From Verrucomicrobiota bacterium (GTDB lineage: Bacteria; Verrucomicrobiota; Verrucomicrobiia; Limisphaerales; SXTU01): a DNA stretch of 64,000 bases. Where the stretch lies: NCBI GenBank assembly GCA_039796295.1, contig JBDKJY010000037.1, positions 2,199 to 66,198 of the forward strand, given 5' to 3'. Position 1 is the stretch's first letter; every line of letters starts with the position of its first letter. Below the pieces are notes generated by a model. That model ran no database searches, was not told where the DNA came from, and saw only the letters and a list, made by a program, of their open reading frames with translations. A program made the position numbers and the translations under genes. Shown here in pieces: positions 1 to 64,000 of the stretch.

Positions 1-27
1 CCAGTTCGTTTTGGGTGGGGGGCGCGA

Positions 28-780
28 TCAGCTTCTGGCCTGCACGCTGCCAAGACCGCCATCCACGCCGAGAACCTGACCCGTGACCCAGCTTTGCTCG
101 CGGTCCAGCAGCCAGCAGATGGCGGAAGCCACCTCCGCCGGTTCGCCGATGCGGCCGAGGGGGTGCAGGGCGGCGGAAGCCTTGGCGACAGTTTCATTCT
201 GGGTGAGCGCACGGGTCAAATCTGTGCGGGTGAGTCCGGGGGCGACGCAGTTCACCCGCACGCCCTGGCGCGCGTAAGTCGCGGCGGCGGCCAGCGCCAG
301 GCCTTCGACCCCGGCTTTCGCGGCGGCAATGGCTTCGTGATTGACCAGCCCGCGCCGCGCGGCCACCGACGAACACAACACAATGCTCCCGCCTCCGGCT
401 TGTCGCATCATGAGTCGGGTGGCGGCGCGAAGGAGGTTGAAGGCCGTGGTGAGATTGATCGCCAGCGTGTCGGCGAATTCCTGGTCGCTGATAAGGTGGG
501 CGGGCTTGAGCAGGATGGAGCCGGCGCAGTTGACCACGCCATCCACACGCCCGTGGCTGGCCACCACGGACTGCATCAAAGCATCCACGGCCGCACTGTC
601 GCGGGCGTCGCAGGTAATGGCCTGGGCGGCGGTCTCGGTGGCGACCGTTTGGAGACGCCCGGCATCCCGCCCAGCCAGCACGATCCGGCAATCGCGGGCG
701 GCCAGCCGCCGCGCCACTGCCGAACCGATGCCACCAGCCCCACCGACAATCACCATCACTGGAGAGGTTTCATTATTCAT
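28..780 (-). CDS. SDR family short-chain dehydrogenase/reductase
   Basis: ORF 28..897. Glycine-rich NAD(P) motif VIVGGAGGIGSA near the N-terminus, plus NCAG and VNCVAPG motifs typical of classical SDRs. Start moved to the ATG at 780 (MNNETSPVMVIVGG). Confidence 0.85.
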   Translation of the reverse strand: MNNETSPVMVIVGGAGGIGSAVARRLAARDCRIVLAGRDAGRLQTVATETAAQAITCDARDSAAVDALMQSVVASHGRVDGVVNCAGSILLKPAHLISDQEFADTLAINLTTAFNLLRAATRLMMRQAGGGSIVLCSSVAARRGLVNHEAIAAAKAGVEGLALAAAATYARQGVRVNCVAPGLTRTDLTRALTQNETVAKASAALHPLGRIGEPAEVASAICWLLDREQSWVTGQVLGVDGGLGSVQARS

Positions 781-1435
781 AAATCGATTCGCCCAGATGC
801 CATCTGCATTCAAACAGCCGCCAACAGTAGCGCGAGTTCGTAGTGTTGCCAGTTTGGATCGCAGACAAACTTTCGGGAGGGGGGATAGGCGGCTCATCCA
901 GACTCGTGAGGCGCGACTCAGGGAAGCTAAAAGAAGACCGCATCACCTGCACCAGCGTGGACGCCGCCGCCAAGGTGCGCGACCTGAATTACAAATGCCT
1001 GGCCGAAGGCGAAGGCGCGACCGCCCCTGTTCGCTTCGGCTCCGACGGCATCACCCTCGGCGACCCGAACCGCGCGGGCGAAGGGGCGGAGAAGGTGTTT
1101 AAGAAGATTTACGACAAGGCGGTTTGACCGCTGATTCCGCCCGGCGTCGGCAACGTTCAGTCAGCTCACAATCCCTGAGAAAACCGCAGACGCGCGATGC
1201 GCGCCTACCGTTTCGCTGACTTTCAACCTGTGGCGGTCACGCACTGCACGGCACCGTTTGGAACCCGGGGCGCCCCGTCGGCTGCCAGCCGGCGAAACAG
1301 CAGACTGCAAGTATGCGCTACGGTAACTGCGCCGCTCGACTGCGGAGGTTGAGCTTCAATGGCTGCCGGTCGTCCGGGAAATCTGCGTGACTCTGTCGCG
1401 TGGTTTGCTACTCCAGACCGCGTCATACACACCTC

Positions 1436-2329
1436 ATGAACTACACCCGACGCTCCTTTCTCACCTCCGCCCTCGGTTCCGCCGCCCTCGCCGCCAGCGC
1501 CTCCGCTGCCGAGAAGGTCAGGTTGCCCGAGGTGAAATCGCCGCTGTTCTCCAAGCCGTCGAAGATGCATCTCGGCACCGTCACCTACAATCTGGCCGAG
1601 AAGTGGGATGTCGCCACGATCATCCAGAACTGCACCGAGGCGAAGTTCGAGGGCGTCGAGCTGCGCACCGGTCACGCGCACAAGGTCGAGGTGGACTTGA
1701 CCAAGGCCCAGCGCGCCGAGGTGAAGAAGCGCTTCGCCGACTCGCCGGTGAAGCTCTGGAGCCTCGGCAGCGCGTTCGACTACCACACGCCCGATCAGGC
1801 CAAGCTCCGCAAGGACATCGAGGCGACGAAGGAATACATCCTCCTCGGCGAAGACGTCGGCGCGACCGGCGTGAAGGTCCGGCCGAACGCTTTGCCCAAG
1901 GAAGTTCCGGTTGAGAAGACGCTCGACCAAATCGGCAAGTCCTTGCGCGAGCTGGGCGAGTTCGGCGCGCAGCACGGCCAGCAGATTCGCCTCGAGGTCC
2001 ACGGCACGGGCACCAACCTCGTCCCCCACATCAAGACCATCCTCGACGCCGCTGATCACAAGAACGTCGGCCTCTGTTGGAACTCCAACCAGTCCGACAT
2101 CTTCGGCGACGGTTGGGACGCGAACTTCAACCTCGTGAAGAAGCACATCTTCACCGTCCACATGCGCGACCTCTACTTGGAGGAGTATCCCTTCCGCAAG
2201 CTGCTCACCGGCCTGAACGAAATCGGCTTCACCGGCTTCACCTTCGCGGAGATACCGCCGAGCACCGACCCCATCCGGGTGATGAAGTATTACCGTTCGC
2301 TCTGGTTGGCGTATCAGGGGCTGCTGTAG
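1436..2329 (+). CDS. sugar phosphate isomerase/epimerase (xylose isomerase-like TIM barrel), Tat-signal
   Basis: ORF 1400..2329. Start moved to ATG 1436, giving MNYTRRSFLTSALGSAALAASASA (twin-arginine-like signal). The body resembles AP endonuclease 2/xylose-isomerase-like TIM barrels. Confidence 0.8.
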   Translation: MNYTRRSFLTSALGSAALAASASAAEKVRLPEVKSPLFSKPSKMHLGTVTYNLAEKWDVATIIQNCTEAKFEGVELRTGHAHKVEVDLTKAQRAEVKKRFADSPVKLWSLGSAFDYHTPDQAKLRKDIEATKEYILLGEDVGATGVKVRPNALPKEVPVEKTLDQIGKSLRELGEFGAQHGQQIRLEVHGTGTNLVPHIKTILDAADHKNVGLCWNSNQSDIFGDGWDANFNLVKKHIFTVHMRDLYLEEYPFRKLLTGLNEIGFTGFTFAEIPPSTDPIRVMKYYRSLWLAYQGLL

Positions 2330-2495
2330 GGAAGTGGGAGAGTAATCAGTGTTCAGTATCCAGTGTTCAGTCGGGTCCGGCACTCGATGGCTTCCTCCAA
2401 TTGTTCCTGACTGGTAGTGGAGTTGGAATCTCGGCAGGCTCCCATCGCGCGACAGCACCGACTACTGAACACCGAACACGGCTTACTTCCCTAAC

Positions 2496-3341
2496 ATGGA
2501 CATCAAACGCGCCATCATCACCGCCGCTGGCAAGAGCCAGCGCACGCTCCCGCTCCAGTCCCTCGTGGACCGCGACGGCCAGACCAAGACCGCCCTGGCC
2601 ATCATCATCGAGGAAGTCCTCGCGGCGGGCATCGAGGAACTCTGCGTGGTGATCTGCCCCGGCGACGAGAAGGTTTACCGCGCGGCGGCTGGCGAGCACG
2701 CGAAGCGCCTTGAATTCGTCGAGCAGAAGAAGCCGCTCGGCTACGGCCACGCGGTGTCGTGCGCCGCGAAGTTCGCCGGCAAGAAACCCTTCCTCCTGCT
2801 CGTCGGCGACCACCTCTACGTCAGCGGCGAGGTCCGCCGGTGCGCCCAGCAGCTCGTCGAGGTCGCGGCGACGGAGAACTGCGCCGTGTCCGCCGTGCAA
2901 GCCACGCACGAGAGCAAGCTACCTTACTACGGCGCGATTGGTGGCCGCCTCGTGGCCGCTCGCAAGGGCCGCTACGAAATCACCGAGGTCGTCGAGAAAC
3001 CCACGCCGACCGAGGCGGAGCAACGGCTCATCGTCCCCGGCCTGCGCGCAGGCCACTACCTTTGCTTCTTCGGGATGCACGTCCTCACGCCTTCGGTCAT
3101 GGCGTTGCTTGCGGAGGAAGTCGCCGCTGCTGGTTCGCGTGGTGGCGTCCACCTCTCCGCCACCCTGGCCAAGCTCGCGCGTAAGGAGCGTTACCTCGCT
3201 GCCGAGCTGACCGGTCGCCGCTACGACATCGGCGCGCACTACGGCCTGCTCACCGCGCAACTCGCTCTCGCCCTCAGCGGCAAGGACCGGGATGAAGTGC
3301 TGACGGGGCTGGTGGAACTGCTGGCCCAGCGGGTGAAGTAA
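2496..3341 (+). CDS. sugar-1-phosphate nucleotidyltransferase (GalU/UTP-glucose-1-P uridylyltransferase-like)
   Basis: 281-aa ORF. N-terminal [11 protein letters not shown] motif (nucleotidyltransferase G-x-G-x-R type) and LGYGHAV motif. Confidence 0.75.
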
Positions 3342-3406
3342 TCTGAGCCACGGATGAAACACGGACCGAAGTCCTTCCCCATCCGTGTTTCTTACGTGTT
3401 CAATCC

Positions 3407-6769
<3,363 letters not shown>

Positions 6770-6942
6770 CGCCCGTCCCCGAGGCCAGTCGGGGGGATAC
6801 TAACTGAACGCCACGGCGCGCGCCTGCGCCCCGGCTTCCCCCTGCCTTCCTGCTCCTCTTCCCCGCTTCCTCCCGCAAATTCCCCTTGGTTCCGCGCGTT
6901 GCTTGTTGGTTAATGGGCGTGAGCCACAAGCCAATTCGCACC

Positions 6943-8259
6943 ATGCAAATCCTGAACTCCCGCCGCCACTTTCTCCAGACCTCTGCCGCTGTCGCCGCCG
7001 CGACCACGCTGCCGCAGTGGTTCCTCGCCGAGTCCGCGCAGGCCGCGACGAAGCCGCTCGGACCGAATGACAAACCCGGCGTCGCGCTCATCGGCTGCGG
7101 TGGGCGGGGCAGGGGAGTGGCGCGCGAGGCAGCGGCGCTCGGCCAGATGCTCGCCGTGTGCGACGTGGACGACGTGAACCTCGCGCAGGCGCAGAAGACT
7201 TGGCCCGAAGCGAAGCTCTACAAGGATTTCCGCAAGCTGCTCGAACGCGAGGACGTTCACATCATTGTCAACGGCACGCCGGACCACTGGCACACGCTCG
7301 TGAATCTCGCCGCGCTCAAGGCGGGCAAGGACATCTACAGCGAGAAGCCGCTGACGTTGACGATTGATGAGGGTAAGCGACTGGTGCAGGCGGTGCGCGA
7401 CTCGAAGCGCATCCTCCAGACCGGCAGCCAGCAGCGGAGCGACAAGAACTTCCGGCTCGCCTGCGAGCTGGTGCGCAACGGCCGCATCGGAAAGCTCAAG
7501 CACGTCAACGTCTGGCTGCCGCACGGACGACGCGAAGGGCCGTTTCAGACGACGCCCTTGCCCGCCGGCCTCGACTGGGACATGTGGCAGGGGCAGGTGG
7601 CGAAGACGGATTACGTGAAGGAGAAGACCCACGTCACGTTCCGCTACTTCTGGGAATACTCCGGCGGCACGACGACCGACTGGGGCGCGCATCACAACGA
7701 CATCGCGCTCTGGGGCACGGGCTTCGAGCGCAGCGGCCCGGTGAGCGTCGAGGGGCAGTCGCTGGTGCCGATGATTCCCGGCGGCTTCACGGCGGCGAGC
7801 GAATACGCCGTGGCCTACACCTACGCCAACGGCGTGACGCAGCTCACGCGCAGCACGCCCGGCAATGATTGGAAAGGCTCCGTTCTGGACAAGGAGGCGC
7901 AGCAGCACGGCGTGCGGTTCGAGGGGACGGGCGGCTGGATTTTCGTCACGCGTGGCAAGCTTGAGGCGAGCCACGGCGACCTGCTCACGACGCCCTTGCC
8001 CGCCTCGGCGAAGCGGCTCTACACGAGCGACAACCACATGAAGAACTTCTTCGACTGCGTGCGCTCGCGGCAGCAGCCGATTTGCGATGTGGAAATCGGC
8101 CACCGCTCCGTGACCGTCTGCCACCTCGGCGTGATTGCGATGCGTCTGGGCCGCGCGCTGAAGTGGAACCCGGCGACGGAGCAGTTCGTCGGGGACGCCG
8201 CCGCGAACGGCTGGCTCGCCCGCGAGCATCGCAAGCCGTGGAGCTACGAGACGGTCTGA
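6943..8259 (+). CDS. Gfo/Idh/MocA family oxidoreductase, Tat-signal
   Basis: ORF 6886..8259. ATG 6943 gives MQILNSRRHFLQTSAAVAAATTLP (Tat-like). GVALIGCGGRG Rossmann motif and a GTPDHWH/EKP motif are typical of the family. Confidence 0.85.
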   Translation: MQILNSRRHFLQTSAAVAAATTLPQWFLAESAQAATKPLGPNDKPGVALIGCGGRGRGVAREAAALGQMLAVCDVDDVNLAQAQKTWPEAKLYKDFRKLLEREDVHIIVNGTPDHWHTLVNLAALKAGKDIYSEKPLTLTIDEGKRLVQAVRDSKRILQTGSQQRSDKNFRLACELVRNGRIGKLKHVNVWLPHGRREGPFQTTPLPAGLDWDMWQGQVAKTDYVKEKTHVTFRYFWEYSGGTTTDWGAHHNDIALWGTGFERSGPVSVEGQSLVPMIPGGFTAASEYAVAYTYANGVTQLTRSTPGNDWKGSVLDKEAQQHGVRFEGTGGWIFVTRGKLEASHGDLLTTPLPASAKRLYTSDNHMKNFFDCVRSRQQPICDVEIGHRSVTVCHLGVIAMRLGRALKWNPATEQFVGDAAANGWLAREHRKPWSYETV

Positions 8260-8290
8260 GGCGCAGAGGCTTTGCTCGGCGGGCCTCCGC

Positions 8291-9991
8291 TCACTTGCTC
8301 CGGTTGATCTTGAAGCTGGAGACGCTGCCCTTGGCCGGGGTTGCGTTCCATTCCGGCAGGCTGGTCTTAGGCGCGGCGGTGGGGGCCATGAGGGCGAGTT
8401 GCTCCACTTGGTGCATCATGGAGGAGAGGTTCACGTTGGCCTTGGAGAGCTCGAACTGGGCTTTCTTCAACTCGGATTCCAGCCCTTGCAGGCGGGTTTT
8501 GAAGATCACGAGCATGGCGACGCCGAGGAACAGGATCAGGGCCGAGATCAGCATGCTGATGATCGGGACCCAGTTCGCGTCGCTGCCGCCAGCGGCGGGG
8601 GCGGCGAGCGGGGCCGTCAGCTCGCGACCGCGGGGTTCGGCCACCGGCTCGCGTGTCCGCGCCGGCTCGTTGAGGATTCCCCCGGCGTTGGTGTCCGCCG
8701 CACCGCCGGGCGGGAGGCGGAAAAAATCAGGCGTGGACGGAGCGGGGGCGGGTTCCTTCGTCGCCGCCGGCGCGACGGGGGCAGGTGGGGCAGTGAAGGG
8801 CGGAAGGCTCAGTTCCTTGGCGGTGGTGCCGGGTGGGGCGGATTTGGTGAACGCGGGCGGCGGGGGCACCTCCATGGCCTTGCCCGGCGGGGGCAGCGTG
8901 GGGATGGCGGGGAGCGGTTCCCGTTCCCGCAGGGCGCTGGCGGCGTTCAAGCTGGTGGAAGCCTCCGGCGGGGGCGGTGTGAGGGCGGGTTCTTTGCCGG
9001 TGTAGGACAGTGGCACAAAGGTGCCGGGGGTCGGCTTGGTCGGCGTGAACCCGGTGGCCGCGGCGGTCATCGGGGACTTCTCCGGCACTGCCGCCAACGC
9101 GGTCGGGGCGGCGGGCGCGGGACGGCCGCCTTGACCGAGGTGTTGCTTGGCCAGCTCGTGACCCTGTGCGGCTGCTTTTTCAATCCACGCGCGGCCTTCC
9201 GTTTCGTTGCGCTCTGTGCCTTCGCCGACGAGGAGGGCGCGACCGTAATCGAATTGCGCGCCGGGGAAATTCTGGACCGCCGCCTTGCGAATCCACTTCG
9301 TTGCTTCCTTCAAGTCTTGCTCGACGCCTTGGCCCAACTGGTAAAGCCGCCCGAGCAGGAACTGCGCGCGTGCGTCCTCGCCGGGAGGATACGCTGCCCG
9401 GCGCAGCCAGCGGGACGCTTCAACGAGGTCTTTCTCGACGCCGTTGCCGTTGATGTAGGCGAGCCCGACGTTGCACTGCGAACGCGCGTCGTCTTGCTCC
9501 GCTGCTTTGCGGAACCACTCGAAGGCTTTCTTGCTGTCCTTGAGCACGCCTTCGCCTTTCAGGTAGCAGAGGGCGACGTTGTATTGCGCGTCGGGCAAGC
9601 CCTGTTGGGCGGCGAGTTCATACCACTTCACGGCCTCGCGGAGGTCAGCGGTCACGCCCTCCCCTTGGTCGTAGAGCGTGCCCAAGACATATTGCGCCCG
9701 CGCGTCCCGTTGTAGCGCTGCTGCGCGCACCCAGCGGGCGCCTTCGGCCAAGTCCTGCGTGACGCCCTCGCCGCCGAGGTAGGCGTGGCCGAGGAGGCGC
9801 TGGGCGATGACATCCCCGCGCTCCGCCGCCGCGCGGAGTTCCGCGAAGGAGCGGATGGTCGGAGCGCTGGGTGAGAGTGCCGGGGCGGCTACCACCGCAT
9901 GGTTGACTGCGAGCAATAGCGCCGTTGCGAGTGCCAAGGTGAGGTGGACGAGGCCGTTGCCCAGTCGGAGCGGCGTGAGAAATTTGGTCAT
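8291..9991 (-). CDS. Sel1-repeat (TPR-like) protein with Pro-rich linker, one TM helix and C-terminal coiled coil
   Basis: ORF 8291..10045; start moved to ATG 9991 (MTKFLTPL, signal-like). About 7 Sel1 units (A..W..KAA.QG...AQ..LG..Y..G.GV..D). These are followed by a PAP-rich segment, the TM helix WVPIISMLISALILFLGVAMLVIF, and a coiled coil. Confidence 0.85.
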   Translation of the reverse strand: MTKFLTPLRLGNGLVHLTLALATALLLAVNHAVVAAPALSPSAPTIRSFAELRAAAERGDVIAQRLLGHAYLGGEGVTQDLAEGARWVRAAALQRDARAQYVLGTLYDQGEGVTADLREAVKWYELAAQQGLPDAQYNVALCYLKGEGVLKDSKKAFEWFRKAAEQDDARSQCNVGLAYINGNGVEKDLVEASRWLRRAAYPPGEDARAQFLLGRLYQLGQGVEQDLKEATKWIRKAAVQNFPGAQFDYGRALLVGEGTERNETEGRAWIEKAAAQGHELAKQHLGQGGRPAPAAPTALAAVPEKSPMTAAATGFTPTKPTPGTFVPLSYTGKEPALTPPPPEASTSLNAASALREREPLPAIPTLPPPGKAMEVPPPPAFTKSAPPGTTAKELSLPPFTAPPAPVAPAATKEPAPAPSTPDFFRLPPGGAADTNAGGILNEPARTREPVAEPRGRELTAPLAAPAAGGSDANWVPIISMLISALILFLGVAMLVIFKTRLQGLESELKKAQFELSKANVNLSSMMHQVEQLALMAPTAAPKTSLPEWNATPAKGSVSSFKINRSK

Positions 9992-10293
9992 GTTGCGAAG
10001 TCGGCCCGCGTTCACACCAGCCAGTGGGAGAAAACTGCGGGCCAAGCGCGCGCATCGTGAAAGCCGCCCTCCGTAGTGTCAAGGTTGGGCTGCCCTTGGG
10101 CGAGTTCACGGGCGCATCTCCGCTTGGGCTACGGGGGGCGCAACTTGGTGTCCGCACCGTGACAGAGGAAACAGCCTCGCCCGGCGAGGCCCGACCAAGT
10201 TCATGGAATGGCAGAGGAGCGCCTCGCGGTCCACCTGCTTCCAGCGGGGTTCTTTGCGAAAACGGTTTCTGCGCAGGGCAGTCCCCGCGCACG

Positions 10294-11814
10294 TCAGGGC
10301 TGGTTCACCCGTTGGGCCACGAAGGATTGGCCGAGCTGGCCGTAGCGGCTCACGGCGGTGACGGCGATGACTTCGGGCAACGGCCCCGCCGCGCTGCGGA
10401 AGCTGCGGTTCAGCTGGCTGCTGGGGAGGAGTTCGGTCTGCCATGCGTTGGTCCCGCGCATCTGCACGAGCCACCAGCCGGGCGCGCTGCCATCGGGCAT
10501 CACCCACTGGAAGACGGAGACGCTCTTCGCCGCGTCCTGGCCGAAGGCAACTTGGGGGCGCGTGGGAATGGCTTTGTCCAGCCACGGGGAGGCGGGGATG
10601 AGCGCGGGGGTAAGGTTGATTTGGCGGAGGAGTTTGTTGGCGAGGTCGTCGCGGTTTTGGTGCAGGGCCTTGATGCTCCATTGCAGGCTGCCGCTCGCGC
10701 CGGGTTGCGCGCGGGTGAGCTGGAGTTGTTTGATGATTTCGTCCGCACTGCGACCGGGGCCGATGTTGGCGGAGGCGAGGCCGGGCCAGAGGTGGCGCGC
10801 AGCGGAGTTTTGCTCGGCCCACCATTTCAGGAGCACGGGGAAACTCTGCTCCGGCGCGTCAATCGCCCAGTAGAGCTGCGGCGCGAGGTAGTCCATCCAG
10901 CCGGCGCGGAACCACTTGAGGGCGTCGGCGTAAAGCTCCTGCGTGGCGTCCATGCCGCGGATGCCGGGGGGCGTGCCGGGCTTCCAGATGCCGAAGGGGC
11001 TGAGGCCGACTTTCACCCACGGCTTCTCGGCCTTCACGGTGGTGTAGAGGCGCTGGACGAAGCGGTTCACGTTGTCGCGCCGCCAGTCGTCGCGCGCGAG
11101 CGGGCCGCCGGCCTGCTGGTATTTCTTCCAACTGGCGGTGTCCGGGAAATCCATCGGCTTCTTCGCCGCGTCCTTCTCGCGGTAGGGATAGAAGTAGTCG
11201 TCGAGGTGGACGCCATCCACGTCGTAGCGGCGCACGACATCGAGGATGACCCGGAGCGAATGCTCGTGGACGAGCGGCTCGCCGGGGTCGAGCCAGAGCA
11301 GCTTGCCGTAAGCGCGGACCAGCTCGGGCCGGGTCTTGCTGATGTGATTGTGGGCGACGGGGCCCTTCGCCGAGTTGTGCCGGGCGCGGAAGGGATTGAA
11401 CCACGCGTGCAGCTCCAGCCCGCGCCGGTGTGCCTCGGCGACGGCGAAGGCCAGTGGGTCGTAATACGGCTCGGGCGCGCGGCCCATGCTGCCGGTGAGG
11501 TATTCACTCCACGGTTCGAGCTTCGAGGCGTAGAGGGCGTCGCAGCCGGGGCGGACTTGGAGGACGACGGCGTTGAGGTGGAGGGCGCGGGCCTTGTCGA
11601 GCAAGGCGAGGAGCTCGGTCTGCTGCTGCTGCGTGGTCAGGCCGGCCTTCGAGGGCCAGTCGATGTTCCCGACGGAGGCGATCCACGCGCCGCGAAACTC
11701 GCGCGGCAGTGCCGGGGGTGTGAGCGCCGAGGGGATGTAGCTCACGCCCGCGCCGCGAGCGGGGACCGCCACGGTGGCGGCAGCCAAGGCGAGCAAGGTC
11801 TGGCGGCGGTTCAC
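10294..11814 (-). CDS. glycoside hydrolase-like family 10 (GHL10/YngK-like) protein
   Basis: ORF 10294..11910 (TTG). The likely start is GTG 11814, giving a VNRRQTLLALAAA Tat-like signal. FRGAWIASVGNIDWPS and HAWFNPF motifs are typical of PF02638-type proteins. Confidence 0.75.
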   Translation of the reverse strand: MNRRQTLLALAAATVAVPARGAGVSYIPSALTPPALPREFRGAWIASVGNIDWPSKAGLTTQQQQTELLALLDKARALHLNAVVLQVRPGCDALYASKLEPWSEYLTGSMGRAPEPYYDPLAFAVAEAHRRGLELHAWFNPFRARHNSAKGPVAHNHISKTRPELVRAYGKLLWLDPGEPLVHEHSLRVILDVVRRYDVDGVHLDDYFYPYREKDAAKKPMDFPDTASWKKYQQAGGPLARDDWRRDNVNRFVQRLYTTVKAEKPWVKVGLSPFGIWKPGTPPGIRGMDATQELYADALKWFRAGWMDYLAPQLYWAIDAPEQSFPVLLKWWAEQNSAARHLWPGLASANIGPGRSADEIIKQLQLTRAQPGASGSLQWSIKALHQNRDDLANKLLRQINLTPALIPASPWLDKAIPTRPQVAFGQDAAKSVSVFQWVMPDGSAPGWWLVQMRGTNAWQTELLPSSQLNRSFRSAAGPLPEVIAVTAVSRYGQLGQSFVAQRVNQP

Positions 11815-12173
11815 AGCGCGGAGGCTAGCGGGCGGAGCGGAGGGAACCAAGCTGTAACGTGGCGCGCGGGTGTGTCGCCGACCAGCCGCAGCCTTCCCGC
11901 CCTCCCGCAATCATCGCTCAACGCAGACTAGCCAGAGGTGAGCACCTGCTGCGACTGGTGCCGCGCGCACAGTCGGCCTCGGTTCCGTTTGCTGTTCGGG
12001 GGCAAGGCTGGCGCTGCGGCCACGGAACCGTGCGTGGCAGGAAACGCTTTGCTTCGGCCACCTCGTTATACAGAATCCGCCACCCGATGAACGACGCCTC
12101 TCCCACCCTCGCTGCCACGCTAGGCGGGGGGGGCTGAACCGCAGCGGCTTCCTCTTTGCCCACCGCCCCACCC

Positions 12174-13214
12174 ATGAGCCACGTCAGCGACTACTTCCAA
12201 ACCCTCGGCCAGACAATGGCCAGCCAGCTCGGCGACCACCCCGAGCCGGACAGTGTCTTCGCGGCCATCGCCACCGATGTGTTAAGCGCGGTGCCTGCGC
12301 CCCCGATTGACGTTCTGGCGATGGCGGACTGGGCCGGGCAACAAGATCCGCTCCCCAAGCAGGTCAACTTCAAGTCTGGCTTCGGTCAGCCGCCGCTGGT
12401 GGTCTTCGTGGCCCCCGGCTTCTACATCGAGGTGCTCTTCTGGTTCCCCAGCCGCACCGGCATCCACGGGCACGGGTTCACGGGCGCGTTCCGGGTGCTG
12501 AACGGTTGCTCGGTCCAGGTCGAATACCGGTTCCTCGAGGAGTCCGCCCCGGAGGAGGGACTGCGGCTCGGTAAGCTGGTCGCGCAGGGGATCGAGATGG
12601 TCGCGCCGGGCAAGGTGTGTTCCATCCTGGGCCGGGATGACTTCATCCACTGCGTCGCGCATCTGGGCAACCCCTCCCTCACGCTGGTGGCCCGCACCTA
12701 CGGCAGCAAGGACCTGCGGCAATTCTCCTTCCATCGGTGCGGCTTTGCCCTCCGGGCGAAATACCAGCAGCAGACCATGGAACGGCAGGCGGCGGTGCTG
12801 GCGGCGGTGTTCAAGGCCCGCCCGGCGGCCTTCAGAGAACGGCTCCTGGCCTATCTCGCCGCCACCGACTGCGCCGCCTGCTATGCCGTCCTGAGTGAAC
12901 TCAAGTCCCTCCTCGCCTTTCCCGTGTTCACCAAGCAGGTGCTGCCCGCCGTCCGGGAGCGCTTCGGGGCCACCCACGCGCCCGCACTGGCGGCCCTCGA
13001 CGAGGACGTTCGCTCCAACGGCATCTGGGGCCTGATCGGTAAGCTCAACGATCCCCGGCAGCAGCTCCAGCACGCCCTCACCGAGCTATTCCCCGACGAG
13101 CGGGAACGCGATGCCCTCATCTGCCAATCCCTCGGCGTGGCGGATGCCCAGCCGGTGTTAGCGGAATGGTTGCGGATCGCCGAACAGTCCTCTGCTCCGC
13201 CGGCCACTGGTTGA
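12174..13214 (+). CDS. hypothetical protein, cupin-like N-terminal half
   Basis: ORF 12156..13214 (TTG); ATG at 12174. GIHGHGFTGAFRVLNGCSVQVEY resembles a metal-binding double-stranded beta-helix motif. The C-terminal half is helical. Convergent with the cyclase gene. Confidence 0.6.
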   Translation: MSHVSDYFQTLGQTMASQLGDHPEPDSVFAAIATDVLSAVPAPPIDVLAMADWAGQQDPLPKQVNFKSGFGQPPLVVFVAPGFYIEVLFWFPSRTGIHGHGFTGAFRVLNGCSVQVEYRFLEESAPEEGLRLGKLVAQGIEMVAPGKVCSILGRDDFIHCVAHLGNPSLTLVARTYGSKDLRQFSFHRCGFALRAKYQQQTMERQAAVLAAVFKARPAAFRERLLAYLAATDCAACYAVLSELKSLLAFPVFTKQVLPAVRERFGATHAPALAALDEDVRSNGIWGLIGKLNDPRQQLQHALTELFPDERERDALICQSLGVADAQPVLAEWLRIAEQSSAPPATG

Positions 13215-13243
13215 GACTCGCCGGGCCGGGGTGCCCCAGCGCG

Positions 13244-15181
13244 CTAGCCTTCCACAGCCTGCTTCCCCGCGCGCCCCTGCTCCTGCTGCCAGAGCGTCAA
13301 CGCGGCCAGTGCGTGGCGCACGGTGAGGGTGGGCGGGTGCTTCAGGGCTTCGCGCAGACGGACCGTGTCCACCCACGGGTTGGGCTGGCACAGGCGCTCA
13401 TGCACCGCCGCCAAGGGCTTCGCCTCCTGCCGCTCCTTCTGCCGCTCCGCCAGCGCCGGGTCCTGCTTCACCGAATCCCACGGGACGGCTGGGGGGAAGA
13501 GCTTGCTCGTCGCATGCCGATACAGCACCCGACCCTGACCCGGCTGGTAATGCAGCTCCGGCGGCACGCCATACACGAACTCCAGCACCCGCCGGTCGGT
13601 CAGCGGGTAGGCATACGTCAGCCCGTGTTCCGCTCCGAAGGCCGCCCACGACTCCATCCGCGCCGTGACATGGCCGTGGTAATAGAGCGCCGCCTGGCAT
13701 CTCCGGCTCCCCGGCACCTCCCGCACGTGCGGCACGTCCGTGCGCAGGTGCGGGCGGATGCGCTCGGCGAACTCCACTCGGATAAACGGCTCGCCCCGCT
13801 TACTGCGCGCCTGCCGATACGCCAGCCGCTCCCACAGCGCGGCCGGCAACGTGGGCAGCACCGCACTATCCCAGAACGCCCGCAGCGCCACCAACGCCAG
13901 CCCCGGGCGACGCCACGCGCGCCCCAGCCCCAGATACCCCGCCAGCGCCCCCCACTCTCCGCGCACCAGATAATCCGCCGCCAACCCCCGCCCATTGTAG
14001 CTCACCCCTTCATCCCCGCCCCAACCCGACAGCATCAGCCCGACCCCTTGCGCCGCCGCGCGCACTTGCACCGACCGCTCCAGCCCCATCGTCAGCGCCG
14101 GCCGCAGGGAGATGTCCAGCTCCGCCATCCAGCGCTCATCGTCATCGGTGGCCTCCGTGTAGAGCGGCGTCAACCCCTCCTGCTGGCAGATGGCCACAAT
14201 GCGCCGGTGCTCCGTCTCCTCTGGCTTGGACCCCGGCGGTGGGGACCAGGAGAACATCGTGGGCACCGCCGCCCCGCGCTGCCGCTGGAGCCGCGCCGCC
14301 AGCACCGCCACCGACGATGAATCCAGCCCCCCGCTGAGGTGAGCCCCCACCGGCAGCCGCGTCCGCAAGCAATCCCCTACCGCCCGCTCCACCAGCGCGT
14401 AAAGCTGCTCCACATAGTCGGCGTGCCGCGCCAGCCGCACATCCGGCAGCCGCTCGGGGAACCAATACCGCGCCACCCGCAACCCCCGGTCATCCACCGT
14501 CAGCGTGTGGCCGAATGGCAGCTTGCGCACGCCCCGGTAGTAGGTGCGGACATTGTCATGCGCCCCCGGAGACAGGTTCAACAGCAGCCACCCCACCTCC
14601 ACCTCATCCAGCTCCCGCCGCACCCCGGGGATGGCGAGCAAGGCCGGCAAGTCCGTGGCGAAGGCGAACTCCCGCTCCGTGTGCCAGTAGAACAGTGGGC
14701 GTGCTCCGATGTGATCCCGCGCGAGGAACAGCCGCCGCGCCCCCGCATCCCAGACGGCGAAGGCGTAATCCCCCACCAGATGCTCCGTGCAGCCCTCCCC
14801 CCACCGCTCCCACGCCCGCAGCAACAGCGCCTCATCCGACACCATCGCGCGTTCCGCCGACGGCACGTCCAGCGCGGCGCACAGCTCCGGCCGTCCATCC
14901 AGCCGCGCATCCGCCACGACGGTCAAGGGTCCACGGGTGAGGATGGCAGTTTCCGGTAGGGCCGCGCTGTGCGCGGTCTTGTCTTCCTCCGGCCGTCCAC
15001 AGGACGGCCCTACCGCCTCCGGCGTGAAGTGCTGCACCTGGCAGCCGAGGGCGATGGGACCGCTGCTCCACAGGCCACGCGCATCCCGGCCATACTGCTC
15101 CATCAGGGACAGGGCAGGGGAGAGGGCCGCTGGGGAGACCGGCGCACCGTCCAGCCGGAACAGCCCGGCAATGGCACTCAT
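13244..15181 (-). CDS. asparagine synthetase-like lasso peptide cyclase (C protein) candidate
   Basis: 645-aa ORF. ATP-PPase motif HLSGGLDSS is present, but the N-terminus MSAIAG lacks the Cys2 glutaminase nucleophile. Compare the true AsnB at 33962..35878, which starts MCAITG. The start overlaps the PqqD stop (ATGA, 15178-15181). Confidence 0.8.
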   Translation of the reverse strand: MSAIAGLFRLDGAPVSPAALSPALSLMEQYGRDARGLWSSGPIALGCQVQHFTPEAVGPSCGRPEEDKTAHSAALPETAILTRGPLTVVADARLDGRPELCAALDVPSAERAMVSDEALLLRAWERWGEGCTEHLVGDYAFAVWDAGARRLFLARDHIGARPLFYWHTEREFAFATDLPALLAIPGVRRELDEVEVGWLLLNLSPGAHDNVRTYYRGVRKLPFGHTLTVDDRGLRVARYWFPERLPDVRLARHADYVEQLYALVERAVGDCLRTRLPVGAHLSGGLDSSSVAVLAARLQRQRGAAVPTMFSWSPPPGSKPEETEHRRIVAICQQEGLTPLYTEATDDDERWMAELDISLRPALTMGLERSVQVRAAAQGVGLMLSGWGGDEGVSYNGRGLAADYLVRGEWGALAGYLGLGRAWRRPGLALVALRAFWDSAVLPTLPAALWERLAYRQARSKRGEPFIRVEFAERIRPHLRTDVPHVREVPGSRRCQAALYYHGHVTARMESWAAFGAEHGLTYAYPLTDRRVLEFVYGVPPELHYQPGQGRVLYRHATSKLFPPAVPWDSVKQDPALAERQKERQEAKPLAAVHERLCQPNPWVDTVRLREALKHPPTLTVRHALAALTLWQQEQGRAGKQAVEG

Positions 15182-15465
15182 GCCGTCACCGTCTGGATGT
15201 GCAGCAGCTTGTCCGTGTGAAGCTGGGTGAGGAAGGCCAGCACCTCCCGCTCACACACCGCCGGGTCCACCTCGAACTCCGACTGGAGCTGGGTGACCAG
15301 CTCGCTCACCCGACACGGCTGTTCCACCGCCGCCCACACCCGAGTGGCCATGCGGTTCATCTGGTAGTATTCCCCATTCTCGATGCTCAGGAGCACGGCC
15401 TGCTCATCCAGCGTGCCGGAGATCAGCTCAGGGGCACGGACCACGGTGGAGGTAGAGAATATCAT
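15178..15465 (-). CDS. PqqD family RiPP recognition element (lasso B1/E-type chaperone)
   Basis: ORF 15178..15600; start moved to ATG 15465, giving 95 aa. Typical PqqD pattern: GTLDEQAVLLSIENGEYYQMNRMATRVWAAVEQPCRVSELVTQL. Translationally coupled to the cyclase. Confidence 0.85.
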   Translation of the reverse strand: MIFSTSTVVRAPELISGTLDEQAVLLSIENGEYYQMNRMATRVWAAVEQPCRVSELVTQLQSEFEVDPAVCEREVLAFLTQLHTDKLLHIQTVTA

Positions 15466-15553
15466 AGCGGCATGCAAAGTAAGGGGCAGCAGGTGAGGGT
15501 CAAGTCGGAACCCGGCCACACAGGCGACGGAGCGCGGGCGGTGGGTAGGGCTT

Positions 15554-15640
15554 GGAGTCCCGGCTTCAGCCGGTGGAGCCGTCCGGTTCACCTGTGCCAC
15601 GCGTGCGCGCTGCCGGCTAAAGCCGGGACTCCAAACGGGG
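15554..15640. repeat. 87-nt structured element, copy 1 (20-bp inverted arms GGAGTCCCGGCTTCAGCCGG / CCGGCTAAAGCCGGGACTCC)
   Basis: Near-identical copy at 17684..17770. The arms are complementary apart from one mismatch. Lies between the precursor A1 stop and the PqqD start. Confidence 0.8.
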
Positions 15641-15698
15641 GGCGGGCTGCGGACGCGGGGACCGCAGTCCGGGGGGGCGAACGCGGGCTGCGGTAGTG

Positions 15699-15854
15699 CT
15701 AGGAAGGGGGGGCCGCAGTGCTACGAGAGGTCTCCCTAGTAAAGGAATTTTTTTCCGTCCCCTCGGCAAGGTCGAGGGGCAGTAGCAGCGGCGTCTCCCA
15801 AGGGAGCTTGGCGGCGGGGGCTGGCGGGGCGGGGGATGCTGATTCGGTTTGCAT
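15699..15854 (-). CDS. lasso-type precursor peptide paralog A1 (51 aa, below the ORF-track cutoff)
   Basis: Hand translation of the minus strand: MQTESASPAPPAPAAKLPWETPLLLPLDLAEGTEKNSFTRETSRSTAAPPS, stop TAG. The leader is shared with three paralogs. Lies immediately upstream of the PqqD and cyclase genes. Confidence 0.7.
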   Translation of the reverse strand: MQTESASPAPPAPAAKLPWETPLLLPLDLAEGTEKNSFTRETSRSTAAPPS

Positions 15855-15863
15855 GGCGGCGGG

Positions 15864-15894
15864 AGAGTAGTGGGGGGGGGCGGAGGGCTGTCAA
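15864..15894 (-). promoter_or_regulatory. sigma70-like promoter candidate for A1 (TTGACA-19 nt-TACTCT, 9 nt to ATG)
   Basis: Minus strand has TTGACA (15894..15889) and TACTCT (15869..15864). The spacer contains a G9/C9 run. The module is conserved upstream of all four precursor ORFs. Confidence 0.45.
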
Positions 15895-16102
15895 CGGGAG
15901 AGGGTGGCCCAAGCGCACCGGAGCGCGGGTAGGGCGCGGTGTCCTCCCCGCGCCGCCGAATGGGGAGTGGCATCCGGTTGGCCCACGGCAAGGGGAGGCC
16001 ACCCCGCCCTACCTGCTCCCGGCTGCGGCCAGGCGCAGCTCAGTATTTTGCACGGCCAGGTGGGGATGGTGAATTCGTTGCTCACAAAACGTCGCGCGTC
16101 TT

Positions 16103-16245
16103 CACCCTCACCCCGGCCCTCTCCCTCCAAGGGAGAGGGAGAGCGCTTTACGCCGGCTCGTGCTTCCGAGCACGCCCTTTCGCCGCAGCGCGGCCTGCGT
16201 GGCTCCCTCTCCCAGCGGGAGAGGGCTGGGGTGAGGGAGAACGGC
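16103..16245. repeat. inverted pair of 'GEGRGEG-type' elements (CTCACCCCGGCCCTCTCCC..GGGAGAGGG)
   Basis: 16103-16145 and 16204-16245 are reverse complements of each other and flank about 60 bp. The same family occurs at 19261-19390, 28207-28333, 37623-37668, 46321-46362, 49150-49190 and 49296-49338. Confidence 0.8.
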
Positions 16246-16380
16246 TCCGAGTGCAGAACCGGGTTGCAGGAAAGTAATATGCGCCCCTGCGGCCCATCCC
16301 TTCATTAAGGCGTTGACAAACCAACCCCGTTTCGATAGAGAAAAACCGTCCACACAATCTGAACCGAACCAATCCAAGCT

Positions 16381-17073
16381 ATGCCCTTCAAATACATCCA
16401 AGTTCCGAACACCAAAGACCCGAACAAATCCTCCACCCGCGCCGCCCTGGGCGACCCCGTAAGCGAAGCCGAGTTCTTCGCCTACATGGCCATCCTCCTC
16501 AGCAAACCGCCTGCCGATTGCGAAGCGGCCTTCAATGCGTTGCTGGATACCTGTGTCCACTTCGCCCGGGATACCCGCGCCACCAGCTACCTGCATGGCC
16601 GCCTGCGTATGCAACCCTCCAGCGGCGGCAGCTTCGAGACCGGCACCACCCCGCACTCCCCCAAGGACATCGGCGCGCGTATGAACCTCAGCCTCGGACC
16701 TGATACCGTCGCCGCCTTCGAGGACGACCTGAGCATCGAGAAGGTGGGCGAGGAAGGGGTGCGCGCCCCGCAGATTGACCGCGTGATAGACAACCGCACC
16801 GGGGACACCGATAAATACACGGCCTCCGATGTGCTGGAGGTGGACGGGGAGCACTTCGAGATCGACCCGACGGACACCGCGCAAGGGGTCTTCCTCACCC
16901 CGGTGGCGAGCGGTTCGGCTGTGCGCATCACCCGTTACCTGAGCGTCACGCCTACCCGCATCGAAGTGCTGCTGCCGGCCGGCCTCACCGGCCAGCAACG
17001 CCTCATGGTGGTGTGCAAGTATGACACCAGCCCCCTGCGCTCCAGCACTTACACCAGCGCCCTCAGCCCGTAG
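16381..17073 (+). CDS. HU-like DNA-binding N-terminal domain plus DUF4469-like Ig-fold C-terminal domain protein
   Basis: 230-aa ORF. The C-terminal pattern IDRVIDNRTGDTDKYTASDVLEVDGEHFEIDPTDTAQGVFL...RIEVLLPAGLTGQQRLMVV resembles Bacteroidetes HU/DUF4469 proteins. On the opposite strand to the surrounding RiPP genes. Confidence 0.5.
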   Translation: MPFKYIQVPNTKDPNKSSTRAALGDPVSEAEFFAYMAILLSKPPADCEAAFNALLDTCVHFARDTRATSYLHGRLRMQPSSGGSFETGTTPHSPKDIGARMNLSLGPDTVAAFEDDLSIEKVGEEGVRAPQIDRVIDNRTGDTDKYTASDVLEVDGEHFEIDPTDTAQGVFLTPVASGSAVRITRYLSVTPTRIEVLLPAGLTGQQRLMVVCKYDTSPLRSSTYTSALSP

Positions 17074-17259
17074 GGTCACCCTCCGCCGGTCTGACCCCCA
17101 CCCTCCGCACCACCGAGGGTCACCCTCGCGACGCCGTAGGGTCACCCTCCGACGAGCTGAGGGTCACCCTCCATGAGTCTGAGGGTCACCCTCGTTACGA
17201 CTGAGGGTCACCCTCGTGACGGCTGAGGGTCACCCTCCGCGCGGCTGAGGATGACCCTT
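17071..17259. repeat. tandem array: 9 units at an exact 22-bp period of the 13-bp palindrome GAGGGTCACCCTC
   Basis: Units start at 17071, 17093, 17115, 17137, 17159, 17181, 17203, 17225 and 17247. Five are perfect GAGGGTCACCCTC, two are TAGGGTCACCCTC, and two are degenerate. Spacers are variable 7-mers followed by CT. Confidence 0.95.
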
Positions 17260-17423
17260 GGGGCAGCGCAGGGCTACGTTTGGAATGCACGTGGGGTGCG
17301 GGGCCATCGCCGCACCGCCTTGGTCTGGTGGAATTCAAGTGGCAGACGGCGGGGTGAGGACACCCGCGCTACTGGGAGGTCATTAGGCGAAGGGCCTAGC
17401 CGCCGGTAGGGCAGCGCTTGCGT

Positions 17424-17582
17424 CTATGAGGCCGGGCCTGAGCTTCTGGTAAGTTGTTCAACGGCAGTGATTACAGTCTTCTGGGTCTCATCGGCGAGGT
17501 CGAGGGGGAGGAGGAGCGGGGTCTCCCAGGGGAGCTTGGCGGCGGGGGCTTGCGGGGCGGGGGAGGCAGGTGCGGTCTGCAT
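17424..17582 (-). CDS. lasso-type precursor peptide paralog A2 (52 aa)
   Basis: Hand translation: MQTAPASPAPQAPAAKLPWETPLLLPLDLADETQKTVITAVEQLTRSSGPAS, stop TAG. Confidence 0.7.
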   Translation of the reverse strand: MQTAPASPAPQAPAAKLPWETPLLLPLDLADETQKTVITAVEQLTRSSGPAS

Positions 17583-17591
17583 GGCGGCGGG

Positions 17592-17619
17592 AGGGTAGCT
17601 GGGGTTGGCGAGCTGTCAA
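17592..17619 (-). promoter_or_regulatory. sigma70-like promoter candidate for A2 (TTGACA-16 nt-TACCCT, 9 nt to ATG)
   Basis: Minus strand has TTGACA (17619..17614) and TACCCT (17597..17592). Same module as the other three copies, but with no poly-G run in the spacer. Confidence 0.45.
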
Positions 17620-17683
17620 CGGAGGAGGCAGGCCCAAGCGGTGCGGAGCGCAGACGCCTCCATCCGCAGGCGGGTTGTGGCTG

Positions 17684-17770
17684 GGAGTCCCGGCTTCAGC
17701 CGGTGGAGCCGTCCGATTCACCTATGCCACTCGTGCGCGCTACCGGCTAAAGCCGGGACTCCAAACGGGG
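17684..17770. repeat. 87-nt structured element, copy 2
   Basis: More than 90 percent identical by eye to 15554..15640. Lies between the precursor A3 stop and the A2 promoter module. Confidence 0.8.
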
Positions 17771-17938
17771 CGACGGCGGGTTGCGTTCTCCCTCACCGCC
17801 TACCGACTCAGATGCTGGGGGACTGCGTCCCGCAGGGGCTCCGATGGGGGGAGTCGTAACCTAGGCAAGTCCGACCGTTGCTACGGGTCGCAGACCGGCG
17901 CTGCAAGCGCAGCGTTCAGTGCACCGGCGGCGGGCGGC

Positions 17939-18097
17939 CTACGAGACGGGGCCAAAGGCGGTTCCGATTTCGGTGCTTTGAGGGACGGGCCCGGAATTTG
18001 TCCCGGCGGGGACATCCAGGGGTGTGCAGAGCGGGGTCTCCCACGGGAGCTTGGCGGCGGGGGCTGTCGGGGCGGGGGAGGCAGGTGCGGTTTGCAT
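17939..18097 (-). CDS. lasso-type precursor peptide paralog A3 (52 aa)
   Basis: Hand translation: MQTAPASPAPTAPAAKLPWETPLCTPLDVPAGTNSGPVPQSTEIGTAFGPVS, stop TAG. Confidence 0.7.
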   Translation of the reverse strand: MQTAPASPAPTAPAAKLPWETPLCTPLDVPAGTNSGPVPQSTEIGTAFGPVS

Positions 18098-18106
18098 GGC
18101 GGCGGG

Positions 18107-18134
18107 AGAGTAGCTGGGGGGGGCGGGCTGTCAA
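18107..18134 (-). promoter_or_regulatory. sigma70-like promoter candidate for A3 (TTGACA-16 nt-TACTCT, 9 nt to ATG)
   Basis: TTGACA (18134..18129) overlaps the oxygenase stop codon (18131-18133). The spacer holds a G8/C8 run. Confidence 0.45.
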
Positions 18135-18787
18135 TTGATCGGAGCGCGGGCGTGGGGAGGGCGCTGCGGCTTGACCTTGTCCGCCTTGAGGTGGGCATAG
18201 GGGCCGTCCGCCCGGACGTAGTGCAGGAAGGTCTGGATCATCTCGGTGCCGGTGAAGGGCTCACGCCAATGGGGGCGCTCGATGCCCTGGTAGACCAAAC
18301 CATCCCCCGCCGCGAGGTGGGCGGGCACGGCTTCCCCGGTAGGCGTCTCCACATACAAAGGCCAAGGCACCTGCGGATCGGGCTGGAGGGCGAGGGAGAG
18401 GCTGATTTCGCAGGCGGGGCGGTCCGTGTGCCGGGCCAGCACGGCCCCCGGCTCGTAGATGCGCATGAAGGAGTAGGTAGGCAGGAGCCGGTGGCCGGTG
18501 AGCTGCTCAACCTGCGGGAGCAACCGTAGGAGGAGGTCCTCCGTGACGAGGTTCTTGTAGGCGACGGTGGCCGCTGTCACCGCTCCTTCGCCCCGGCGCA
18601 GGAGGTTGTGGGCCTTCATGGTCTTCAAGTCGGCGGCGGCCTTGGCGCAGACGGCGGCGGGCAGCAAGCCACGGGCGATGAGATAGCCGTGGGTGGCGAA
18701 GGCGTGGGCGGTGTCCACCGGAGCGGGAGGGGATGAAGGGGGACTGCTGGTGGGGGTCTGAGGTGCGCGGGGGGGTGGCGGTGGCAT
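18131..18787 (-). CDS. Fe(II)/2-oxoglutarate-dependent oxygenase
   Basis: ORF 18131..19195; start moved to ATG 18787 (MPPPPPRAPQ..), because the upstream part reads through precursor A4 and repeats. The HxD...H triad is visible: ARHTDRP and ERPHWREP. Confidence 0.75.
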   Translation of the reverse strand: MPPPPPRAPQTPTSSPPSSPPAPVDTAHAFATHGYLIARGLLPAAVCAKAAADLKTMKAHNLLRRGEGAVTAATVAYKNLVTEDLLLRLLPQVEQLTGHRLLPTYSFMRIYEPGAVLARHTDRPACEISLSLALQPDPQVPWPLYVETPTGEAVPAHLAAGDGLVYQGIERPHWREPFTGTEMIQTFLHYVRADGPYAHLKADKVKPQRPPHARAPIN

Positions 18788-18891
18788 CGGGCTCACGATG
18801 CAGCGGACTTTCCGCGTGGGAAGGACTAGCGTCAACCGGGAATCCGGACCCCAGACCCGCAGGCTGAAGGGGCGGACACGACCTGCTTGGA

Positions 18892-19047
18892 CTACGAGGC
18901 GGGGCCGGAGCGGGGACCGGATTCCCTGTAGAAGGTAAATGTTTTGTTTGTCTCTTCGGCGGCATCGAGGGTCTGGCAGACGGGCGTCTCCCAAGGGAGC
19001 TTGGCGGCAGGGGCTGGCGGGGCAGGGGAGGCAGGTGCGGTTTGCAT
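18892..19047 (-). CDS. lasso-type precursor peptide paralog A4 (51 aa)
   Basis: Hand translation: MQTAPASPAPPAPAAKLPWETPVCQTLDAAEETNKTFTFYRESGPRSGPAS, stop TAG. Confidence 0.7.
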   Translation of the reverse strand: MQTAPASPAPPAPAAKLPWETPVCQTLDAAEETNKTFTFYRESGPRSGPAS

Positions 19048-19056
19048 GACGGCGGG

Positions 19057-19084
19057 AGAGTAGCTGGGGGGGGCGGGCTGTCAA
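19057..19084 (-). promoter_or_regulatory. sigma70-like promoter candidate for A4 (TTGACA-16 nt-TACTCT, 9 nt to ATG)
   Basis: TTGACA (19084..19079) and TACTCT (19062..19057). G8/C8 run in the spacer. Confidence 0.45.
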
Positions 19085-19151
19085 CGGAGGAGGCAGGCCG
19101 CAAGCCCGGGGATGAGCCTGCGGGCGGCGAGCGGTTCCCCTAGCCATGAAC

Positions 19152-19218
19152 CGGAGCGCCGAGCATTGCTCGGCAGGAGCGGATGAACGCTCCAAAGCCG
19201 AGCGATGCTCGGCGCTCC
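19152..19218. repeat. REP doublet (GGAGCGCCGAGCATTGCTCGGC ... GCCGAGCGATGCTCGGCGCTCC)
   Basis: Same 22-nt REP family, in inverted pairs, as the copies flanking the RAYT gene at 62.6-63.6 kb. Confidence 0.85.
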
Positions 19219-19260
19219 ACCTCGGTTCAGGGGATGAAATCGCGGCAATTGATGGACCGT

Positions 19261-19390
19261 GGATTCTCTCCCAGCGGGAGAGGGACAGGGTGAGGGAGAA
19301 CGGCTAGGAGTCGTAGCGGGGAGGGATGTCTCCAGACCTCGCTGCCATTCTCCCTCACCCCAGCCCTCTCCCGCTGGGAGAGGGAGGCAG
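19261..19390. repeat. MITE-like unit bounded by an inverted pair of GEGRGEG-type elements
   Basis: 19264-19305 and 19346-19385 are reverse complements of each other (about 40-bp terminal inverted repeats). Confidence 0.75.
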
Positions 19391-19442
19391 GCAGGCCGCT
19401 TCAGTGTTAGCGAGGCGCTGGGGACACCTGGCCTTGCGTAGC

Positions 19443-20305
19443 TCAGTGCACCGGTTGGCCGGTGGCATCCAGGTAGCCATACTGGCGCATGACGTCGGCG
19501 TGGTCGGCGATGACGCGGGCGGCTTGCTCGGGGGTGAGGGCGTCGCGCCAGGAGCCGATGCTGCCCCGGCGGAAGAAGGCCTTGGCCTTGGGGAGGCGCT
19601 CCCGGAAGCCGCCGGCTTGCTCCTGCCGCTGGAGTTCCTCAAAGCGGCTGAACTCGATGGCCTTGCGGATGCGCTCGGGGTCGTCGGGCAGGCCGAGGAA
19701 GCGCACGGCGGTGGTGAAGGTGGCTTCGGGGGTGAGCTTCATGTCCTCGTAGCGGATGACTTGCACGCGGAGGCCGGGGGCGGTGGCCCAACTGGTGACG
19801 TGGCGGCTCCAGGAGAGGAGGCGCTGGCGGAGCTGGTTCGGCTCGGTGGCATCGCTGACGGCCACGCAGGCGTCGGGCTTGCCCAGCAGCTTGACGGAGC
19901 GCTCGTAGTCGGTGCTGCCGCCATGAGCGGCGTAGGAGACGGCGACGTCCAGGGGGTTACGGATAAAGTAGAGGGCGGCCTCGGTGGCCTCGGGGGGCAG
20001 GAGGGGGCGGCCGTCGGGCAGGAAGGTGTAGGCGTCGTGGCACTTGCAGTAGAGGGTCTCCTTGGCCTGGCGGGCGAGGTGGAGATAGACCTCGGGGCGG
20101 AGGGCGTCGGCCTCGTCGGGGGTCAGCTCGCCGGAGTCGTAGCCGACGGCGTTGTCGAAGGGGGCGCGGGCGCTGGAGATGGGGCCGCCGTCGAGGGCAT
20201 TGATGTCGGCGGGCTGGGGGCATCCCGGAGGAAGTTGGTGAGGAAGGTGCGGAACCAAGTGTTACCGGACTTGGGGTAGGAGGCGAGCCAGACGATGCGC
20301 TTCAT
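19443..20305 (-). pseudogene. sulfotransferase, split by a 1-nt frameshift (pseudogene or homopolymer sequencing error)
   Basis: The PAPS 5'-PSB motif MKRIVWLASYPKSGNTWFRTF (ATG 20305) is in one frame. The rest, including the 3'-PB-like IRNPLDVAVSY, is ORF 19443..20258 in another frame. Reading the G5 run at 20216-20220 as G6 gives a continuous ..FLRDAPQPADINALDGGPI.. Confidence 0.8.
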
Positions 20306-20318
20306 GGCGGGCGATGGC

Positions 20319-21256
20319 TCAGGGGCGGAAGTCGGCTTCGAGGCGGTCCACCAGCTCGGTGAGGCGGAAGGCGCCCTCGGGCCGGGTGACGCGGGTGACG
20401 GTGGCCTGCTGGGCGAGGGCCAGGGCGGCGCGGAAGTGGGCGGGCTTGGCGGCGAGGCCATCCACGAAGTGGAAGCGGTAGGTCTGCTGCTTGAGGGCGT
20501 TGAGGCGCTGGGGGCCTTCGACGGAGGTGAGCTGGAGGTCGGGGTCGTTAGTGGCGCGGAGGAGGTAGAGCTTGCGCACCGGGAGGGGGACGGTGGCGAA
20601 GGCGGTGCCCAGGGGGACGGCGCGCTTCTCCAGCGCGGGCCGGATGCGCTGGAGGCCATCGGGTGCGAGGTCGAATTGCTTGAGGGAGTCCAGCCAGAGC
20701 TTGGCATGGGGGAGGCCGGGGTGGAGGACGAGGCGGCCGGTGGCATCCGGGCGGATGGCACAGACGTCGTCGGTGAGGACGGGGTAGCCGCGGCGCTGGC
20801 AGGCGATGGCGGTGGTGGACTTGCCGACACCGGAGATGCCGAGGAAGGCAACGCAGGTATCACCCGTGGCGATGGCGCTGCCGTGGAGGACGAGGTCACC
20901 GCGTTGGTGGAGGAGGGCGGCGAAGGCGGAGCCGTAGAGGAAGAGGCGGACGTCCTCGGGGTCCGCACCGGGCGGGGACTCGATGACGATGCGCCGGCCG
21001 TCCGCGATGAGGAAGCGGGCGATGCCGTCCACGATGAGGAGGAGCTGGCCGGGGGCGGCTTGATAGCGGACGCCACGGTCGGTGGCTCCGGGGAGTTCGG
21101 TGGGGACAGGGCCGGTGAGGATCTCGACGTCGGCGGGGCCATCGGTGGAGGCGGGGGAAGCTCGGGGAGGGGCAGGGTGGAGTGGATGCGCAGGCCGTAG
21201 GCTTGGTGCTGGGGCGGTGGGGGCGGTGGGTTGTCTGTAGTTTCTGGGTCGGCCAT
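20319..21256 (-). pseudogene. HPr kinase-like (HprK-related) peptide kinase, split by a 1-nt frameshift (pseudogene or sequencing error)
   Basis: The N-terminus MADPETTDN..QAYGLRIHSTLPLPELP (ATG 21256) is in one frame. The body, with the P-loop FLGISGVGKSTTA, is in the frame of ORF 20319..21365. Reading the G5 run at 21153-21157 as G6 gives ..LPELPPASTDGPADVEILTG.. Confidence 0.65.
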
Positions 21257-21359
21257 GCGGAGCTACCGTTAGCATGAGGCGGAGGGTGATGTCGAGGGAG
21301 GGGGAGGGCGGGTGAGGATTGGCTGGCCTTGGCGAGGGTGGATTCCCCATGCTGAGGGG

Positions 21360-22487
21360 ATGCAATGGCTTGTGCCGGAACCGGAGTGGCTGGGGGCGTT
21401 ACCCACGGATGTGGCGGCGCATGTGCGGCAACTGGCGGCGTTACCGGGCTTCCCCCGGCACTTGGCCCGGTATAGCGCCGTGCTCAAGAAGCTGAACGAG
21501 AAGCACACTGGCTCGGCCAAGGTGCTGGCCGAGCAGGCGTGGCGGCTGGGGGGCCAGGACCCGGTGGTCCGCCAACACGCGCACTGGGCGATCAGCAAGC
21601 GGGTGCCGGGCTGGCACTTCGGGATCATCAACGACGACGCGCGGAATGCCATCTACCAGGCGGCGCTGAACCGGCATGTGCGTCCGGGGATGATCGTCTT
21701 CGAGGTGGGGACGGGGACGGGCATTCTCGCCATGCTGGCGGCGCGCGCCGGCGCGGCGCATGTCTATACGTGCGAGATGGAGCCGTTGCTGGTGGAGGTG
21801 GCGCGGGAGAACATCGCGCGGAACGGGCTGACGGAGCGGGTGACGGTGATTCCCAAGCGGTCGGACAAGGTGGAGTTGGGCGTGGACCTGCCGGAGCGGG
21901 CGGACCTCTTCGTGGCGGAGATCGTGGATAATGGCCTGCTGGGCGAGGAGGCGCTGGGCATCACGGCGGACGTGCAGGCGCGGCTGCTCAAGCCTGGGGC
22001 GGTGTTGGTGCCCGATCAGATCGAACTGCGCGGGACGCTGGTGGGCGGGCCGTTGGCGAGCCGGGCGTTCCGGGCGCGGCCGGCGTGTGGGCTGGATGTC
22101 TCGGCGCTGGACCGGCTGGGGTCGGGGGTGGTGCAAAGTCCGGCGGGGCTGGAGACGGACCTGGCGGAGGACGTGGTGGCGCTGCACTTCGATCTTGCGC
22201 AGGCGGGAAGTTACCGGACGGCGCAGACGAGCGTGGCGGTGCAGGGGCTAAGGGACGGTGAGGCGGAGGGTTTCCTGAGCTGGATCTGGCTGCGCTTCGG
22301 CGAGGGGCTGGAATACACGAACCGTCCGCCGACGGTCAGTTGCTGGGGTCCGCGCATTCACGTGTTCCCCACGCCCATGCCAGTGACGGCCGGCCACCTG
22401 GTGACGATGCAAGTGCAGCACGACTGCAAGCGGGTGAACATCTGGTCGGAGGCCGGTGGGGCCGGGGTAGGGGAACCGGCAGCGTAA
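21360..22487 (+). CDS. class I SAM-dependent methyltransferase, protein arginine N-methyltransferase (PRMT)-like
   Basis: ORF 21312..22487; ATG 21360. HFGIINDDARNAIYQAALNRHVRPGMIVFEVGTGTGILAMLAARAGAAHVYTCE matches the PRMT pre-motif I and motif I layout. ADLFVAEIVDNGLLGEEAL resembles the PRMT double-E loop region. Confidence 0.65.
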   Translation: MQWLVPEPEWLGALPTDVAAHVRQLAALPGFPRHLARYSAVLKKLNEKHTGSAKVLAEQAWRLGGQDPVVRQHAHWAISKRVPGWHFGIINDDARNAIYQAALNRHVRPGMIVFEVGTGTGILAMLAARAGAAHVYTCEMEPLLVEVARENIARNGLTERVTVIPKRSDKVELGVDLPERADLFVAEIVDNGLLGEEALGITADVQARLLKPGAVLVPDQIELRGTLVGGPLASRAFRARPACGLDVSALDRLGSGVVQSPAGLETDLAEDVVALHFDLAQAGSYRTAQTSVAVQGLRDGEAEGFLSWIWLRFGEGLEYTNRPPTVSCWGPRIHVFPTPMPVTAGHLVTMQVQHDCKRVNIWSEAGGAGVGEPAA

Positions 22488-22512
22488 ACGCAGGGCGGGG
22501 GTGCCGCCGCAC

Positions 22513-23619
22513 TCACCGCACGCGGACGAAGACCTTGCCGGGCAGTTGCCGCACCATCCGCTTCATCTCCAGACTCAGCAGCCCCACCGAGACGGCGGAC
22601 GCTGGCAGGCCGCTGGCGCGGATGACTTCGTCCATGTGCGCCTCCTCGTGCGTCACGACGGCGAGGATTTTGGTTTCGTTCTCCGAGAGGGACAGCCCCG
22701 GCAGCACGCCGGTCTCGCCGGGGGAGGGCGGCTTGTTCGAGGCGGGGAACAGATACTCGAACTCGCTCAAGATGTCCTCCGCGCCCTCGCAGAGCTTCGC
22801 ACCTTTCTTGATCAGGTCGTGGCAGCCCTTGCTGCGCGGCGAGTCAATCCGCCCGGGCACGGCGAAGACCTGGCGGCCGTAGTCCGTGGCGAAGTTCGCC
22901 GTGATGAGCGCGCCGCTGCTGAGGTTCGCCTCGACGACGACGGTGCCCAGCGTCATGCCCGCGACGATGCGGTTGCGGATGGGGAAGGACTGCTTGTCCG
23001 CCGGGCGGTTGAACGGGAACTGCGAGACAACCGCGCCACTCGCCGCGATGCGTTGGAACAGCTCTGCGTTCTCGGGCGGGAAGACCAAGTTAATGCCCGT
23101 GCCCAAGACCGCGACCGTGCGGCCCTTCGCCGCCAGCGCGCCCTGGTGCGCCGCCGTGTCAATCCCACGCGCCCCGCCGCTCACCACCGTGACGCCGATG
23201 TAGGCGAGTTGGTAGCCGAGCTTGCGCGCCGTCTCGACGCCGTAACTGGTGGTCTGACGCGAACCGACGAGCGCGACGGAGTGCTTGTCCTGTGCGGTGA
23301 GCGTGCCCTTCACGTAGAGCACGATGGGCGGGTCGTAGATTTGCCGGAGCGACTCGGGATACTCCGGGTCCTCCTGCGTGAGCACGTGGCAGCCGTAGTC
23401 CGCGATACGCTTCAGCTCGCCGCTCAGGTCAACGCCACTCTCCCAGTCGGCAATCGCGTCCGCCGTCTCCGCGCCGATGCCGCGCACCTGCTGGAGCTGC
23501 TGCTGGTTCGCGCGCAAGATGGTCGGCGCGTCGCCGAAGTGGTCGAGCAGTTGCCGGACGCGCACCGGGCCGACGTGCTCAATCAAGTTGAGGGCGATGA
23601 ACGCTTCCTTGGAGGTCAT
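22513..23619 (-). CDS. dprA: DNA-processing protein DprA/Smf
   Basis: ORF 22513..23928; start moved to ATG 23619. VALVGSRQTTSYG, SGGARGIDTAAHQGAL and FPIRNRIVAG motifs are typical of DprA. Confidence 0.9.
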   Translation of the reverse strand: MTSKEAFIALNLIEHVGPVRVRQLLDHFGDAPTILRANQQQLQQVRGIGAETADAIADWESGVDLSGELKRIADYGCHVLTQEDPEYPESLRQIYDPPIVLYVKGTLTAQDKHSVALVGSRQTTSYGVETARKLGYQLAYIGVTVVSGGARGIDTAAHQGALAAKGRTVAVLGTGINLVFPPENAELFQRIAASGAVVSQFPFNRPADKQSFPIRNRIVAGMTLGTVVVEANLSSGALITANFATDYGRQVFAVPGRIDSPRSKGCHDLIKKGAKLCEGAEDILSEFEYLFPASNKPPSPGETGVLPGLSLSENETKILAVVTHEEAHMDEVIRASGLPASAVSVGLLSLEMKRMVRQLPGKVFVRVR

Positions 23620-23775
23620 GGCTTTCGGATAGCGAAAGCGGCGCGGCGCGGCAAGCCACGAGTAGGGGAAAGTTTGCTCCGCATGGTGAGCGCGCCGGGT
23701 GGCCGGGAATGAGTGGCCTTGGCTAATCCCATTTTCTAGTGGAGCCGGGCGCGGGGCTTGCGCCAAGCTGCCGCT

Positions 23776-24576
23776 GTGGAAGTCATCATTCAACCCACAC
23801 CGGAAGCCGCTGCTGAGTTGTTGGCGCGGCTGGTCGCCCATGAACTGCACGCGCGGCCCAGCCTGGTCCTCGGATTGGCCACGGGCCGCACGATGGAGAG
23901 CGTCTATGACCGCCTCGCGCGGATTCACCGTGAGTCGGGGTTAAGCTTCGCCGGGACGCGCACCTTCAACCTCGACGAATACGTCGGCCTGCCCGCGAGT
24001 GACCCGCACTCGTATCGCCACTACATGCAGGAGCACCTGTTCCGGCACGTGAACGTGGACTTGCTCAACACGCATCTGCCGCACGGAGACGCCGCCGACC
24101 TGGCAGCGGAGTGTGAGCGCTACGAGCAGTTGATTGCGCAGTGCGGCGGGATTGATGTGCAACTACTGGGCATCGGGCAGACCGGCCACATCGGCTTCAA
24201 CGAACCGCTTTCGGCCTTGCGCTCCCGCACGCGGGTGAAGGCGCTTTCGCCCGTCACCGTGGCGCAGAACGCCTCGCTGTTCGCTGATCCGAGCAAGATG
24301 CCGCGGCGCGCGATCACCATGGGCGTGGGCACCATTCTCGAAGCCCGCCGGGTCCTGCTCCTGGCCACCGGCGCGGGTAAGGCGGAGATCATCGCCAAGG
24401 CGGTCGAAGGCCCCATCACCTCGATGATTTCCGCGACCGCACTCCAGATGCACCCGCGCTGCACCGTCATCGTGGATGAAGCGGCGGCGGCCAAGCTCCA
24501 AGGCGTGGACTACTACCGGTGGATTTTCGAGAACGAGCCGGAGTGGGAGCCGTATCGGACGCCAGCTATCTGCTGA
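23776..24576 (+). CDS. nagB: glucosamine-6-phosphate deaminase
   Basis: ORF 23758..24576 (TTG). The in-frame GTG at 23776 gives VEVIIQ, typical of NagB N-termini. LGLATGRTM, FNLDEYVGL and LLGIGQTGHIGFNEP motifs are present. Start is uncertain by 6 codons. Confidence 0.88.
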   Translation: MEVIIQPTPEAAAELLARLVAHELHARPSLVLGLATGRTMESVYDRLARIHRESGLSFAGTRTFNLDEYVGLPASDPHSYRHYMQEHLFRHVNVDLLNTHLPHGDAADLAAECERYEQLIAQCGGIDVQLLGIGQTGHIGFNEPLSALRSRTRVKALSPVTVAQNASLFADPSKMPRRAITMGVGTILEARRVLLLATGAGKAEIIAKAVEGPITSMISATALQMHPRCTVIVDEAAAAKLQGVDYYRWIFENEPEWEPYRTPAIC

Positions 24577-24579
24577 CGC

Positions 24580-26037
24580 CTACTGCTTCTTCTTTTCAGC
24601 CTTCTTCTCCCCCTTGCCGCCGGGCGGGCGGTAAGGTTCCGCCCAGTTCTTCGCGATGAGCGCCTTCAACTCCTTCACCGTGCCCGCGTGCTTCGGGTCG
24701 GCGGCGAAATCGTGCAATTCCTGCGGGTCGGCCTGCATGTCGTGGAGCTGCGCGCCCTGCTTGCCGCCGTCCCACTCGGTGTAACGCCAGCGTTCAGTGC
24801 GGACGCTGTGGCCGGGGTAGTTGCCGCGCCAAGTCTGGGTGAAGGCGGGCTTCGTCCAAGGGGCGTTTGGATTCTCCAAGAGCGGCTTGAGGCTCGCACC
24901 GGTCAAGGTCTTCGGCGGCGTGAGGCCAGCGAGGTCGGCCAGCGTGGGGTAGAGGTCCACAAATTCCACGGTGCGCCCGCTGACGCCGCCGTTGCCCTTT
25001 GCCCCGGGCGCATGGATGAGCAAGGGCGCGCGGGCCGAGCCTTCCCAAAGACTTTGCTTCATCCACAGGCCGTGCTCGCCCTCGTGGTAGCCGTGGTCGC
25101 TCCAGAAAACGACGATGGTGTTCTGCGCGAGCTTTAGGCGGTCGAGCGCATCGAGCAGACGCCCCACCTGCGCGTCCACGAACGAGATGGTCGCGTAGTA
25201 AGCCTGCTTGGCCTCGCGCGACTGCTGCTCCGTCGTGCCGAACCACGGCCACGGCGTGACCGAGGCGAGCGAGGGCTTGGGCGCGGCGAGGGCTTCGGGG
25301 AAGGAGCCTTGCGGCATCGTGATTTTGTCCAGCGGGTAGAGGTCGAAGTATTTCTTCGGCGCGATGTAAGGGCAGTGCGGCCGATAGAAACCAGCGGCGA
25401 TGAAGAACGGCTTTTCCTTGTTCGCCTCCAGCAGCTTGATGACTTCGGTCGCGACCTTGCCGTCGGTCTGTTCCTCGTCCGTGCCCTCGGCCTTCATGAA
25501 GGAAAGCGAGCTGCCCAGGCCACGCTTGGGCGTGTGGTTCGTGAGCTTGTCCTCCTCGTCCTTGTCGCGCCCGCGCGGGTTGAGCGCGACTTGCCACGAC
25601 TGCGGGTCATCAAGGCCGGGCGTGCCGATTTGGCCGGGGTTGCCGTAGTGATAAATCTTCCCGACGCGCGCGGCGAAGTAGCCGTTGTTGCTGAACATCT
25701 GCGGCAGCGTCACCACGTCCGGCAGGTGCGTGCGGAAGTGGTATTGCAGGTCGAAGACGCGCGTCACATCCGGGCGCAGGCCGGTCATCAGCGACGAGCG
25801 GCTCGGCGAGCACAGCGGGAACTGGCAATACGCGCGGTCGAAGCGCACGCCGGACTTGGCGAGCCGATCAATGTGCGGCGACTTCACGAGCGGATGCCCG
25901 TAGCAACCGAGGCTGTTGCTCATGTCGTCCACGGCGATGAAGAGGACGTTGGGCTTGGCGGCGGCTGGGATGGCCGCGGTCGGGAGCACGGCGGCAACGA
26001 GACACAGAGCGAGCGCGGCGAGGCGGCGTGTTTGCAT
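24580..26037 (-). CDS. sulfatase (iduronate-2-sulfatase-like), signal peptide
   Basis: ORF 24580..26142; ATG 26037 gives MQTRRLAALALCLVAAVL. Formylglycine motif CSPSRSSLMTG and N-terminal VLFIAVDD are present. Confidence 0.9.
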   Translation of the reverse strand: MQTRRLAALALCLVAAVLPTAAIPAAAKPNVLFIAVDDMSNSLGCYGHPLVKSPHIDRLAKSGVRFDRAYCQFPLCSPSRSSLMTGLRPDVTRVFDLQYHFRTHLPDVVTLPQMFSNNGYFAARVGKIYHYGNPGQIGTPGLDDPQSWQVALNPRGRDKDEEDKLTNHTPKRGLGSSLSFMKAEGTDEEQTDGKVATEVIKLLEANKEKPFFIAAGFYRPHCPYIAPKKYFDLYPLDKITMPQGSFPEALAAPKPSLASVTPWPWFGTTEQQSREAKQAYYATISFVDAQVGRLLDALDRLKLAQNTIVVFWSDHGYHEGEHGLWMKQSLWEGSARAPLLIHAPGAKGNGGVSGRTVEFVDLYPTLADLAGLTPPKTLTGASLKPLLENPNAPWTKPAFTQTWRGNYPGHSVRTERWRYTEWDGGKQGAQLHDMQADPQELHDFAADPKHAGTVKELKALIAKNWAEPYRPPGGKGEKKAEKKKQ

Positions 26038-26161
26038 GAAGCGGGACCGTAGCGAGGCGGTGGTCGGGAAGGCAAAAGCAAACTCCGGGCGGACGCTGGT
26101 TCGCCGTGCGCAGCGCGAGCGCCCGCTTGCTCCGGCCCCCAATGCCCGTCACCCTCAACGC

Positions 26162-26341
26162 ATGGAAGACAGCGCGACAGTGGAATGCCCCTTCTGCGGC
26201 CAGAGCATGGAACTGGTGCTCGACACCAGCATCCCCCGCCAGTGCTTCACCACCGACTGTGAAGTCTGCTGCCGCCCCTTTGAAGTCACCGCCGAGTGCG
26301 AGCCGGGCGCGGTGCTCTCCGCTAGCGCCGCCGGCAACTGA
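26162..26341 (+). CDS. CPXCG motif-containing cysteine-rich small protein
   Basis: 59 aa, within ORF 25916..26341. MEDSATVECPFCGQSMELVLDTSIPRQCFTTDCEVCCRPFEV has two Cys pairs (zinc-ribbon-like). Confidence 0.65.
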   Translation: MEDSATVECPFCGQSMELVLDTSIPRQCFTTDCEVCCRPFEVTAECEPGAVLSASAAGN

Positions 26342-26431
26342 GCTGGCCTCGCAGGCGAGAAATCTGTTTGCGCTCGCGCCTGACGGAACGGATAAGTTCA
26401 CCCGTCGCCGCGCCCGGAAACGCCATCTCGC

Positions 26432-28075
26432 ATGAAACCCACAAGCCTCGCCTCGTCCGCCCTGTTGCTCCTGCTCGGCGCTGCTCTGGGCGTGCTGGCG
26501 GACCGAGCGCTCTTGCGTCCGACGCAGCCTGCGAGAGCCGTTCCTGCAACCCAGACCAGTGCCACCAAAGAGCTCCCCGCCCTTGCTCGCCCGCCGGCCC
26601 GCCGCCCCAACTCCGTTGCGTCCGAGACCGAGCCGCCTGCCGCGCCGGTGACGGTCGAAGACTTCGCCTCTGCCTTCGCCGCCGCGCTGCGTGACCCGAA
26701 CGCCGAGAGCCGCATGACCAAGCTGTTTGAACTCGCCCAGCGCATCGCCCCCGCCAATGCGCCGCGCGTCATTCAACTTCTCGACCAACTGACCCGCCGC
26801 GACGAACGCGAAGGCGTCCTGCACGCGCTCCTCGCCCGTTGGGCCGGCGCGGACTCCGCTGCCGCGCTGCGCTTCGCCCAGCAACTCACGCGCCCCGCCG
26901 AGCGACGCTCCGCCACCAGCGCCGTGCTCGAAGTCTGGGCCGGCACCGACAACGCCGCCGCGCTCGCGTGGGCCCAGGCTCTCCCGCCCGGCTCCGTGCG
27001 CAACGAAGCCCTCCAGACCGTCCTCGCCAAACTCGCCGAAGAAAATCCCGCCGCCGCCCTTGCCGCGCTCACCAAGTCCGGCCTCACCACTCCCAACTCC
27101 GGTTTGCCGGAAGCCATCTTCGGACGCTGGGCCAACACCGATCCCGCCACCGCCGCCGCCCAAGCCCTCGCCCAGCTTCCCCCCGGCCGCCAGCGCGACA
27201 GCGTCCTGCAAACCATCGCCAGCATCTGGGCCAACACCGACGCCCCCGCTGCCGCCGCTTGGCTCGCGCAACAGCCCGACAGCAAAGGCAAACGCGAGCT
27301 GGTGCAAAACGTCGCCAGCGAACTCGCCGCCACCGACCCGAAGGCTGCCGTCGAACTCGCCCTCACCCTTCCCGCCGGCAACGCGCAGAACCAGGCCCTC
27401 GCCAACATCGCCTCCCGCTGGGCCAGCGTGGACCTCGACGGTGCTCTCGCCTGGGTGAAGCAACTCCCGCCCGGTCGCGCCCGCGAAAACGCCCTCGTGA
27501 ACCTCAGCCATGAATGGGCGCAATCCAGCCCCCGCGCCGCCGCCGACTTCGCCGCCTCGTTGCCGACCGGCGACACGCAGAACTCGCTCTTCTCCGCCGT
27601 CGCGAACCAGTGGGCGACAGTGGACCCGCAGGCCGCCTTGAAGTGGGCGCAGGCCCTGCCCACCGAGGACGCCCGCCGGTTTGCTCTCGATGCCACCCTC
27701 GCGGTTTGGGCAGGCGACGCACCCGAGCTGGCCGCCGCCTTCGTCGCGAGTCTGCCGGGAGGCGAAGCGAGGCAATCGCTCCTGCAGAACCTCGCTTCCA
27801 ACTGGGCCGCGAACGACGCGGATGGGGCTTTAGCTTGGGCAAAGCAACTCTCCGCCGCCGAACAAGCCCACGCCTACGAAGGCATCCTCCCGACGCTGGC
27901 CAACGACAACCCCGTCGCCGCCGCCGCGCTGCTGGGCAAGCTGACGCCGGAGCGTCGCGCGCAGGTCGCTGAGGACATCGCGACCCAATGGCTGCAACTG
28001 GATCCCGACGCCGCCCGCGTCTGGCTCGCCACCGCCCCGCTGACGGACGAGGTGAAGCAGCGGCTGCTCAAGTAG
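26432..28075 (+). CDS. secreted or anchored repeat protein (about 12 HEAT/TPR-like units of ~36 aa)
   Basis: 547-aa ORF with a signal or anchor MKPTSLASSALLLLLGAALGVLA. Recurring unit ..WA..DP.AAL.WAQ.LP.G..R..AL..V...WA. Confidence 0.8.
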   Translation: MKPTSLASSALLLLLGAALGVLADRALLRPTQPARAVPATQTSATKELPALARPPARRPNSVASETEPPAAPVTVEDFASAFAAALRDPNAESRMTKLFELAQRIAPANAPRVIQLLDQLTRRDEREGVLHALLARWAGADSAAALRFAQQLTRPAERRSATSAVLEVWAGTDNAAALAWAQALPPGSVRNEALQTVLAKLAEENPAAALAALTKSGLTTPNSGLPEAIFGRWANTDPATAAAQALAQLPPGRQRDSVLQTIASIWANTDAPAAAAWLAQQPDSKGKRELVQNVASELAATDPKAAVELALTLPAGNAQNQALANIASRWASVDLDGALAWVKQLPPGRARENALVNLSHEWAQSSPRAAADFAASLPTGDTQNSLFSAVANQWATVDPQAALKWAQALPTEDARRFALDATLAVWAGDAPELAAAFVASLPGGEARQSLLQNLASNWAANDADGALAWAKQLSAAEQAHAYEGILPTLANDNPVAAAALLGKLTPERRAQVAEDIATQWLQLDPDAARVWLATAPLTDEVKQRLLK

Positions 28076-28093
28076 TCGAGGCCTGCTGGTGAA

Positions 28094-28439
28094 CGCGCCA
28101 GCGTCTTGGAGTGCGCCAGCCCTCTGGCGCTTTCCCCGTCGTGGCCGAACTCATACCAGTTCCAAATGAGTTCCGTGCAACCGCTTGGGGACCGCGACGC
28201 GCTTCGACTCCCTCTCCCTTCATTGGATGAGGAGAGAGGGCCGGGGTGAGGGGTTACGTGCGTCGGTGTTGGCGGCCCCACCCCTCATCCGGCCTTCGGT
28301 CACCTTCTCCCTTCCTCCGAGGAAGGGAGAAGGCGTGCGTCGTTGCGTCCGGTTAGCATCCCACCGACTGGCATCTTGAATGTGAAGCCCACCACTGACA
28401 AAGCGGCAGAGGACTGCCGCACTCCAAGACGCTGGCGCG
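28094..28439. repeat. composite nested repeat: two 'QSKTLAR-type' half-elements flanking an inverted GEGRGEG pair
   Basis: GCGCCAGCGTCTTGGAGTGCG (28094-28114) and CGCACTCCAAGACGCTGGCGC (28419-28439) are perfect inverted repeats. GEGRGEG-type copies at 28207-28255 and 28279-28333 lie between them. Confidence 0.8.
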
Positions 28440-28459
28440 TCCGCCCGCCCCGCCGAACC

Positions 28460-30496
28460 TCACTGCAACGCCTCGCGCATCGCCGCGAACATGTCCTTCG
28501 CGCTGGCCTGCGTGACGGGCTTCTTTCCCTTCTCCGCCGCGTCTTCGATGAGCTCCTTCGGCAGCTCTTTCAGGAACGGCGACGGATGGCACGGCATCAC
28601 CTGCCCATACTTCTTCCGCCCGCCGCAGTGCGAAATCATCAGCTCCCGCTTCGCCCGCGTGATGGCGACGTAGAAGAGCCGCCGCTCCTCGTCCATCGTG
28701 CCCTCGACCTTCGACCGTGAGTGCGGCAGCAACCCGTCCTCCAGCCCCACGACATACACATGCGGATACTCGAGTCCCTTGCACGAGTGCATCGTGATGA
28801 GCGTCACGGCGTCGCCAGCCTCCTTCTCCTCGGCGCGGTCGGCGTCGAGCGTCATGTCTTCGAGGAACGTGTCGAGGCGGTCGGCGGGCAGCCGGTTGGC
28901 CACCGTGCCGTCCATCTTCGCAATCAAGTCCTTCAAGTTGCGGATGCGGTTCTCAGCCTGCTCCACGTTCCTCTCGCCGCGCCGGAGTTCGTTCCAATAA
29001 CCCGTGTCGGTGAGAAACTTCTCCGACCACTCCTGCAAAGCCGTCGGATGCCCCGCGAGCGTTTCGTCCGCGAGCCGCGACCGCGTCTCCTCGATGAACG
29101 TGATGAACTCCTGAATCGCCTCACGCGAGCGGACTTGAAAACTCTCCTGCACATCCGTGTGCCGCATCGCGGTGAAGACCGAGCTTTGCCGCTCCTGACT
29201 CGCCGCCAGCAAGCGCTCCATCGTCACATCGCTCAGGCCGCGCGCCGGGACGTTCGCGATGCGCAGCAGGCTCACGTCATCGTGCGGGTTCAGGAACGTC
29301 TTCACGTAGGCGATGAAATCCCGCACCTCGCGCCGGTCGAAGTAGCTCTGCCCGCCAATGAGATGGTAGCGAATGCCCGCCTTGCGCAGCTCCATCTCGA
29401 TGGGCCGCGACTGGAGGTTCGTGCGGAAGAGAATCGCTTGGTCGCCCCACGGCACGCGTTGCGTCATGCGCTTGAACTCGATGGTTTCCGCCACCGTGCG
29501 CGCCTCGGTGTCGTCGGTGTCGAAGGCGTGCAGGAGGATTTTTGCGCCCTGGCCGTTCTGCGACCACAGGTTCTTCCCGCGCCGGCGGGCGTTGTTCTTG
29601 ATGACCGCGTTGGCGGCCTGGAGAATCGTGTTCGTCGAGCGGTAGTTCTGCTCCAGCTTCACGACCTTCACCTCGGGGAAATGCTTTTCGAGATCGAGCA
29701 AGTTGGCCACCTCCGCGCCGCGCCAGCCGTAGATGGATTGGTCGTCATCGCCGACGACGCAGAGGTTGCGGTGCTTGAGCGTGAGCGCGTGGACGAGCTG
29801 GAACTGCGCGGCGTTCGTGTCCTGATACTCGTCCACCATCACGTAGCGGAAGCGCGCGCGGCAGGCATCGAGCGCGTCCGGGTGCTCGGTGAAGAGGCGG
29901 AGCGTGAGCAGGATGAGATCGTCGAAGTCCACCGCGTTGCAGGCCTTCAGGGCGGACTCGTATTTCTTGCGGACGTGCTGGGCGAGCGCGGAGACGTTGG
30001 GGTCCTTGAACGCCGCCTCGGCCGCCGCGCCGCCGTTCTTGAACTTGCTCAAGAGCGTGAGCACCGCGCGCGGGTCGGTCTGCTCGCCCTTCGCGGAGAC
30101 GTTGGCGAGGATCTTCTTAATTGCCCCGAGCTGCTCCGCCTCGTCGTAGATGACGAAGTTCTTCTTGTAGCCGAGCAGCTCGATGTGCTGCCGCAGGATG
30201 CGGACGCAGAGCGAGTGGAAGGTGGAGACCGTCGGACGCGACGGCTTTTCCCCGTCTGCGCTGCGGCGTTTGGGAAGGAGTTGGTTCACCCGCTCCAGCA
30301 TCTCGCGCGCGGCCTTGTTGGTGAACGTGACGGCCAAAATATTCTCCGGCGCGATGCCGCGCTGGACCATGTGCGCGATGCGGAAGGTGATGACGCGCGT
30401 CTTGCCCGTGCCCGCGCCCGCGAGGATGAGCACCGGCCCGCGCACCGTCTCCACGGCGTCGCGTTGTTCGGGGTTGAGGGTGTCTAGGTTCAGCAT
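28460..30496 (-). CDS. ATP-dependent DNA helicase, UvrD/PcrA/Rep family
   Basis: 678-aa ORF. Walker A AGAGTGKT, and the motifs VDEYQDTN, TFHSLC and VTLITMHSCKGLEYPHVYV are present. Confidence 0.92.
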   Translation of the reverse strand: MLNLDTLNPEQRDAVETVRGPVLILAGAGTGKTRVITFRIAHMVQRGIAPENILAVTFTNKAAREMLERVNQLLPKRRSADGEKPSRPTVSTFHSLCVRILRQHIELLGYKKNFVIYDEAEQLGAIKKILANVSAKGEQTDPRAVLTLLSKFKNGGAAAEAAFKDPNVSALAQHVRKKYESALKACNAVDFDDLILLTLRLFTEHPDALDACRARFRYVMVDEYQDTNAAQFQLVHALTLKHRNLCVVGDDDQSIYGWRGAEVANLLDLEKHFPEVKVVKLEQNYRSTNTILQAANAVIKNNARRRGKNLWSQNGQGAKILLHAFDTDDTEARTVAETIEFKRMTQRVPWGDQAILFRTNLQSRPIEMELRKAGIRYHLIGGQSYFDRREVRDFIAYVKTFLNPHDDVSLLRIANVPARGLSDVTMERLLAASQERQSSVFTAMRHTDVQESFQVRSREAIQEFITFIEETRSRLADETLAGHPTALQEWSEKFLTDTGYWNELRRGERNVEQAENRIRNLKDLIAKMDGTVANRLPADRLDTFLEDMTLDADRAEEKEAGDAVTLITMHSCKGLEYPHVYVVGLEDGLLPHSRSKVEGTMDEERRLFYVAITRAKRELMISHCGGRKKYGQVMPCHPSPFLKELPKELIEDAAEKGKKPVTQASAKDMFAAMREALQ

Positions 30497-30571
30497 CGGA
30501 GCGCGGAGTGTAGGAGTGGGCGAAGTGAAGGCAAGCGTGGGGGAGGAAACTGCCAGCCGAGGCGCTACGGC

Positions 30572-30646
30572 GTAGGGCGCGTCTGTCCCCAGCGCGCCGT
30601 TTGGCGTTCGGATGGGCTGCGGCGCGCTGAGGACAGACGCGCCCTA
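30572..30646. repeat. palindromic element (26-bp arms TAGGGCGCGTCTGTCCCCAGCGCGCC / GGCGCGCTGAGGACAGACGCGCCCTA)
   Basis: One mismatch between the arms and a 23-nt loop. The right arm overlaps the maf stop codon (30644-30646). GTAGGGCG-type arms also start the element at 46961. Confidence 0.8.
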
Positions 30647-31222
30647 GCCGTGCCGCCGCCACTGCGCCAGCTCGTGCTTCACCCGCTCCTGCGGCAGGCC
30701 GACCACGTTGCTGAATGACCCGGAGATGCGCTCCACGATTTGGTCCCCGTGGTCTTGGATGGCGTAAGCCCCGGCTTTGTCCAGCGGCTGGATGGCGGCG
30801 AGGTAGGTCGCGATTTGCGCCTCAGTCAGCGGCTTGAACGTCACGTTCGTCGTCTCGGCGAAAAGACGGCAACGGTGCGCGCCGAGTTGCAGCAGGCAGA
30901 CGCCGGTCACGACTTGGTGCGTGTGCCCGGCCAACTCGCGGAGCATCCGGTGCGCGTCGGCGAGGTCGGCGGGTTTGCCGTAAAGCGTCGTGCCCAGATA
31001 CACGAGCGTGTCCGCGCCGAGCACGAGTGCCTGCGGGTGAACCTTCGCCACCACGCGAGCCTTGCGATAGGCATTCACCAGACACAGCTCGCGCGCCGTG
31101 AAGTCCTCCTGATGCGCCTCCTCCGCCGCGCTGGTGATGACCGCGAACTCCAGCCCCAGCTCACGGAGCAGTTCCGCGCGGCGCGGCGAGGCGGAGGCGA
31201 GGATGAGCGGAGGAGAGGGCAT
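30644..31222 (-). CDS. maf: Maf-like nucleoside triphosphate pyrophosphatase
   Basis: 192-aa ORF. N-terminal LILASASPRRAELL, plus GAYAIQ and VVGLP motifs. Confidence 0.9.
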   Translation of the reverse strand: MPSPPLILASASPRRAELLRELGLEFAVITSAAEEAHQEDFTARELCLVNAYRKARVVAKVHPQALVLGADTLVYLGTTLYGKPADLADAHRMLRELAGHTHQVVTGVCLLQLGAHRCRLFAETTNVTFKPLTEAQIATYLAAIQPLDKAGAYAIQDHGDQIVERISGSFSNVVGLPQERVKHELAQWRRHG

Positions 31223-31229
31223 GGGGAGA

Positions 31230-31295
31230 GTGATTAGTAATTAGTGATTAGTGGGTGGCAGAAGAGTCGTCGCACGCAAACTAATTACTAATCAC
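31230..31295. repeat. hairpin built from complementary heptamer arrays (GTGATTAGTAATTAGT / ACTAATTACTAATCAC)
   Basis: 16-bp perfect stem (31230-31245 with 31280-31295) and a 34-nt loop. Lies between the DUF58 stop and the maf start. Confidence 0.75.
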
Positions 31296-32257
31296 TAACT
31301 ACTTCCTCCCCTCCTCCTCCGCTTCACCCGCGTGTCAAAGAACTTCCCCAACGCCGCCGCGTAAGGCTGGTCCGTGCGGAGCTGGATCGAGTCCAGGCCG
31401 ATGGTGCGGAAGGCGCGCCGCAGCGCGGTCTGGAACAGGGCTTGATGCTCGGCGAAGGCGGCGCGATGCCGGGCGTTGCTGGTCTGGATTTCTACGACCT
31501 CACCGGTCTCAGCGTCTTTCAACACGAGGCGGCCCAACGCGGGGAGTTCGAGTTCGTAGCGGTCGGTGATTTGCACGGCCACAAGGTCGTGGCGGCGATG
31601 GGCCTGCCGGAGGGCGACCTGCGTGGCAGGCGCGAGCGGTTCGCCAAAGGCCATCGGCTGCGTGGGTGCGCGCGAGCCGAAGCGCATCGGCGCACGGGCT
31701 TCGAGAAAGTCCGAGAGCACCACCACCACGGACTTGTGCGGAAGCATGCGGCTGACGAAGTGCAGCGCGCCCGGCAGGTCCGTGCCGTGGCGCTTCGGCT
31801 CGAAGAAGAGGATTTCGCGGATGACGCGCAGCACATGGCGACGGCCCTTGCGCGGCGGGATGAACTTCTCCACCTCGTCGCTGAAGAGCACGAGTCCTAC
31901 CTTGTCGTTGTTGCGGATGGCGGAGAACGCGAGCACCGAGGCGATCTCGGCGGCCAGCTCGCGCTTGGATTGCTCGCCGGAGCCGAAGAGGCCGGAGCCG
32001 CTCAGGTCCACGACCAGCATCACCGTCATCTCCCGCTCCTCCACGAACTTCTTGATGAACGGGTGGTTCATCCGCGCCGTGACGTTCCAGTCAATCGCCC
32101 GCACATCATCGCCGGGCTGATACTCGCGCACCTCGTCGAAGTTCATGCCTTGGCCCTTGAACACGCTGTGATACGCGCCGGACACGGACTCGGACACGAG
32201 GCGGTTGGTGCGAATCTCGATCTGGCGGATCTTCTTGAGCAGCTCGCGAGGGATCAT
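31295..32257 (-). CDS. DUF58 domain protein (MoxR-associated, vWA-like)
   Basis: 320-aa ORF. The motif FKGQGMNFDEVREYQPGDDVRAIDWNVTAR is the DUF58 hallmark. Confidence 0.85.
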   Translation of the reverse strand: MIPRELLKKIRQIEIRTNRLVSESVSGAYHSVFKGQGMNFDEVREYQPGDDVRAIDWNVTARMNHPFIKKFVEEREMTVMLVVDLSGSGLFGSGEQSKRELAAEIASVLAFSAIRNNDKVGLVLFSDEVEKFIPPRKGRRHVLRVIREILFFEPKRHGTDLPGALHFVSRMLPHKSVVVVLSDFLEARAPMRFGSRAPTQPMAFGEPLAPATQVALRQAHRRHDLVAVQITDRYELELPALGRLVLKDAETGEVVEIQTSNARHRAAFAEHQALFQTALRRAFRTIGLDSIQLRTDQPYAAALGKFFDTRVKRRRRGGSS

Positions 32258-32710
32258 GGAGTGGCGGCGCGCAAAATGGTTCAGGCGGTCGCTCCGGCTG
32301 GCATCAGCCCGGCGACCAAGACGTGCCCAGAGCTTGGTCTGGCAAGGCGTGGAGAATCACGAAAATTGTGCGTGGTTGGCTTTCCGGCCCGAGCTTCGAG
32401 GGTGCGAAAGATAAGCCCGCATAAACCGGAACGATGTCGTGGGATCGCGCGGTGGGACCACCGCGACGCGAGGCCCACAGAGCAATCCAACCGTAGCGGT
32501 GACGCCCGGCGGAGCAGGCGCTAGCAATGGGGTTTCACTGGAGCCAGCGCGTCTGTGTGGTGCCGCTCAAGTCTTAATCGTCGGGTTCCGGTTAAGTGGC
32601 AGACCGGCACCTACGCTCCCGGGGGGCAGCCCGAAAGTTTGTCGGCCAGTTGCCTTTCTTGCTCGGCCTGTATCCGAAACGGAGAAGCCACGTTTGGTAT
32701 CGCGGCACTG

Positions 32711-32850
32711 CTACCGTTTCAAACTCTCCCGCCCGGTCATGGAGCGCTCGATGAAGATGCGGTGCCAGAGTTCGAGCCAGAGGAGGGAGTGAAGGTCCGC
32801 CTCGCCGCACCGACCAAACAGCCTCAATTTTTCAGCTGGAGAAGTTTTAA
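32711..32850 (-). pseudogene. 3'-terminal remnant of an asnB paralog
   Basis: The tail of ORF 32711..33079 reads ..HSLLWLELWHRIFIERSMTGRESLKR*. The intact AsnB C-terminus is ..RLWSLLWLELWHRIFVERSMTGRESLRA* (33962..). About 65 nt of DNA similarity; no upstream asnB sequence remains. Confidence 0.7.
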
Positions 32851-33041
32851 CGCGCCCGACCACTTGACTTTTCAGCTCCGGCTCCGACGTTGCGACCCGA
32901 ATGAAATCTTTTGTCTCCGCTGACACGCTCAATTGCTTGGAGCAGGTCTTCCTAGTCCCACCTCCCCCCCTCTCAAGGGATTCCCGGCGGAAGCTTGCTG
33001 AGCGAAGAAAACGCGTATCCGGTCCCGGACCTGTTGGTGAC

Positions 33042-34226
33042 ATGGCGGATTGCTCGGCTGCGCAGACCGTGGTCACCAACCTCGATTTCGAACTCTCGCA
33101 AGCGCGCGAAAGAGATGCTCGCGCAGTTCACCGAACAGTCAATGACATCGCTGGTCTCACAAGGGACCGAGCCGAGGCCGATCTACAAGCGGCATGCCTG
33201 CGAGAGTTGATCGCAACCGGACAGATCCACAACAGACACAAGGGCATCGACACAACCCAAGAAAGCACCCAAGCAACGACCAAGTTGATCAGCTTGGGGG
33301 CAACACTCACACGCTACACCATCGAGGCGGTTTCAGCAGAATTGGCGTTCATTGACTTGCGCTCGTTGCTTCTGTCCGCTTCGTTTTTTTATCGACATGA
33401 ACTAAGCCACAGCGACCAACCCGCCGACCCAGCACTCAACGAGGCGATTTTCGCAGGATTAGTTTGGCTGGCGGCGGCGGCGGCAGGCGCAGGTTACTAC
33501 GATCCGGCGATCTCCATCGCAATCTCGGCGAGGAGGTTCGCGGAGCTAAGTGGCATTTCGCGCTCGCACTTCAGCAGACGAACATACGGCCAAAGTCTGC
33601 TGGCGGAAGCACAAGCACATCTCGGAAAGCGTAACTACCTCGCGGCCTCAGAAAAGGCAAAGCATTGCCTTCGGTGGACCCACCAGTGCGAAATGGAGTG
33701 GGGGGAGACCAACGAAAACAGGAAATTAGTTTGCGTGCGAGTCATCGCCATGTCCTACCGGAGCGTTTCAAGCCTGGGGTTGCCGGCCGCCGGCCCGGAG
33801 TATTTTTGGGAATGGGGAAATGCGGAGTCCTGGGCGCTCGCGCGCGTGGCGTCGTTGGCATCCGGCATGGCGAGAGGTTGGCAAGCTTCGTGGGGAGAGA
33901 CAACCCTAGCCTGGATTCCTTCACCCCTTCAGGGTGCGCCTCGCTCAACGCCCCTGCACGGTCAGGCGCGCAAGCTTTCCCGCCCCGTCATTGAGCGCTC
34001 GACGAAGATGCGGTGCCAGAGTTCCAGCCAAAGGAGGGACCAGAGGCGGTGGGTGTGTTGGGCCGCGCCGCTGGTGTGCTCGGTGATGAGGCGCTGGATT
34101 TCGGTCTTCTTGAACCAGCCGGCTTTGACGAGGTTGCCGTCGGGGAGGAGGCGGTTCAGGACGGGGGCGAGGTCGGTGCGGAGCCAGTGTTTCAGCGGGA
34201 GACTAAAACCCTTCTTCGGGCGGTAG
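33042..34226 (+). CDS. hypothetical protein in a lower-GC insert (3' end uncertain or possibly disrupted)
   Basis: ORF 32901..34226; ATG 33042. Protein-like composition across about 300 aa in a visibly AT-richer segment. The last ~265 nt run antisense through the asnB 3' end, so the true terminus is doubtful. Confidence 0.35.
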   Translation: MADCSAAQTVVTNLDFELSQARERDARAVHRTVNDIAGLTRDRAEADLQAACLRELIATGQIHNRHKGIDTTQESTQATTKLISLGATLTRYTIEAVSAELAFIDLRSLLLSASFFYRHELSHSDQPADPALNEAIFAGLVWLAAAAAGAGYYDPAISIAISARRFAELSGISRSHFSRRTYGQSLLAEAQAHLGKRNYLAASEKAKHCLRWTHQCEMEWGETNENRKLVCVRVIAMSYRSVSSLGLPAAGPEYFWEWGNAESWALARVASLASGMARGWQASWGETTLAWIPSPLQGAPRSTPLHGQARKLSRPVIERSTKMRCQSSSQRRDQRRWVCWAAPLVCSVMRRWISVFLNQPALTRLPSGRRRFRTGARSVRSQCFSGRLKPFFGR

Positions 34227-35878
34227 ATGACTTCCCAGGGCAGGTAGCGCTCGGCGAGCTTCTTGGGCAGATACTTTTGCACGCCGTCCTTCACCTTGAG
34301 CAGCGGGTCGAGGGAGCTGGAGAGCGCGCAGAGGTCGGTGTCGAGGAAGGGGCTTCGGAGTTCGAGGGCGACCTTCATGGAGGCCACGTCCACCTTCACG
34401 AGGTAGTCGTTGGAGAGGCGGGCCATGAGGACGTGGTAGAGGTTTTGGTCGAGGATGTTCAGCTCGGCCATCGCGGCGGCGTGGCGCTCGTAGATGTGCC
34501 ACGGGCGGTGCGCGCCGAGGCTGGTGCGGAAGGTGTCGGTGTAGAGGGCCTCGCGCTGGCGTTGGTTGAAGGCCATCGAGTAGCCGTGGCGACGCGCGGG
34601 GTCGGGGCTGGCGTGGGTGGCGAGGGTTTTTAGTTTCTGCGCGAAGCCGGTGCGCTCGGCGGCGAAGAGCCAGTCCTCCAACGGGCCGCGCACGAAGCCG
34701 GGCATGAGAGCGTCGTAGCGCATCGCGTGGAAGGAGGCGCGGGCGATGTCGTAGCCGCCGAAGAGTTCATCGCCGCCGTCGCCGGTGAGCGCGACGGTGA
34801 CGAACTCCTTCGCGGCCCGCGAGACGTAGTAGGTGGGGATGGCGGAGGAGTCGGCGAAGGGTTCGCCGTATTCCCACACGAGCGAGGGGAGGATTTCGAG
34901 CACGTCGGGCTTGAGGCGGATTTGCTGGTGCTCGGTCTGGTAACGCTTCGCGACGGCGTCGGAGTATTCCAGCTCGGAGAAGTCCTGTTCCTCGAAGCCG
35001 ATGCTGAAGGTCTTCACCGGCTTGCTGGAGAGCTCGCTCATCATCGCGACGACGAGGCTGCTGTCCACGCCGCCGCTGAGGAACGCGCCGAGGGGCACGT
35101 CGGCAATCATGCGTTTGCGCACGCCTTCCTTCAGCGCGGCGTCGATGCGCTCCAGCGCCTCGGCCTCGGTGACGTTGATTTTGTCGCGGAAGTTGGGCTG
35201 CCAATAGCGCACCTCGCGGGCACGGACTTCGCCGGAAGCGTCGCGCTCGAAGACTTTGAAGTGCGCGGGCGGGAGCTTGCTGACCTCGTTGTAAATCGTG
35301 TGGTCGGTGGTGACGGCGAGGTGGTGCAGGTAGCAGTCAATCGCCGCGTGGTTCACCGTGAGCGCCGCGCCGGGCAGTGACCAGAAGGCCTTGCTGTCGG
35401 AGGCGAAACGCACGGTCGCGCCGTGGTGCGAGTAGTAGAGGGGTTTCTTGCCGAAGCGGTCGGTGGCGATGAGGAGCGTGTCCCGCCGCGTGTCCCAGAT
35501 GCCGATCGCGAACATGCCGTCCATGCGCGCGACGACGCCTTCGCCCCATTCCTCGAAGCCGTGGACGATGACCTCGGTGTCGGAGTGGGAGCGGAACTGG
35601 TGGCCCTTGGCTTCGAGTTCCTTCCGCAGCGACTGGAAGTTGTAAATCTCGCCGTTGAACGTGACCCAGATGGTGGAGTCCTCGTTGGTCATCGGCTGGT
35701 TGCCGAGCGGGGAGAGGTCAATGATGCGGAGCCGCCGATGGCCGAGCGCCGCGTGCCCGCCGAACCACTGGCCGCCGTGCTCGGGGCCGCGGTTGACCAT
35801 CACGTCGCGCATGGTGACGAGTTCGGATTCCGCAACGGGGCGACGGTCGAAGTGGACGATACCGGTGATGGCACACAT
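33962..35878 (-). CDS. asnB: asparagine synthase (glutamine-hydrolysing)
   Basis: 638-aa ORF. The N-terminus MCAITGIV has the Cys2 nucleophile. The SGGVDSS ATP-PPase motif is present. Confidence 0.9.
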   Translation of the reverse strand: MCAITGIVHFDRRPVAESELVTMRDVMVNRGPEHGGQWFGGHAALGHRRLRIIDLSPLGNQPMTNEDSTIWVTFNGEIYNFQSLRKELEAKGHQFRSHSDTEVIVHGFEEWGEGVVARMDGMFAIGIWDTRRDTLLIATDRFGKKPLYYSHHGATVRFASDSKAFWSLPGAALTVNHAAIDCYLHHLAVTTDHTIYNEVSKLPPAHFKVFERDASGEVRAREVRYWQPNFRDKINVTEAEALERIDAALKEGVRKRMIADVPLGAFLSGGVDSSLVVAMMSELSSKPVKTFSIGFEEQDFSELEYSDAVAKRYQTEHQQIRLKPDVLEILPSLVWEYGEPFADSSAIPTYYVSRAAKEFVTVALTGDGGDELFGGYDIARASFHAMRYDALMPGFVRGPLEDWLFAAERTGFAQKLKTLATHASPDPARRHGYSMAFNQRQREALYTDTFRTSLGAHRPWHIYERHAAAMAELNILDQNLYHVLMARLSNDYLVKVDVASMKVALELRSPFLDTDLCALSSSLDPLLKVKDGVQKYLPKKLAERYLPWEVIYRPKKGFSLPLKHWLRTDLAPVLNRLLPDGNLVKAGWFKKTEIQRLITEHTSGAAQHTHRLWSLLWLELWHRIFVERSMTGRESLRA

Positions 35879-35943
35879 GAGCGCGGGGAGTTAAGCCAAG
35901 TGGGCGGCGGGTTTCAACGCAAACGGCGCTGAGACGCGAGGAA

Positions 35944-36255
35944 TCAGGGGAAACTTTTCCGCCGCCGGGCCAGCTCTGCCTCCGAGTCCCGTGCGCCGTG
36001 AAGCACGCCCAGCACGACGACGGTCGGCCCTTCCACGAAGTAGAACGTGCCGTAGGGAAACCGCCGCAAGTTCAACCGCCGGATGTCAGCGAACCGGACG
36101 CGATAGACCATCGGCTCGTGCGCGAGCCGGCGGAGCACGGTGGCAGATTCCTCCAGCAAGCGGTCCCCGAGTTCCAGGGCCTGCCCCTCATACCAGGCGA
36201 AGGCCTCCAGCAGGTCAGCCCGGACGAGCGGATGAAACGCGAGCGCGAACTTCAC
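35944..36255 (-). CDS. type II toxin, RelE/ParE family
   Basis: 103 aa. The C-terminal pattern FYFVEGPTVVVLGVLHGARD is typical of ParE/RelE plasmid-stabilisation toxins. Immediately downstream of a small antitoxin-like ORF. Confidence 0.75.
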   Translation of the reverse strand: MKFALAFHPLVRADLLEAFAWYEGQALELGDRLLEESATVLRRLAHEPMVYRVRFADIRRLNLRRFPYGTFYFVEGPTVVVLGVLHGARDSEAELARRRKSFP

Positions 36256-36487
36256 GGGCGATGCCTCCCAGATACTCGTTCAACTCCCCGTCCGCCCCGA
36301 CCTTCTCGAAGCGTTCGGGGTGGTCGAAGAATTCCTGCCGCCGACGGAGTAGCTCTTCCTGTTGCGCGGCGGGCGTCTCGTCCGGCGGGAGGAGGTCGTG
36401 GCGATGGTTGTCAAACCACTCGGCAAAGTGCTGCCGTTCCTCGGCGGAGAGGGCCTGAACTTGCTCTTCCAGTTGCTCAACACTCAT
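36215..36487 (-). CDS. antitoxin candidate (addiction-module component-like)
   Basis: 90 aa. N-terminal MSVEQLEEQVQALSAEERQHFAEWF resembles the L..LS..ER..LA motif of addiction-module antitoxins. Overlaps the toxin start by 41 nt. Confidence 0.6.
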   Translation of the reverse strand: MSVEQLEEQVQALSAEERQHFAEWFDNHRHDLLPPDETPAAQQEELLRRRQEFFDHPERFEKVGADGELNEYLGGIAREVRARVSSARPG

Positions 36488-36529
36488 GGGCGGAATTTAG
36501 TCTTCGCCGGCAGATTCGCGACACTTTCC

Positions 36530-39073
36530 TCAGCGGCAGTTCACGGCCTTCTCCGGCTTCTGCCCGGCCAGCTTCACCGGCGGCGTTGAGCCGTTGCTCT
36601 TCGGCAGGTTGAGGAGGCGCTGGGCTTCGGTGAGGAGGAACTTCGGCTCCATGAACGGCTGGAAGCTGATGTCCTGCCAGCGGATGAGGCCCTCGCCATC
36701 AATGAGGAAGGTGCCGTGCAGCGGCTGGCTCTCGAAGTCGTCGTGGGCGCGGAAGGCCTTGAAGGTCTTCAGGCTCGCGTCCGAGAGCAGCGGGATGGGG
36801 AAGCCGCCGTTGTATTTGGCTTTCTCGACCGTGAAGTTCAGGCCCGCGACGGTGTCGGTGCTCACGGCCACGATGGAAATGCCGGCCTTCTTGAACGCCT
36901 CGGCCTCGGGCGCGAACGCCACCAGTTGCTCGATGCAATGCACACAGCCCGCGCCGAGGTAGAAGATGACCACGACGGGTTTACCTCGGAACTGCCGGAG
37001 CGTGGTCTTCTTCCCGTCGCCGTCGGGCAGGGAGAGGTCCGGCGCGGCGGAGGGCTGCCAGCGGAACGGGCCGAGCGACGCCAGGCTGGGGCGCGGGCCG
37101 AAGTCCCATGAGCGCGTCAGCGGCGGACGCCAGTCGGCAGCGAGCTTCAAGTCCTTCGCCACGGGGGCGAGGCGGCGGAAGACGGGCGCGTCGAGGTCGG
37201 CCTCGGCACTCAACTCGCGCAGCTTGTAGAAGGCGTCGTAGGCCTCGCGAAACTTGCCGTTGCGGTAGGCGAGGTCCACGTAGCTGGCGAGGGGCTGGAC
37301 TTGGTTTTCGGCGGCCTTCATCGCTTCGGCTGCGAGGGTCTCGGCCTTGGCCTTGTCGCCGGCGGCGAAGTGGAGGCGGGCGAGTCGCTCTTTGGGAATG
37401 CCGGTGGCTTTGGCGAGTTGGTCTTTGGCGGCGGTGAAGTTGCCTTCCTTCAACGCGCTGAGAATGCGGAGTTCGGCGATGGCGCTCGCGATGGCGTTGG
37501 TGCTGGCGGTGGCGAGCAGCGCGGTGCCGCGGTCGTAGCCGCCGGTGGAGGCGGCTTTCTTCGTGTCGGATTTCGGGGCGGGCGGCGTGGCGGGTTTGGG
37601 AGCGGTGGTGGCATTGGTGCGCGCTGCCCCCTCTCCCCGGCCCTCTCCCCCGGTGGGGGCGAGGGAGGAAGCAGCGAGGGACTTCGCGTAGGCGGCCTTG
37701 GCGGCGAGGGAGTTGGTAAGCGCAGGCGTGGTCGCTTTGGAGGCGAGCGCGTTGGTGGAGTTAGATGTCAGGCTGGAAGCCTGACCTGCTATGGGGGCTT
37801 CCGCCGGCTTCGCAGCGGGGGCGTTGGTGGTGGGCTTGGGCGTGATTTTCTTGGCAAGGGATTCGAGGGCGGCGATTTGGTTTTTGCCGCCGGTGATGTC
37901 GCCGGTGTTCAACGCCGCGAGGCCGAGCGCGTGGGAGCGGCGGGCTTCGTGGTCGTTGTTGGCGGTCGGTTGGAGATAGACGGAGCCGCCGAGGGCGAGG
38001 AGTTCGTCCCAGAGTTCGTAGCGGACGAGGGTTTCGAGGAGGCGCTGGTAGCCGTAGCTCGAGCTGCCTTTGGTGAGCGTGTTGAACTTCGGGTGGCGCG
38101 GCAGCTCGATCATGTTCTTCGCGAGGTCCACGGCGCGGCGCGCGGCCCCGATGTGGTTGAGGTCGCGAATGAGCCACTCGTTGTTGTGGGCGAAGTTGTG
38201 GATTTGGTCGGGCAAGACGGAGTTGCCCATCATGTAGGCGTGGTCCACGCGGGCGCTGGCCTCCTGCTGCCACGCGGCGTCCGAGTAGCGCTTGAGCGCC
38301 GAGTAGGTGTGGCCGCTCATGTGCCACATGTGCGCGATGCCGGGCGCGGAGAAACCGTCGTTGGCGGCGGAGACGAGCGCGTTAGTGGCGCGCGCGCCTT
38401 CATCCCAGAGGTGGATGCGGAAGTGGTTCGCCGGGTGGAGCGGGTTCGCGGCGAGGATGTCGTTGAGCAGACCGTCCACGGTTTTCTTGTCGCCGTAGGG
38501 GACGCCTTCGCCGTTGTCCTGCCAGCGGCGCACGGCGAGGAAGGCCTTGGCTTCGAGATCGGCGGGGTAGGCCTTCACGATCTGTTCGAGGGCCTTCTGG
38601 TAATCCTTGCGGCGCTCCTTCTCGTCCTTCATCTCGTCGCGGTAGAAGCCGGCGAGCGCGGCAATCCACTGGCGTTCGCGCGGGCTGGCGGCGGCCTGAT
38701 ACTTCTCGGCGGTCTTGATGAACTCCTTCGCGCGCTTGGGGCTGTTGGCCATCGCCATACCCCAGTAGGCGCTGGCGCAAAACGGGTCCAGCGCGGCGAC
38801 TTGGCGGAAGGAACGTTCCGCCTCGAGGTAGAAGAAACCGTGGAGCTGGCCGATGCCTTGGTTGAAGAATTTCTGGGCGAGCGGATGCTTCGTGGTGATG
38901 GGGAAATGCACGTTGCCCATGCCGGTCATCAGGTGCGCCTGCTGGCGCGGGCCTTCGTTGTAAGCATCGCCCTGTAACGAGTGGCCGGCGGGCTGGTCGT
39001 GGTCCGCGCGCGCGGTGGTGGCGAAGGCGAGGCAGGCGACGACGAGCCACGCGAGCGGGAGAAGGCGGTTCAT
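36530..39073 (-). CDS. TPR-like domain protein fused to a C-terminal peroxiredoxin/thioredoxin-fold (AhpC/TSA) domain
   Basis: ORF 36530..39109; ATG 39073 gives the signal MNRLLPLAWLVVACLAFATTARA. The C-terminus FRGKPVVVIFYLGAGCVHCIEQL...GISIVAVSTD is redoxin-like. Contains an in-frame GEGRGEG-type element at 37623-37668. Confidence 0.8.
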   Translation of the reverse strand: MNRLLPLAWLVVACLAFATTARADHDQPAGHSLQGDAYNEGPRQQAHLMTGMGNVHFPITTKHPLAQKFFNQGIGQLHGFFYLEAERSFRQVAALDPFCASAYWGMAMANSPKRAKEFIKTAEKYQAAASPRERQWIAALAGFYRDEMKDEKERRKDYQKALEQIVKAYPADLEAKAFLAVRRWQDNGEGVPYGDKKTVDGLLNDILAANPLHPANHFRIHLWDEGARATNALVSAANDGFSAPGIAHMWHMSGHTYSALKRYSDAAWQQEASARVDHAYMMGNSVLPDQIHNFAHNNEWLIRDLNHIGAARRAVDLAKNMIELPRHPKFNTLTKGSSSYGYQRLLETLVRYELWDELLALGGSVYLQPTANNDHEARRSHALGLAALNTGDITGGKNQIAALESLAKKITPKPTTNAPAAKPAEAPIAGQASSLTSNSTNALASKATTPALTNSLAAKAAYAKSLAASSLAPTGGEGRGEGAARTNATTAPKPATPPAPKSDTKKAASTGGYDRGTALLATASTNAIASAIAELRILSALKEGNFTAAKDQLAKATGIPKERLARLHFAAGDKAKAETLAAEAMKAAENQVQPLASYVDLAYRNGKFREAYDAFYKLRELSAEADLDAPVFRRLAPVAKDLKLAADWRPPLTRSWDFGPRPSLASLGPFRWQPSAAPDLSLPDGDGKKTTLRQFRGKPVVVIFYLGAGCVHCIEQLVAFAPEAEAFKKAGISIVAVSTDTVAGLNFTVEKAKYNGGFPIPLLSDASLKTFKAFRAHDDFESQPLHGTFLIDGEGLIRWQDISFQPFMEPKFLLTEAQRLLNLPKSNGSTPPVKLAGQKPEKAVNCR

Positions 39074-39414
39074 TTGCTCAAGCGCCGACGGCCCGGCGCT
39101 CCCGACCATTCAGCGGGCGTCGGCGCACAGGGGTGGCAACCGTTCCGGGCGCGGGCATGGCCAACCAACAGCCGCACCTAGAGTCTTCCGCATGGGGCGC
39201 TCGCGGGCGGCGCGCACCGTTCGATAGGTTCTCGGGCGAGGTGGACGTTAGCGGATGTTGGTGGAGGCTGGATTTCCGGTAGTGCCCGGGGCACTTCGGG
39301 GGGGTGGCGTCGCTGTGGCGCAAGGCCGACTTGAAAATCTGCCGCCTCGACCTCGGGCGCGTCGCCGTAGCCGGAAACGGGATGATTACGCGGCCGTTAG
39401 CCGGAACGATTCCT

Positions 39415-39569
39415 TTGAAACCACAAAGGCACAAAGAACACGAAGGTCAGGCAGAAAAACTTGTGGTTTGGCAAAGGTGGTGAAGGCGCACTGAACGGTG
39501 CGGCCAGATTTGTTGAACGGCCCTGCTTCTGCGGCTCCGCTTCGTGCGCTTCGTGCCTTTGTGGTTCAA
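39415..39569. repeat. long imperfect inverted repeat (TTGAAACCACAAAGGCAC.. / ..GTGCCTTTGTGGTTCAA)
   Basis: The ~30-nt arms at 39415-39445 and 39540-39569 share perfectly complementary 14-nt and 7-nt blocks. Lies in the 600-bp divergent intergenic region. Confidence 0.7.
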
Positions 39570-39679
39570 GCCATCTGCCTGGTTCCGGCTTAGAGGCGCT
39601 GCGTGTGTGGCCCGGCGAGCAATCACGCTGCGCTGTGCGGGAATTGGGAATTGATTGGCGACTCGTTAGCCCGTCTCCT

Positions 39680-40162
39680 ATGCGGATTCGTATGAGCCAC
39701 GCCTCACCCAAAACGCTCGCCTACAAACGCTCGCGCTTCGCCGCGCAGTTGCCGCTCGAAGCGCTTTACAGCCCGTCGCACGCGTGGGCGGCGCGGCAGG
39801 CGGACGGCGCGTGGCGCGTGGGCATCACCAAGTTCGCCACCCGCATGCTCGGCGACATGGTTGAGTGCGGTTGGGAAATCGAACCGGGCACGAAGGTCGC
39901 CTGTGGGCAAGTCGTCGGCTGGGTCGAGGGCTTCAAGGCCATCTCAGATGTCTATTGCATCGTGGACGGCGAGTTCCTCGGCGCGAACCCGCTGCTCAAA
40001 ACCAAGATCACCACCGTGAACAAAGACCCGCACGGCAATGGCTGGCTCTACGCCGCCACCGGCACGCCCGAGTCCCGCTGCCTCGATGTGCACGCGTATG
40101 TGAAGCTGCTGGACAAGACGATTGATAAGATTCTGGAGCGCGAGCACGCGGAGGAAAAATGA
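39680..40162 (+). CDS. glycine cleavage system H-like (lipoyl-domain) protein
   Basis: ORF 39461..40162; ATG 39680 (or 39692). VGWVEGFKAISDVY matches the GcvH lipoyl-lysine region (E-x-x-K-A-x-S-D). GNGWLY tail. Confidence 0.7.
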   Translation: MRIRMSHASPKTLAYKRSRFAAQLPLEALYSPSHAWAARQADGAWRVGITKFATRMLGDMVECGWEIEPGTKVACGQVVGWVEGFKAISDVYCIVDGEFLGANPLLKTKITTVNKDPHGNGWLYAATGTPESRCLDVHAYVKLLDKTIDKILEREHAEEK

Positions 40163-40258
40163 GGTGTTCAGTTTTCAGTGCTGACGCCCTTTCGAACAGC
40201 CCGTTGTAGCCGACACGCTGACTGAACACTGGATTCTGCACACTTTCCCAAACCAACC

Positions 40259-41368
40259 ATGACCCAAGCCCGTTACCTCATGCTCGGCGGCTTCCTCGGC
40301 GCTGGTAAGACCACCGCCGTCGCCAAGCTCGCCGAGCGCCTCACCGCGCAGGGGCTGCGCGTCGGCCTCATCACCAACGACCAAGGCAAGGAGCTCGTGG
40401 ACACGGCGATGCTCCGTTCGCGCGGCTTTGCCACCGAAGAAATCCCCGGCGGCTGCTTCTGCTGTCGCTTCAACTCGCTCGTGGACGCAGCGAACAAGCT
40501 CACCGAACGCACGCGCCCCGATGTCTTCATCGCCGAGCCGGTGGGTAGTTGCACCGACCTCGTCGCCACCGTCACCTACCCGCTGCGACGGATATATGGC
40601 GACCAGTTCCTCATCGCGCCCCTGAGCGTGCTCGTGGACCCGGTGCGCGCCCAGCGCGTGCTCGGCCTCGCGGACGGCGGACAGTTCTCCGAGAAGGTGC
40701 TCTATATCTACCGCAAGCAACTCGAGGAAGCCGACCTCATCGTCATCAACAAACGCGAACTCCTCGACACCCTCCAACTCGACCGCCTCCGCCTCCGCCT
40801 CGCCGAACAATTCCCCCGCGCCAAAGTCCTCGCCGTCTCGGCCCGCACCGGCGCGGGCCTCGACGACTGGTTTCAGCACATCACCGCCACCGAGCAAATC
40901 GCCCGCGTCGCGATGGCCGTGGACTACGAAGTCTATGCCGAAGGCGAAGCGCTCCTCGGTTGGCTGAACGCCACCGTGGCCCTCTCAAACCAAAAGGGCT
41001 TCGACGGCAACCAAGTCCTCCGCGACCTCGCTGACACCCTGCGCCGCCTGCTAGCGGAAGCCGGGGCGGAAGTCGCGCATTTGAAAATGACCTTGGAGCC
41101 GGAAGATGCGGGCCTCGGCGACCTCGCCGTCATCAACCTCGTGCGGAACGACATCGTCCCCGAGCTGTCGCAAGAACTCTCTGACTGGCTCGACGCCGGC
41201 AAGCTCATCCTCAACTGCCGCGCGGAAGCCGGCCCCGACACGCTGAACTCCGTCCTCAACGCCGCCCTTACCGAAGTCGGCAAGCAACACCCGCAGCTCT
41301 TCCTGCGGCTGGAACACCTCGAACACTTCCGCCCAGGTAAGCCGCAGCCGACGCACCGGGACGCGTAG
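40259..41368 (+). CDS. CobW/COG0523-type G3E family GTPase (metallochaperone-like)
   Basis: 369-aa ORF. P-loop GGFLGAGKTT, metal-binding GGCFCC motif, and INKRELL (NKxD-like). Confidence 0.8.
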   Translation: MTQARYLMLGGFLGAGKTTAVAKLAERLTAQGLRVGLITNDQGKELVDTAMLRSRGFATEEIPGGCFCCRFNSLVDAANKLTERTRPDVFIAEPVGSCTDLVATVTYPLRRIYGDQFLIAPLSVLVDPVRAQRVLGLADGGQFSEKVLYIYRKQLEEADLIVINKRELLDTLQLDRLRLRLAEQFPRAKVLAVSARTGAGLDDWFQHITATEQIARVAMAVDYEVYAEGEALLGWLNATVALSNQKGFDGNQVLRDLADTLRRLLAEAGAEVAHLKMTLEPEDAGLGDLAVINLVRNDIVPELSQELSDWLDAGKLILNCRAEAGPDTLNSVLNAALTEVGKQHPQLFLRLEHLEHFRPGKPQPTHRDA

Positions 41369-41601
41369 TCCAAGTAATACCAATTCCCAAAGCCAATCGG
41401 TGCCTTACCGTCCTGTGGGGGGAAGGGGTGTGGACGACCACCGAACGCTACTGACCGAAGCTCATAGGGACTTGGGATAAGTCAGCGGCTGCCCTGGTCG
41501 GGCCGCCGGACAGAAATTGAACGGACGCCCCGCCGGGCAAATGGTTTGACCCCTCCGCGCTTTGCCTTTAGCAATGCGCGCCACCAAACCGAACACCACG
41601 C

Positions 41602-43131
41602 ATGAGCACCGCCACCGACCGTCCGCCGGCCACCCAACGCACCAAATACATGACCCTGCTCGCCGCCCTGCTGGGGTGGATGTTCGACGGCTTCGAGATG
41701 GGGCTCTTCCCGCTCATCGGCGGGCCGGCGCTCGCGGATTTGCTCGGGCCGACTTCCTCGCCGGCGGACGCGGGCAAGTGGTTTGGGGCCATCATCGCTG
41801 TCTTCCTCGTCGGCGCGGCGACCGGCGGCGTTCTCTTCGGCTGGCTGGGCGACAAGATTGGCCGCGTGCGCGCGATGTCGTTAAGCATCTTCACCTACGC
41901 CATTTTCACGGGCCTGTGCGGGTTCGCGACGGAGGCGTGGCACATCGCGGCCTTGCGGTTCATCGCGTCGCTGGGCATGGGTGGCGAGTGGTCGCTGGGC
42001 GTGGCGCTGGTGAATGAGGTTTGGCCGGGCAAGTCCCGCGCGTTCATCGCCGGCCTCATTGGCGCGGCGGCGAACGTAGGCTTCCTCATGGTCGCGGTCC
42101 TGAGCATGGGGCTGGCGGGCTTCATCGGCGGCGTGGAGGGGATGCTGAAAGCCATCGGCTGCTCGGACGCGACGACGACAAAGCTGCTGGCGAACTCTGC
42201 GTGGCGCTTCCTGATGATCAGCGGCGCGTTCCCGGCGCTACTCATCTTCTTCATCCGCCTCTTCGTGCCGGAGTCGGAGAAGTGGGAGGACGAGAAGGCC
42301 AAGGGCGGCACGGCGAACTGGGCGAACTCCGACCTGCTCGGCGTGCTCATCGGCTGTGTCGCGGCGCTGGGTATCATCTACGTGTGGTCGCCGGCGGCGG
42401 CGCACATCAGCGGCGCGGTCGCGACGCTCGTCACTCTTGTCGGGTTGGTGGTGGCGTTGTTCGGCTATCTGTTTCCGGTGCGGCAATACCTGGCCCGCTC
42501 GGTTGCCGGTGGCTCGCTCAAGCCGGAGTCCCAGACCGCCGTGGTGAAAAGCATGTTGCTGGGCGCGGGTCTTGCGGCAGTGGCGCTGCTGGGCACGTGG
42601 GGTTCCATCCAGTGGGCTCCGCGCTGGGCCGGCCAACTCCAGCCCGACACGAAGGAAGTGAAACACTACGCGAAGGAGAAAACCCAGATTGCCACCGCCG
42701 TCGGGGCCATCATCGCGACCATCGTGGCGGCGGTGGCGGCGGGGCGGTTTGGGCGGCGCGTCACTTACACCGTGATGTGCGTCGGCTCCATCGCGTCCGC
42801 GCTCTGGTTTTACAACGCCAACACCGCCTTCGGCCCGGGCTTCCTGTTCGCGGCGTTCATGGCGGGCGGCATCACCGCGTCGTTCTACGGTTTCTTTCCG
42901 CTCTACTTCCCGGAGTTGTTCCCCACGGCGGTGCGCGCGACGGGGCAGGGGTTCTCGTTCAACTTCGGGCGCATCGTCGCGGCCATCGGCGGCCTGCAAA
43001 CCGCCACGTTGATGAAGGCTTTCGACGGCAGCTTCCCGAAAGCCGGCTCCGTCATGGCGGCCATCTACGTCATCGGCATCTTCATCATCTGGCTCGGGCC
43101 GGAGACGAAGGACCGCGAGCTGCCGGAGTGA
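41602..43131 (+). CDS. MFS transporter
   Basis: 509-aa ORF with about 12 hydrophobic segments. The motif GWLGDKIGRVR matches MFS signature loop 2-3. Confidence 0.85.
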   Translation: MSTATDRPPATQRTKYMTLLAALLGWMFDGFEMGLFPLIGGPALADLLGPTSSPADAGKWFGAIIAVFLVGAATGGVLFGWLGDKIGRVRAMSLSIFTYAIFTGLCGFATEAWHIAALRFIASLGMGGEWSLGVALVNEVWPGKSRAFIAGLIGAAANVGFLMVAVLSMGLAGFIGGVEGMLKAIGCSDATTTKLLANSAWRFLMISGAFPALLIFFIRLFVPESEKWEDEKAKGGTANWANSDLLGVLIGCVAALGIIYVWSPAAAHISGAVATLVTLVGLVVALFGYLFPVRQYLARSVAGGSLKPESQTAVVKSMLLGAGLAAVALLGTWGSIQWAPRWAGQLQPDTKEVKHYAKEKTQIATAVGAIIATIVAAVAAGRFGRRVTYTVMCVGSIASALWFYNANTAFGPGFLFAAFMAGGITASFYGFFPLYFPELFPTAVRATGQGFSFNFGRIVAAIGGLQTATLMKAFDGSFPKAGSVMAAIYVIGIFIIWLGPETKDRELPE

Positions 43132-43225
43132 GCGGGGAACAAGCGCCGCCTCCCTCCCGGCGAAAGCCTGCACTGCGCCAGCCCGCTGGCGCTTTTCCCG
43201 CGCGTGTTGAACACTCCTCCGCGCC

Positions 43226-45610
43226 GTGACTCCGCCTACCGCCCACTCCGATCCCGAAACGCCGAACTCGGAACGCTTCGTCACGCCCGGGCGTTTCGCC
43301 ACCCTGCTTGCTCTGCTCGTCTTCGTCTCGTGGTCGGATGTCCTCCTCGGCGCGGGGAGCTTCGTCCTGCGCGACTACAGCCTCTTTGGCTATCCCATCG
43401 CGCACTACCACCACGACTGTTTCTGGCGCGGCGAACTGCCGCTCTGGAACCCGCTCAACAACTGCGGCCTCCCCTTCCTCGCGCAGTGGAACACGCTGAC
43501 GCTTTACCCCGGTGCGCTCTGCTACCTGCTCCTGCCGCTGCCGTGGTCGCTGGGCTTGTTCATGCTGTTGCATCTCTGGCTCGGCGGCTTCGGCGTGTAT
43601 GCCCTCGCGCGCCGTTGGACGGAGCTGAACTTCCCCGCCGCCGTCGCCGGCGTGGCCTACGCCTTTCACGGCCTTGTGCAGCAATCCCTCATGTGGCCGA
43701 ACAACCTCGCCGCCTTCGCCCTGCTCCCGTGGGTCGTGCTGACGGTGGAAACCGGCGTGCGCGAAGGTGGTCGCAAGCACGTCGTGGCTGCGCTCGTCGG
43801 CGCGCTGCAAATGCTCACCGGCGCGCCGGAGGTAATCCTGTTCACCTGGCTGCTGGTCGCGGCGTTGGCGGCGGGGAGACTGTTCAGTGTTCAGTGTTCA
43901 GTGTTCAGAAGGTGTTCGGAACTCGGCGTGCCCACCGAGCGCCCGCCACTCTTCACTCTTCACCCTTCACTCTTCACTCCCCTCCTCCGCCTCCTCAGCG
44001 TCATCGTCCTCGTCACCCTCCTCGCCGCCGCCCAACTCCTGCCCTTCCTCGAACTCCTTCACCATTCGCAGCGGGACGCGGGCTTCAACGGCGCGATCTG
44101 GTCTTTGCCCCTCTGGGGCGCGGCGAACCTCGTATCGCCGCTCTTCCAGACAACGCTTTCCGCGCCCGGCGTGCCTTTCCAAAACGGGCAGAGCTGGACG
44201 GCTTCGTTCTACGCCGGCCTGCCCGTGCTCGCGCTCGCACTCGTCGCCGTCCGGCGCGGCAGTTCACCGCGGGTATGGGTGCTTGCGACCGTGGTGCTCT
44301 TGAGCCTCGCGACCGCCCTAGGTGAGAACGGCTGGTTGTATCTCGCCTTGAAACAAATCGGGCCGCTCGGCGGGATGCGCTACCCGGCGAAGTTCGTCAT
44401 CCCGCTCACCTTCGCGCTCCCGTTGCTCGCCGCCTTCGCGCTGCGCGACTTGCTCCCCGCCCCGGGCCAGCCGCTTCCCCTGGCCCCCACCGCTCGCCGA
44501 CGCTTGTGGGGAGCTGCCAGCGTGCTCCTCGCCCTCAGCGTAGGCCTCACGCTGTATGGCTGGAAGCACCCGGTGCCGGGCGAAGGCGAGGCCGGTCAAC
44601 ACCTCTTGCTGCGCGGCACCCTGGTGGGCGGCATCGCGCTGCTCCTAGCGCTCGCGGCCGTGTTGGGACTGGCGCGGGCCGGGACGCCGGGGCGAACCCT
44701 CAGCCTTAGTCTCGCGCTCCTGGTCTTGATTTTCTTGGACCTGAAAACCCACCTGCCCCAGCTCACCCCACGAGTCGCCCTCGACGTTTACCAGCCCGGT
44801 CATCCGCTCACGCAAGCCCCGGACGCCCCGCGCCTCGGTGGCCCCCGTGCCGCGCTCACCTGGCAGGCGGCGCAGGAGTTCAGAGGCAAGCTCCTGCCCA
44901 GCTTTACCGACACGCTCCTGAACCAGCGCATGGGCCTCTTCGGAGACCTCAATCTGATCGAGGGCCTCCCCAAAACCGACGGCTTCTTCAGCCTCTACCT
45001 GCGCGCGCAGCGGGAGGTTGAGACGCAGCTCATCTTCGGGAGCCAGACAAACTCGCTCCCCGACCCGATCCTGGACTTCCATGGCATCGCGCACCTCAGC
45101 TCCTCGACGAACCTCTTCCAGTGGCACCACCGCGCCACCGCCCTCCCGCTCATCACCGCCGGGCAACGCCCCGAGTTCGTCGCCGCCGAGCAGACCCTGA
45201 CTGCGCTCGGCTCGCCCGGGTGGAACCCCACGGCGACCGTTTTCATTCATCCGTGGGACCGGATGTATGTGCCCAACACCAACGCCACAACCGCCAAAGT
45301 CCTGTCCACGCACTGGACCGCCCACCGCATCGAGTGCGAAGTGGACTCGCCCGCGCCCACGCTGGTCGTCCTCGCGCAAGCGTTCTACACTCCGTGGCAA
45401 GCCACCGTGAACGGCCAGCCAACAAACATCCTTCGCGCCAACTACGCCTTCCAAGCCGTGCCCATCCCGGCTGGCCGGAGCACGGTGCGGCTGGAGTATG
45501 TGGACCACCGCTTCCAACTTGGTGTCGGGTTGTCCGCGCTCGGCCTCCTCGCGTGCTGCGTCCTCTGGTGCCGCGCCAAACCCAGCGCCTCACTAATCAC
45601 TAAACACTAA
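43226..45610 (+). CDS. YfhO-like GT-C membrane protein, paralog 1
   Basis: 794 aa, polytopic. The C-terminal pattern FYTPWQATVNGQPTNILRANYAFQAVPIPAGRSTVRLEYV is typical of the YfhO family. First of three tandem paralogs. Confidence 0.8.
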   Translation: MTPPTAHSDPETPNSERFVTPGRFATLLALLVFVSWSDVLLGAGSFVLRDYSLFGYPIAHYHHDCFWRGELPLWNPLNNCGLPFLAQWNTLTLYPGALCYLLLPLPWSLGLFMLLHLWLGGFGVYALARRWTELNFPAAVAGVAYAFHGLVQQSLMWPNNLAAFALLPWVVLTVETGVREGGRKHVVAALVGALQMLTGAPEVILFTWLLVAALAAGRLFSVQCSVFRRCSELGVPTERPPLFTLHPSLFTPLLRLLSVIVLVTLLAAAQLLPFLELLHHSQRDAGFNGAIWSLPLWGAANLVSPLFQTTLSAPGVPFQNGQSWTASFYAGLPVLALALVAVRRGSSPRVWVLATVVLLSLATALGENGWLYLALKQIGPLGGMRYPAKFVIPLTFALPLLAAFALRDLLPAPGQPLPLAPTARRRLWGAASVLLALSVGLTLYGWKHPVPGEGEAGQHLLLRGTLVGGIALLLALAAVLGLARAGTPGRTLSLSLALLVLIFLDLKTHLPQLTPRVALDVYQPGHPLTQAPDAPRLGGPRAALTWQAAQEFRGKLLPSFTDTLLNQRMGLFGDLNLIEGLPKTDGFFSLYLRAQREVETQLIFGSQTNSLPDPILDFHGIAHLSSSTNLFQWHHRATALPLITAGQRPEFVAAEQTLTALGSPGWNPTATVFIHPWDRMYVPNTNATTAKVLSTHWTAHRIECEVDSPAPTLVVLAQAFYTPWQATVNGQPTNILRANYAFQAVPIPAGRSTVRLEYVDHRFQLGVGLSALGLLACCVLWCRAKPSASLITKH

Positions 45611-45619
45611 TCACTCACC

Positions 45620-48280
45620 TTGGCTGAACTCGTCCCCACTGACAGATCGCAATTGCCCGACTGGTTCACCCCGCGGCGCTTCGCCGTCTTCCTCCTCCTC
45701 GCCTTCGTCCTCGCCTTCCCCGGCATCTGGCTGGGCACCGAGACCTTCTTCCGCTCCGACTACGGCGTGATGGCTTATCCGTCCGCGCACTACCTGCGCG
45801 AGAGCCTCCGCGTCGGCGAACTGCCGCTCTGGAACCCGCTCTCGAACTGCGGCGCACCCTTCCTCGCGCAATGGGGCACCATGTGCCTCTACCCCGGCTC
45901 GCTCTTCTTCGTCGCGCTGCCGATGCCCTGGGCACTGGGCGTCTTCTGCCTCCTGCACCTGTGGCTCGGTGGCCTCGGAGCGCGGGCCTTGGCGGAACGC
46001 TGGACGGGCAACCGCTTCGCCGCCGCCGTCGCCGGCACGGCCTTCGCCATCAACGGCGCGTCGCTTGCGTGCATCACCTGGCCGAACTACTGCGTCGCCC
46101 TCGGCTGGATGCCGTGGATTGTCCTGCTCACCGAGCAAGCGTGGCGCGAAGGCGGCCGCAAACTCGTCCTCGCCGCGCTGGCGGGCACGATGCAGATGCT
46201 CACCGGCGTGCCGGAGTTGGTCGTGCTGACGTGGGGTTTGCTCGCGGTGATGCTCGTCGCCGAGTGGGTTCAAAGTTCAAAGTTCAAAGTTCAAAGTCAG
46301 TCGGCGCACGAACCCTCCGTCCCCCTCGCCCCCATCGGGGGAGAGGGCCGGGGTGAGGGGGTAGGCCACCCACAACCCACTGCGCCCAAGTCTCCAGCAC
46401 CCTCCCCACTAATCACTTATCACTTCTCACTCCTCACCCGCTTCACCGCCGTCATCCTCCTCATCACCGCCCTCTCCGCCGCGCAACTCCTCCCCTTCTT
46501 CGACCTCCTCGCCCACTCGCAGCGCGACGCCGCCTACCGCGACGCCCGCTGGCCGATGCCGCCGTGGGGCTGGGCGAACTTCCTCGTGCCGCTCTTCCGC
46601 TACTTCCAAACCCCGCAGGGCCTCTGGGTGCAGCAAGACCAGCAATTCCTCTCCAGCTACTATCTCGGCCTCGGCGTGCTCGCGCTCGCGTTGTTGGCCG
46701 TCTGGAAATCCCGCGAGCGCCGCGTCTGGCTGCTGGCGGGCGCAACCGCGTTCGCCCTCGTCATGGCGCTCGGCGATGCTGGCTACCTCTACACCGCGCT
46801 GAAACACGCCTTGCCTGGCGGCGGCATCGCGCGCTTCCCCGTGAAGTTCGTCCTCCTCGCCGCCTTCACCGCGCCCATGCTCGCCGCCTTCGGCGTCGCG
46901 TGGCTCATGGGAAATGCTGAAGGTGGAAGGCGGAAGGCGGAACCCGCCGCCACACCGCGCCCGGTAGGGCGAGACTCCGTCGAGCCCTCGATACCGCCAC
47001 AGGCGGTGCGAGCGCAGCGAGCATCTCCGGCAGCCGCGTCCGAAACCGAAACTCGCTGCGCTCGCCTCGCTGCGCTCGAAATGGGGTTCGACGGAGTCTC
47101 GCCCTACCGGGCGCTCCTCACCATCGGCATCGCCCTCGTGGCGGCCGTGGCGGCCGTCCTCTGGCTCGGCCAGCAGCACCCGCTGCAATACGACCGTTGG
47201 CCGGAGACAACCAACAATGCGCTCATCAGGATTTCGCTGCTCCTGCTGTTCCTTGTGACCATGGGCGCGCTGCTCCGCCCGGCTATCAGCGCCAACTTGG
47301 TGGCCAGCCTCGTGTTGCTCGTCCTGCTTGTCGATCTTCTAGGGCATATGCCGGCGCAGTCGCCGCGCGTCCCGGCGTTTACCATGAGCGTGTGGCCCAA
47401 ACTCTCACAGGCGCCCGAGGTCACCGGAGTTGAACCGAGGCGGTTTTTCATCACTCCATTCGCCGAGCAAGACCTGCTCTACGGAAAGCAGGTTAATTGG
47501 CCGGCTATGCACGACGACACAGGGCATTATGCTGGGTTCCAACTAGATGTATGGCCGGATCATCTACTGATGGACGCATTGAGCAAGGGAACCGCCAAGT
47601 GGTCCCATCTGAACTTGTTGAGCCGCGCTTACAAGGTGAACGGTTCCTCCACGTTGCAAGTCCGTGAACAAGCAGACGTTCAAAAGCGGCTATATCCAAC
47701 CAACCTCGCCACCGTGCCGAACGCGGACGGGATGAAGGATTTCCTGGCTGTGAATCGGATCATCAATCCGCGCGGTCCCTATCTCTGGACAAAAAGCGAT
47801 TCTGCGTTGGCGCTGGTTGCCGGAGGAACTGCTCCGACCTTTTCCGAATCTGCCGAGCTGCTCGATCAGCTCGTTGCCCCTCGCTTTGCCCCGCGCCGCG
47901 TCGTGTATCTGCCTCTTGAGGCGCAAGGCTTCGTCCCCACGAACTCCGCCAACGCCCGCGTCACCACCCACCGCTTCGCCGCCCACGAAATCCTCGCCGA
48001 GGTCGAGACCGACGCCCCGACGCTCGTGACCGTGGCGCAATCCTTCTACCACCCGTGGCGTGCCTTCGTGGACGGACAGCCGGTTAAACTCTGGCGCGCG
48101 AACTACGCCTTCCAAGCCCTCGTCGTCCCGGCGGGCAAACACACCATCCGCCTCGTGTATGTGGATGAGCAGTTCCGCCTCGGTGTCGGCATTTCGCTCG
48201 CGGGCTTGGCGGTGTGCGGCTTCCTCTGGTGGCGCGCGGGACGCGCGACTACCAGCGCACCTGAACCTATCGTGACATGA
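45620..48280 (+). CDS. YfhO-like GT-C membrane protein, paralog 2
   Basis: 886 aa (TTG start). The N-terminal 200 aa are collinear with paralogs 1 and 3. C-terminus FYHPWRAFVDGQPVKLWRANYAFQALVVPAGKHTIRLVYV. Carries in-frame repeat insertions. Confidence 0.8.
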   Translation: MAELVPTDRSQLPDWFTPRRFAVFLLLAFVLAFPGIWLGTETFFRSDYGVMAYPSAHYLRESLRVGELPLWNPLSNCGAPFLAQWGTMCLYPGSLFFVALPMPWALGVFCLLHLWLGGLGARALAERWTGNRFAAAVAGTAFAINGASLACITWPNYCVALGWMPWIVLLTEQAWREGGRKLVLAALAGTMQMLTGVPELVVLTWGLLAVMLVAEWVQSSKFKVQSQSAHEPSVPLAPIGGEGRGEGVGHPQPTAPKSPAPSPLITYHFSLLTRFTAVILLITALSAAQLLPFFDLLAHSQRDAAYRDARWPMPPWGWANFLVPLFRYFQTPQGLWVQQDQQFLSSYYLGLGVLALALLAVWKSRERRVWLLAGATAFALVMALGDAGYLYTALKHALPGGGIARFPVKFVLLAAFTAPMLAAFGVAWLMGNAEGGRRKAEPAATPRPVGRDSVEPSIPPQAVRAQRASPAAASETETRCARLAALEMGFDGVSPYRALLTIGIALVAAVAAVLWLGQQHPLQYDRWPETTNNALIRISLLLLFLVTMGALLRPAISANLVASLVLLVLLVDLLGHMPAQSPRVPAFTMSVWPKLSQAPEVTGVEPRRFFITPFAEQDLLYGKQVNWPAMHDDTGHYAGFQLDVWPDHLLMDALSKGTAKWSHLNLLSRAYKVNGSSTLQVREQADVQKRLYPTNLATVPNADGMKDFLAVNRIINPRGPYLWTKSDSALALVAGGTAPTFSESAELLDQLVAPRFAPRRVVYLPLEAQGFVPTNSANARVTTHRFAAHEILAEVETDAPTLVTVAQSFYHPWRAFVDGQPVKLWRANYAFQALVVPAGKHTIRLVYVDEQFRLGVGISLAGLAVCGFLWWRAGRATTSAPEPIVT
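46961..47110. repeat. 150-bp palindromic MITE-like element embedded in-frame in YfhO paralog 2
   Basis: The arms CCGGTAGGGCGAGACTCCGTCGA (46961-46983) and TCGACGGAGTCTCGCCCTACCGG (47088-47110) are perfect reverse complements. Inner sub-palindrome GCGAGCGCAGCGAG / CTCGCTGCGCTCGC. Length is 50 codons. Confidence 0.85.
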
Positions 48281-48298
48281 CTCTTCCACCGCACCCCA

Positions 48299-48390
48299 CA
48301 AAGCGGCGGAGGGCCGCCGCACTCCAAGACGCTGGCGCGCCCATTCTGCGCGCCAGCGTCTTGGACTGCGCCAGCCCTCTGGCGCTTTTC
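48299..48390. repeat. palindromic 'QSKTLAR-type' hairpin element
   Basis: Arms AAAGCGGCGGAGGGCCGCCGCACTCCAAGACGCTGGCGCG and CGCGCCAGCGTCTTGGACTGCGCCAGCCCTCTGGCGCTTTT around an 8-nt loop. Directly after the stop of YfhO paralog 2. Confidence 0.85.
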
Positions 48391-48419
48391 CCCGGACGCC
48401 ACCAAGCTCCCCCCACGCC

Positions 48420-51146
48420 GTGACCAACCCCACGACCAAGTCCGAACTCAGAACTCCGAACCCAGAACTGTCGCTCCTCACCCCCCGCCGCTTCGCCCTC
48501 GTGCTCGCCGTGCTCCTCGCCGTCACGTTCTGGCGCGTGCTCTTCGGCGGCGAGGCGTTCTTCTATCGCGACTACGGGTTCCTCGGCTACCCGTTCGCGC
48601 ACTTCCACCGCGAGTGTTTCTGGAGCGGCGACTTCTTCCCGCTGTGGAATCCCTACGTGAACTGCGGCGCGCCCTACCTCGCGCAATGGAACACGCTTTG
48701 CCTCTACCCTGGCTCGCTCCTCTACCTACTCCTGCCGCTCCCGTGGTCGCTGGGGCTCTTCTGCGTGGCGCACCTGTTCCTCGGCGGGATGGGGATGCGC
48801 GCGCTGGCGGAGCGGTGGACGGGCAGCTCGTTCAGCGCGGCGGTGGCGGGCGTGGCGTTCATCTTCAGCGGGCTGGTGCTGGGCTGCACCATCTACCCGA
48901 ACTACCTCGTCGCATTGGGCTGGATGCCGTGGGTCGTGCTCGCGACGCGACGCGCGTGGCAGGAGGGCGGGCGAAGCCTCGTCCTCGCCGCGCTGACCGG
49001 CGCGATGCAGATGCTGACAGGTGCGCCGGAAATCATTTTGCTGACGTGGGGGTTTCTCGCAGCCTTGGTCGTGGTGGATTGGGTCCAAAGTCCAAAGTCC
49101 AAAGTCCAAAGTTGGTCGGCGCAAGGATGCGATGGGGAGCAGGGTGATTCCTCCCTCACCCCGGCCCTCTCCCGCTGGGAGAGGGAGGGCGCAAGTGCGA
49201 CGGCGGAGACTTCTCATGCGCCACTAGCGAAGCCCGCTCCCGTGCATTCCGCTCCGCAGTCAGCAGTGCCCGAGTCCACAGCAACGCAGCCGACGTCTCC
49301 CCCTCTCCTAGCGGGAGAGGGCCGGGGTGAGGGAGAACGCGCGCCCATTGAAACCACCGTGCCCCCTTCAGTCCGACGCGCCACTAATCACTACTCACTA
49401 ATCACTCGTTTCTTCGCCGTCATCGCCCTCATCACCGGCCTCTGCGCCGCGCAACTCCTCCCGTTCCTCCAACTCCTCTCGCTCTCGCAGCGCAGCGGGG
49501 ATGCGGTGAACTCGTTTTGGTCGCTGCCGGGCTGGGGCTGGGTGAACCTGTTCTTCCCGCTGTTCATGAACTTCCAGACCGAGCAGGGCGTGTTCGTGAT
49601 GATCGGGCAGGCGTTCTTCCCGTCGGTTTATCTGGGCATCGTGCCGCTGACGCTGGCGCTGCTGGCGGTGTGGCGCGTGCGGACGCCGGAGGTGAAGCTG
49701 CTCGGCACGGCCACTCTGCTGGCCGTGCTGCTGGCGATGGGGGACAACTTCGTGCTCTGGCGTGCGCTGCGCGAAGTGTTGCCGTTGGGCATCATGCGCT
49801 TCCCGATCAAGGCGCTGCTGCTCGCGGCCTTCACGGTGCCGCTGCTGGCGGCTTGGGGAATGAAGTGGCTTGAGGATGTTGCGGTTGAGCTTCCGAAGGA
49901 TTTGCGTCAATCCCATGACTTCAGCCCTGAATTCTGGAGGCGACTGCGCGCGCACGAGGGCTGGAGGGAAGTTTGCCAACTCCTCCCCGTGCTGTTGTCC
50001 TCCGCGTTAGCGGTCGCACTCCTTGCAACGCTCTACCAAATCGGGGAACAGCCAGTGCGGGAAATTAGGCTTCGCACCCTGCTCGTGGCACTTCAAGAGT
50101 TGGTGCCGGGAATGTTCATAATCGCGTGTGTCGTGTTCACTCTTGGGTGGAGGTATCGAAACCGTTTCGTTTTGTTCCCGCTGGTTCTACTTCCAATCTG
50201 CACTGTCTTTACTCATCACCCGATCCTGAACCCCACCATCCCCGCCTCCGCCTTCGAGCCGGGCCTCGCCGCCGCCTACCACGCCAGCAAGGACGCGCTC
50301 ACGCCCGCGCCGAAGCTCGGCGAGTCGCGCATCATGCTCAGTCCGCTGGCCGAACGCGCGCTGCACACGCGGATGGTGCCGAAGTTCTACGACGACTTCA
50401 TCGGCCAGCGGCTGGCGTTCTGGGGCAACCTGAACCTGCTCGACGGGCTGCCGAAAGTGAACGGTGCGTCCACGCTCGTGACGCGCGAGTGGAACGACGT
50501 GGAGTATTTCCTCTACGGCACCACGAACCCCGCGCCCGCGAACCTCATGGACTTCCTCGGCGTGACGCACACGACCAAGCCCGGCGAGCTGATGCAGTGG
50601 GAACGCCGGACAAATGCGCTGCCGCTGGTGAGTTTGCCGCAGCAAGTCATTGAACTCGGCCGCGAGTTCGACCCGCTGCCGGAGTGGATGCAGAAGGCGG
50701 ACTGGGATCCCCGCTCGCTTGCGTTTCTAACCAAGCCGAAATCGGGGGAAAGCTCGGCGGAATTTCTGACGATCGTCTGCTATACACAAGGCCAGAAACC
50801 ACCGACTCCGCTCGGGGCTGTTCGAGTCAGCCGATTCGCCACCTCTCAGGTCGAGCTGGAGGTCGAAGCCAACATGCCACGGTGGGTGGTGCTGGCGCAG
50901 AACCATTACCCAAGCTGGCAGGCGACGGTGAATGGAGAAAAGACGGTCATCCGCAAAGCCAACCACGCTTTCCAAGCTATCCCTGTCCCCGCCGGCCAGA
51001 GCACCGTCCACCTCACCTACGTGGACTGGCATTTCCGCATCGGCGGCGGCATTTCGCTGGCGGGCTTGGCGGTGTGCGGTCTCCTCTGGTGGCGTGCGGG
51101 CTGCGGGCCGACCACCGTAACTGAAGTTGGCGGGACGGGAGAGTGA
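48420..51146 (+). CDS. YfhO-like GT-C membrane protein, paralog 3
   Basis: 908 aa (GTG start). Same N- and C-terminal architecture (HYPSWQATVNGEKTVIRKANHAFQAIPVPAGQSTVHLTYV). Has the largest repeat-built insert, at 49083-49404. Confidence 0.8.
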   Translation: MTNPTTKSELRTPNPELSLLTPRRFALVLAVLLAVTFWRVLFGGEAFFYRDYGFLGYPFAHFHRECFWSGDFFPLWNPYVNCGAPYLAQWNTLCLYPGSLLYLLLPLPWSLGLFCVAHLFLGGMGMRALAERWTGSSFSAAVAGVAFIFSGLVLGCTIYPNYLVALGWMPWVVLATRRAWQEGGRSLVLAALTGAMQMLTGAPEIILLTWGFLAALVVVDWVQSPKSKVQSWSAQGCDGEQGDSSLTPALSRWEREGASATAETSHAPLAKPAPVHSAPQSAVPESTATQPTSPPLLAGEGRGEGERAPIETTVPPSVRRATNHYSLITRFFAVIALITGLCAAQLLPFLQLLSLSQRSGDAVNSFWSLPGWGWVNLFFPLFMNFQTEQGVFVMIGQAFFPSVYLGIVPLTLALLAVWRVRTPEVKLLGTATLLAVLLAMGDNFVLWRALREVLPLGIMRFPIKALLLAAFTVPLLAAWGMKWLEDVAVELPKDLRQSHDFSPEFWRRLRAHEGWREVCQLLPVLLSSALAVALLATLYQIGEQPVREIRLRTLLVALQELVPGMFIIACVVFTLGWRYRNRFVLFPLVLLPICTVFTHHPILNPTIPASAFEPGLAAAYHASKDALTPAPKLGESRIMLSPLAERALHTRMVPKFYDDFIGQRLAFWGNLNLLDGLPKVNGASTLVTREWNDVEYFLYGTTNPAPANLMDFLGVTHTTKPGELMQWERRTNALPLVSLPQQVIELGREFDPLPEWMQKADWDPRSLAFLTKPKSGESSAEFLTIVCYTQGQKPPTPLGAVRVSRFATSQVELEVEANMPRWVVLAQNHYPSWQATVNGEKTVIRKANHAFQAIPVPAGQSTVHLTYVDWHFRIGGGISLAGLAVCGLLWWRAGCGPTTVTEVGGTGE

Positions 51147-51157
51147 GTCCGTAAGCC

Positions 51158-51250
51158 AAAAGCGGCGGAGGGCCGCCGCACTCCAAGACGCTGGCCCGAA
51201 GAGGGGGCGCGCCAGCGTCTTGGACTGCGCCAGCCCTCTGGCGCTTTTCC
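51158..51250. repeat. palindromic 'QSKTLAR-type' hairpin element
   Basis: Same family as 48299-48390. Directly after the stop of YfhO paralog 3. A half-copy lies at 43168-43198, after the MFS gene. Confidence 0.85.
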
Positions 51251-51337
51251 TCGGACCCCGGGCAGCCACCTCTTCGCCAGAACATCCCCTGCCGCCAACT
51301 CCAACTCGGAACCCAACACTCGGAACTCAAAACCGCT

Positions 51338-52432
51338 TCACCGCGCCAGCGGCAGGGTGAAGATAAACGTGGCACCTTTGCCCGGCTCGCTGCGGGCGGA
51401 GATTTTGCCGCCGTGGTCTTCGACGATCTTCTTGCAGATGGAGAGGCCCAGGCCGGTGCCGCTCTGCTTGCCGTGCGTGGCGAAGGGCTCGAAGAGGCGC
51501 TGGGCGATCTCGGGCGCGATGCCCGGGCCGGTGTCTTCCACCTCGGTGACCACTTCGCTGTCGCGCTGGTAGGCCCGGATCGTGATGAGGCCGCCGGGTT
51601 TCATCTCTTCGCAGGCGTTGTTGACGAGGTTGTAGAAGAGGCGTGAGAGGCGCTGCGGCTCGAGCGCTACCGCTACCGCCGGCAGCGGCGGCTCGACGCG
51701 CAACTGCATCCCGCGCTCGGCGATCTCCGCGCCGAGCTCCTCGCCCAGCGCGCCGACATATTCGGCGTAGCTGACGGTGGCCAGGACGAGCTGGGAACTG
51801 GTGTTGCGGGTGAAGTCCAGCAGTTCGTTGAGCATGTTGGTCATGCGGGCGACCTGTCGGGAGATGCGCACCTGGGCCTGGCCGCGCAGCTCGGGGGTGG
51901 CGTGGTCCATACCGGCCATCTCAGCGGCGAGGCCGATGACGTTGAGTGGGTTCTTGAAGTCGTGGACGATGGTGCGCGCGAAGCGGCCCACCATGGCGAG
52001 GCGTTCGGCCTGGAGGATTTCATCTATGTATTTCTGGTTCAGCGAACGGACGCGCTGGCTGAACTCGCGGATGAGGTTCAAGGCCAGCTTGGGGCGATGC
52101 TCCAGCAGGAGCAGCAGCTCCGGGCGTCCGATGCAGAACGCCTGTGTCTCCACCTCGGCGGTGGCGGTGGCGGACCGTGGGGCTTCGTCCAGCAGGGCCA
52201 TCTCGCCGAAGAACTCGCCGGCGGCGAAGGTCGCCAGCTGGCGCGAGTCCTTACCGACGACAGCAGAAATGACGACACGGCCCGACTCGACGAGGTAGAA
52301 GCCGTCGCCCGAATCGCCCGCGCGGAAGATGGTCTCGCCGGCTCGGAACCGACGCATCTTGGCGGTCTGTTCCAACGCCTGGAGTTCTTCGTTGAGGAGT
52401 CCGGCGAAGCGTTTCTCTTCGAGTGGGTTCAT
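51338..52432 (-). CDS. cyclic nucleotide-binding domain histidine kinase
   Basis: 364 aa. N-terminal cNMP-binding pattern ([18 protein letters not shown]...[15 protein letters not shown]). Followed by the H-box VHDFKNPLN and HATPase_c motifs (DTGPGI, GTGLGLS). Confidence 0.88.
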
Positions 52433-52637
52433 AGCGGTGCCAATCTATTCCGCCGGGGCCTTCCGTAAAGCCCGGAGATTCCTGACGGGGCGGAACGGGG
52501 TGCAGCCCGGGTTTGTAACCCGATACAGCTCGGGCCCGCCAATCACGCTCGGCCTGATCAGGGTGGGCGCAGTCGGGCAACGCTGTGGGCCCACAGACCC
52601 GGCGGCATTCGGCGGCAGCAAGCAGCACCCCGTCGCC

Positions 52638-54314
52638 TCACTTCTTCTTCTTCGGCACCGGCGGGGGCGCGGGCTTGTTCGCCACGGTCAGCCACGCAAT
52701 GTGGCCGTCATTGATGAGGCGGTCGCCGCGTGCATCGGCACCGCGCAGGCTGAAGGTCGCGGCGCGGCTCAGGGGCGGGCGCACCTCGGGCGCGGAGAGC
52801 AGGATTTCAATCGGCCCGCTCGCCGCCTTCGCATCGGAGCTCGCGACAAGCTCCAGCTTCACTTCACCGCTCTTGTCCGGCACGGCGGCGGGACGGGCGG
52901 TCACGCCGTCGGGCAGGCCTTTCACGCTGAGGACGAGCTTCTCCTTGAAGCCCTCGACGCGCGTTACGGTGACTTTGATTTCGTTCGTCTTGCCGTTCTC
53001 CACGAAGAACGCGTGCGTCGGCACCGTGGCGGTGAAGTGCGGCGGAGCCGGAGCGGTCGCGAGCCGATAGACGTGGTCTGCGCTGCCCTGGCCATACATA
53101 TCGCTGACGGCCACGATGAAATTGCCGTCCGTCGGCGCGGTCCAGGCGAGGCGCGGGTCGGTGCCATCGCCGCCCTCCGCTTGGGCGAGCGAGACGCCGT
53201 TGGTGTCCTCCACGCGCACCCGCGCGGCGAGCGGGGAATGCAGCGCGGCGGCCCGCATCTGGAAGTTGAAGCGGTCGGCTTTCTTCGCGGTGAAGGTGAA
53301 ACGGTCCACATCGCCGAGCTTGCCGATGCGCCCGTTCAAGGTCGCGGGGAGCGTGACGGGCTGGGCGTTCGTGGTCGCGTCGTTCGGCTCCATCTCGGTC
53401 AACTCAGTGCCGTCGCCCACGTCGAGCCAGAGTGCGTCGCCGGTCAGTTCGGCGGGGAGGAAGAGCAATGGCTCGGCGGGTTGGACGCGGGAGGCGTCCA
53501 CGGTCTGCGGGGTAGGGGGCAAGTTCCAGCCAAGCAAGTTCAGCGCGGTCTTGCTCCCGCGCTTCACGCCCACCGGGAAGGCGGAGCGGGCGAACGGACC
53601 GGTGGTGACGGTGAGGCGATAGACGTAGGCGGCGTTGCCCTTGGCCGCGATGTCGGAGGCGGGCGGGTGGGCGAAGCCGAGCACCTGCACGGTGTAAGTG
53701 CCCGCGCGCTCCACCCGGAACGCGACGAGCGGATCGAGGTTGTGGGTGTCGTGGTTGAAAGCCACGCGCACGCCGCGCTCGTCGAGGATTTGCACGACGG
53801 GGTCCACGGAGCTGCCGAGCGCGTAGGACGCCACGCTGGCCACGAGCCATTTTCCCGGTTCAACCACGAGCGAGAAACTGTCCACGTCACCGGCTTTCTC
53901 CAGTCGGCCATTGATGACGACGGCGGTTTGGTCGAGCCGCTGCGCTTGGCGGAAGTCGTCGTTCGGCTCGGCCTCCAGGATTTCCGCGCGCGCGCCGACG
54001 ACGAAGGTGCGCGGTTCCGCTGCGCCCTCGGGGTTGTAGAAGCGCACCAGATGCGGTCCCGGCGGCACTTCCGCGCCGATGCTCACGGAGTAAGTGCCGC
54101 TGTTGGTCACGGCCTTGAAGACGAGTCCGGCGTGGTCGGTCCACGCGCCGACGGGCCAGCCGTCCAGCTTGCCGCCGACGGTGACGCTGACGGTTGCGCC
54201 CACCTTGCCGCCGCTGGGGAAGAGGAACTCCGGCGCGGGCACGGCGGCTGGGGCGGAGAGGATAGCGGTTAGCGGATAGAGAAGAGCGGCGACGAGCCGG
54301 ACGCACACGGACAT
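52638..54314 (-). CDS. secreted protein with repeated pre-peptidase C-terminal (PPC)-like domains
   Basis: ORF 52638..54527; ATG 54314 gives the signal MSVCVRLVAALLYPLTAILSAPA. Two E.EPND....A......ING.......GDVD.F.F units are typical of PPC domains. Lys-rich C-terminal tail. Confidence 0.75.
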   Translation of the reverse strand: MSVCVRLVAALLYPLTAILSAPAAVPAPEFLFPSGGKVGATVSVTVGGKLDGWPVGAWTDHAGLVFKAVTNSGTYSVSIGAEVPPGPHLVRFYNPEGAAEPRTFVVGARAEILEAEPNDDFRQAQRLDQTAVVINGRLEKAGDVDSFSLVVEPGKWLVASVASYALGSSVDPVVQILDERGVRVAFNHDTHNLDPLVAFRVERAGTYTVQVLGFAHPPASDIAAKGNAAYVYRLTVTTGPFARSAFPVGVKRGSKTALNLLGWNLPPTPQTVDASRVQPAEPLLFLPAELTGDALWLDVGDGTELTEMEPNDATTNAQPVTLPATLNGRIGKLGDVDRFTFTAKKADRFNFQMRAAALHSPLAARVRVEDTNGVSLAQAEGGDGTDPRLAWTAPTDGNFIVAVSDMYGQGSADHVYRLATAPAPPHFTATVPTHAFFVENGKTNEIKVTVTRVEGFKEKLVLSVKGLPDGVTARPAAVPDKSGEVKLELVASSDAKAASGPIEILLSAPEVRPPLSRAATFSLRGADARGDRLINDGHIAWLTVANKPAPPPVPKKKK

Positions 54315-54427
54315 GGGGAAACGGACTGGGGCGAGAGCAGATGTAATCAAACCGAGTGCCGGCGGCTTGCCGCCGGCGTCGAGAGCTTCGGAACTCACAG
54401 GCAGCGACTTGAAGTCGCCGACACGGG

Positions 54428-55642
54428 TCACACCAAGTCCCCGTCGCTGCGGCGGTTGAAAGCCGATTCGTAAAGGCCAACGAAGTCCGCGACCTCGACC
54501 CGGCGCGGGTTGAAGTTCGCGGTCCACTGCTTCGCGGCCTCCTCGGCGAGCAGCTTAATTTTCGGCGGCTCGACGCCGCAGTCGGAGAGCGAGCGTGGGA
54601 AGCCGGCGAGGTTGAGCAATGATTCAAGCCGCGCCAGCAACGCTTCGAGCGCCGTCGTTAGACCGCCCTTCACGGTGGCGAGCTCGGGGCCGGAGGCAAG
54701 TTCGGCGTAGCAGCGCAGCGCGGCGGGGTCCGCTGCGTTGAAGCGGATGACGACCGGCAGCATCATGCCGACGGCCTGACCGTGGACGATGTCGTAGTGC
54801 GCGGTCAGAGGGTTCGCCATCGAGTGCGCCGCGCCGAGCATGGAGTTCTCAATCGCGATGCCCGCGTAAGCCGCGCCCAGCAGCATCCGGCCGCGCGCCT
54901 CGAGGTCGCGCGGATGCTTCAGCACCTGCGGCAGGCTCGTGACACACAGCCGGAACGCTTCGCGCGAATACATTTGCGAGAGTGGGTTGCGCTTCGTGGT
55001 CACGGCGGTCTCGACGGCGTGGGCGAGGGCGTCAATGCCTGTGCAGGCCGTAACGCGGTGCGGCTGCGAGACGGTGAGCGCGGGGTCGAGGATGGCGACG
55101 CGCGCGGCGGCCTTCGGGTCGAGGCAGGCCATCTTCATGTGCGTGTGCTCGTCCGCGATGAGCGCGGCGGACTGGCATTCGCTGCCCGTGCCGGCGGTGG
55201 TAGGGATGGCGATGAGCGGGAGCATCGGCAACTTCGCCTTGCCCACACCCCAGTAGTCCTGCATGCGCCCGCCGTTGGTGAGGATGAAGTTGCAGCCCTT
55301 CGCCGTGTCCATTGAGCTGCCGCCACCCAGGCCCACGAGCAGGTCAATTTTCTCCGCCGCCGCCACGGTCACACATTCGTCCACGCACCGGGTGGTGGGG
55401 TTTACCTTCGCGCGGTCGAAAAGGCTGACGTGCAGACCGGCCTTGGCGAGCGACTCCTGCACTTGGGTGGCGTGACCCGCCTTCACGAGCCCGGGATCGG
55501 TGACGAGCAAGACGCGTCGCCCGCCGAGTTCCGCTGCCAGCTCGCCAACCCGCGCAACGGTGCCCGCACCGAAGACCAGTCGAGTGCGAGGCACGAAATC
55601 AAACAGCTCGGCAGGAGCGAAAACGTGGGCAGCGGAAGTCAT
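54428..55642 (-). CDS. iron-containing alcohol dehydrogenase
   Basis: 404 aa. GGGSSMDTAKG motif and His-rich metal-site region (DALAHAVE, HSMANPL). Confidence 0.88.
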   Translation of the reverse strand: MTSAAHVFAPAELFDFVPRTRLVFGAGTVARVGELAAELGGRRVLLVTDPGLVKAGHATQVQESLAKAGLHVSLFDRAKVNPTTRCVDECVTVAAAEKIDLLVGLGGGSSMDTAKGCNFILTNGGRMQDYWGVGKAKLPMLPLIAIPTTAGTGSECQSAALIADEHTHMKMACLDPKAAARVAILDPALTVSQPHRVTACTGIDALAHAVETAVTTKRNPLSQMYSREAFRLCVTSLPQVLKHPRDLEARGRMLLGAAYAGIAIENSMLGAAHSMANPLTAHYDIVHGQAVGMMLPVVIRFNAADPAALRCYAELASGPELATVKGGLTTALEALLARLESLLNLAGFPRSLSDCGVEPPKIKLLAEEAAKQWTANFNPRRVEVADFVGLYESAFNRRSDGDLV

Positions 55643-55769
55643 GTGCGGTTAGAGACTGGCCGAGGATTCTGGCTGTTCAAGAATTTACCACCGCCCACCA
55701 CTGCTCGCTCGACGAACGAACCGCTCGTCAGGTCGCCGCCACCAATGGCCCCATTCCGAGGTCGGCGGC

Positions 55770-56288
55770 TCAGGGCCACCACATCCGCCACACGCCCAGC
55801 AGCGAGTAGAACGTTACCGCCACCGCATACGCGACCATCCCCATGCCGACCGCCAACGGGATCGACGGCCATTCGCTCGACGCCACCACGGCACCGCCCA
55901 CAAGGCCGAAGAGCAGCGTCTCTCCCAGCACGCTGACGAGGTAGGAACGGCGGGTGGAACGGTGCATCGCGTCGCCCACGAGCAACGAGTAATCCGCCTC
56001 GCCCAGCGCGCGCATGAGCCAGGCGGATTTGAAGTTCCGCGCCGCCACCAACAGGCTGGTCGTGACCACAATCAAGCCCGCCAGCGGCCAGTGCGCCGCC
56101 GCGAGGCACAGGCCGAGGTTGAAGGCGATACCCCACTTCCAGCCCAGCCGCTTCGCCAGCGGGTTCGCCTCCAGCGCGAGCGTCGGCGTGGCGAACCAAG
56201 TGCTCAGGAAGTCCATCCCGCGCGCGAAGACCAGCAGGCCAAGCGTGATGAGGTGGTCACGGCTGGCGAAGGGGACGAAGTCTTCCAC
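55770..56288 (-). CDS. hypothetical membrane protein (DUF5658-like)
   Basis: 172 aa with 4-5 hydrophobic helices. LEANPLAK motif after helix 1. Confidence 0.6.
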   Translation of the reverse strand: MEDFVPFASRDHLITLGLLVFARGMDFLSTWFATPTLALEANPLAKRLGWKWGIAFNLGLCLAAAHWPLAGLIVVTTSLLVAARNFKSAWLMRALGEADYSLLVGDAMHRSTRRSYLVSVLGETLLFGLVGGAVVASSEWPSIPLAVGMGMVAYAVAVTFYSLLGVWRMWWP

Positions 56289-56313
56289 GGCGAGGAGGGG
56301 AGGAGGGGAGGAA

Positions 56314-56394
56314 TTTTATAAGGAGAGCAGGAAGGCAGGAGAGGGAAGAGCGCGGCGGCGGTTAAATTCCTGCCTTCCTGCTCTCCTTATAAAA
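56314..56394. repeat. 27-bp perfect inverted repeat with 27-nt loop
   Basis: TTTTATAAGGAGAGCAGGAAGGCAGGA (56314-56340) is the exact reverse complement of 56368-56394. Lies between the hisI stop and the next gene's start. Confidence 0.9.
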
Positions 56395-56400
56395 AACCCC

Positions 56401-56793
56401 TCATGCCTTCTTCCCGTAAATCTGCTCCGGCGTCTCCAGCCGTGGCTCGGTCTCTCGGCAGCTCGCGCCTCCTGCTTCGATGCTGCGGAAGAAGCAGCTC
56501 TTGAAACCTTCGTGGCAGGCCGCGCCGGTCTGCTCGACTTGGATGAGCAGCGTGTCGCCGTCGCAATCGAAGGCGATGTCCTTCACCACCTGCACGTGCC
56601 CGCTGGACTCGCCCTTCATCCAGAACTTCTGCCGCGAGCGGCTCCAGAAGTGCGTCTTGCCGGTGGCGATGGTGGTTTCGAGCGAGGCGCGATTCATCCA
56701 CGCCATCATCAGCACGCGGCCGGTGGAGTGCTCCTGGATAATGGCGGGGACGAGGCCGTCGGTGGTGAACTTGAGTTGGTCGTAGAAGCTCAT
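56401..56793 (-). CDS. hisI: phosphoribosyl-AMP cyclohydrolase
   Basis: 130 aa. [21 protein letters not shown]...[16 protein letters not shown]...DCDGDTLL pattern. Confidence 0.92.
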
Positions 56794-57209
56794 TGGGGGG
56801 AGTTGAGAGTTGAAGGTTGAGGGTTGAGAGGGGGCGGCTGGCCGGAAGCGTCATTGCCCGTGTCGAGGCGGACGAAGCAGACGGCGGCGATGACGCAGGC
56901 GAAGGCGGCGAAGTGATTCCACTTCAGCTTCTCGCCAAGGAAGCCGACCGCAAAGCCGCTGAAGACGACGAACGTGATAACTTCCTGCATGATCTTGAGC
57001 TGCGTCGCCGAGTAAGTGCCGTGGCCCCAGCGGTTCGCCGGCACCATCAGGCAATACTCGAAGAACGCGATGCCCCAACTCGCCAGCACGACCACCCAGA
57101 GCGGCGCGGTCTTGAACTTCAGATGCCCATACCACGCGACCGTCATGAAGACGTTCGAGGCGATGAGCAGCAGGATGGGCGTGAACCGGGATTCAGTGAG
57201 CGATGCCAT
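56790..57209 (-). CDS. DMT-superfamily small membrane protein (DUF486-like)
   Basis: 139 aa with 4 TM segments. [13 protein letters not shown] motif. 4-nt overlap with the hisI start. Confidence 0.75.
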
Positions 57210-57213
57210 AGGG

Positions 57214-57990
57214 TCAGACCGGGCGCACGGGAATTCCCCTCCCAGCCAAGTGGCGCTTCACGTCGCCGACGGTGTAGGTGCCGAAGTGAAAGATGCTCGC
57301 GGCCAGCACCGCGTCAGCCCTGCCCAGAAGCAGCACGTCTGCCATGTGCTCCAAGCTGCCCGCGCCGCCGCTCGCCACCACGGGGACGCCCACCGCCTCG
57401 CTCACGCGCCGGGTGATGACGAGGTCGAAGCCGGCCTTCGTGCCGTCTGCGTCAATGGAGTTCAAGACGATTTCCCCCGCGCCAAGGGCCACCGCACGTT
57501 TCGCCCACTCGACCGCTTCGAGGCCGGTCGCCTGCCGCCCGCCTTTCGCGAAGACCTCCCAGCGGTCCGGTGCGACCTGCTTGCAATCAATCGAGACGAC
57601 GATGCACTGGCTGCCGAACTTCTCCGCGCCCTGCCGGATAAGGTCTGGCGTCGCGAGTGCCGAGGAGTTGATGCTCACCTTGTCCGCGCCGGCCCGCAGC
57701 ATCGTCTGCATGTCTTCCAACACGCGGATGCCGCCGCCGACGGTGAGCGGCATGAAGCACTGGTCCGCCGCGCGCTCAATCACGTCCACCATGCTCGCGC
57801 GCCCGTGCGCGCTGGCCGTGATGTCGAAGAACACCATCTCGTCTGCGCCCTGCGCGTTGTAACGAACCGCCAGCTCGACCGGGTCGCCGACGTTCCGCAA
57901 GCCGCCGGTCTCCGCGCGCCCGAACTGCACGCCGCGCGTGACCTGACCGTCGTGAACGTCGAGACACGGGATGATGCGTTTGGCGAGCAT
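57214..57990 (-). CDS. hisF: imidazole glycerol phosphate synthase, cyclase subunit
   Basis: ORF 57214..58032; ATG 57990 gives [12 protein letters not shown]. The motifs [15 protein letters not shown] and ASGGAG are present. Confidence 0.93.
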
Positions 57991-58058
57991 GGGGTGGGCA
58001 AGGAAACCGCCCGATGACTCGCGATGAATCATCGGGCGGCGACGAGAGTGGTGGTTGG

Positions 58059-58451
58059 TTACTTGCCGACGCTGAACTTGCCGTCGGTGTTTTTGAAGGA
58101 CTTGTCTGTGTAAAGCACGGTGCTGATGGAGCTGAGGGCATCCTTGGCCGAGAACTTGTAACCCAGCTTCTGGACGGCTTCGAGGAGCTCCTTCCGGCCC
58201 AACGCCTTGTCGCCAAGCGCCTGGGTCATCGCTTCCTTCATGGTCATGGAGTTCTTGGCGCGCGGGCCCCGGCGGGCACCCGGCTTCGCGGCGAGTTTGG
58301 GTTCAGGCTTGGGTCCAGGCTTGGCGGCGGCAGGGCCAGGGCTCCCATCCAGTGCACGGTTGATGGCAGCGAGCCGGGTTTCGAGGGTGGCCTTTTCCTG
58401 CGTCAGGGACGCGCGCATGGCCATGTATTGATCTACATCGGTTAGTTTCAT
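58059..58451 (-). CDS. hypothetical DNA-binding-like protein (coiled coil, Lys/Pro-rich linker, HARE-HTH-like C-terminus)
   Basis: 130 aa. The [26 protein letters not shown] linker is histone-H1-like. The C-terminal [11 protein letters not shown]...[13 protein letters not shown]...DGKFSV resembles winged-helix HARE-HTH. Confidence 0.55.
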
Positions 58452-58582
58452 GGGTTTCCTATATGTCGCCAGGAGTTAGCTGGCAAGCTGTCTGACAAGC
58501 CGTCGCCTTGACACTCCCCCGCTCAATCCTCATTTTCGCCCGTGTGAACGGGACATTCTCCCGCTGACCGCGACAACTTTTT

Positions 58583-61285
58583 ATGAGCCATAATCTGTTC
58601 AACACACTGCAATCTTTTGACCTCGGCAACGGCAAGTCAGGCCAGTTCTACTCGCTTCCCGCGCTGGAAGCCGCCGGTGTCGGCCCCATCTCGCGCCTGC
58701 CCGTGAGCATTCGCATCGTGCTGGAATCCGTGCTGCGCAACTACGACGACAAGAAGGTCAGCGAGGCGAACGTCAAGGAACTCGCGAACTGGAAGCCAAA
58801 CGACACGCGCACGGCGGAAATTCCGTTCGTGGTCGCGCGCATCGTGTTGCAGGACTTCACCGGCGTGCCGCTGCTCGTGGATCTCGCGGCGATGCGCAGC
58901 GCCGTCGCGAAGCTCGGCAAGAACCCGAAGATCATCGAACCGCTCGTGCCGGTGGACCTCGTCGTCGATCACTCGGTGCAGGTGGATGCGGCGGGCGCGG
59001 CGGATTCGTTCGCGAAGAACCTGGAGATCGAATTCCAGCGCAACCGTGAGCGCTACCAGTTTTTGAAATGGGGCATGCAGGCGTTCGACACGTTCAAAGT
59101 CGTCCCGCCCGGCATCGGCATCGTCCATCAGGTGAACCTCGAATACCTCGCCAAGGGCGTCCTCTCCGCCGGCGGCGTTTATTATCCCGACACCCTCGTC
59201 GGCACCGACTCGCACACCACGATGATCAATGGTCTCGGCATCGTCGGCTGGGGCGTCGGCGGCATCGAGGCGGAGGCGGGCATGCTCGGCCAGCCGGTTT
59301 ATTTCCTCACGCCGGATGTCGTGGGCGTCCACCTGACCGGCGCGATTCGCGAAGGCGTCACCGCCACGGACGTCGCGCTCACCGTCACGCAACTGCTGCG
59401 CAAGGCGAAGGTCGTCGGCAAGTTCGTTGAGTTCTTTGGCCCCGGTGCCGCCGCGCTCCCGCTCGTGGACCGCGCGACCATCGCGAACATGGCACCTGAA
59501 TACGGCGCGACGATGGGCTTCTTCCCCATCGACGAGGAATGCACCAACTACCTGCGCGCCACCGGCCGCAGCGAGGCGCATTGCCTGATGTATGAGAACT
59601 ACTACAAGGCGCAGAATCTCTGGGGCATTCCCCAGGCTGGCCAGGTGGATTACTCGCAGGTCATCGAACTCGACCTCAACACGGTGAAGCCCAGCGTCGC
59701 CGGTCCGAAACGTCCGCAGGACCGCATCGAACTGCCAAACCTTCGTCGCGAATTCTTCAGCTCCTTCCAACGCCCCGTGACCGAGAACGGCTTTGGCAAG
59801 ACGCGCAAAGACTTCTCGAAATCCGTGAAGGTCGAGATGACTACAAAGAAAAAAGCCACCGTCGGCACCGGCTCCGTGCTTATCGCCGCCATCACGAGCT
59901 GCACGAACACGAGCAACCCGAGCGTGATGATCGCCGCCGGTTTGCTCGCGAAGAAGGCCGTGGAAAAAGGGCTCAAGGTGAACCCCGCCGTGAAGGCGTC
60001 GCTCGCGCCCGGTTCGCGCGTCGTCACCGATTACCTCAAAAAGACCGGCCTCACGCCGTATCTCAACAAGCTGCGCTTCAACCTCGTCGGCTACGGGTGC
60101 ACGACCTGCATCGGCAACTCCGGCCCGCTCGACGCGAACATTGAGGAGGCCGTGGTGAAGAACGATCTCATCACCGCCAGCGTGCTCTCCGGCAACCGCA
60201 ACTTCGAGGCGCGCGTGCATCAGAACATCAAGGCGAACTTTCTCATGTCGCCGCCGCTCGTCGTCGCGTTCGCGCTCGCGGGCCGCGTGGATCTCGACCT
60301 GAGCTGCGAGCCGCTTGGCAAGGACAAGGACGGCGAACCCGTCTATCTCGCCGACCTCTGGCCCACGCTCCAGGAAGTGCGCGACGCCATGCAGTCGTCG
60401 CTCAAGCCGGAGATTTTCCAGAAACTCTACAAGAACTTCGCCTCGCAGAATCCGAAGTGGAACGAGATTCCGTCCACCGTCGGCAACGTCTATGAGTGGG
60501 ACCGGCAGAGCACTTACATCCAGGAACCGCCGTTCTTCACGAACTTCGGCATGGAGCCCGGCAGCATCAAGCCCATCACTGGCGCGCGCGCCCTCGGCAT
60601 CTTCGGCGACAGCGTCACCACCGACCACATCTCGCCCGCCGGCGCGATCAAGAAGAGTTCGCCCGCCGGAAAATTCCTCGGCGACAACGGCGTCGAGTTT
60701 GTGGACTTCAACAGCTACGGCTCGCGTCGTGGCAACGACCGCATCATGACGCGCGGCACCTTCGCCAATGTGCGCATCAAGAACCTGATGCTCGGCGGCG
60801 AGGAAGGCGGCAACACCATCTATCAGCCCACCGGCGAGAAGATGGCCATCTACGACGCGGCGGTGAAGCACATCGCCAGCGGCACGCCGCTCATCATCCT
60901 GGCCGGACAGGAATACGGCACCGGCTCCAGCCGCGACTGGGCTGCGAAAGGCACGAACCTGCTCGGCGTGAAAGTCGTCGTCGCACAGAGCTTCGAGCGC
61001 ATCCATCGCAGCAACCTCGTCGGCATGGGCGTGCTCCCGTTGCAATTCAAGGAAGGCACCACGGCGCAGACCCTGAAGCTCGACGGCAGCGAGACCTACG
61101 ACATCGTGGGCCTCGACGCGAACCTCAAGCCCCAGCAGGATCTCACGCTGAAAATCACGCGCAAAGACGGCACCGTGGAGAACATCGCCGTCGCCTGCCG
61201 CATCGATACGCCCATCGAGATCGACTACTACCAGCACGGCGGAATCCTGCCGTATGTGTTGCGGCAGTTGGTCGCGAAGGCGTAG
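58583..61285 (+). CDS. acnA: aconitate hydratase A
   Basis: 900 aa. Fe-S ligand regions [17 protein letters not shown] and [10 protein letters not shown] are present, as is the swivel-domain motif [10 protein letters not shown]. Confidence 0.95.
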
Positions 61286-61290
61286 TCGGT

Positions 61291-61355
61291 GGAGCGCCGA
61301 GCATCGCTCGGCCCGAAGCGAAGACGCGCACAAGCCGAGCAATGCTCGGCGCTCC
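61291..61355. repeat. REP doublet downstream of acnA
   Basis: GGAGCGCCGAGCATCGCTCGGC (61291-61312) and GCCGAGCAATGCTCGGCGCTCC (61334-61355). A further degenerate copy lies at 61368-61384. Confidence 0.85.
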
Positions 61356-61420
61356 GAACACAGGAACGCCAAGCATTGCTTGGCTTGGAGCGTGAGATGG
61401 ATTGAGCGCAAAATTACTGC

Positions 61421-62635
61421 ATGGCACGCGATAACTATTTGTTGAGTTCTGAAGATTTCAGTTCACGGTTGGAAAATGCCCGCCGCGAAATTCAGGACGT
61501 TGTGGCGAGAGAGACAGACGACTATATCCTGTCCGTAAACGAATTGGCCTACGCCGCTAGCCTTGAGAGCCGGTTCAGCATCGACGAGTTGGAGTTCTTT
61601 CCTGACAAAGCTTATGTCGCTTGGGAGGGAGACCGCGCAGTCTCTTACGAGTCGCGGTTCGGAAGGACGGGGACGCGAAATGTTCACCACATCACGTTTA
61701 CTGTGCCTTGGAGCGGGCCCAAGTGGTTGCTGGTCTGCCAACCAAATCAGTTCACCACTTGTCCTCCTCAAGCGATTATCACGGCAACCGAGTTACAATG
61801 GACTTACGCAACCGAAAATCGGACACCAGAGCAAATCAAGCAGGAGTTCGACTCATCCGTGGCGCTCGTTGGTCGTTACGTCGGCTGGGTGAACGAGATG
61901 GTCAGGCACTGGAATCAGAATCTGCGCGGAGTCATTGAACCGCTCTTTCGACACCGCAAAGAACGTCTCACCAAGGGAACATCGTTCGCCCAAAGCTTCG
62001 GTCTTCCAGTTCGTTCCCGCAGTGCAAGTCAGCAGCCCTTGCCGGTGCCAGTGTCTCGCGGACGAATCGAGATCCCAAAGCCATCCGCAGCCACAAGTCC
62101 GACGGAGCGCGCGCGGACTCTCGACGATGCCATCTATGAGGAAATCCTTGCGAACCTTCGGAACATGAACACGGTGGTTGAGCGGAATCCATCCGCCTTC
62201 AAGGGAATGGATGAGGAGACGCTTCGTTGGCATTTCTTGGTGCAGCTCAACAACAACTTTGAAACTGGAGCAACAGGAGAAACTTTCAGCAAGAAAGGGA
62301 AGACTGACATTTTTCTGTCTGCTGATGGAAGGGCGGCTTTCATCGCAGAGTGCAAATTCTGGACAGGCCCGTCGTCTTTTTTACCCATCATCGATCAGTT
62401 GCTTGGTTATCTAACCTGGCGAGACACAAAGACGGCGATTCTCCTGTTCGTCAGAAACAAGGACTTCAGTTCAGTTGCCGTTCAGGTTCCAGCGCTCGTC
62501 CAAGGCCACCCCAATCACATTCGGTTTCTCGGCGAAAAGCACCCCGCCGAATTTCGGTTTCTCCTGCGCTCTCGGGATGCCAGCAACGAATTCTTAACCT
62601 TGGCCGTCATGTGCTTTCACCTTCCCTCGGATTAG
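61421..62635 (+). CDS. hypothetical protein with C-terminal PD-(D/E)xK nuclease-like motif
   Basis: 404-aa ORF in a visibly lower-GC segment. KGKTDIFLSADGRAAFIAECKFW fits the D...E-x-K spacing of restriction-endonuclease-fold proteins. Bracketed by REP doublets. Confidence 0.65.
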   Translation: MARDNYLLSSEDFSSRLENARREIQDVVARETDDYILSVNELAYAASLESRFSIDELEFFPDKAYVAWEGDRAVSYESRFGRTGTRNVHHITFTVPWSGPKWLLVCQPNQFTTCPPQAIITATELQWTYATENRTPEQIKQEFDSSVALVGRYVGWVNEMVRHWNQNLRGVIEPLFRHRKERLTKGTSFAQSFGLPVRSRSASQQPLPVPVSRGRIEIPKPSAATSPTERARTLDDAIYEEILANLRNMNTVVERNPSAFKGMDEETLRWHFLVQLNNNFETGATGETFSKKGKTDIFLSADGRAAFIAECKFWTGPSSFLPIIDQLLGYLTWRDTKTAILLFVRNKDFSSVAVQVPALVQGHPNHIRFLGEKHPAEFRFLLRSRDASNEFLTLAVMCFHLPSD

Positions 62636-62659
62636 ACACGCAGTTTCGACACTGGAGTC

Positions 62660-62842
62660 GGAGCGCCGATCATCGCTCGGCATGAGGGCACGAACACCCG
62701 TCGGGCCGAGCAATACTCGGCGCTCCGGGGATGGGGGGGGGGCGTCCGATGGGCGGCGCTCCGGCGGGTGGAGCGCCAAGCATTGCTTGGCCGGAGTGCG
62801 ATGTGCTTCACTTCACCCGTGCCGAGCGATGCTCGGCGCTCC
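62660..62842. repeat. two REP doublets immediately upstream of the RAYT gene
   Basis: REP copies at 62660-62681, 62705-62726, 62770-62791 and 62821-62842, in alternating orientation. The last one ends 1 nt before the RAYT ATG. Confidence 0.9.
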
Positions 62843-62843
62843 G

Positions 62844-63539
62844 ATGAACGCGAACCGGCCACCACTCACGAAGCGGCAATACCTGCGCGAGTTGGTTTCC
62901 GAGAAGAACAAGTGGGATGAACCGCTGTCGGACCCCGACAAGGCCAACGGCTTCCTCGGCTGGCACGAGCGCGGTTATCTGCCGCACTGCGACAAGCCCG
63001 GCCTCGTGCAACTCGTCACGCTTCGCCTTGTCGATTCACTTCCCGCCTCCCGTCGCGGCGAGTGGGAACACTTGCTCAAGATTGAGGACACCCGCGAGCG
63101 GCGGACAGAACTGGAATCCTACCTCGACCGCGGCGTCGGCGAATGCTGGCTCCGCGACGCGCGTGTCGCCGCCTGCATGGAACAGTCGATGCGGTTTCAT
63201 CACGGCGAGCGTTACGAATTGCTGGCTTGGTGCGTGATGCCGAACCATGTCCATGTGCTCGTCCACGTCTGGGATTGGCCGTTGGCGAAGACGCTTCAAA
63301 ACTGGAAATCCATCGCAGCAGTCAAAACCAACCGCATCCTCGGTCGCAGCGGTTCATTCTGGCAGCGCGAGTATTGGGACACTTTCATGCGAAGCACTGA
63401 GCAGGAGAAGACGGCCATTCGTTACGTGGAGAGCAATCCAATGAAGGCGAAGCTGTGTCGAGCGGCAGAAGATTGGCCGTTCAGCAGTGCGCGATTCCGC
63501 GACGGGTATCGGCGGCTGGTTTTGCCTCTGAAGACATAG
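62844..63539 (+). mobile_element. REP-associated tyrosine transposase (RAYT, IS200/IS605 TnpA-like Y1 HUH enzyme)
   Basis: ORF 62682..63539; ATG 62844 gives 231 aa. HUH motif VMPNHVHVLV and catalytic Tyr region FWQREYWDTFMRS. Flanked on both sides by REP doublets. Confidence 0.85.
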
Positions 63540-63544
63540 CTTTC

Positions 63545-63612
63545 GGAGCGCCGAGCATTGCTCGGCATTGGTTCGCGCCTGCCCGTTCGTGCCGAGCAAT
63601 GTTCGGCGCTCC
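63545..63612. repeat. REP doublet between the RAYT and the truncated RAYT copy
   Basis: GGAGCGCCGAGCATTGCTCGGC (63545-63566) and GCCGAGCAATGTTCGGCGCTCC (63591-63612). Confidence 0.9.
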
Positions 63613-63618
63613 GAGGGC

Positions 63619-63795
63619 ATGACGCCGCGAACCAAACGCGAATACCTGCGCGAACTGGTGGCCAACAAGAACCGGTGGTCGCGTCCGCTCACAGCCGAGG
63701 AGCACGCCCTTGGTTTCCTCGGTTGGCACGAGCACGATTACCTATCGATCTGCCACCGAGGCCATCTTTCCGAGGCACGGATCGCTCTAGCCTGA
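63619..63795 (+). pseudogene. truncated second RAYT copy (N-terminal ~45 aa only)
   Basis: MTPRTKREYLRELVANKNRWSRPLTAEEHALGFLGWHEHDYL parallels the RAYT N-terminus MNANRPPLTKRQYLRELVSEKNKWDEPLSDPDKANGFLGWHERGYL. It then diverges and stops, and no HUH motif follows. Confidence 0.7.
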
Positions 63796-64000
63796 AATGC
63801 CTGCTATCTCCTTGCTTTCGAGGTGTTTTTCTTGATGGCTCCAATTGAGATTGGTTCTCCGGGAGCTGTCTCAAGTCTTCCGAGCGCCGTCTTAAGTCTT
63901 CCGGGAGCTGTCTTAAGCTTTCGCTCCTTCGGGGATCATAGTGGGTAAAGATCGAGCTTTCCGCAGAAGAACAGGATGCGCGTCCGGTAGTTCTGAAAGT

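Follow-up and report, generated by a model that had tools for sequence, protein, structure and literature searches.

How could leader peptides be removed from lasso precursors whose locus encodes no leader peptidase (B2)? The question is raised by positions 12156-22487 of a 64-kb stretch of Verrucomicrobiota DNA, which we refer to as the window. Genome-mining rules for lasso peptides usually demand that B, C, and the RiPP recognition element (RRE) lie side by side; thus, clusters like the one in the window are missed or called "incomplete." Our literature search found no lasso peptide paper for Verrucomicrobiota. Judging from the sequences compared here, we consider it rather probable that the locus is a working paeninodin-like lasso cluster separated from its leader peptidase, and that a B2, for which RL514_1525 is the best candidate, acts in trans.

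Gene content of the locus and absence of B2

The locus contains genes for a lasso cyclase (C), a PqqD-type B1, four precursors, an HprK-like kinase, a sulfotransferase, an oxygenase-like protein, a PRMT/PrmA-like methyltransferase, and a cupin with a cysteine dioxygenase fold. Its features and the two flanking genes are as follows.

10294..11910, minus strand: GHL10 glycosyl-hydrolase-like protein (PF02638, E=3e-68), flanking, outside the cluster
12156..13214, plus strand: cupin-fold protein, cysteine/thiol-dioxygenase-like, with a C-terminal helical domain, 352 aa; convergent with the cyclase gene
13244..15181, minus strand: lasso cyclase C, 645 aa, RL514_3673 / MEN9575818.1 (GATase_7 and Asn_synthase; NF033535)
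15178..15465, minus strand: B1, PqqD-type RRE, 95 aa, ATG at 15465; 4-nt overlap with C
15549..15647, no strand: hairpin-forming repeat element, 99 nt, between precursor A1 and B1 (repeat family D3)
15699..15854, minus strand: precursor A1, 51 aa; leader end AKLPWETPLLLPLDLAEGTE, core KNSFTRETSRSTAAPPS, Glu7
16381..17073, plus strand: DUF4469 protein, 230 aa (PF14734, E=2e-9), on the opposite strand within the precursor array
17072..17291, no strand: tandem array, 22-bp period, ~10 copies; unit AGGGTCACCCTC plus 10 variable nt (repeat family D2)
17424..17582, minus strand: precursor A2, 52 aa; core KTVITAVEQLTRSSGPAS, Glu8
17679..17777, no strand: second copy of the 99-nt hairpin element, 92% (repeat search)
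17939..18097, minus strand: precursor A3, 52 aa; core SGPVPQSTEIGTAFGPVS, Glu9
18131..18787, minus strand: oxygenase-like protein, ~217 aa (coding signal; HTD...H motif), inside the precursor array
18892..19047, minus strand: precursor A4, 51 aa; core KTFTFYRESGPRSGPAS, Glu8
19443..20258, minus strand: sulfotransferase, 271 aa (Sulfotransfer_1, E=1e-18)
20319..21275, minus strand: HprK-like kinase; likely start ATG at 21275, mechanical ORF reaching 21365
21312..22487, plus strand: PrmA/PRMT-like SAM methyltransferase, 391 aa (PrmA, E=1e-13), divergent from the kinase gene
22513..23940, minus strand: DprA (DNA_processg_A, E=7e-77), flanking, outside the cluster

The macrolactam cyclase of a lasso cluster is present: C carries PF00733 and PF13537 (Pfam) and scored 318 bits (E=1.6e-94) against the NCBIfam lasso cyclase model NF033535, and since this is under NCBI's cut-off of 525 bits, C is a divergent lasso cyclase. 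The RRE is supplied by B1, which matched PqqD (PF05402, Pfam) with 67 bits and NF033536 (NCBIfam) with 76.8 bits, slightly under the cut-off of 80; on the independent contig L001, B1 was likewise called at 95 aa. In each of the precursors A1 to A4, the leader is 34 aa long and carries the motif W-x-x-P-x-L at −16 (WETP in all four) and Thr at −2; the variable core is 17-18 aa long and Ser-terminated in every case, with Glu at position 7, 8, 9, and 8, respectively. The lasso precursor signature, namely, the leader motif (defined as [Y/W]xxPx[L/V/I] in PMC13381572), Thr −2, and Asp/Glu at core position 7-9, was found in 4/4 ORFs. Many cores have Lys as their first residue. A cut after T(−2)-x(−1) would leave canonical 7- to 9-residue rings in 4/4 window cores and in 8/8 cores of the syntenic locus L002, and the WxxPxL RRE motif is retained across the leaders of both loci. 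In PMC10368454, Thr −2 is singled out as an element critical for recognition. Because the motif, Thr −2, and ring sizes of 7-9 have all been kept, the precursors need exact, site-specific cleavage.

The kinase matched Hpr_kinase_C at E=2e-4, under the Pfam cut-off, and was also far under the cut-offs of the NCBIfam HprK-related kinase A/B models; its orthologues in L004, L056, and L057 match ScmC/Hpr_kinase_C (PF27840/PF07475). An HprK-like kinase, a C-terminal core Ser, and a WxxP leader together place the cluster in the paeninodin-like subfamily. The cupin-fold protein had no sequence match in Pfam, NCBIfam, or PDB; across 1,526 representatives of its family, H104, H106, H165, and H169 are invariant. 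Its AF2 model (pLDDT 94.7) consists of a cysteine-dioxygenase-type cupin and a helical domain, and the best Foldseek PDB matches were cysteine/thiol dioxygenases (E ~8e-8). No Pfam, NCBIfam, or PDB match was obtained for the oxygenase-like protein (single-sequence AF2 pLDDT, 41.7), which may be an oxygenase on the strength of a single motif, HTD...H. The 99-nt hairpin element has a stem of ~24 bp (RNA fold), with a z-score of −2.5 for the 231-nt intergenic region.

Neither PF13471 nor an ABC transporter was found by Pfam on gene-sized called ORFs across the 64 kb. When 15500-19500 was searched with Pfam in all six frames (E<=10), DUF4469 alone was returned and no B2, and no local ORF matched a B2 model in NCBIfam. 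When the B2 and NTP_transf_5 proteins of relatives were searched against the window by tblastn (E<=10), the best E value was 0.03, and the relatives' ABC proteins gave no match at E<=1e-4. Furthermore, 120 homologues were used to construct a B2 profile, which was run with HMMER filters off on every stop-to-stop ORF of 30 aa or longer in the six frames of the window; the best score there was 6.1 bits (E=1.1), compared to 253-258 bits in positive controls. The window, and with it the cluster, thus has neither a B2 (PF13471) nor an ABC exporter (D), as the first-pass annotation had claimed for the locus; the exporter is an optional part in the lasso family. The neighbors named in that annotation, a cupin-fold protein, a PrmA/PRMT-like methyltransferase, and DprA, were likewise recovered. 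No B2-like domain, which the annotation had named as its refutation, is hidden in the cyclase or in the dioxygenase-type cupin protein, nor did any protein found in the window resemble a signal peptidase.

Integrity of the locus

The two frameshifts reported earlier, and the suggestion that the locus is decaying, were assessed against L002, a 22-kb locus on contig 3 of the sister assembly GCA_964578245.1, which served as the reference for dN/dS. All seven conserved genes (7/7) aligned to their L002 orthologues as single full-length HSPs with no stops and no frameshifts. dN/dS ranged from 0.10 to 0.21 and dS from 0.29 to 0.75: C (79% identity; dN/dS 0.21), B1 (88%; 0.10), the cupin-fold protein (80%; 0.17), the oxygenase-like protein (91%; 0.17), the sulfotransferase (94%; 0.11), the HprK-like kinase (83%; 0.21), and the PrmA-like methyltransferase (84%; 0.21). 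By this comparison, purifying selection acts on both B1 and C, and both are intact. Moreover, leaders are conserved while cores have diversified, and relatives carry enlarged precursor arrays of 7-8 copies.

The missing B2 and exporter would fit a decaying remnant with lasso peptide production lost, as would a precursor array broken up by the opposite-strand DUF4469 gene (missing from L002, a 26-aa remnant in L059) and several repeat elements. However, the open frames, the constraint on seven genes, and the retained leaders and enlarged arrays refute the decay reading in the form first proposed, and we regard it as very improbable. Even less weight can be given to an assembly or binning artefact, in which a truly adjacent B2 was lost from the contig: the source is a metagenome-assembled genome (MAG), but the layout without B2 stands on 64 kb of contiguous sequence and is repeated over 22 kb in the independent L002, and L001 and L059, both short contigs, again have B1 directly abutting C.

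A leader peptidase gene on another contig

A 147-aa PF13471 protein, RL514_1525 (MEN9573670.1; P0138), is part of this genome submission too, and its gene lies on another contig, of 168,733 bp. The locus tag of RL514_1525 differs from that of the window cyclase by 2148, exactly as their accessions do, and the contigs for both B2 and the window locus are present in one sequencing run, SRR35181981. RL514_1525 retains the invariant Cys83 and His118, with dN/dS of 0.11-0.14. The gene lies tail to tail with a paralogous cyclase gene, RL514_1526, that is truncated to residues 1-362 of ~638; neither the remainder of this cyclase nor any precursor is present in the 15-kb merged B2 locus, whose structure was rebuilt from two Logan contigs overlapping by 26 nt and from locus-tag adjacency. 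The decayed gene is this other cyclase beside B2, not the window cyclase. With precursors, B1, and C in the window and B2 beside a truncated cyclase, the two loci are complementary.

The same B2 type recurs in two further assemblies. In GCA_964578245.1, the B2-less L002 is on contig 3 and B2 (L010) on contig 2, inside an apparently complete type-II cluster, so that sharing is there inferred, not required. In GCA_009924135.1, contig 299 carries L059, where a multi-precursor array is present and B1 abuts C, and contig 263 carries B2 (L011); contig 299 ends inside C and does not reach far enough downstream to establish the absence of B2. An RL514_1525-type B2 is the sole B2 recovered in the three assemblies with the multi-precursor locus type; its presence on a separate contig in each supports the earlier suggestion of a protease encoded elsewhere. 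Among relatives, B2 is absent from L002 and present in five more distant loci (L003, L004, L055, L056, and L057), where B2, NTP_transf_5, and an ABC exporter lie 1.4-8 kb downstream of C, uncoupled from B1-C. Compared across the two cluster types, B2 sequences share 64-67% identity, whereas B1 (~38-43%), C (36-42%), and the kinase (42-48%) share less; being far better conserved, B2 fits the role of an exchangeable part. W(−16)/T(−2) spacing in type-II leaders (SKQVWTAPTLTTLSLPLGTL/S...) is identical to that in window leaders.

In the pathway that we infer, the four precursors would be made and their leaders bound by B1, and, if paeninodin is a guide, the kinase would modify the C-terminal Ser of the core. 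Further tailoring may be carried out by the sulfotransferase, the oxygenase-like protein, the methyltransferase, and the cupin protein. A canonical B2 cysteine protease encoded outside the locus, probably RL514_1525 working with the window B1 and precursors, would cut the leader exactly after −1, and C would close the ring between the Glu side chain and the N-terminal amine freed by this cut.

Against RL514_1525 in this role, the window B1 is only 42% identical to the B1 beside RL514_1525, and RRE-peptidase pairs are able to discriminate between pathways (PMC13381572). Moreover, binning of a MAG may be wrong, and missing genome parts could hold a dedicated B2-NTP_transf_5-ABC module, exporter included, as found near C in the five relatives, whose cyclases are 45-55% identical. 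MAGs are incomplete, and a more divergent second B2 could fall outside the best 120 B2 homologues listed. Nonetheless, a single RL514 protein, RL514_1525, is among those 120, the three assemblies yield its type alone, and it is conserved despite the truncation of its own cyclase; we therefore hold a dedicated module in an unassembled or unbinned part to be possible but unlikely. It is also conceivable that no B2 is used and that RL514_1525 is the leftover of a decaying second cluster; the leader would then be removed by a housekeeping protease or by a lineage-specific enzyme of the locus (cupin, oxygenase-like, or PRMT-like), or C would tolerate an alternative route. The cupin, oxygenase-like, and PrmA-like genes are indeed common to the window and L002 and were not found by tblastn in the B2-linked L003 and L004, and pseudomycoidin, from the likewise kinase-associated system of Bacillus pseudomycoides, was made in vivo from the core alone, showing that maturation without a leader peptidase is possible there (PMC6993621). 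However, that cluster encodes both B1 and B2, its peptidase independence was seen upon core-only expression (PMC6993621), and the window precursors retain a long conserved leader. Removal by another enzyme, an earlier suggestion, gains no support here, and none of the local proteins shows a protease fold or motif. Given also the full canonical B1/B2 leader signature including Thr −2, the strong conservation of B1, and an intact B2 in 3/3 assemblies, we consider B2-free removal improbable.

Relation to known systems and implications

Paeninodin-like (kinase-associated) lasso clusters are reported from Firmicutes and Proteobacteria (Zhu et al. 2016, via PMC8498205; PMC13381572). The window locus shares with them a split B1, an Asn-synthetase-like cyclase, an HprK-like kinase, a C-terminal core Ser, WxxP, and Thr −2, as well as a sulfotransferase gene at the cluster start and, in relatives, an NTP_transf_5 nucleotidyltransferase beside B2 and a transporter. 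It differs in its Verrucomicrobiota host; in lacking B2, the nucleotidyltransferase, and the ABC exporter; in its four precursors (up to eight in relatives) with hypervariable, often Lys-initial cores; and in its extra oxygenase-like, PRMT-like, and cysteine-dioxygenase-fold genes. Other counterparts are the five type-I loci of Opitutaceae MAGs named above, which have an orthologous kinase-sulfotransferase-B1-C block (cyclase identities by BLASTP) and similar precursors, e.g., ...HWETPCLEPLDVVDKTN/KVSIFPSE...APS, but carry a single precursor downstream of C and have kept B2, NTP_transf_5, and ABC. Linear polyphosphorylated peptide (LPP) clusters also combine an RRE with an HprK-like kinase, whereas they have no cyclase, a signal-peptidase-I-like enzyme, and YxxP leaders (PMC13381572); with its cyclase, its WxxP leaders, and no SpI-like peptidase, the window locus is not an LPP cluster.

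The incomplete-looking window cluster is the healthy one, and the sole leader peptidase recognized in the genome is encoded on another contig, beside the truncated RL514_1526. If one B2 truly serves a B1/cyclase/precursor set ~40% identical to its own neighbors, B2 is a shareable pathway part. Such sharing would bear on how RRE-peptidase pairs avoid or permit cross-talk, a question raised by the coexistence of LPP and lasso clusters in one genome (PMC13381572), and would offer a natural test case. For heterologous expression, the locus type provides 4-8 hypervariable cores behind one leader, together with a sulfotransferase, a PRMT-like enzyme, and a thiol-dioxygenase-fold protein as targets; B2 would have to be supplied from the other locus.

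Gene content and precursors of the lasso locus

Genes in the window (~66% G+C) were called by codon-position G+C. The lasso locus (12.1-22.5 kb), flanked by a GHL10 hydrolase-like gene and DprA, comprises the following features.

20319-21275, minus strand: HprK-like kinase, first in transcription order
19443-20258, minus strand: sulfotransferase, after the kinase
18892-19047, minus strand: precursor A4, after the sulfotransferase
18131-18787, minus strand: oxygenase-like gene, between A4 and A3
17939-18097, minus strand: precursor A3
17424-17582, minus strand: precursor A2
15699-15854, minus strand: precursor A1
15178-15465, minus strand: B1, a PqqD-type RRE
13244-15181, minus strand: lasso cyclase C, last in transcription order
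21312-22487, plus strand: PrmA/PRMT-like methyltransferase, divergent from the kinase
12156-13214, plus strand: cupin-like gene (352 aa), convergent with the cyclase
16381-17073, plus strand: DUF4469 gene, within the precursor array

The cyclase is protein RL514_3673 (MEN9575818.1) of a Verrucomicrobiota MAG, and NCBIfam recognized both it and B1 among the local ORFs. The oxygenase-like protein had no Pfam, NCBIfam, or PDB sequence match, and its single-sequence AlphaFold model, with a pLDDT of 41.7, was too low for use. The cupin-like protein was modeled with a pLDDT of 94.7; its closest structures are cysteine/thiol dioxygenases, and it has an additional helical C-terminal domain. It belongs to an unannotated family of 1,526 representatives with four invariant His residues. 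Weak PqqD matches in 2 of 57 scanned members hint that this may be a RiPP-tailoring family, and a conserved Cys (PLCQPL) found in most leaders of this locus type could be the substrate of the cupin-like protein; all tailoring chemistry of the window locus is putative. The DUF4469 gene is absent from the equivalent locus of the sister assembly GCA_964578245.1 (L002), while a 26-aa remnant (92% identical) lies beside the oxygenase-like gene in that of a third assembly, GCA_009924135.1 (L059, 1234-1311), so the insertion is old and has since been lost in some lineages.

The leaders of A1 to A4 all start with MQT(A/E)xASPAPxAPAAKLPWETP and carry a WxxPx(L/V) motif whose W lies at -16; Thr occupies -2. 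The cores are KNSFTRETSRSTAAPPS in A1 (Glu at position 7), KTVITAVEQLTRSSGPAS in A2 (Glu at position 8), SGPVPQSTEIGTAFGPVS in A3 (Glu at position 9), and KTFTFYRESGPRSGPAS in A4 (Glu at position 8), each ending in Ser. Discrete lasso RREs bind the motif [Y/W]xxPx[L/V/I/F/A], and paeninodin-like, kinase-associated lasso peptides typically have W as its first residue (PMC13381572). In paeninodin, the C-terminal Ser of the precursor is phosphorylated by an HprK homologue, and sulfotransferase and nucleotidyltransferase genes have been recorded in paeninodin-like clusters (PMC8498205). Judged by its gene content and precursor features, the window locus is a predicted paeninodin-like lasso system. 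Compared with such systems, the only defining feature missing locally is a cluster-encoded leader peptidase (B2); the optional exporter is absent too.

Absence of B2 and conservation of the locus

The first-pass annotation had reported neither a B2 nor an exporter in or near the locus, and searches of the window with Pfam, NCBIfam, tblastn, and a custom profile confirmed this. Among the gene-sized called ORFs across the window, Pfam matched neither PF13471 nor an ABC transporter, and when 15500-19500 was scanned with Pfam in six frames at E ≤ 10, DUF4469 was the one family matched, with no B2. No B2 model of NCBIfam matched the local ORFs. In tblastn, the B2 and NTP_transf_5 proteins of relatives reached a best E value of 0.03 against the window, and their ABC proteins gave no match at E ≤ 1e-4. 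A profile of 120 related B2 proteins was searched, with every HMMER filter disabled, against all six-frame stop-to-stop ORFs of ≥30 aa; the top window score was 6.1 bits (E = 1.1), versus 253-258 bits for positive controls. Nor did these four approaches detect a B2 domain hidden in a local ORF, such as one fused to the cyclase or the cupin-like protein: the ~80-aa C-terminal extension of the cyclase is common to the cyclases of B2-bearing relatives, and the cupin-like protein has a dioxygenase fold. The trio at 52638-56315, with gene sizes fitting B2, NTP_transf_5, and ABC, encodes a PPC-domain protein, an Fe-alcohol dehydrogenase, and a 181-aa protein without a Pfam match. The gene at 33962-35890, considered as a second cyclase, is a genuine asparagine synthase, AsnB (Asn_synthase, 312 bits; GATase, 154 bits).

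The locus had also been suspected of decay, with two frameshifts. The closest relative of its cyclase with available context is that of L002, 77% identical by BLASTP and 79% by pairwise alignment. L002 has the layout of the window locus (methyltransferase / kinase-sulfotransferase-precursors with the oxygenase-like gene-B1-C / cupin), and no B2 or ABC was found up to 10 kb on either side of it. All seven genes common to the two loci aligned as single full-length HSPs, with no stops and no frameshifts, at dN/dS of 0.10-0.21 and dS of 0.29-0.75; within the window locus, constraint is strongest on B1. The selection data and the independent assemblies contradict both a decaying remnant and an assembly artefact as the origin of the missing B2.

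L002 has eight precursor genes of one leader type with differing cores, each giving a 7-9-residue ring, and L059 has at least seven precursor genes. A canonical ring size for every core results only when the leader is cut exactly after T(-2)-x(-1). Given the ring sizes, the kept RRE motif, and the constrained B1, the pathway needs a conventional leader peptidase that cuts at a defined site. Cyclization through the side chain of Lys1 without cleavage was considered but not adopted, since Lys is missing from several cores and all cores give rings of 7-9 residues counted from residue 1.

A B2 gene on another contig

Related loci differ in B2: L002 lacks it within 10 kb, whereas five more distant loci of Opitutaceae MAGs (L003, L004, and L055 to L057), with cyclases 45-55% identical to that of the window, all have it 1.4-8 kb downstream. 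In these five, B2 does not adjoin B1-C; its neighbours are an NTP_transf_5 nucleotidyltransferase and an ABC exporter, and it usually lies on the opposite strand, behind unrelated genes. The B2 of L057 had been missed by the gene caller and was recovered with the B2 profile. PF07484 phage-tail-collar proteins, DUF6916, Sulfotransfer_3, and an acetyltransferase recur between the B1-C and B2-NTP_transf_5-ABC blocks of L003, L004, L055, and L057, sometimes also with an Asp/Arg hydroxylase, and may be pathway members.

With the B2 of L003 as query, we retrieved P0138, 'hypothetical protein RL514_1525 [Verrucomicrobiota bacterium]', a 147-aa PF13471 protein on a 168,733-bp contig. The accessions of this B2 (MEN9573670.1) and the window cyclase (MEN9575818.1) differ by 2148, as do their locus tags, which places both in one genome submission; moreover, sequencing run SRR35181981 includes contigs bearing each of them. 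The suggestion that the protease is encoded elsewhere is supported by this intact B2 on another contig. The sister assembly shows the same split, with the B2-less locus on CAZOCL010000003 and B2 on CAZOCL010000002. In the third assembly, B2 lies on RFSE01000263 and the multi-precursor locus on RFSE01000299, a 4,950-bp contig that ends inside C, where B1 abutting C is visible and the downstream region is outside the contig. MAG records with Verrucomicrobiota-type loci (L009, L010, and L014) are titled 'uncultured Klebsiella sp.' and 'Klebsiella pneumoniae', and another 'Proteobacteria bacterium'; such titles evidently misstate the taxonomy.

The B2 of the sister assembly belongs to a complete cluster of a second, paralogous type (type II), kinase-sulfotransferase-B1-B2-C-precursor-PRMT-like-precursor...NTP_transf_5-MFS; in its leaders (SKQVWTAPTLTTLSLPLGTL|S...), W(-16) and T(-2) are spaced as in the window leaders. 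The surroundings of RL514_1525 (locus 2) were rebuilt from two Logan contigs (26-nt end overlap) and adjacent locus tags; the best metagenome-contig match to the 168.7-kb MAG contig is only 83% identical. The merged ~15 kb reads JmjC-kinase-sulfotransferase-B1-C'(truncated) -> <- B2-B1-kinase and holds two kinase-B1 half-clusters. RL514_1526, the next gene after B2, is a type-II cyclase of 384 aa that matches a 638-aa orthologue over residues 1-362; it and B2 stand tail to tail, with stop codons ~306 bp apart (L058 3802-4956 and L006 9251-9694). Neither the remaining cyclase piece, in any frame, nor a precursor-like ORF was found in the merged locus. In RL514_1525 itself, Cys83 and His118, both invariant, are retained, as is Asp125, the majority residue at its position; its dN/dS against orthologues is 0.11-0.14. 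Thus, one locus of this genome holds precursors, B1, and a whole cyclase, and the other an intact B2 next to a broken cyclase; the degenerate locus is the B2-bearing one, not that of the window. The sister-assembly B2 (L010 10001-10444) has Asn at P0138 position 125, in place of the Asp found in 105 of 120 homologues; eight further homologues share the Asn, which is therefore probably tolerated. The JmjC protein was considered as a relative of the cupin-like protein, and the two sequences are unrelated.

These comparisons suggest that the leaders would be cut by a B2 acting in trans, for which RL514_1525 is the best-supported and most likely source, presumably paired with the window B1. Further support comes from the better conservation of B2 between the two cluster types (64-67% identity) than of B1 (38-43%), C (36-42%), or the kinase (42-48%), and from the wider clade, in which B2 already moves as part of a module of its own, with a nucleotidyltransferase and a transporter. 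The genome may instead encode a dedicated B2 module in a region outside the sampled sequence. Leader removal by a different enzyme, which had also been proposed, has a precedent in the peptidase-independent routes possible for pseudomycoidin (PMC6993621); it is unlikely here, as no protein of the locus looks like a protease and the cupin-like protein resembles dioxygenases. The absence of B2 from the window is a correct negative observation, and its most ordinary explanation, a B2 encoded elsewhere, holds. Literature phrase searches of the searchable library returned no lasso cluster that lacks a peptidase or relies on one from another locus; 'incomplete' lasso clusters are routine in mining-tool output and are often resolved by manual curation (PMC7533575).

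Repeats and other features of the window

A tandem array at 17072-17291 (22-bp period, ~10 copies), with units made of the conserved 12-mer AGGGTCACCCTC and 10 variable bases, begins at the DUF4469 stop codon within the precursor array; it could be an array of protein-binding sites or the scar of a mobile element. A 99-nt element occurs twice (92% identical), between A1 and B1 (15549-15647) and between A3 and A2 (17679-17777). It folds into a hairpin with a ~24-bp stem and no U-run and may be REP-like, or an RNA-processing or attenuation signal setting the precursor-to-enzyme ratio. An inverted-repeat element resembling this hairpin lies in locus 2 where B2 and the truncated cyclase meet. Furthermore, a 46-nt dispersed repeat (CTCTCCCAGCGGGAGAGGG...GGTGAGGGAGAACGG) at 16207-16252 and 19266-19311 produces spurious ORFs with '...SPLPLGEG...GEGE' and 'LSQRERAGVRENG' motifs.

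Outside the locus, 43211-51146 encodes three large membrane proteins, tandem paralogues of 799, 889, and 956 aa, the sole match of each being C-terminal and YfhO-like. A ParE-type toxin gene (35944-36279) adjoins asnB, and an IS200-like (Y1 transposase) gene (62598-63539) lies in the lower-G+C end of the window.

Follow-up and report, generated by a model that had tools for sequence, protein, structure and literature searches.

A paeninodin-like lasso peptide cluster with four precursor genes in the genome of an uncultured member of the Verrucomicrobiota

The locus described here was found in a 64-kb stretch of DNA (the window) from a MAG of an uncultured member of the Verrucomicrobiota. On the minus strand, genes for an HprK-like kinase, a sulfotransferase, precursor A4, an oxygenase and precursors A3 and A2 are followed by a plus-strand DUF4469 gene with a repeat array, and then by precursor A1, a PqqD-type protein and an AsnB-like protein. 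All of the genes listed in the original prediction, which had been made from the sequence alone, were present in this order.

The AsnB-like gene (13244..15181, minus strand) encodes a protein of 645 aa, identified as a lasso macrolactam synthetase (C protein) by NCBIfam and Pfam matches, sequence motifs and homologues. Its top NCBIfam match is the lasso cyclase family NF033535 (E 1.3e-94), with a score of 318 bits that lies below the curated cutoff of 525; the score against asn_synth_AEB is 137 bits. On these scores the protein groups with lasso cyclases and not with true asparagine synthetases, as had been proposed. Asn_synthase and GATase_7 domains were detected with Pfam. The N terminus (MSAIAG) lacks Cys2 and the SGGLDSS motif is kept at residue 283, in agreement with the original reading; a true AsnB encoded ∼20 kb away in the same window (33962-35878) begins with MCAITG. 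Homologues with 33-77% identity were found in lasso clusters, and the cyclase sequence was matched at 100% in an independent contig (L001). The start of the cyclase gene overlaps the stop codon of the PqqD-type gene (ATGA), as predicted, and the two are translationally coupled. The latter gene (15178..15465, minus strand) encodes a 95-aa RiPP recognition element (RRE; B1) that matches PF05402 (E 1.5e-18), scores 77.7 bits against the lasso PqqD chaperone family NF033536 (cutoff 80), and is 88% identical to a 95-aa protein of the syntenic locus L002, from a 77%-related genome. As judged by sequence, this RRE is of the lasso type.

Four ORFs of ∼51 aa form a 4-copy repeat family, and no further precursor copies were found in the 64-kb window. 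Precursor A1 (15699..15854, minus strand) consists of the leader MQTESASPAPPAPAAKLPWETPLLLPLDLAEGTE and the predicted core KNSFTRETSRSTAAPPS, with Glu7. The predicted cores of A2 (17424..17582), A3 (17939..18097) and A4 (18892..19047), all on the minus strand, are KTVITAVEQLTRSSGPAS with Glu8, SGPVPQSTEIGTAFGPVS with Glu9 and KTFTFYRESGPRSGPAS with Glu8, respectively. Seven such precursors are present in L002; this conservation of the small ORFs in a syntenic relative, together with the grouping of the cyclase, agrees with the original view of the locus as a lasso-type RiPP system whose four precursors are real. All of the precursors (4/4 in the window and 7/7 in L002) contain WE[T/S]PL, Thr at -2 and Glu at core position 7, 8 or 9, within a common leader that reads KLPWE[T/S]P...LD...T-x. 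The predicted cores are hypervariable, with lengths of 17-18 aa in the window and 16-19 aa when the seven from L002 are included, and Arg is not conserved among them. All 11 precursors end in Ser, and the C terminus of the core has the form [G/A]PxS. Core position 1 is predicted to be Lys in three of the four window precursors, which is unusual for lasso peptides. Nearly all paeninodin-like lasso precursors have a WxxP leader, and discrete lasso RREs bind a [Y/W]xxPx[L/V/I...] motif (PMC13381572).

Alignment of the four precursor cassettes revealed an invariant TTGACA-N16/19-TAC(T/C)CT-N9-ATG block upstream of every precursor. For A1 (15864..15894, minus strand) the block is TTGACA-N19-TACTCT, placed 9 nt ahead of the ATG; the others lie at 17592-17619 (A2), 18107-18134 (A3, where TTGACA and the stop codon of the oxygenase gene overlap) and 19057-19084 (A4). 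Given that a consensus promoter scan did not call these blocks, we can only infer that they function as promoters.

The sulfotransferase gene (Sulfotransfer_1; 19443..20305, minus strand) is present as predicted, with a C-terminal ORF that matches PF00685 (E 1.3e-18) and an orthologue in L002, but its reading frame is broken. Loss of 1 nt from the C-run at 20216-20221 cuts off the PAPS loop (PKSGNTW) from the remaining protein, and when the intact 287-aa sulfotransferase of L002 is placed on the window, residues 1-32 fall in one frame and residues 31-287 in another. Because of this frameshift, sulfation has probably been lost in this genome. The predicted HprK-like kinase (20319..21256, minus strand) is likewise a homologue with a P-loop (GISGVGKST), but a frame change near 21143-21158 places its conserved N terminus (YGLRIHSTLPLPEL) out of frame with the body. 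A 318-aa ORF starting from ATG 21275 retains the catalytic body, which is 89% identical to the 314-aa kinase of L002 over residues 40-314. HMM matches to the window kinase are weak (PF07475, E 1.9e-4; TIGR04355; TIGR04352); the orthologue in the more distant locus L004 matches both PF27840 and PF07475. The kinase may be impaired in this genome. Both frameshifts were reproduced at 100% in two independent assemblies derived from two sequencing runs (L042 and L043).

The syntenic block in L002 has the order methyltransferase-kinase-sulfotransferase-A(n)-oxygenase-A-RRE-cyclase, with the kinase and sulfotransferase intact. The more distant orthologous loci L003 and L004 show the order kinase-sulfotransferase-RRE-cyclase, with the leader peptidase B2, an ABC transporter and an NTP-transferase located 4-6 kb away. 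HprK homologues are known to act on linear precursors, in which they phosphorylate the C-terminal Ser (PMC8498205), and are typical secondary enzymes of paeninodin-like clusters (PMC13381572). The occurrence of an HprK-like kinase and a sulfotransferase in lasso clusters was noted bioinformatically in 2014-2016 (PMC4289311, PMC8498205).

The gene predicted to encode an Fe(II)/2OG oxygenase (18131..18718, minus strand; GTG 18718, alternative ATG 18787) specifies ∼195 aa and is 91% identical to a 191-aa gene of L002; a 354-aa ORF was rejected as the oxygenase gene. No sequence match to the protein was obtained in Pfam, NCBIfam or the PDB. The top Foldseek matches of its AlphaFold (AF2) model (pLDDT 94.7) were P. 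putida P4H, SnoN and PHD2 (E 6e-11, TM 0.71-0.76). Within the motif H97-x-D99...H150-x-R152, no variation was seen at H97, D99 or R152, and conservation of H150 is at least 90%. The model is consistent with a 2OG oxygenase of prolyl-4-hydroxylase-like fold that has a double-stranded β-helix, an HxD...H triad and a basic 2OG-binding residue, which upholds the predicted assignment despite the lack of a Pfam match. The SAM methyltransferase gene (21360..22487, plus strand; possible start GTG 21312, 375-391 aa) is divergent from the kinase gene. Its product matches PrmA in Pfam (E 1.2e-13), and the PDB entries that match it best in sequence are those of PRMT7/9/6 (E∼1e-24), as expected for the PRMT-like enzyme originally proposed; the double-E loop, E-x8-E, reads AEIVDNGLLGEE. 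In L002 the methyltransferase has a syntenic counterpart with 84% identity, and homologues lie inside related lasso clusters.

Convergent on the cyclase gene is a gene (12156..13214, plus strand) for a 3-His cupin that resembles thiol dioxygenases and has a helical domain at its C terminus. The protein has no Pfam match and belongs to a rare family (82 matches). Its AF2 model (pLDDT 94.3) is most similar in Foldseek to cysteine, thiol and cysteamine dioxygenases (E∼1e-8), and H104, H106, H165 and H169 are invariant. A natural fusion of the cupin with a 2OG-oxygenase domain was identified (P0311). The cupin is linked to a cyclase in 11 loci, and in several loci of Verrucomicrobiota and Acidobacteriota its gene adjoins that of a lasso cyclase or shows translational coupling to it. 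In its nearest orthologues (L045, at 83%, and L002) the gene directly follows ftsZ, and lasso genes are missing altogether from L045. Whether the cupin belongs to the lasso cluster is uncertain.

A further module (16381..17258, plus strand) comprises the DUF4469 gene (16381-17073; PF14734, E 2.4e-9) and an array of the palindrome AGGGTCACCCT that extends over 17072-17258 in 8.5 units with a 22-bp period (15 matches observed, 0.9 expected). Gene and array are as predicted, but the HU part of the DUF4469 annotation is unsupported. Both elements are absent from L002, and the module is an insertion that is not part of the pathway. A long hairpin lies between A1 and the RRE-cyclase operon (15549..15647, minus strand), and a second copy, 92% identical, follows A3 (17679-17777). 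The two fold at -61.6 and -60.3 kcal/mol (z = -4.4). Contig L001 breaks inside the first of these hairpins.

The leader peptidase B2, a transglutaminase-like Cys protease, is a defining lasso enzyme. No B2 (PF13471) was found in the 64 kb by tblastn or by Pfam scans of candidate genes, nor by a 120-sequence profile search with filters off, in which positive controls were detected. Neither an ABC exporter (MsbA-like) nor an NTP-transferase (NTP_transf_5) was found in the 64-kb window. The original prediction made the cluster out to be more complete than it is, given the missing B2, the disrupted sulfotransferase and the N-terminally altered kinase; the two frameshifts, the missing B2, exporter and NTP-transferase, the flanking cupin and the earlier reports of kinase with sulfotransferase had all been overlooked.

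Another contig of the same MAG carries a B2 gene (P0176, RL514_1525) beside a second kinase and RRE, and looks like a second lasso cluster. Relatives of this B2 locus are complete lasso clusters, and the cyclase of the B2-locus cluster is only ∼33-36% identical to that of the window. The distant B2 is paired with its own RRE and, in a shared pathway, would have to accept the leaders encoded in the window; where pathways co-reside, their RREs can tell leaders apart (PMC13381572). A similar pairing was seen in the Opitutaceae genome GCA_035568935.1, which has one locus with B2 (L003) and one without (L040). B2 was not found in the fetched ±10 kb of L002, nor in the flanking DNA retrieved for 10 of the 11 loci in which a cupin is linked to a cyclase; the remaining one (L041/L059) has both B2 and cupin. 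Given that B2 is also missing from the DNA retrieved for L002 and these 10 loci, its absence in cis is a trait of the lineage and not a product of decay.

Paeninodin-type clusters (padeACB1B2DK of Paenibacillus dendritiformis; ThcoK; SyanK) share with this locus an AsnB-like cyclase, a discrete PqqD RRE and a gene for an HprK-like kinase, which here has an altered N terminus, and their precursors have the same terminal Ser, WxxP leader and Thr at -2. Earlier work on clusters of this type had noted an NTP-transferase, and a sulfotransferase located at the edge of the cluster (PMC8498205, PMC4289311, PMC13381572). By contrast, the window encodes neither B2 nor an ABC exporter or NTP-transferase in cis; it has four (in L002, seven) apparently separately promoted precursors, an added P4H-like 2OG oxygenase, PRMT-like methyltransferase and flanking cupin, predicted Lys1 in three of the four precursors, a Verrucomicrobiota host, and a frameshifted sulfotransferase and kinase. 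The pseudomycoidin system (psm) of Bacillus pseudomycoides is also kinase-bearing and paeninodin-like, in which the C-terminal Ser is phosphorylated, and bulky C-terminal modifications are proposed to hold its thread. It has its own B proteins and a phosphate-glycosylating NTP-transferase, whereas B2 and NTP-transferase are absent here and the precursors bear full leaders that need removal. A lasso tailoring Fe/2OG hydroxylase is known from the canucin cluster of Streptomyces canus; this enzyme, CanE, acts on the linear precursor near its C terminus (PMC8498205). By contrast, the putative tailoring oxygenase described here is a Pfam orphan with a P4H/PHD-like fold.

The locus is a genuine lasso peptide cluster of the kinase-associated, paeninodin-like type with four precursor genes. 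It probably works as a “satellite” locus, in which precursors, RRE, cyclase and tailoring enzymes are present and the leader peptidase and exporter are supplied from elsewhere. In such a pathway, four separately promoted genes would yield ∼51-aa precursors, and the PqqD-type RRE would bind their WxxPxL leader motif and present the peptide to the enzymes. The HprK-like kinase would phosphorylate the invariant C-terminal Ser on the linear precursor, and the P4H-like oxygenase and PRMT-like methyltransferase may add further modifications, for which candidate sites are the Pro that is conserved in the C-terminal [G/A]-P-x-S motif and Lys/Arg residues in the cores. A B2 cysteine protease encoded elsewhere, with RL514_1525 of the same MAG as the candidate, would cut the leader after Thr(-2)-x; the cyclase would join the new α-amine (Lys1 or Ser1) to Glu7, Glu8 or Glu9, and the product would leave through a transporter that is also encoded elsewhere. 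Observations that run against the satellite reading are the lack of B2, ABC exporter and NTP-transferase throughout the 64 kb, the separate RRE and divergent cyclase of the B2 locus, the scores of cyclase and RRE below NCBI curated cutoffs, the unusual Lys at core position 1, a sulfotransferase that is a pseudogene as sequenced and a kinase without a canonical N terminus.

It is possible, though we regard it as doubtful, that the locus is a decaying remnant that descends from a lasso cluster and no longer yields a mature product in this genome. The reproducible frameshifts point in this direction, but the catalytic body of the kinase is still open in the 318-aa ORF. Absence of B2, ABC exporter and NTP-transferase would also fit decay, yet for B2 the same absence is found across the lineage. 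The inserted DUF4469 module, the REP-like hairpins in intergenic space and the presence of four precursors compared with seven in L002 are further signs of erosion; set against them are the intact ORFs of the cyclase, RRE, oxygenase, methyltransferase and all four precursors, the conserved promoter-like blocks of the latter, and cores that have strongly diverged yet keep their length, Glu7-9 and C-terminal Ser.

It is unlikely that the peptides are instead linear or otherwise cleaved, as in the linear polyphosphorylated peptide (LPP) clusters of Bacillota, with the AsnB-like enzyme catalyzing a different ATP-dependent amidation. LPP and paeninodin clusters do have the HprK kinase, RRE, NTP-transferase and exporter in common, and the former resemble this locus in their discrete RRE, [Y/W]xxP leader motif, several precursors with variable C termini and a lasso cluster in the same genome (PMC13381572); the absence of B2 in cis would fit as well. 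However, they are defined by an SpI/SipW-like peptidase and the lack of a cyclase (PMC13381572), whereas here a cyclase is coupled to the RRE and no SpI-type peptidase was found among the Pfam-scanned genes. Their leaders carry YxxP and they are phosphorylated at Ser3, whereas the window precursors carry WxxP and end in Ser. Moreover, Glu is fixed at position 7-9 in 11/11 cores, for which ring closure is the sole sensible reason. That the cupin takes over the role of B2 in this subfamily, or makes leader removal possible in some other way, is suggested by its coupling to cyclases, its B2-less settings and the P0311 fusion, but is highly improbable given a fold and invariant 3-His site indicative of an oxygenase and not a protease, the co-occurrence of both proteins in L041/L059 and the ftsZ-linked orthologues.

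The novelty originally claimed for this mix of enzymes stands for the P4H-like 2OG oxygenase and the PRMT-like enzyme, which are uncharacterised in lasso pathways, but not for the pairing of kinase with sulfotransferase, which had been reported before (PMC4289311, PMC8498205). No paper characterising a lasso peptide from Verrucomicrobiota was found in the literature searched, in line with the statement that none was known from the PVC group. More tentatively, the Verrucomicrobiota and some Acidobacteriota may harbour satellite lasso loci without B2 that make up a subfamily of their own. Each would have 4-7 hypervariable, individually promoted precursors and would rely, for the B2 protease and the exporter, on a second paeninodin-like cluster of the same genome that is itself complete. 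Such loci might add prolyl hydroxylation, Arg/Lys N-methylation, O-sulfation and oxidation by the thiol-dioxygenase-like cupin, which, if this were so, would be chemistry not yet seen on lasso peptides.

The cyclase gene (RL514_3673) is located on a 66-kb contig of the Verrucomicrobiota MAG. Given that the window DNA is ∼68% GC, lists of open reading frames are full of spurious frames, and genes were told from these by their GC3 pattern together with homology. The gene calls comprise a minus-strand series that begins with an HprK-like kinase (20319-21256) and a sulfotransferase (Sulfotransfer_1, 19443-20305), continues through precursor A4 (18892-19047), a ∼195-aa protein with a 2OG-oxygenase fold (18131-18718) and precursors A3 (17939-18097), A2 (17424-17582) and A1 (15699-15854), and ends with a 95-aa PqqD protein (15178-15465) and a 645-aa AsnB-like cyclase (13244-15181). 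This order matches the one claimed when a lasso-like RiPP locus was first proposed here. A PrmA/PRMT-like methyltransferase gene (21360-22487) is divergent from the kinase gene, a 352-aa cupin gene (12156-13214) is convergent on the cyclase gene, and the interval between A2 and A1 holds a repeat array and, on the plus strand, a DUF4469 gene (16381-17073).

The AsnB-like protein has the N-terminus MSAIAG, retains SGGLDSS and scored 318 bits (E = 1.3e-94) against NF033535, the NCBIfam lasso cyclase model, versus only 137 bits against the asparagine synthase model, in keeping with its predicted role as a lasso cyclase. A true glutamine-hydrolyzing asparagine synthase (33962-35878, minus strand), which starts MCAITG and matches PF00733 at E = 8e-93, is encoded 20 kb away and offers a useful internal contrast; a ParE-family toxin gene (35944-36255, minus strand) adjoins it. 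The best model for the PqqD-type RRE was NF033536 (lasso PqqD chaperone), which gave a score of 77.7 bits where the cutoff is 80, and the predicted overlap of its stop codon with the cyclase start (ATGA) was confirmed. Given that both scores fall under the NCBI curated cutoffs, the cyclase and the RRE are divergent members rather than textbook ones. An independent assembly reproduces 12184-15583.

The four small open reading frames constitute one four-copy repeat family of 159 nt, with no fifth precursor copy anywhere in the 64-kb window. Their leaders share the consensus M-Q-T-x-x-A-S-P-A-P-x-A-P-A-A-K-L-P-W-E-T-P-[L/V]-x-x-x-L-D-x-x-x-x-T-x, and the predicted cores are KNSFTRETSRSTAAPPS (A1, ring-closing Glu7), KTVITAVEQLTRSSGPAS (A2, Glu8), SGPVPQSTEIGTAFGPVS (A3, Glu9) and KTFTFYRESGPRSGPAS (A4, Glu8). 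The same block is present in the closest relative, L002 (GCA_964578245.1), the cyclase of which is 77% identical. Small precursor genes are thus conserved in a syntenic relative, where they number seven; three of these (L002 5936-6121, 8869-9063 and 9370-9555) are missing from its annotation. Across all 11 precursors, four from the window and seven from L002, the leaders are conserved and the cores hypervariable, yet every core keeps a length of 16-19 aa, has Glu at position 7, 8 or 9 and ends in [G/A]-P-x-S. Judged by sequence, a conserved leader joined to a variable core with fixed features marks RiPP precursors that are under selection.

The predicted precursors also match lasso rules in their RRE motif, Trp and C-terminal Ser. 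Discrete lasso RREs bind the motif [Y/W]xxPx[L/V/I...], and paeninodin-like precursors in particular almost always have Trp there (PMC13381572). Lasso kinases of the HprK type act on the linear precursor and phosphorylate its C-terminal Ser (PMC8498205). In other loci, no convincing precursors were found beside the kinase or the RRE; analogous precursors of distant loci are located downstream of the cyclase instead. The precursor of L003, an orthologous Opitutaceae locus, reads ...KLAWEKPDV...GTT and then TKVHNVLESGTSVGPS, and that of L040, a second locus in the same genome, is 60 aa long with a C-terminal GPLPS.

Each of the four window precursors is preceded by an invariant TTGACA-N16-TAC(T/C)CT block (N19 for A1) that ends 9 nt before the ATG and, acting as a promoter, would yield near-leaderless transcripts. 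A sigma-70 consensus scan of 15.1-22.6 kb called no promoter, the conserved blocks lying below its threshold. Given that a generic scan misses them, the blocks are regarded only as putative promoters.

The intergenic gaps of the cluster are packed with long, near-perfect hairpins, with folding energies of -60 to -97 kcal/mol and z scores of -4.4 to -9.2. REP/MITE-like hairpins lie at 15549-15647, 16101-16251, 17679-17777, 19153-19218 and 19266-19382, with related copies near 49164-49334; Rfam returned only sub-threshold miRNA-hairpin look-alikes for the hairpins. Independent short-read contigs end exactly in hairpins (15583 and 19360). The hairpin between A1 and the RRE-cyclase genes lies at a point where read-through could be attenuated, but it also resembles a genome-wide REP-type element. 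The gap between A2 and A1 also holds an array of the palindrome AGGGTCACCCT (17072-17258), which begins at the DUF4469 stop codon and comprises 8.5 units with an exact 22-bp period, or two helical turns (15 matches versus 0.9 expected). The window has no other copy of the array, and both it and the DUF4469 gene are absent from L002; it looks like a row of putative sites for a protein that binds DNA as a dimer, carried by an inserted module. The HU label previously attached to the DUF4469 protein was unsupported in domain searches.

The best solved relatives of the methyltransferase are PRMT7, PRMT9 and PRMT6 (E ∼ 1e-24), and the protein carries an E-x8-E double-E loop, which together substantiate its proposed PRMT-like character. 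Its syntenic counterpart in L002 shares 84% identity with it, and homologues were found inside related lasso clusters. By contrast with this enzyme's solved relatives, sequence comparison was uninformative for the 195-aa and 352-aa proteins: neither had a Pfam or NCBIfam match even at E ≤ 1, and PDB sequence and profile searches were empty, so that structure prediction was needed. The AlphaFold model of the 195-aa protein (pLDDT 94.7) superposes on Pseudomonas prolyl-4-hydroxylase, SnoN and PHD2 (TM 0.71-0.76), and H97-x-D99...H150-x-R152 is conserved. Thus, the proposed 2OG oxygenase identity holds at the level of the fold. The protein is related to 3,358 cluster representatives, and only 2 of 48 oxygenase relatives touch 2OG Pfam families. 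Given that the sole Pro conserved in the cores is that of the C-terminal [G/A]-P-x-S, this residue is a candidate substrate of the P4H-like oxygenase.

The kinase has the P-loop GISGVGKST and weak HMM matches (PF07475, E = 2e-4; HprK_rel_A/B); its orthologue in L004, another Opitutaceae locus, carries ScmC and Hpr_kinase_C. The kinase and sulfotransferase genes are both in place as predicted, but both are frameshifted, a feature that the original prediction missed. By comparison with the intact 287-aa L002 sulfotransferase, residues 1-32 and 31-287 fall in different frames because of a 1-nt deletion in the C-run at 20216-20221, and the PAPS loop PKSGNTW belongs to the first of these parts. The conserved N-terminal motif of the kinase, AYGLRIHSTLPLPEL, is out of frame with the body of the protein, the shift lying near 21143-21158, and an ATG at 21275 opens a 318-aa frame with the catalytic part. 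Assembly error was rejected as the cause, because assemblies made independently from two runs agree with the window across both sites, at 100% identity and without gaps (19360-23337 and 19360-21095). Thus, the population does carry these shifts, and they are not noise in the MAG assembly.

The 352-aa protein belongs to a rare, Pfam-less cupin family (82 hits). Its model (pLDDT 94.3) comprises a thiol-dioxygenase cupin domain and a helical domain, with cysteine, cysteamine and mercaptopropionate dioxygenases as top matches (E ∼ 1e-8); H104, H106, H165 and H169 are invariant. In L040 and L041, family members lie next to lasso cyclases or overlap them, and in a GTDB survey that kept 80 loci of 266 matching stretches, a cyclase lay near the cupin in 11 of the 80, only one of which had the transglutaminase-like leader peptidase B2 in the flanking DNA covered. 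The fusion of a cupin-family domain to a P4H-like 2OG-oxygenase domain in the 558-aa metagenomic protein P0311 suggests that cupin and 2OG oxygenase act together. In L002 (13421-15818) and L045 (8513-11044), the cupin gene comes immediately after ftsZ, where the dcw cell-division cluster ends, which is an unusual location for an oxygenase with a putative role in peptide tailoring. Strict cluster membership was rejected as unproven, the nearest orthologue (L045, 83%) having no lasso genes nearby; given these ftsZ-linked copies, the cupin is only a possible part of the lasso cluster. Precursor Cys residues are confined to the leader and not universal, so that a thiol substrate for the cupin is not evident. 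Genes with 77-83% identity to those of this Verrucomicrobiota MAG occur in public records labeled "uncultured Klebsiella sp." (L044, L046, L050 and L051, from CAZCBE01 and CAZOCL01) or "Proteobacteria bacterium" (L045 and L049, from RFSE01), organism labels that look unreliable.

No B2, ABC exporter or NTP_transf_5 was detected in the 64 kb by tblastn. Pfam scans of all plausible 100-630-aa window genes revealed no B2, nor did an unfiltered profile of 120 B2 proteins, which recovered its positive controls; B2 is likewise missing from L002 over ±10 kb. Next in relatedness after L002 are L003 and L004 (cyclases 55 and 48% identical to that of the window), where kinase, sulfotransferase, in some cases methyltransferase, RRE and cyclase follow in that order and B2, an ABC transporter and NTP_transf_5 lie 4-6 kb away. 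Phage-tail-collar (PF07484) and DUF6916 proteins are encoded directly after these cyclases (L003 12367-13646, L004 12313-13276).

A B2 search identified RL514_1525 (P0176), a protein of 147 aa that is encoded on a 168.7-kb contig of the MAG itself, in the arrangement kinase-PqqD-B2. All three independent contigs of this locus (L006-L008) end 70-166 bp past B2, in a REP-like hairpin. A metagenome scan for the locus returned only relatives of 81-83% and not the 168.7-kb contig. Relatives of this locus are complete clusters of the form kinase-(sulfotransferase)-RRE-B2-(methyltransferase)-cyclase...NTP-ABC, with cyclases only 33-36% identical to that of the window. Given that these relatives are complete, the MAG is likely to contain one full cluster of the paeninodin-like kind in addition to the B2-less cluster of the window. 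The same pairing is found in the Opitutaceae genome GCA_035568935.1, where L003 has B2 and L040 does not. As to whether the distant B2 may serve the window leaders, co-resident RREs are able to discriminate between similar leaders (PMC13381572). By contrast, the pseudomycoidin cyclase works without leader or leader peptidase, and bulky C-terminal modifications of that peptide are thought to keep the thread in place (PMC6993621).

According to a 2021 review (PMC8498205), characterized lasso peptides all come from Proteobacteria, Actinobacteria and Firmicutes, and, as originally supposed, literature searches found none from Verrucomicrobiota or the PVC group. The claim that the enzyme mix is new stands in part. 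The pairing of HprK kinase and sulfotransferase in lasso clusters had been noted in 2014 and 2016 (PMC4289311, PMC8498205); the sulfotransferase was without known role as of a 2021 review (PMC8498205), and no later characterization was found in literature searches. CanE is a 2OG hydroxylase that acts on a lasso precursor (PMC8498205); the window enzyme has a prolyl-hydroxylase-type fold. The lasso literature searched contained no PRMT-like enzyme, prolyl hydroxylase, cupin or cysteine dioxygenase in a lasso pathway.

Given that the window locus is incomplete and partly frameshifted, its own significance is lower, and the L002 block, intact and with seven natural core variants, is the better version for study. 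The lineage provides a compact test bed for four or five tailoring enzymes. It also raises the question of whether a lasso pathway may be split over two loci that share one leader peptidase, a question relevant to recent studies of the ways in which RiPP pathways that share a genome escape cross-talk or make use of it.

Follow-up and report, generated by a model that had tools for sequence, protein, structure and literature searches.

Four paralogous precursor genes in a putative HPr-kinase-tailored lasso-peptide cluster of a Verrucomicrobiota MAG

Results

Four unannotated ORFs within a cluster of modification genes

The window, the whole 64-kb stretch of Verrucomicrobiota DNA analysed here, carries a cluster in the order HPr-kinase-like kinase, frameshifted sulfotransferase, A4, 2OG oxygenase, A3, A2, A1, PqqD-family B1 and lasso cyclase, with the kinase, sulfotransferase and oxygenase genes on the same (minus) strand as the rest. 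A1 lies directly upstream of B1 and the cyclase, while a DUF4469 gene on the opposite strand, together with repeat elements, separates A2-A4 from these two enzymes.

The original prediction described A1-A4 as unannotated minus-strand ORFs, and both the positions and the translations agree, letter for letter: A1 at 15699-15854 (51 aa), A2 at 17424-17582 (52 aa), A3 at 17939-18097 (52 aa) and A4 at 18892-19047 (51 aa). NCBI lists MEN9575818-21 as cyclase, PqqD protein, DUF4469 protein and oxygenase; as the consecutive tags RL514_3673-3676 run without gaps, that annotation leaves no room for A1-A4. None of the exact peptide sequences occurs in a collection of 15 billion proteins. Homologues of A2 were found, and the A1 core is similar to those of P0002/L001 and of the ORF at 10001-10156 in a sister MAG (L002).

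Residues 1-34 of A4 form its predicted leader. The invariance claimed for W19, E20, T21, P22, L27, D28 and T33 persists when two homologues are added to the four peptides, and M1, P10, K16, L17, P18, P50 and S52 are invariant in the same set. Within their first 24 codons A3 and A4 differ, as had been reported, at seven nucleotides, five of them synonymous third-position changes (codons 8, 13, 18, 21 and 22).

The precursor leader is under purifying selection

Nucleotide conservation among the copies begins about 40 nt before each ATG and ends at the junction of leader and core. This inclusion of upstream non-coding DNA, in a region rich in true repeats and at a GC content where other frames are often open, might suggest that A1-A4 are non-coding dispersed repeats, REP- or MITE-like or promoter/operator modules, whose ORFs arose by chance. 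However, the precursor frame is the only one without a stop codon in any of the 15 DNA copies, which come from at least four genomes; every other frame is interrupted in 5-12 of the 15. Start and stop codons are kept across copies, and length changes in the variable part come in multiples of three nucleotides, so that the products are 50-57 aa long. Diversity in the leader (0.175, 0.167 and 0.386 at codon positions 1, 2 and 3) is about twice as high at the third position as at the first and second, and the substitutions are biased towards synonymous change. Leader dN/dS ranges from 0.04 to 0.78; none of the 65 informative pairs reaches 1. For the wobble-aligned antisense frame dN/dS alone is insufficient as an argument, and that frame is ruled out only by stops in 8 of 15 copies. 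The peptide-level rules described below also match the neighbouring enzymes, and we regard the repeat reading as effectively refuted.

The pattern of conservation in A1-A4 thus lies well beyond chance, and the original suggestion of a translated, selected leader with a hypervariable core gains support both from the leader dN/dS and from the frame remaining open in other genomes. Stops in such copies had been named as an outcome that would refute the prediction, and none of the 15 homologous copies has one. Cores diverge more than the non-coding flanks. Between A4 and its positional orthologue in the sister MAG (L2b, L002 10455-10607), identity is 92% in the upstream 60 nt, 85% in the leader, 69% in the core and 90% in the downstream 60 nt.

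Promoter-like elements and repeats

Upstream of A4 on the minus strand lies a promoter-like element (19048-19084) consisting of TTGACA (19084-19079), a 16-nt spacer and TACTCT (19062-19057), followed by 9 nt to the ATG. Elements of the same geometry precede A3 (18098-18134), A2 (17583-17619) and A1 (about 15855-15894, with a longer spacer). The element is kept in all four window copies and in copies a and b of the sister MAG, and copies f and g of that MAG have other sequence with the same TTGAC/TTATyC/ATG geometry. A sigma-70 scan did not call these sites upstream of the A genes, because the -10 hexamer is weak, and their promoter role is an inference. No Shine-Dalgarno sequence is present at the A4 element, which suggests that the A4 mRNA is leaderless or nearly so.

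A 99-nt inverted-repeat element (15549-15647, strand not assigned) lies between A1 and B1 and would form an RNA hairpin of about 24 bp; a second copy (17679-17777) is found upstream of A2. The 150-nt segment 15549-15698, which holds the first copy, has a folding energy of -77.9 kcal/mol (z = -4.1), and the hairpin could serve as an attenuator or stabiliser. Other repeats in the region are a REP family (GGGAGAGGG...GGGGTGAGGG) and a 22-nt tandem array.

The enzymes of the cluster

The B1 gene (15178-15465, minus strand, 95 aa, RL514_3674) encodes a PqqD-family RiPP recognition element (RRE) identical to MEN9575819.1. It matches PF05402 (E 1.5e-18), and its best model is the lasso PqqD chaperone NF033536, at 77.7 bits against a cut-off of 80. 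The neighbouring cyclase gene C (13244-15181, minus strand, 645 aa, RL514_3673) is an intact ORF for an asparagine-synthetase homologue with Pfam Asn_synthase and GATase_7 matches; it hits the lasso isopeptide cyclase model NF033535 at E 1.3e-94 and 318 bits, under the 525-bit cut-off. The position of the A ORFs directly upstream of a lasso-B1-like PqqD protein, beside a lasso-type cyclase, favours the lasso RRE interpretation that the original prediction drew from the leader motif.

Between A4 and A3 lies a 2OG/Fe(II) oxygenase gene (18131-18718, minus strand, 195 aa, RL514_3676) for which Pfam and NCBIfam searches gave no match. An AlphaFold2 model built from a 40-sequence alignment (pLDDT 92) has as its top Foldseek matches in the PDB a Pseudomonas prolyl-4-hydroxylase (E 4e-11, TM 0.70) and PHD2, and H97-x-D99...H150 is invariant. 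We presume that this enzyme, with its predicted prolyl-4-hydroxylase-like fold, acts in tailoring. Its counterpart in the sister MAG is 88% identical and likewise sits between precursors, and in one homologue (P0181) the enzyme forms a fusion with a PqqD domain, suggesting that oxygenase action may be RRE-guided.

The kinase gene K (20319-21365, minus strand), which probably begins downstream of the TTG listed as its start, has weak Hpr_kinase_C and HprK_rel_A/B matches. Its product has the full motif H-x14-G-x2-G-x-G-K-S-x15-D-D, with spacing identical to that of BsfK (PMC10368454), and is 33% identical to a kinase of an Azospirillum lasso cluster. The sulfotransferase gene (19443-20305, minus strand, PF00685 E 1.3e-18) is disrupted: alignment with the intact genes of the sister MAG and of an Opitutaceae MAG (L004) places a 1-nt deletion near 20219, in a C-run, which cuts the PKSGNTW PAPS-binding loop off from the remainder of the protein. 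This frameshift reflects either a pseudogene or an assembly error.

Neither a B2 leader peptidase nor an ABC exporter was found in the 64-kb window or in about 22 kb (L002 and L003) around the sister cluster, by Pfam scans of about 40 genes and by phmmer and hmmsearch (--max) searches of all six-frame ORFs with two B2 queries. The MAG does have a PF13471 B2 gene, RL514_1525, which shares the locus-tag prefix and lies on another contig, of 168.7 kb, where it adjoins its own kinase and its own B1, the latter 43% identical to the window B1. Its serving the window cluster assumes cross-talk between the two loci.

Sequence rules of the precursor family

We compared 21 precursors from this window, the sister MAG, the Opitutaceae MAG, metagenomes and Azospirillum. 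All 21 have W-x2-P with a Thr exactly 14 residues on, at leader position -2, and all end in Ser. In the register set by Thr(-2), Asp or Glu occupies core position 7, 8 or 9 in 21 of 21 members, compared with 5-17 of 21 in shifted registers; the per-core chance probabilities multiply to 3e-15 over the 21 members. The claim that residues 35 onward are essentially unrelated does not stand: a Glu at core position 7-9 is retained in every copy, and [GA]-P-x-S closes each of the window peptides. The ring Glu lies 9-10 residues before the C-terminus in the window and sister copies. This core logic of Thr(-2), Glu(7-9) and C-terminal Ser had gone unnoticed in the original prediction, as had the kinase, the oxygenase gene that separates A4 from A3 and the lack of a B2 gene at the locus.

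Under these rules the predicted rings are Lys1-Glu7 (seven residues) in A1 (core KNSFTRETSRSTAAPPS), Lys1-Glu8 (eight) in A2 (KTVITAVEQLTRSSGPAS), Ser1-Glu9 (nine) in A3 (SGPVPQSTEIGTAFGPVS) and Lys1-Glu8 (eight) in A4 (KTFTFYRESGPRSGPAS). Three of the four cores thus begin with Lys, and we know of no characterised lasso peptide for which Lys is reported at core position 1. WETPxL is a W-for-Y form of YxxPxL and lies at -16 to -11; the published motif, at -17 to -12, is one residue farther from the cleavage site (PMC10368454). The C-terminal Ser of the linear precursor is the phosphorylation site of characterised lasso kinases (PMC8498205, PMC6993621, PMC9266682).

Related clusters differ in precursor number. 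The sister MAG has the same cluster, with a 77% identical cyclase and seven precursor ORFs. In the Opitutaceae MAG the cyclase is 55% identical, one precursor ORF follows it, and B2, nucleotidyltransferase and ABC exporter genes are also present. The order A-B1-C is also seen on two metagenome contigs, L015 and L016.

Discussion

We consider it very likely that the four paralogues A1-A4 serve as the precursor (A) genes of a split-B, HPr-kinase-tailored lasso-peptide pathway in a Verrucomicrobiota MAG. Each A gene would have a short TTGACA-type promoter of its own and would probably yield a leaderless mRNA, and, if the message is translated, the adjacent B1 may bind the conserved leader (KLPWETPL...LD...T-x). 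The HPr-kinase homologue would phosphorylate the invariant C-terminal Ser on the linear, leader-bound peptide, a stage at which the 2OG oxygenase, and the sulfotransferase if intact, may also act. A B2 cysteine protease encoded off-locus, for which the gene on the other contig is a candidate, would cut after Thr(-2)-x(-1). The cyclase would then form a bond between the new alpha-amine (of Lys1 or Ser1) and the Glu side chain at position 7 (A1), 8 (A2, A4) or 9 (A3), trapping the 9-10-residue tail in the ring in a threaded topology.

It could instead be that the peptides are genuine RRE-dependent precursors whose products are not lassos, either linear phosphorylated or hydroxylated peptides or the output of a decaying locus whose cyclase no longer acts on them. 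The lack of B2 and exporter genes at both this and the sister locus, the frameshifted sulfotransferase and the sub-cut-off cyclase score would fit such a scheme. We nevertheless find it improbable. That Thr(-2) and Asp/Glu(7-9) occur together in all 21 members, and in one register only, has no rationale without a protease and a lasso cyclase. Purifying selection also acts on the leader, the same MAG has a B2 gene, and the cyclase has an intact ORF, with 77% conservation in the sister MAG.

A further question is whether A1 alone, immediately upstream of B1 and C, is functional, with A2-A4 as unprocessed duplicated relics or decoys. The DUF4469 gene and repeats that intervene before the enzymes would be in keeping with this, as would the need for a single cyclase to form 7-, 8- and 9-residue rings. 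Yet the promoter-like element, leader, Thr(-2), ring Glu and C-terminal Ser are intact in all four genes, leader dN/dS is low among the paralogues and the sister genome retains seven copies, so that we think it unlikely that only A1 is used.

A pathway with four active precursors, our preferred reading, closely resembles those of paeninodin (Paenibacillus), pseudomycoidin (Bacillus) and ThcoA/SyanA, which share a split B1/B2 with an Asn-synthetase-type cyclase, an HPr-kinase homologue with the His/P-loop/Asp-Asp motif, Ser-ending precursors and, at the start of some clusters, a sulfotransferase gene (PMC8498205, PMC6993621, PMC9266682). In contrast to these, the present cluster belongs to another phylum, has four to seven precursors rather than one, lacks B2, nucleotidyltransferase and exporter genes at the locus, places a prolyl-hydroxylase-like oxygenase amid its precursors and has mostly Lys at core position 1; apart from the leader motif and the C-terminal Ser, a sequence relationship between the peptides is undetectable. 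The proteobacterial kinase-type cluster of Azospirillum soli (L006) is also related, with 32-39% identity in the cyclase, 33% in the kinase and 31% in B1. Its precursor, MSEAIAVKDADERRERKPWSEPKLTAFDIVDSTGNTGGVQGDDGFGS, shares W-x2-P, the 14-residue Thr spacing, Asp at core position 8/9 and C-terminal Ser, but D, B1, B2, K and C form one block, with a single precursor, a 13-residue core and no oxygenase.

In the BsfA/BsfK system of Bradymonas sediminis, where the RRE assists tailoring before leader removal, BsfK phosphorylates Ser3, whereas the invariant Ser here is C-terminal; the BsfA leader has Ile at -2 and YxxPxL at -17 to -12, compared with Thr and WxxPxL (-16 to -11) here (PMC10368454). 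An oxygenase is also encoded in the canucin A cluster, where the Fe/2OG hydroxylase CanE works on the linear precursor aided by B1; the window enzyme is distinguished by its modelled prolyl-4-hydroxylase-like fold, and the same source does not list prolyl hydroxylation in its catalogue of lasso modifications (PMC9266682).

The separation of a constant leader from a variable core is itself familiar, and the locus, although a genuine discovery, belongs to a class of system already known. The lasso peptides caulosegnins I-III and the lanthipeptide prochlorosins also derive from precursor paralogues that share a leader and an enzyme set while their cores diverge. What differs here is that each of the four to seven copies has its own promoter-like element and that rings of 7, 8 and 9 residues are predicted within one locus. 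A1-A4 have one recognition tag in common and vary in the segment that would form the product, and, if our interpretation is correct, a single set of enzymes would give rise to four different lasso peptides of 17-18 residues.

Coding potential of the four ORFs

Four short open reading frames (ORFs) lie on the minus strand of the window, at 15699-15854 (A1), 17424-17582 (A2), 17939-18097 (A3) and 18892-19047 (A4), with translations identical to those of the original prediction. That prediction took them for unannotated, translated and selected leaders followed by the hypervariable cores of lasso-type precursors, and we find this reading essentially right. By exact-sequence look-up the cyclase, PqqD, DUF4469 and oxygenase proteins of the window are MEN9575818.1 to MEN9575821.1, with locus tags RL514_3673 to RL514_3676. 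A1 falls between 3674 and 3675, A2 and A3 between 3675 and 3676, and A4 beyond 3676; since the tags run consecutively despite the intervening ORFs, the four genes were not called. The exact A1-A4 peptides have no match in a 15-billion-protein collection, Pfam and NCBIfam assign the precursors to no family, and Rfam places nothing on the ORFs.

When the four loci are aligned at the nucleotide level, similarity starts about 40 nt 5' of the ATG, spans the first ~100 nt of the ORF, then collapses and is not seen again until the final few codons ahead of the stop. Identity among the window paralogues is 77-87% in the upstream 60 nt, 79-86% in the leader, ~50% in the core and 50-65% downstream, the last two being roughly the level that one would expect from global alignment of unrelated GC-rich 60-mers. 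Over 24 codons A3 and A4 differ at seven nucleotides, five of them synonymous third-position changes, exactly as first counted.

Nei-Gojobori dN/dS over a 19-codon leader segment was 0.04-0.78, below 1 in every informative pair, and leader diversity at third codon positions was about twice that at other positions. We set dN/dS and codon periodicity aside as proof of frame, since the in-phase antisense frame has the same wobble positions and would give a similar signal, and used a stop-codon census to settle the matter. Across the 15 family members available as DNA copies the proposed frame is open in every one, whereas stops interrupt the other five frames in 5, 12, 7, 8 and 12 copies, the wobble-aligned antisense frame being the one with 8. 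Stops in this frame, which in orthologous copies would have counted against the prediction, thus number 0/15, and length differences among precursors (50-57 aa) are whole codons. A non-coding dispersed repeat of the REP or MITE kind was also considered; it would be conserved independently of frame, and we rejected it in view of the third-position bias, the dN/dS below 1 and the single frame open in 15/15.

The cores behave differently from the leaders. Between A4 and its positional orthologue in the sister genome, L002-b, the core is 69% identical, against 92% and 90% for the flanking non-coding DNA. That the core is less conserved than both flanks points to accelerated or diversifying change specific to the core.

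Precursor architecture

In all 21 family members, drawn from the window, the sister metagenome-assembled genome (MAG), an Opitutaceae MAG, metagenomes and Azospirillum, a Thr stands exactly 14 residues after the Trp of W-x2-P (T33 in each of the window copies A1-A4). Lasso precursors have, as a rule, Thr as the second-last leader residue, -2 (PMC10368454). If this Thr is taken as -2, an Asp or Glu occupies core position 7, 8 or 9 in 21/21 members, with Glu7 in A1, Glu8 in A2 and A4 and Glu9 in A3 as the predicted ring residues of the window. With the register moved by -2, -1, +1 or +2, only 5, 12, 17 or 10 of 21 have an acidic residue there. Known lasso ring sizes (PMC10368454, introduction) agree with the canonical cleavage site predicted from Thr(-2) and with no other register. 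Were acidic residues placed at random in each core, the chances of finding one at 7-9 would multiply to 3e-15, a figure that overstates the significance because some of the cores are related, yet is decisive.

The C-terminal halves are hypervariable, as originally described, but they are not the unrelated sequences they had seemed. Besides the acidic residue at 7-9, they share a C-terminal Ser (4/4 window peptides, 21/21 family members); in most members 9-10 residues separate the ring Glu from the C-terminus, and [GA]-P-x-S is the usual end of the tail, so that these halves have a fixed architecture. The predicted products are KNSFTRE-TSRSTAAPPS for A1 (ring of 7), KTVITAVE-QLTRSSGPAS for A2 (ring of 8), SGPVPQSTE-IGTAFGPVS for A3 (ring of 9) and KTFTFYRE-SGPRSGPAS for A4 (ring of 8).

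Core position 1 is classically small (Gly, Ala, Ser or Cys), with known exceptions. Here the cores of A1, A2 and A4 start with Lys and that of A3 with Ser, and the family as a whole shows K, A, S, G, H, E, T or N at this position. The leader motif departs from the lasso motif YxxPxL at -17 to -12 in having Trp for Tyr and a shift of one residue: it reads W-x-x-P-x-[L/C/I/V] at -16 to -11, a variant that the kinase-type precursor of Azospirillum has as well.

Enzymes of the locus

On the minus strand the order, 5' to 3', is kinase, sulfotransferase, A4, oxygenase, A3, A2, a DUF4469 gene on the opposite strand (16381-17073), A1, PqqD and an asparagine-synthetase homologue. The PqqD protein (B1; 15465-15178; PF05402, E 1.5e-18) has as its best NCBIfam match the lasso B1 chaperone model (NF033536, 77.7 bits, below the curated cut-off of 80), and the asparagine-synthetase homologue (C; 15181-13244; Pfam Asn_synthase and GATase_7) that of the lasso isopeptide cyclase (NF033535, E 1.3e-94, 318 bits, below the curated cut-off of 525). 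The window holds two expected parts of a lasso cluster of the split-B type, a cyclase beside a precursor and a PqqD-like B1. A second asparagine synthase, at 33962-35878 (-), is a strong match to the true AsnB type (Pfam 312 bits) as opposed to a lasso cyclase; it adjoins a ParE toxin gene (35944-36255, -).

The HPr-kinase-like gene (K; 21365-20319, -) gives weak Pfam and NCBIfam matches and carries a full catalytic motif, H161-x14-G-x2-G-x-G-K-S-x15-D-D, spaced as H148...D187 in the lasso kinase BsfK (PMC10368454). The features of the HPr-kinase-tailored lasso type are present, namely the catalytic His, GxxGxGKS and DD, and precursors ending in Ser. It is the C-terminal Ser that is phosphorylated in paeninodin, pseudomycoidin, ThcoA and SyanA (PMC8498205, PMC6993621, PMC9266682).

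Between A4 and A3 lies a gene for a 195-aa protein (18718-18131, -) that has no Pfam match and draws an empty PDB sequence search. A single-sequence AlphaFold model was unusable (pLDDT 39.6), whereas a model built with a 40-sequence alignment reached pLDDT 92 and has a prolyl-4-hydroxylase-like fold, its best PDB matches being the prolyl-4-hydroxylases Pseudomonas PPHD (E 4e-11, TM 0.70) and PHD2. The H-x-D...H triad is invariant. The family of this oxygenase is tied to RRE-guided peptide modification by one homologue, a fusion with a PqqD domain.

The sulfotransferase gene (20305-19443, -) carries, relative to the intact genes of the sister locus and the Opitutaceae MAG, a 1-nt deletion in a C-run near 20219 that puts the PKSGNTW PAPS-binding loop out of frame with the remaining protein. 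This frameshift may mark a pseudogene, inactive in this genome, or an assembly error of the MAG.

A PrmA-like protein methyltransferase (21312-22487, +), divergent from the kinase, is syntenic in the window and in the compared loci L001 and L002 (84% identity). As Lys occurs at core positions 1-4 in about 14 of the 21 cores (13 on a strict recount), methylation of Lys or of the N-terminus by this neighbour is possible as a further modification, which we mention as speculation. A 352-aa protein (12156-13214, +), convergent with the cyclase and 80% conserved in the sister locus, has no match in Pfam, NCBIfam, PHROGs or PDB, and the DUF4469 protein finds nothing in PHROGs. In the sister locus (L002 16964-17902) and in locus L005 a 312-aa gene, missing from the window, lies directly 3' of the cyclase.

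The leader peptidase and the exporter

The leader peptidase B2 (PF13471) has no Pfam match among the ~40 window genes, and no exporter was found in the 64 kb. With the B2 proteins of the Opitutaceae MAG and of Azospirillum soli as queries, which detect each other at E 1e-10 to 1e-12, phmmer and hmmsearch --max likewise returned no B2 among the ORFs of 40 aa or more in all six frames of the window and of L001-L003. The sampled part of the sister contig is also without B2 and exporter. The 352-aa gene and the 312-aa gene of L002 were considered as a substitute peptidase, with no evidence either way.

A database search with the Opitutaceae B2 gave hundreds of homologues, 56-94% identical, and those with a named source come from Verrucomicrobiota or Opitutaceae. 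One of them, a PF13471 B2 (P0020; MEN9573670.1, RL514_1525) on a 168.7-kb contig, is assigned to the same MAG by its locus-tag prefix, so that a B2 absent from the cluster is present in the MAG. Its context, read from short Logan contigs that carry the identical protein and end just after B2, is kinase-PqqD-B2, and the PqqD beside it is 43% identical to B1 of the window. The simplest reading is that a peptidase of the RL514_1525 type would serve the window locus in trans, MAG binning errors being possible.

Upstream signals and repeated elements

Ahead of the ATG of every window precursor stand TTGACA, a spacer of 16 nt (19 nt for A1), TACTCT (TACCCT for A2) and a further 9 nt, without a Shine-Dalgarno sequence. 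Two L002 copies have other sequence in the same TTGAC / TTATyC / ATG geometry, and four other copies have an unrelated upstream region. A scan for sigma-70 promoters and terminators made no call at these conserved elements, because the -10 hexamer is weak. With TTGACA conservation and geometry as the sole basis, we hypothesize that the precursors may be transcribed independently and leaderless. The TGA stop of the oxygenase gene (18133-18131) sits within the promoter-like hexamer of A3 (18129-18134).

A 99-nt element with 22-26-nt inverted arms, GGAGTCCCGGCTTCAGCCGG ... CCGGCTAAAGCCGGGACTCC, occurs at 15549-15647 and 17679-17777. Within the window it is confined to the precursor region, and the sister genome has many copies between its precursors (L002 9850-10800); it may drive duplication or shuffling of precursor cassettes. 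The copy between A1 and B1 forms the only significant RNA hairpin (z = -4.1), which could set the precursor:enzyme ratio; folding downstream of A2-A4 gave no significant hairpin (z -0.2 to -1.3). The element also yields a spurious N-terminal extension of the PqqD ORF.

Behind the DUF4469 gene, starting at its stop codon, a 22-nt unit is repeated 8.5 times in tandem (17072-17258), and every unit joins a conserved palindrome of 12-13 nt, (G)AGGGTCACCCTC, to a variable ~10-nt spacer. The array, absent from the sister locus, looks like a putative row of sites for a dimeric DNA-binding protein, about two helical turns apart.

A REP-like family, GGGAGAGGGCyGGGGTGAGGG, has 10 matches in the window where 0 are expected, at 16082-16252, 19266-19399, 28232, 37629, 46339, 49153 and 49313. 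Inverted pairs of it, with 62-nt arms that are 92% complementary, flank the A2-A4/oxygenase segment, and these pairs account for the only Rfam matches, sub-threshold and miRNA-like, on the REP hairpin at 19266-19381.

Relatives elsewhere

When A2 was searched against protein sequences, only two homologues came up. Nine matches were obtained with a profile from 1.84 billion cluster representatives, of which eight are peptides of 50-72 aa and one is a 12-residue match in a 1027-aa protein. Scanning metagenomes for the leader motif gave no more than three short contigs. The sister locus (L002/L003; GCA_964578245.1) has the same synteny, a cyclase 77% identical and seven precursor-like ORFs, four of them called by its annotators. 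Its contig CAZOCL010000003.1 (L003), titled 'uncultured Klebsiella sp.', is mislabelled, given its high GC, verrucomicrobial gene content and synteny. In the Opitutaceae MAG (L004) the cyclase is 55% identical and a single precursor lies 3' of it; B2, a PF14907 nucleotidyltransferase and an ABC exporter are ~6 kb away. Two metagenome contigs (L015 and L016) have the order A-B1-C and a cyclase 63% identical. The likeness to Azospirillum soli (L006), which has a classical D-B1-B2-K-C block, lies in the KPW-x-EP leader signature of its precursor.

A phage-tail-collar (PF07484) module of two or three proteins stands beside kinase-type lasso clusters in three unrelated genomes, the Opitutaceae MAG (L004 12367-14020), Azospirillum (L006 12664-14947) and L012 (16430-18983), and is absent from the window. 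With it comes a GNAT acetyltransferase gene, adjacent in L006 and L012 and ~3 kb off in L004, and in L012 also an annotated DUF6916. The association appears to be recurrent.

Discussion

The locus is of the lasso-peptide class and of its kinase-tailored kind, and nothing in it is categorically new. From the anatomy of the locus and published work on paeninodin, pseudomycoidin, ThcoA/SyanA, BsfA and canucin (PMC8498205, PMC6993621, PMC9266682, PMC10368454), we infer all the chemistry and the threaded lariat topology in the following order. B1 would bind the WETPxL leader; the kinase, and probably the oxygenase too, would then modify the linear precursor, with the invariant C-terminal Ser the likely phospho-acceptor. 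B2 would cleave after Thr-x, and the cyclase would join Lys1 or Ser1 to Glu7, Glu8 or Glu9.

Several features set the locus apart from described lasso systems. It belongs to the Verrucomicrobiota, and our literature search turned up no lasso peptide characterised from this phylum. The precursors number four to seven, a promoter-like element stands in front of each, and a single locus is predicted to give rings of 7, 8 and 9. The cores mostly begin with Lys, the leader motif is displaced by one residue, the locus itself holds neither B2 nor the exporter, and a prolyl-hydroxylase-like oxygenase is interleaved with the precursors.

It is tempting, if somewhat doubtful, to go further and see a natural combinatorial lasso library: four precursors (seven in the sister), independently promoted and probably leaderless, whose cores outpace their non-coding flanks; one promiscuous cyclase that starts from an N-terminal Lys or Ser and closes rings of 7, 8 and 9; a leader peptidase that another locus provides in trans; and C-terminal phospho-Ser combined with hydroxylated Pro, such as the conserved one of [GA]-P-x-S, and with sulfation wherever the gene is intact. 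The catalogue of lasso modifications in PMC9266682 lists neither sulfation nor prolyl hydroxylation. If true, the combination of phospho-Ser, prolyl hydroxylation and sulfation would be one not yet described for lasso peptides.

A1-A4 are invisible to standard annotation and have very few relatives even in the 15-billion-protein collection; uncalled genes and only nine matches in 1.84 billion representatives mean that this precursor family is currently missed by genome mining. As the class, the mechanism and kinase tailoring are already known, the field is extended and not changed. A tolerant cyclase with a shared leader is the type of scaffold used for engineering lasso-peptide libraries. If made as predicted, these peptides would extend lasso chemistry to an underexplored phylum and to Lys-initiated rings, with one cyclase tolerating three ring sizes, a leader peptidase acting in trans and possibly hydroxyproline or sulfate modifications.

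Follow-up and report, generated by a model that had tools for sequence, protein, structure and literature searches.

A probable lasso peptide gene cluster with four precursors, an HprK-like kinase and a sulfotransferase in a Verrucomicrobiota bacterium

Four short ORFs of a Verrucomicrobiota (Opitutaceae-related) bacterium are probably functional class-II-type lasso precursors, served by a pathway with an HprK-like kinase and a sulfotransferase (Table 1). They were analysed within a 64-kb stretch of DNA, here called the window, and against 22 homologous precursors on 12 contigs from related MAGs and metagenomes. Kinase-associated lasso peptides are known as a type; the family to which this cluster belongs has no studied member.

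Table 1. Features of the cluster and its flanks (window coordinates)
Feature	Position	Strand	Description
352-aa protein flanking cyclase	12156..13214	+	No Pfam, NCBIfam or PDB sequence match
C, lasso macrolactam cyclase (asparagine-synthetase-like)	13244..15181	-	Pfam Asn_synthase and GATase_7; NCBIfam NF033535
B1, PqqD-type RiPP recognition element (RRE)	15178..15465	-	Pfam PqqD E 1.5e-18; NCBIfam lasso_PqqD_Bac
Precursor A1	15699..15854	-	Leader M1-E34; predicted core KNSFTRETSRSTAAPPS, 17 aa, Lys1, Glu7, C-terminal Ser
Promoter-like element before A1	15855..15894	-	TTGACA, 19 nt spacer, TACTCT; ends 9 nt before ATG
Precursor A2	17424..17582	-	Predicted core KTVITAVEQLTRSSGPAS, 18 aa, Lys1, Glu8, C-terminal Ser
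Promoter-like element before A2	17583-17619	-	Same element, spacer 16 nt
Precursor A3	17939..18097	-	Predicted core SGPVPQSTEIGTAFGPVS, 18 aa, Ser1, Glu9, C-terminal Ser
Promoter-like element before A3	18098-18134	-	Same element, spacer 16 nt
Fe(II)/2-oxoglutarate (2OG) dioxygenase, prolyl-4-hydroxylase-like fold	18131..18787	-	Between A4 and A3
Precursor A4	18892..19047	-	Predicted core KTFTFYRESGPRSGPAS, 17 aa, Lys1, Glu8, C-terminal Ser
Promoter-like element before A4	19048-19084	-	Same element, spacer 16 nt
Sulfotransferase, PAPS-binding PKSGNTW loop	19443..20305	-	Pfam Sulfotransfer_1 E 1.3e-18
HprK/PEPCK-fold P-loop kinase (GISGVGKST)	20319..21275	-	Presumed C-terminal Ser kinase; Pfam, AlphaFold2 fold
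PRMT-like (protein arginine methyltransferase-like) gene	21312..22487	+	Divergent from kinase; PDB phmmer, Pfam PrmA

Precursors with conserved leaders and divergent cores

The ORF list and alignment place four ORFs of 51-52 aa on the minus strand; the translations, with the family table, bear out the first-pass annotation, which had read from them cores of 17-18 aa with Glu at position 7, 8, 9 and 8 and a terminal Ser (cores being defined by a cut after T33-x34). Exactly one acidic residue occurs in each core (4/4), and the Arg or Phe that had been proposed for each tail is present in all four, where it may act as a plug. In shuffled cores an acidic residue falls at positions 7-9 in ~17% of cases, so that four out of four has p ~9e-4: the placement of Asp/Glu in this interval is beyond chance.

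The leaders of A1-A4 keep a WETPL motif and an invariant Thr33, and the cores are hypervariable. DNA alignment of the four copies gives 87% identity for the promoter-like segment, 80% for the leader and 39% for the core, the last being the level of unrelated flanking DNA; a conserved leader with a divergent core is what precursors of RiPPs (ribosomally made, post-translationally modified peptides) usually show. Despite this divergence, every core retains its single Glu and a C-terminal P-x-S. The 64-kb window yielded no further precursor-like ORF.

The conserved element before each precursor looks like a promoter, and its 87% identity among the four copies drops to 45% further upstream. A consensus promoter scan misses it because the -10 hexamer matches at just 3/6 positions. 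There is no Shine-Dalgarno (SD) sequence at the element before A1.

Cyclase, recognition element and tailoring genes

That the ORFs are lasso precursors, as first annotated, is supported by their neighbours B1 and C, with both matches falling below the curated cutoffs: the cyclase matches the NCBIfam lasso cyclase profile NF033535 with E 1.3e-94 and 318 bits (cutoff 525), and B1 matches NF033536 (lasso_PqqD_Bac) with 77.7 bits (cutoff 80). Cyclase relatives at 77%, 63% and 55% identity likewise adjoin homologous precursors. The B1 ORF reaches 15600, with a probable start at Met46 that yields 95 aa, the length found in the sister MAG (L002), whose B1 is 81% identical; the cyclase start overlaps the B1 stop.

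The kinase scores E 1.9e-4 against Pfam Hpr_kinase_C (PF07475), below cutoff, and matches NCBIfam HprK_rel_A and HprK_rel_B weakly; PF07475 and PF27840 (ScmC) are precomputed assignments in most of the best 120 of its 370 homologues (E<=0.001). Its AlphaFold2 model (pLDDT 89) matches PEPCK and HprK/P (1ko7/1kkl) with E 4e-8 to 1e-6, at TM scores of only 0.3-0.5, and the protein shares 33% identity with a kinase from Azospirillum soli, where it belongs to a canonical D-B1-B2-K-C cluster. In linear lasso precursors, the C-terminal Ser is the only residue that HprK-like kinases phosphorylate (PMC8498205). A C-terminal Ser ends all 22 family precursors, and also the distant ones of L006 and L018; with an HprK-like kinase in the cluster, the earlier suggestion that this Ser suits such kinases agrees with the paeninodin-type specificity reported in the same study. 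By analogy, the cluster kinase would phosphorylate it.

The sulfotransferase is 94% identical to its counterpart in the sister MAG, and alignment with L002 and L019 reveals a 1-nt deletion near 20218/20219, within a C-run, that shifts the frame; the gene may be a real pseudogene, or the homopolymer may have caused an assembly error. Sulfotransferases beside kinase-type lasso clusters have been noted and never characterised (PMC8498205, PMC4289311). The oxygenase has no Pfam or PDB sequence match. Its AlphaFold2 model (pLDDT 93) finds Pseudomonas putida P4H (4iw3/4j25, E 4e-11) as best Foldseek hit, along with PHD2; H120, D122, H173 and R175 are invariant in 54 homologues, and the L002 protein is 88% identical.

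Two flanking genes are of uncertain membership: (i) The PRMT-like gene (PDB phmmer matches to PRMT7/PRMT9 at E 6e-24) is also found close to the cluster in L001, L002 and L019, perhaps through synteny only. (ii) The 352-aa protein is 80% identical to a gene in the same place in L002; a correspondence with the JmjC-like neighbour in L024 was rejected, the two being non-homologous.

Missing peptidase and exporter

Neither the 64-kb window nor 20 kb of the sister MAG yielded a homologue of the transglutaminase-like leader peptidase B2, the ABC exporter (D) or the NTP-transferase (N). For B2, phmmer and an HMM built from three sequences (L004, L006 and L018), applied to six-frame ORFs of the window and L002, gave nothing below E 0.4, and tblastn was negative. 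Together with the broken sulfotransferase, these gaps could mean that the locus is a decaying remnant, its precursors readable and no longer matured; insertions between the precursors (a DUF4469 gene on the opposite strand, a 22-nt tandem array, REP-like elements) also count in favour of decay. We consider this unlikely. The genes for all four precursors, for B1 and C, and for the kinase and oxygenase are intact, and promoter-like elements and leaders have been kept while the cores diverged, yet without loss of the single Glu or of P-x-S in any core. The sister MAG shares the B2-less layout, and protein identities between the two clusters are 77-94%, consistent with selection. Split lasso operons are documented in relatives: the Opitutaceae loci L004 and L021 carry B2, the NTP-transferase and the ABC exporter 6-8 kb from the cyclase, so split layouts do exist. 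Moreover, pseudomycoidin was produced without B1 or B2 in heterologous hosts (PMC6993621), and the frameshift, in a C homopolymer, may be an assembly error.

Predicted cleavage site

The recognition motif in the window leaders is an invariant W19-x-x-P22-x-L24 (YxxPxL-like), and its distance to Thr33 is one residue shorter than in the actinobacterial pattern, YxxPxLx3Gx5Tx. All 22 homologous precursors have Thr at motif-Pro+11. Two positions past this Thr the residue is Gly, Ala or Ser in 11/22, and Gly1, Ala1 or Ser1 of relatives (L002, L012-L017, L022) aligns with Lys1 of the window. The acceptor then falls at core position 7-9 in 21 of the 22, always as Glu; the exception is L005, whose sole Glu would be at position 10. 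Thr(-2) is an established requirement of B2 peptidases (PMC10368454). The cut proposed earlier, after Thr33-x34, is the best-supported site on these alignments, given the fixed distance of Thr from WxxPxL and the small first residues of relatives.

Cleavage directly before the conserved Lys would instead make Lys1 a general start, with rings of 7-8 residues throughout. Lys does occupy core position 1 or 2 in 16/22 precursors, at a constant 6-7 residues from Glu whether or not a small residue precedes it, and L005 would be recast as Lys1...Glu7. We find such a cut very doubtful: the ring has no Lys in four precursors, A3 of the window among them, L002-6 would receive a 6-residue ring, and Thr would lie at -3 to -5, against the Thr(-2) given for B2 peptidases above. 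For the three Lys cores of the window it would yield the same product as the Thr-x rule.

Lysine as predicted first ring residue

Under the preferred Thr-x cut, A1, A2 and A4 would begin their rings with lysine, which the small first residues at the aligned position in relatives make the best reading for these cores. Sister contigs supply five further cases of Lys1, one each in L001 and L019 and three in L002, and the L001 orthologue of A1 retains Lys1-Asn2 and Glu7. The first-pass annotation limited the first residue of characterised lasso peptides to Gly, Ala, Ser or Cys, which is out of date: fusilassin starts with Trp1, metanodin with Asn1, and palassoptides A1/A2 with Phe1/Glu1 (PMC13632552). 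Its view of Lys1 as unusual stands insofar as the literature searched holds no natural characterised lasso peptide with Lys1, which has been reported solely as the engineered PalA2 variant E1K, detected by MS. Lys1 is no rule-breaker, since in large-scale mining Pro is the only residue absent from position 1, and the cyclase PalC tolerates all but Pro there, Lys included (PMC13632552).

That the Lys1 epsilon-amine reacts instead of, or besides, the alpha-amine, giving a larger lactam or a second cross-link and no canonical ring, is most improbable, for although Lys1 offers both amines and class V lasso peptides build a second macrocycle from the side chain of a ring Lys2 (PMC13178200), the alpha-amine is the one on which lasso cyclases act, Ala-Lys and Gly-Lys relatives fit that canonical reaction, the same cyclase has Ser1 of A3 to process as well, and a one-by-one Pfam scan of the cluster genes showed no clostripain-like transpeptidase (for the other 31 window proteins, scanned in bulk, the 25 most frequent families were listed).

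Proposed pathway

With canonical alpha-amine closure, we envision six steps. (i) Each precursor would be driven by its own promoter-like element, directly before the ATG. (ii) B1, the PqqD protein, would bind the W-E-T-P-L motif of the leader. (iii) A B2 cysteine peptidase, encoded beyond the 64-kb window, would cut after Thr(-2)-x(-1). (iv) The single cyclase would form the lactam between the sole Glu side chain and the alpha-amine of residue 1, which is Ser in A3 and Lys in the other three precursors, and ring closure at position 7, 8, 9 or 8 would trap a tail of 9-10 residues. In several relatives the tail lacks a bulky residue, which leaves stable threading uncertain. (v) The invariant C-terminal Ser would serve the HprK-like kinase as a handle and, where the sulfotransferase gene is intact, possibly that enzyme too. 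(vi) The prolyl-hydroxylase-fold oxygenase may target the Pro in (G/A)-P-x-S, a C-terminal motif in which this residue is near-invariant.

Relation to known lasso peptides

The cluster resembles the paeninodin/pseudomycoidin type in its HprK-like kinase gene with an invariant Ser ending the core, in a B1 separate from B2, and in the co-occurrence of a sulfotransferase; the relative L004 has in addition an NTP-transferase like PsmN. The paeninodin/pseudomycoidin type, with its C-terminal phospho-Ser, comes from Firmicutes and Proteobacteria, whereas the host here is a member of the Verrucomicrobiota. Unlike the paeninodin type, the window has four precursors that are each preceded by a promoter-like element, an acceptor that is always Glu, a predicted ring starting at Lys1, one cyclase for ring sizes 7, 8 and 9, and a prolyl-hydroxylase-fold oxygenase within the precursor array; it has no B2 or D gene in 64 kb, and its kinase, only weakly similar to Hpr_kinase_C, is closer to ScmC PF27840.

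Fusilassin, metanodin and the palassoptides share with the window Thr at -2, an Asp/Glu acceptor at 7-9 and a residue 1 that is not small. As with PalC, one cyclase would face diverse first residues (Lys and Ser in the window; Glu, Ala, Gly, Ser and Lys in L002). In contrast to the window, the fusilassin, metanodin and palassoptide clusters lack tailoring by a kinase or a sulfotransferase. Class V peptides (lariocidin B, gelatinamin A) have a small residue plus Lys2 in the ring (Ala-Lys/Ser-Lys), as many relatives of the window precursors do, and the Lys is functionally used (PMC13178200). They need a clostripain-like transpeptidase and an Asp8 ring, neither of which is seen in the window cluster; their Lys is at position 2, whereas that of the Lys-type window cores would be at 1, and their C-terminal residue is removed by transpeptidation, whereas the window cores end in Ser.

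The ring Lys (position 1 or 2, 6-7 residues before Glu) and the C-terminal (G/A)-P-x-Ser might be functional handles, an idea that we regard, over both its forms together, as quite improbable. In one, a phospho- or sulfo-group on the last Ser would be a steric lock for plugless tails; in the other, the Lys side chain would form a second linkage, through enzymes unlike the class V transpeptidase. If true, either would be a new way to lock a lasso, and a natural cyclase that takes Lys, Glu, Ser, Ala and Gly at position 1 and closes rings of 7, 8 and 9 residues would be unusually permissive.

Gene content of the lasso cluster

The lasso cluster occupies the minus strand in the order kinase, sulfotransferase, A4, oxygenase, A3, A2, A1, B1 and C, with a probable DUF4469 insertion between A2 and A1; A1–A4 are precursors, B1 is a PqqD-type recognition protein and C is the macrolactam cyclase; the two genes overlap, at the stop of B1 and the start of C. 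Homologues of the HprK-like kinase number at least 370 at E ≤ 0.001. Most of the 120 listed carry precomputed PF07475 and PF27840 (ScmC) annotations, and the kinase fold predicted by AlphaFold2 (pLDDT 89) resembles those of PEP carboxykinases and HPr kinase/phosphorylase. Among the matches listed, the few named kinase homologues, as well as the closest named relatives of both cyclase and kinase, are from Opitutaceae or Opitutus MAGs. Kinases of the HprK-like type phosphorylate the C-terminal Ser of linear precursors, as established for paeninodin and relatives (PMC8498205), and no role has been assigned to the sulfotransferase genes noted in such kinase clusters since 2014 (PMC8498205, PMC4289311). 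We found no characterised member of this kinase-associated family in the literature searched.

The oxygenase has no match in Pfam, in NCBIfam or among PDB sequences; an H-x-D...H...R motif is invariant in its homologue alignment, and its confidently predicted fold (pLDDT 93) resembles those of Pseudomonas putida prolyl-4-hydroxylase and PHD2. It is 88% identical in the sister MAG (L002). Searches of Pfam, NCBIfam and PDB sequences with the 352-aa neighbour of the cyclase were negative up to E 10; the protein is 80% conserved at the same position in the sister MAG; kinship with a JmjC-like gene at another related locus (L024) was considered and rejected. The PRMT-like gene, divergent from the kinase gene, also occurs near the cluster in L002 and two further related loci (L001, L019), and its link to the lasso pathway is speculative.

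The public record for the sister MAG (CAZOCL010000003.1) is labelled 'uncultured Klebsiella sp.'. Its lasso cluster proteins are 77–94% identical to those of our Verrucomicrobiota window, which has 65–70% G+C; that label is almost certainly wrong.

Positions of the cluster genes and neighbouring features
Feature	Position	Strand	Remarks
352-aa protein	12156-13214	+	HGHG motif, cupin-like by eye
C, asparagine-synthetase-like cyclase	13244-15181	-	NCBIfam 'lasso peptide isopeptide bond-forming cyclase', E 1e-94
B1, PqqD recognition protein	15178-15465	-	lasso PqqD chaperone model, 77.7 bits vs cutoff 80
REP-like inverted repeats, two kinds	15602-15653, 17663-17777; 16190-16252, 19266-19400		between cluster genes
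Precursor A1	15699-15854	-	ORF 51-52 aa
Promoter-like element, A1	15855-15894	-	conserved
DUF4469 gene	16381-17073	+	between A2 and A1
Tandem array	17072-17258		8.5 copies of 22-nt unit
Precursor A2	17424-17582	-	ORF 51-52 aa
Promoter-like element, A2	17583-17619	-	conserved
Precursor A3	17939-18097	-	ORF 51-52 aa
Promoter-like element, A3	18098-18134	-	conserved
2OG/Fe(II) oxygenase	18131-18787	-	within precursor array, between A4 and A3
Precursor A4	18892-19047	-	ORF 51-52 aa
Promoter-like element, A4	19048-19084	-	conserved
Sulfotransferase	19443-20305	-	PAPS-binding loop
Deletion in sulfotransferase	20210-20225		1 nt, in C-run
HprK-like kinase	20319-21275	-	P-loop GISGVGKST; Pfam Hpr_kinase_C weak, E 1.9e-4
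PRMT-like methyltransferase, 391 aa	21312-22487	+	closest solved relatives eukaryotic PRMT7, PRMT9, E about 6e-24

Precursor genes and their upstream elements

All four minus-strand precursor ORFs claimed in the first-pass annotation were recovered exactly, and its observations on precursors and cores hold. Residues 1–34 are near-identical in the alignment of A1–A4 (MQTAPASPAP.APAAKLPWETP...T33-x34), while the last 17–18 residues are unrelated, save for one Glu and a C-terminal P-x-S. The DNA follows the same pattern: mean pairwise identity among the four copies is 87% in the 37–40 nt directly before the ATG and 80% in the leader, falling to 39% in the core, against 39–45% in unrelated flanks. 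At both protein and DNA level, A1–A4 thus pair a constant leader with a hypervariable core, as RiPP precursors usually do. Arg occurs in three of the four cores.

Similarity among the upstream copies begins exactly at TTGACA, followed by a 16-nt spacer (19 nt for A1), TAC(T/C)CT and 9 nt to the ATG. No Shine-Dalgarno sequence precedes A1–A4, and a consensus promoter scan did not flag these upstream elements. Their conservation points to a separate promoter for each precursor and to mRNAs that are leaderless or nearly so. In the sister MAG, upstream elements of this type and of one other type occur.

Inserted, missing and damaged genes

The DUF4469 gene is absent from related loci and, with its repeats, is probably an insertion into the cluster. 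Between its end and the 3' end of A2 lies the tandem array, each unit of which combines a conserved near-palindromic AGGGTCACCCTC with about 10 variable bases; the array 12-mer has 13 matches in the window, all inside the array, against 0.4 expected. The REP-like elements are of two kinds, CCGGCTAAAGCCGG hairpins and CTCTCCCAGCGGGAGAGGG... elements, and lie on either side of the segment with the DUF4469 gene.

No B2 leader peptidase was found in the 64-kb window by phmmer, custom HMM or tblastn, nor any ABC exporter or NTP-transferase with queries from L004, a distant Opitutaceae locus; none of the three is detectable in the sister MAG's 20 kb. An Azospirillum soli cluster has a compact D-B1-B2-K-C order (D, exporter; K, kinase). 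In L004 and L021, also Opitutaceae, B2, the NTP-transferase and the exporter are encoded 6–8 kb away from the cyclase and on the opposite strand to it, and from this split layout it is plausible that the window's peptidase is encoded elsewhere in the source genome. For pseudomycoidin, B1 and B2 are dispensable in heterologous hosts (PMC6993621). Between the cyclase/precursor and B2/NTP-transferase/exporter genes, the Opitutaceae relatives carry two or three tandem Collar (phage tail collar domain) genes (L004 12367-13646, L021 15337-16616, L022 16376-18053), a GNAT acetyltransferase and a second sulfotransferase-like gene, all of them absent from the window.

Relative to the L002 and L019 orthologues, the sulfotransferase has lost one nucleotide just past its PAPS-binding loop, leaving the N-terminus (MKRIVWLASYPKSGNTW...) out of frame with the remainder; either the gene is truly a pseudogene or the homopolymer was misassembled. 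That the cluster, with this lesion and no B2 in the window, is a non-functional remnant we regard as unlikely.

The precursor family and the leader cleavage site

A profile search with the four precursors gave two database matches only; the family was recovered through the cyclase, a metagenome scan for the leader motif and contigs carrying kinase homologues. We collected 22 homologous precursors: four in the window, eight in L002 (whose cyclase is 77% identical to the window's), one each in L001, L019, L005, L004/L021 and L022, and five on metagenome contigs (L012–L017). No recognisable precursor was found in L023, and the sole L024 candidate, lacking a Thr-x site, was left out of the table.

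In 22/22 precursors, Thr lies exactly 11 residues past the Pro of WxxP and the C-terminal residue is Ser. With a cut two residues past this Thr, 21 of the 22 cores have an acidic residue, Glu every time, at position 7, 8 or 9. Shuffled cores match at about 0.2 per core, so Glu placement in the family is not due to chance. Other cleavage registers, with the cut directly after Thr, one residue later, or placed so as to keep every ring at 7 or at 9 residues, were rejected because they take ring sizes outside 7–9 for several members; among these registers, A3 would even have to start with Pro.

In many relatives a canonical residue aligns with the window's Lys1, namely Gly (GGATAS..., GKSPVG...), Ala (AKFTTV..., AKPIVN..., AKAFNP...) or Ser. 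No other available argument supports cleavage after T33-x34, and hence Lys1 in A1, A2 and A4, as strongly as this homology of residue 1. Lys1 recurs in L001 (KNPYAIES..., the A1 orthologue), in L019 and three times in L002; among the 22 precursors it occurs only within the immediate lineage of the window.

Lys occupies ring position 1 or 2 in 16/22 cores, always 6–7 residues from Glu. With this constant spacing, Lys1 cores resemble Ala-Lys or Gly-Lys cores minus the first residue, and the leader might instead be cut immediately before Lys. Such a rule accounts for the lone exception, L005 (Glu10 under Thr-x), but it fails on cores without a ring Lys, A3 included, and contradicts the established Thr(-2) requirement; we judge it improbable, and for the three window Lys cores both rules give the same product. 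Use of the Lys1 epsilon-amine in ring closure is similarly doubtful.

Proposed pathway

With cleavage after Thr-x as the preferred reading, we propose a pathway whose chemistry is inferred throughout from gene identities and sequence patterns, and which we consider likely as a whole. B1 would bind the WETPL leader, a trans-encoded B2 would cut after Thr-x, and a single cyclase would adenylate the lone Glu and join it to the alpha-amine of Lys1 or Ser1, forming a lactam ring of 7, 8 or 9 members. The kinase would phosphorylate the terminal Ser of the linear precursor. The Pro at -3, in a C-terminal (G/A)-P-x-S conserved family-wide, is a candidate substrate that the oxygenase may hydroxylate. 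Bulky C-terminal modifications have been proposed, for pseudomycoidin, to help the tail stay threaded (PMC6993621).

Core position 1 and the significance of the family

Position 1 of a lasso core is the source of the ring-closing amine and has been treated as restrictive. The first-pass annotation is out of date in limiting the first residue of characterised lasso peptides to Gly, Ala, Ser or Cys: fusilassin begins with Trp, metanodin (2025) with Asn and the palassoptides (2026) with Phe and Glu (PMC13632552), the Asn1, Phe1 and Glu1 cases each being reported as an advance. The palassoptide paper reports a large-scale analysis in which all residues except Pro were seen at position 1, and that the cyclase PalC makes every E1X variant except Pro, including Lys (PMC13632552). 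In the literature searched, outside which many subscription papers lie, we found no characterised natural Lys1 lasso peptide, no lasso peptide from Verrucomicrobiota and no sulfated one; these absences are provisional. The earlier interpretation is thus mostly right, with novelty narrower than it claimed. The overall system type is already known; new here are Lys1, the Verrucomicrobiota lineage, the multi-precursor array, one cyclase for three ring sizes, and the tailoring set of kinase, sulfotransferase and P4H-like oxygenase.

The family is large, and pairs the known Ser kinase with a sulfotransferase of the type noted in lasso clusters since 2014. A natural Lys1 lasso, if true, would carry on its ring a free epsilon-amine through which the peptide could be conjugated or tailored further. 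The window cyclase must serve 7-, 8- and 9-residue rings with Lys or Ser starts, and that of the sister MAG Glu, Ala and Gly starts in addition; such breadth would make the cyclase an attractive permissive catalyst for engineering.
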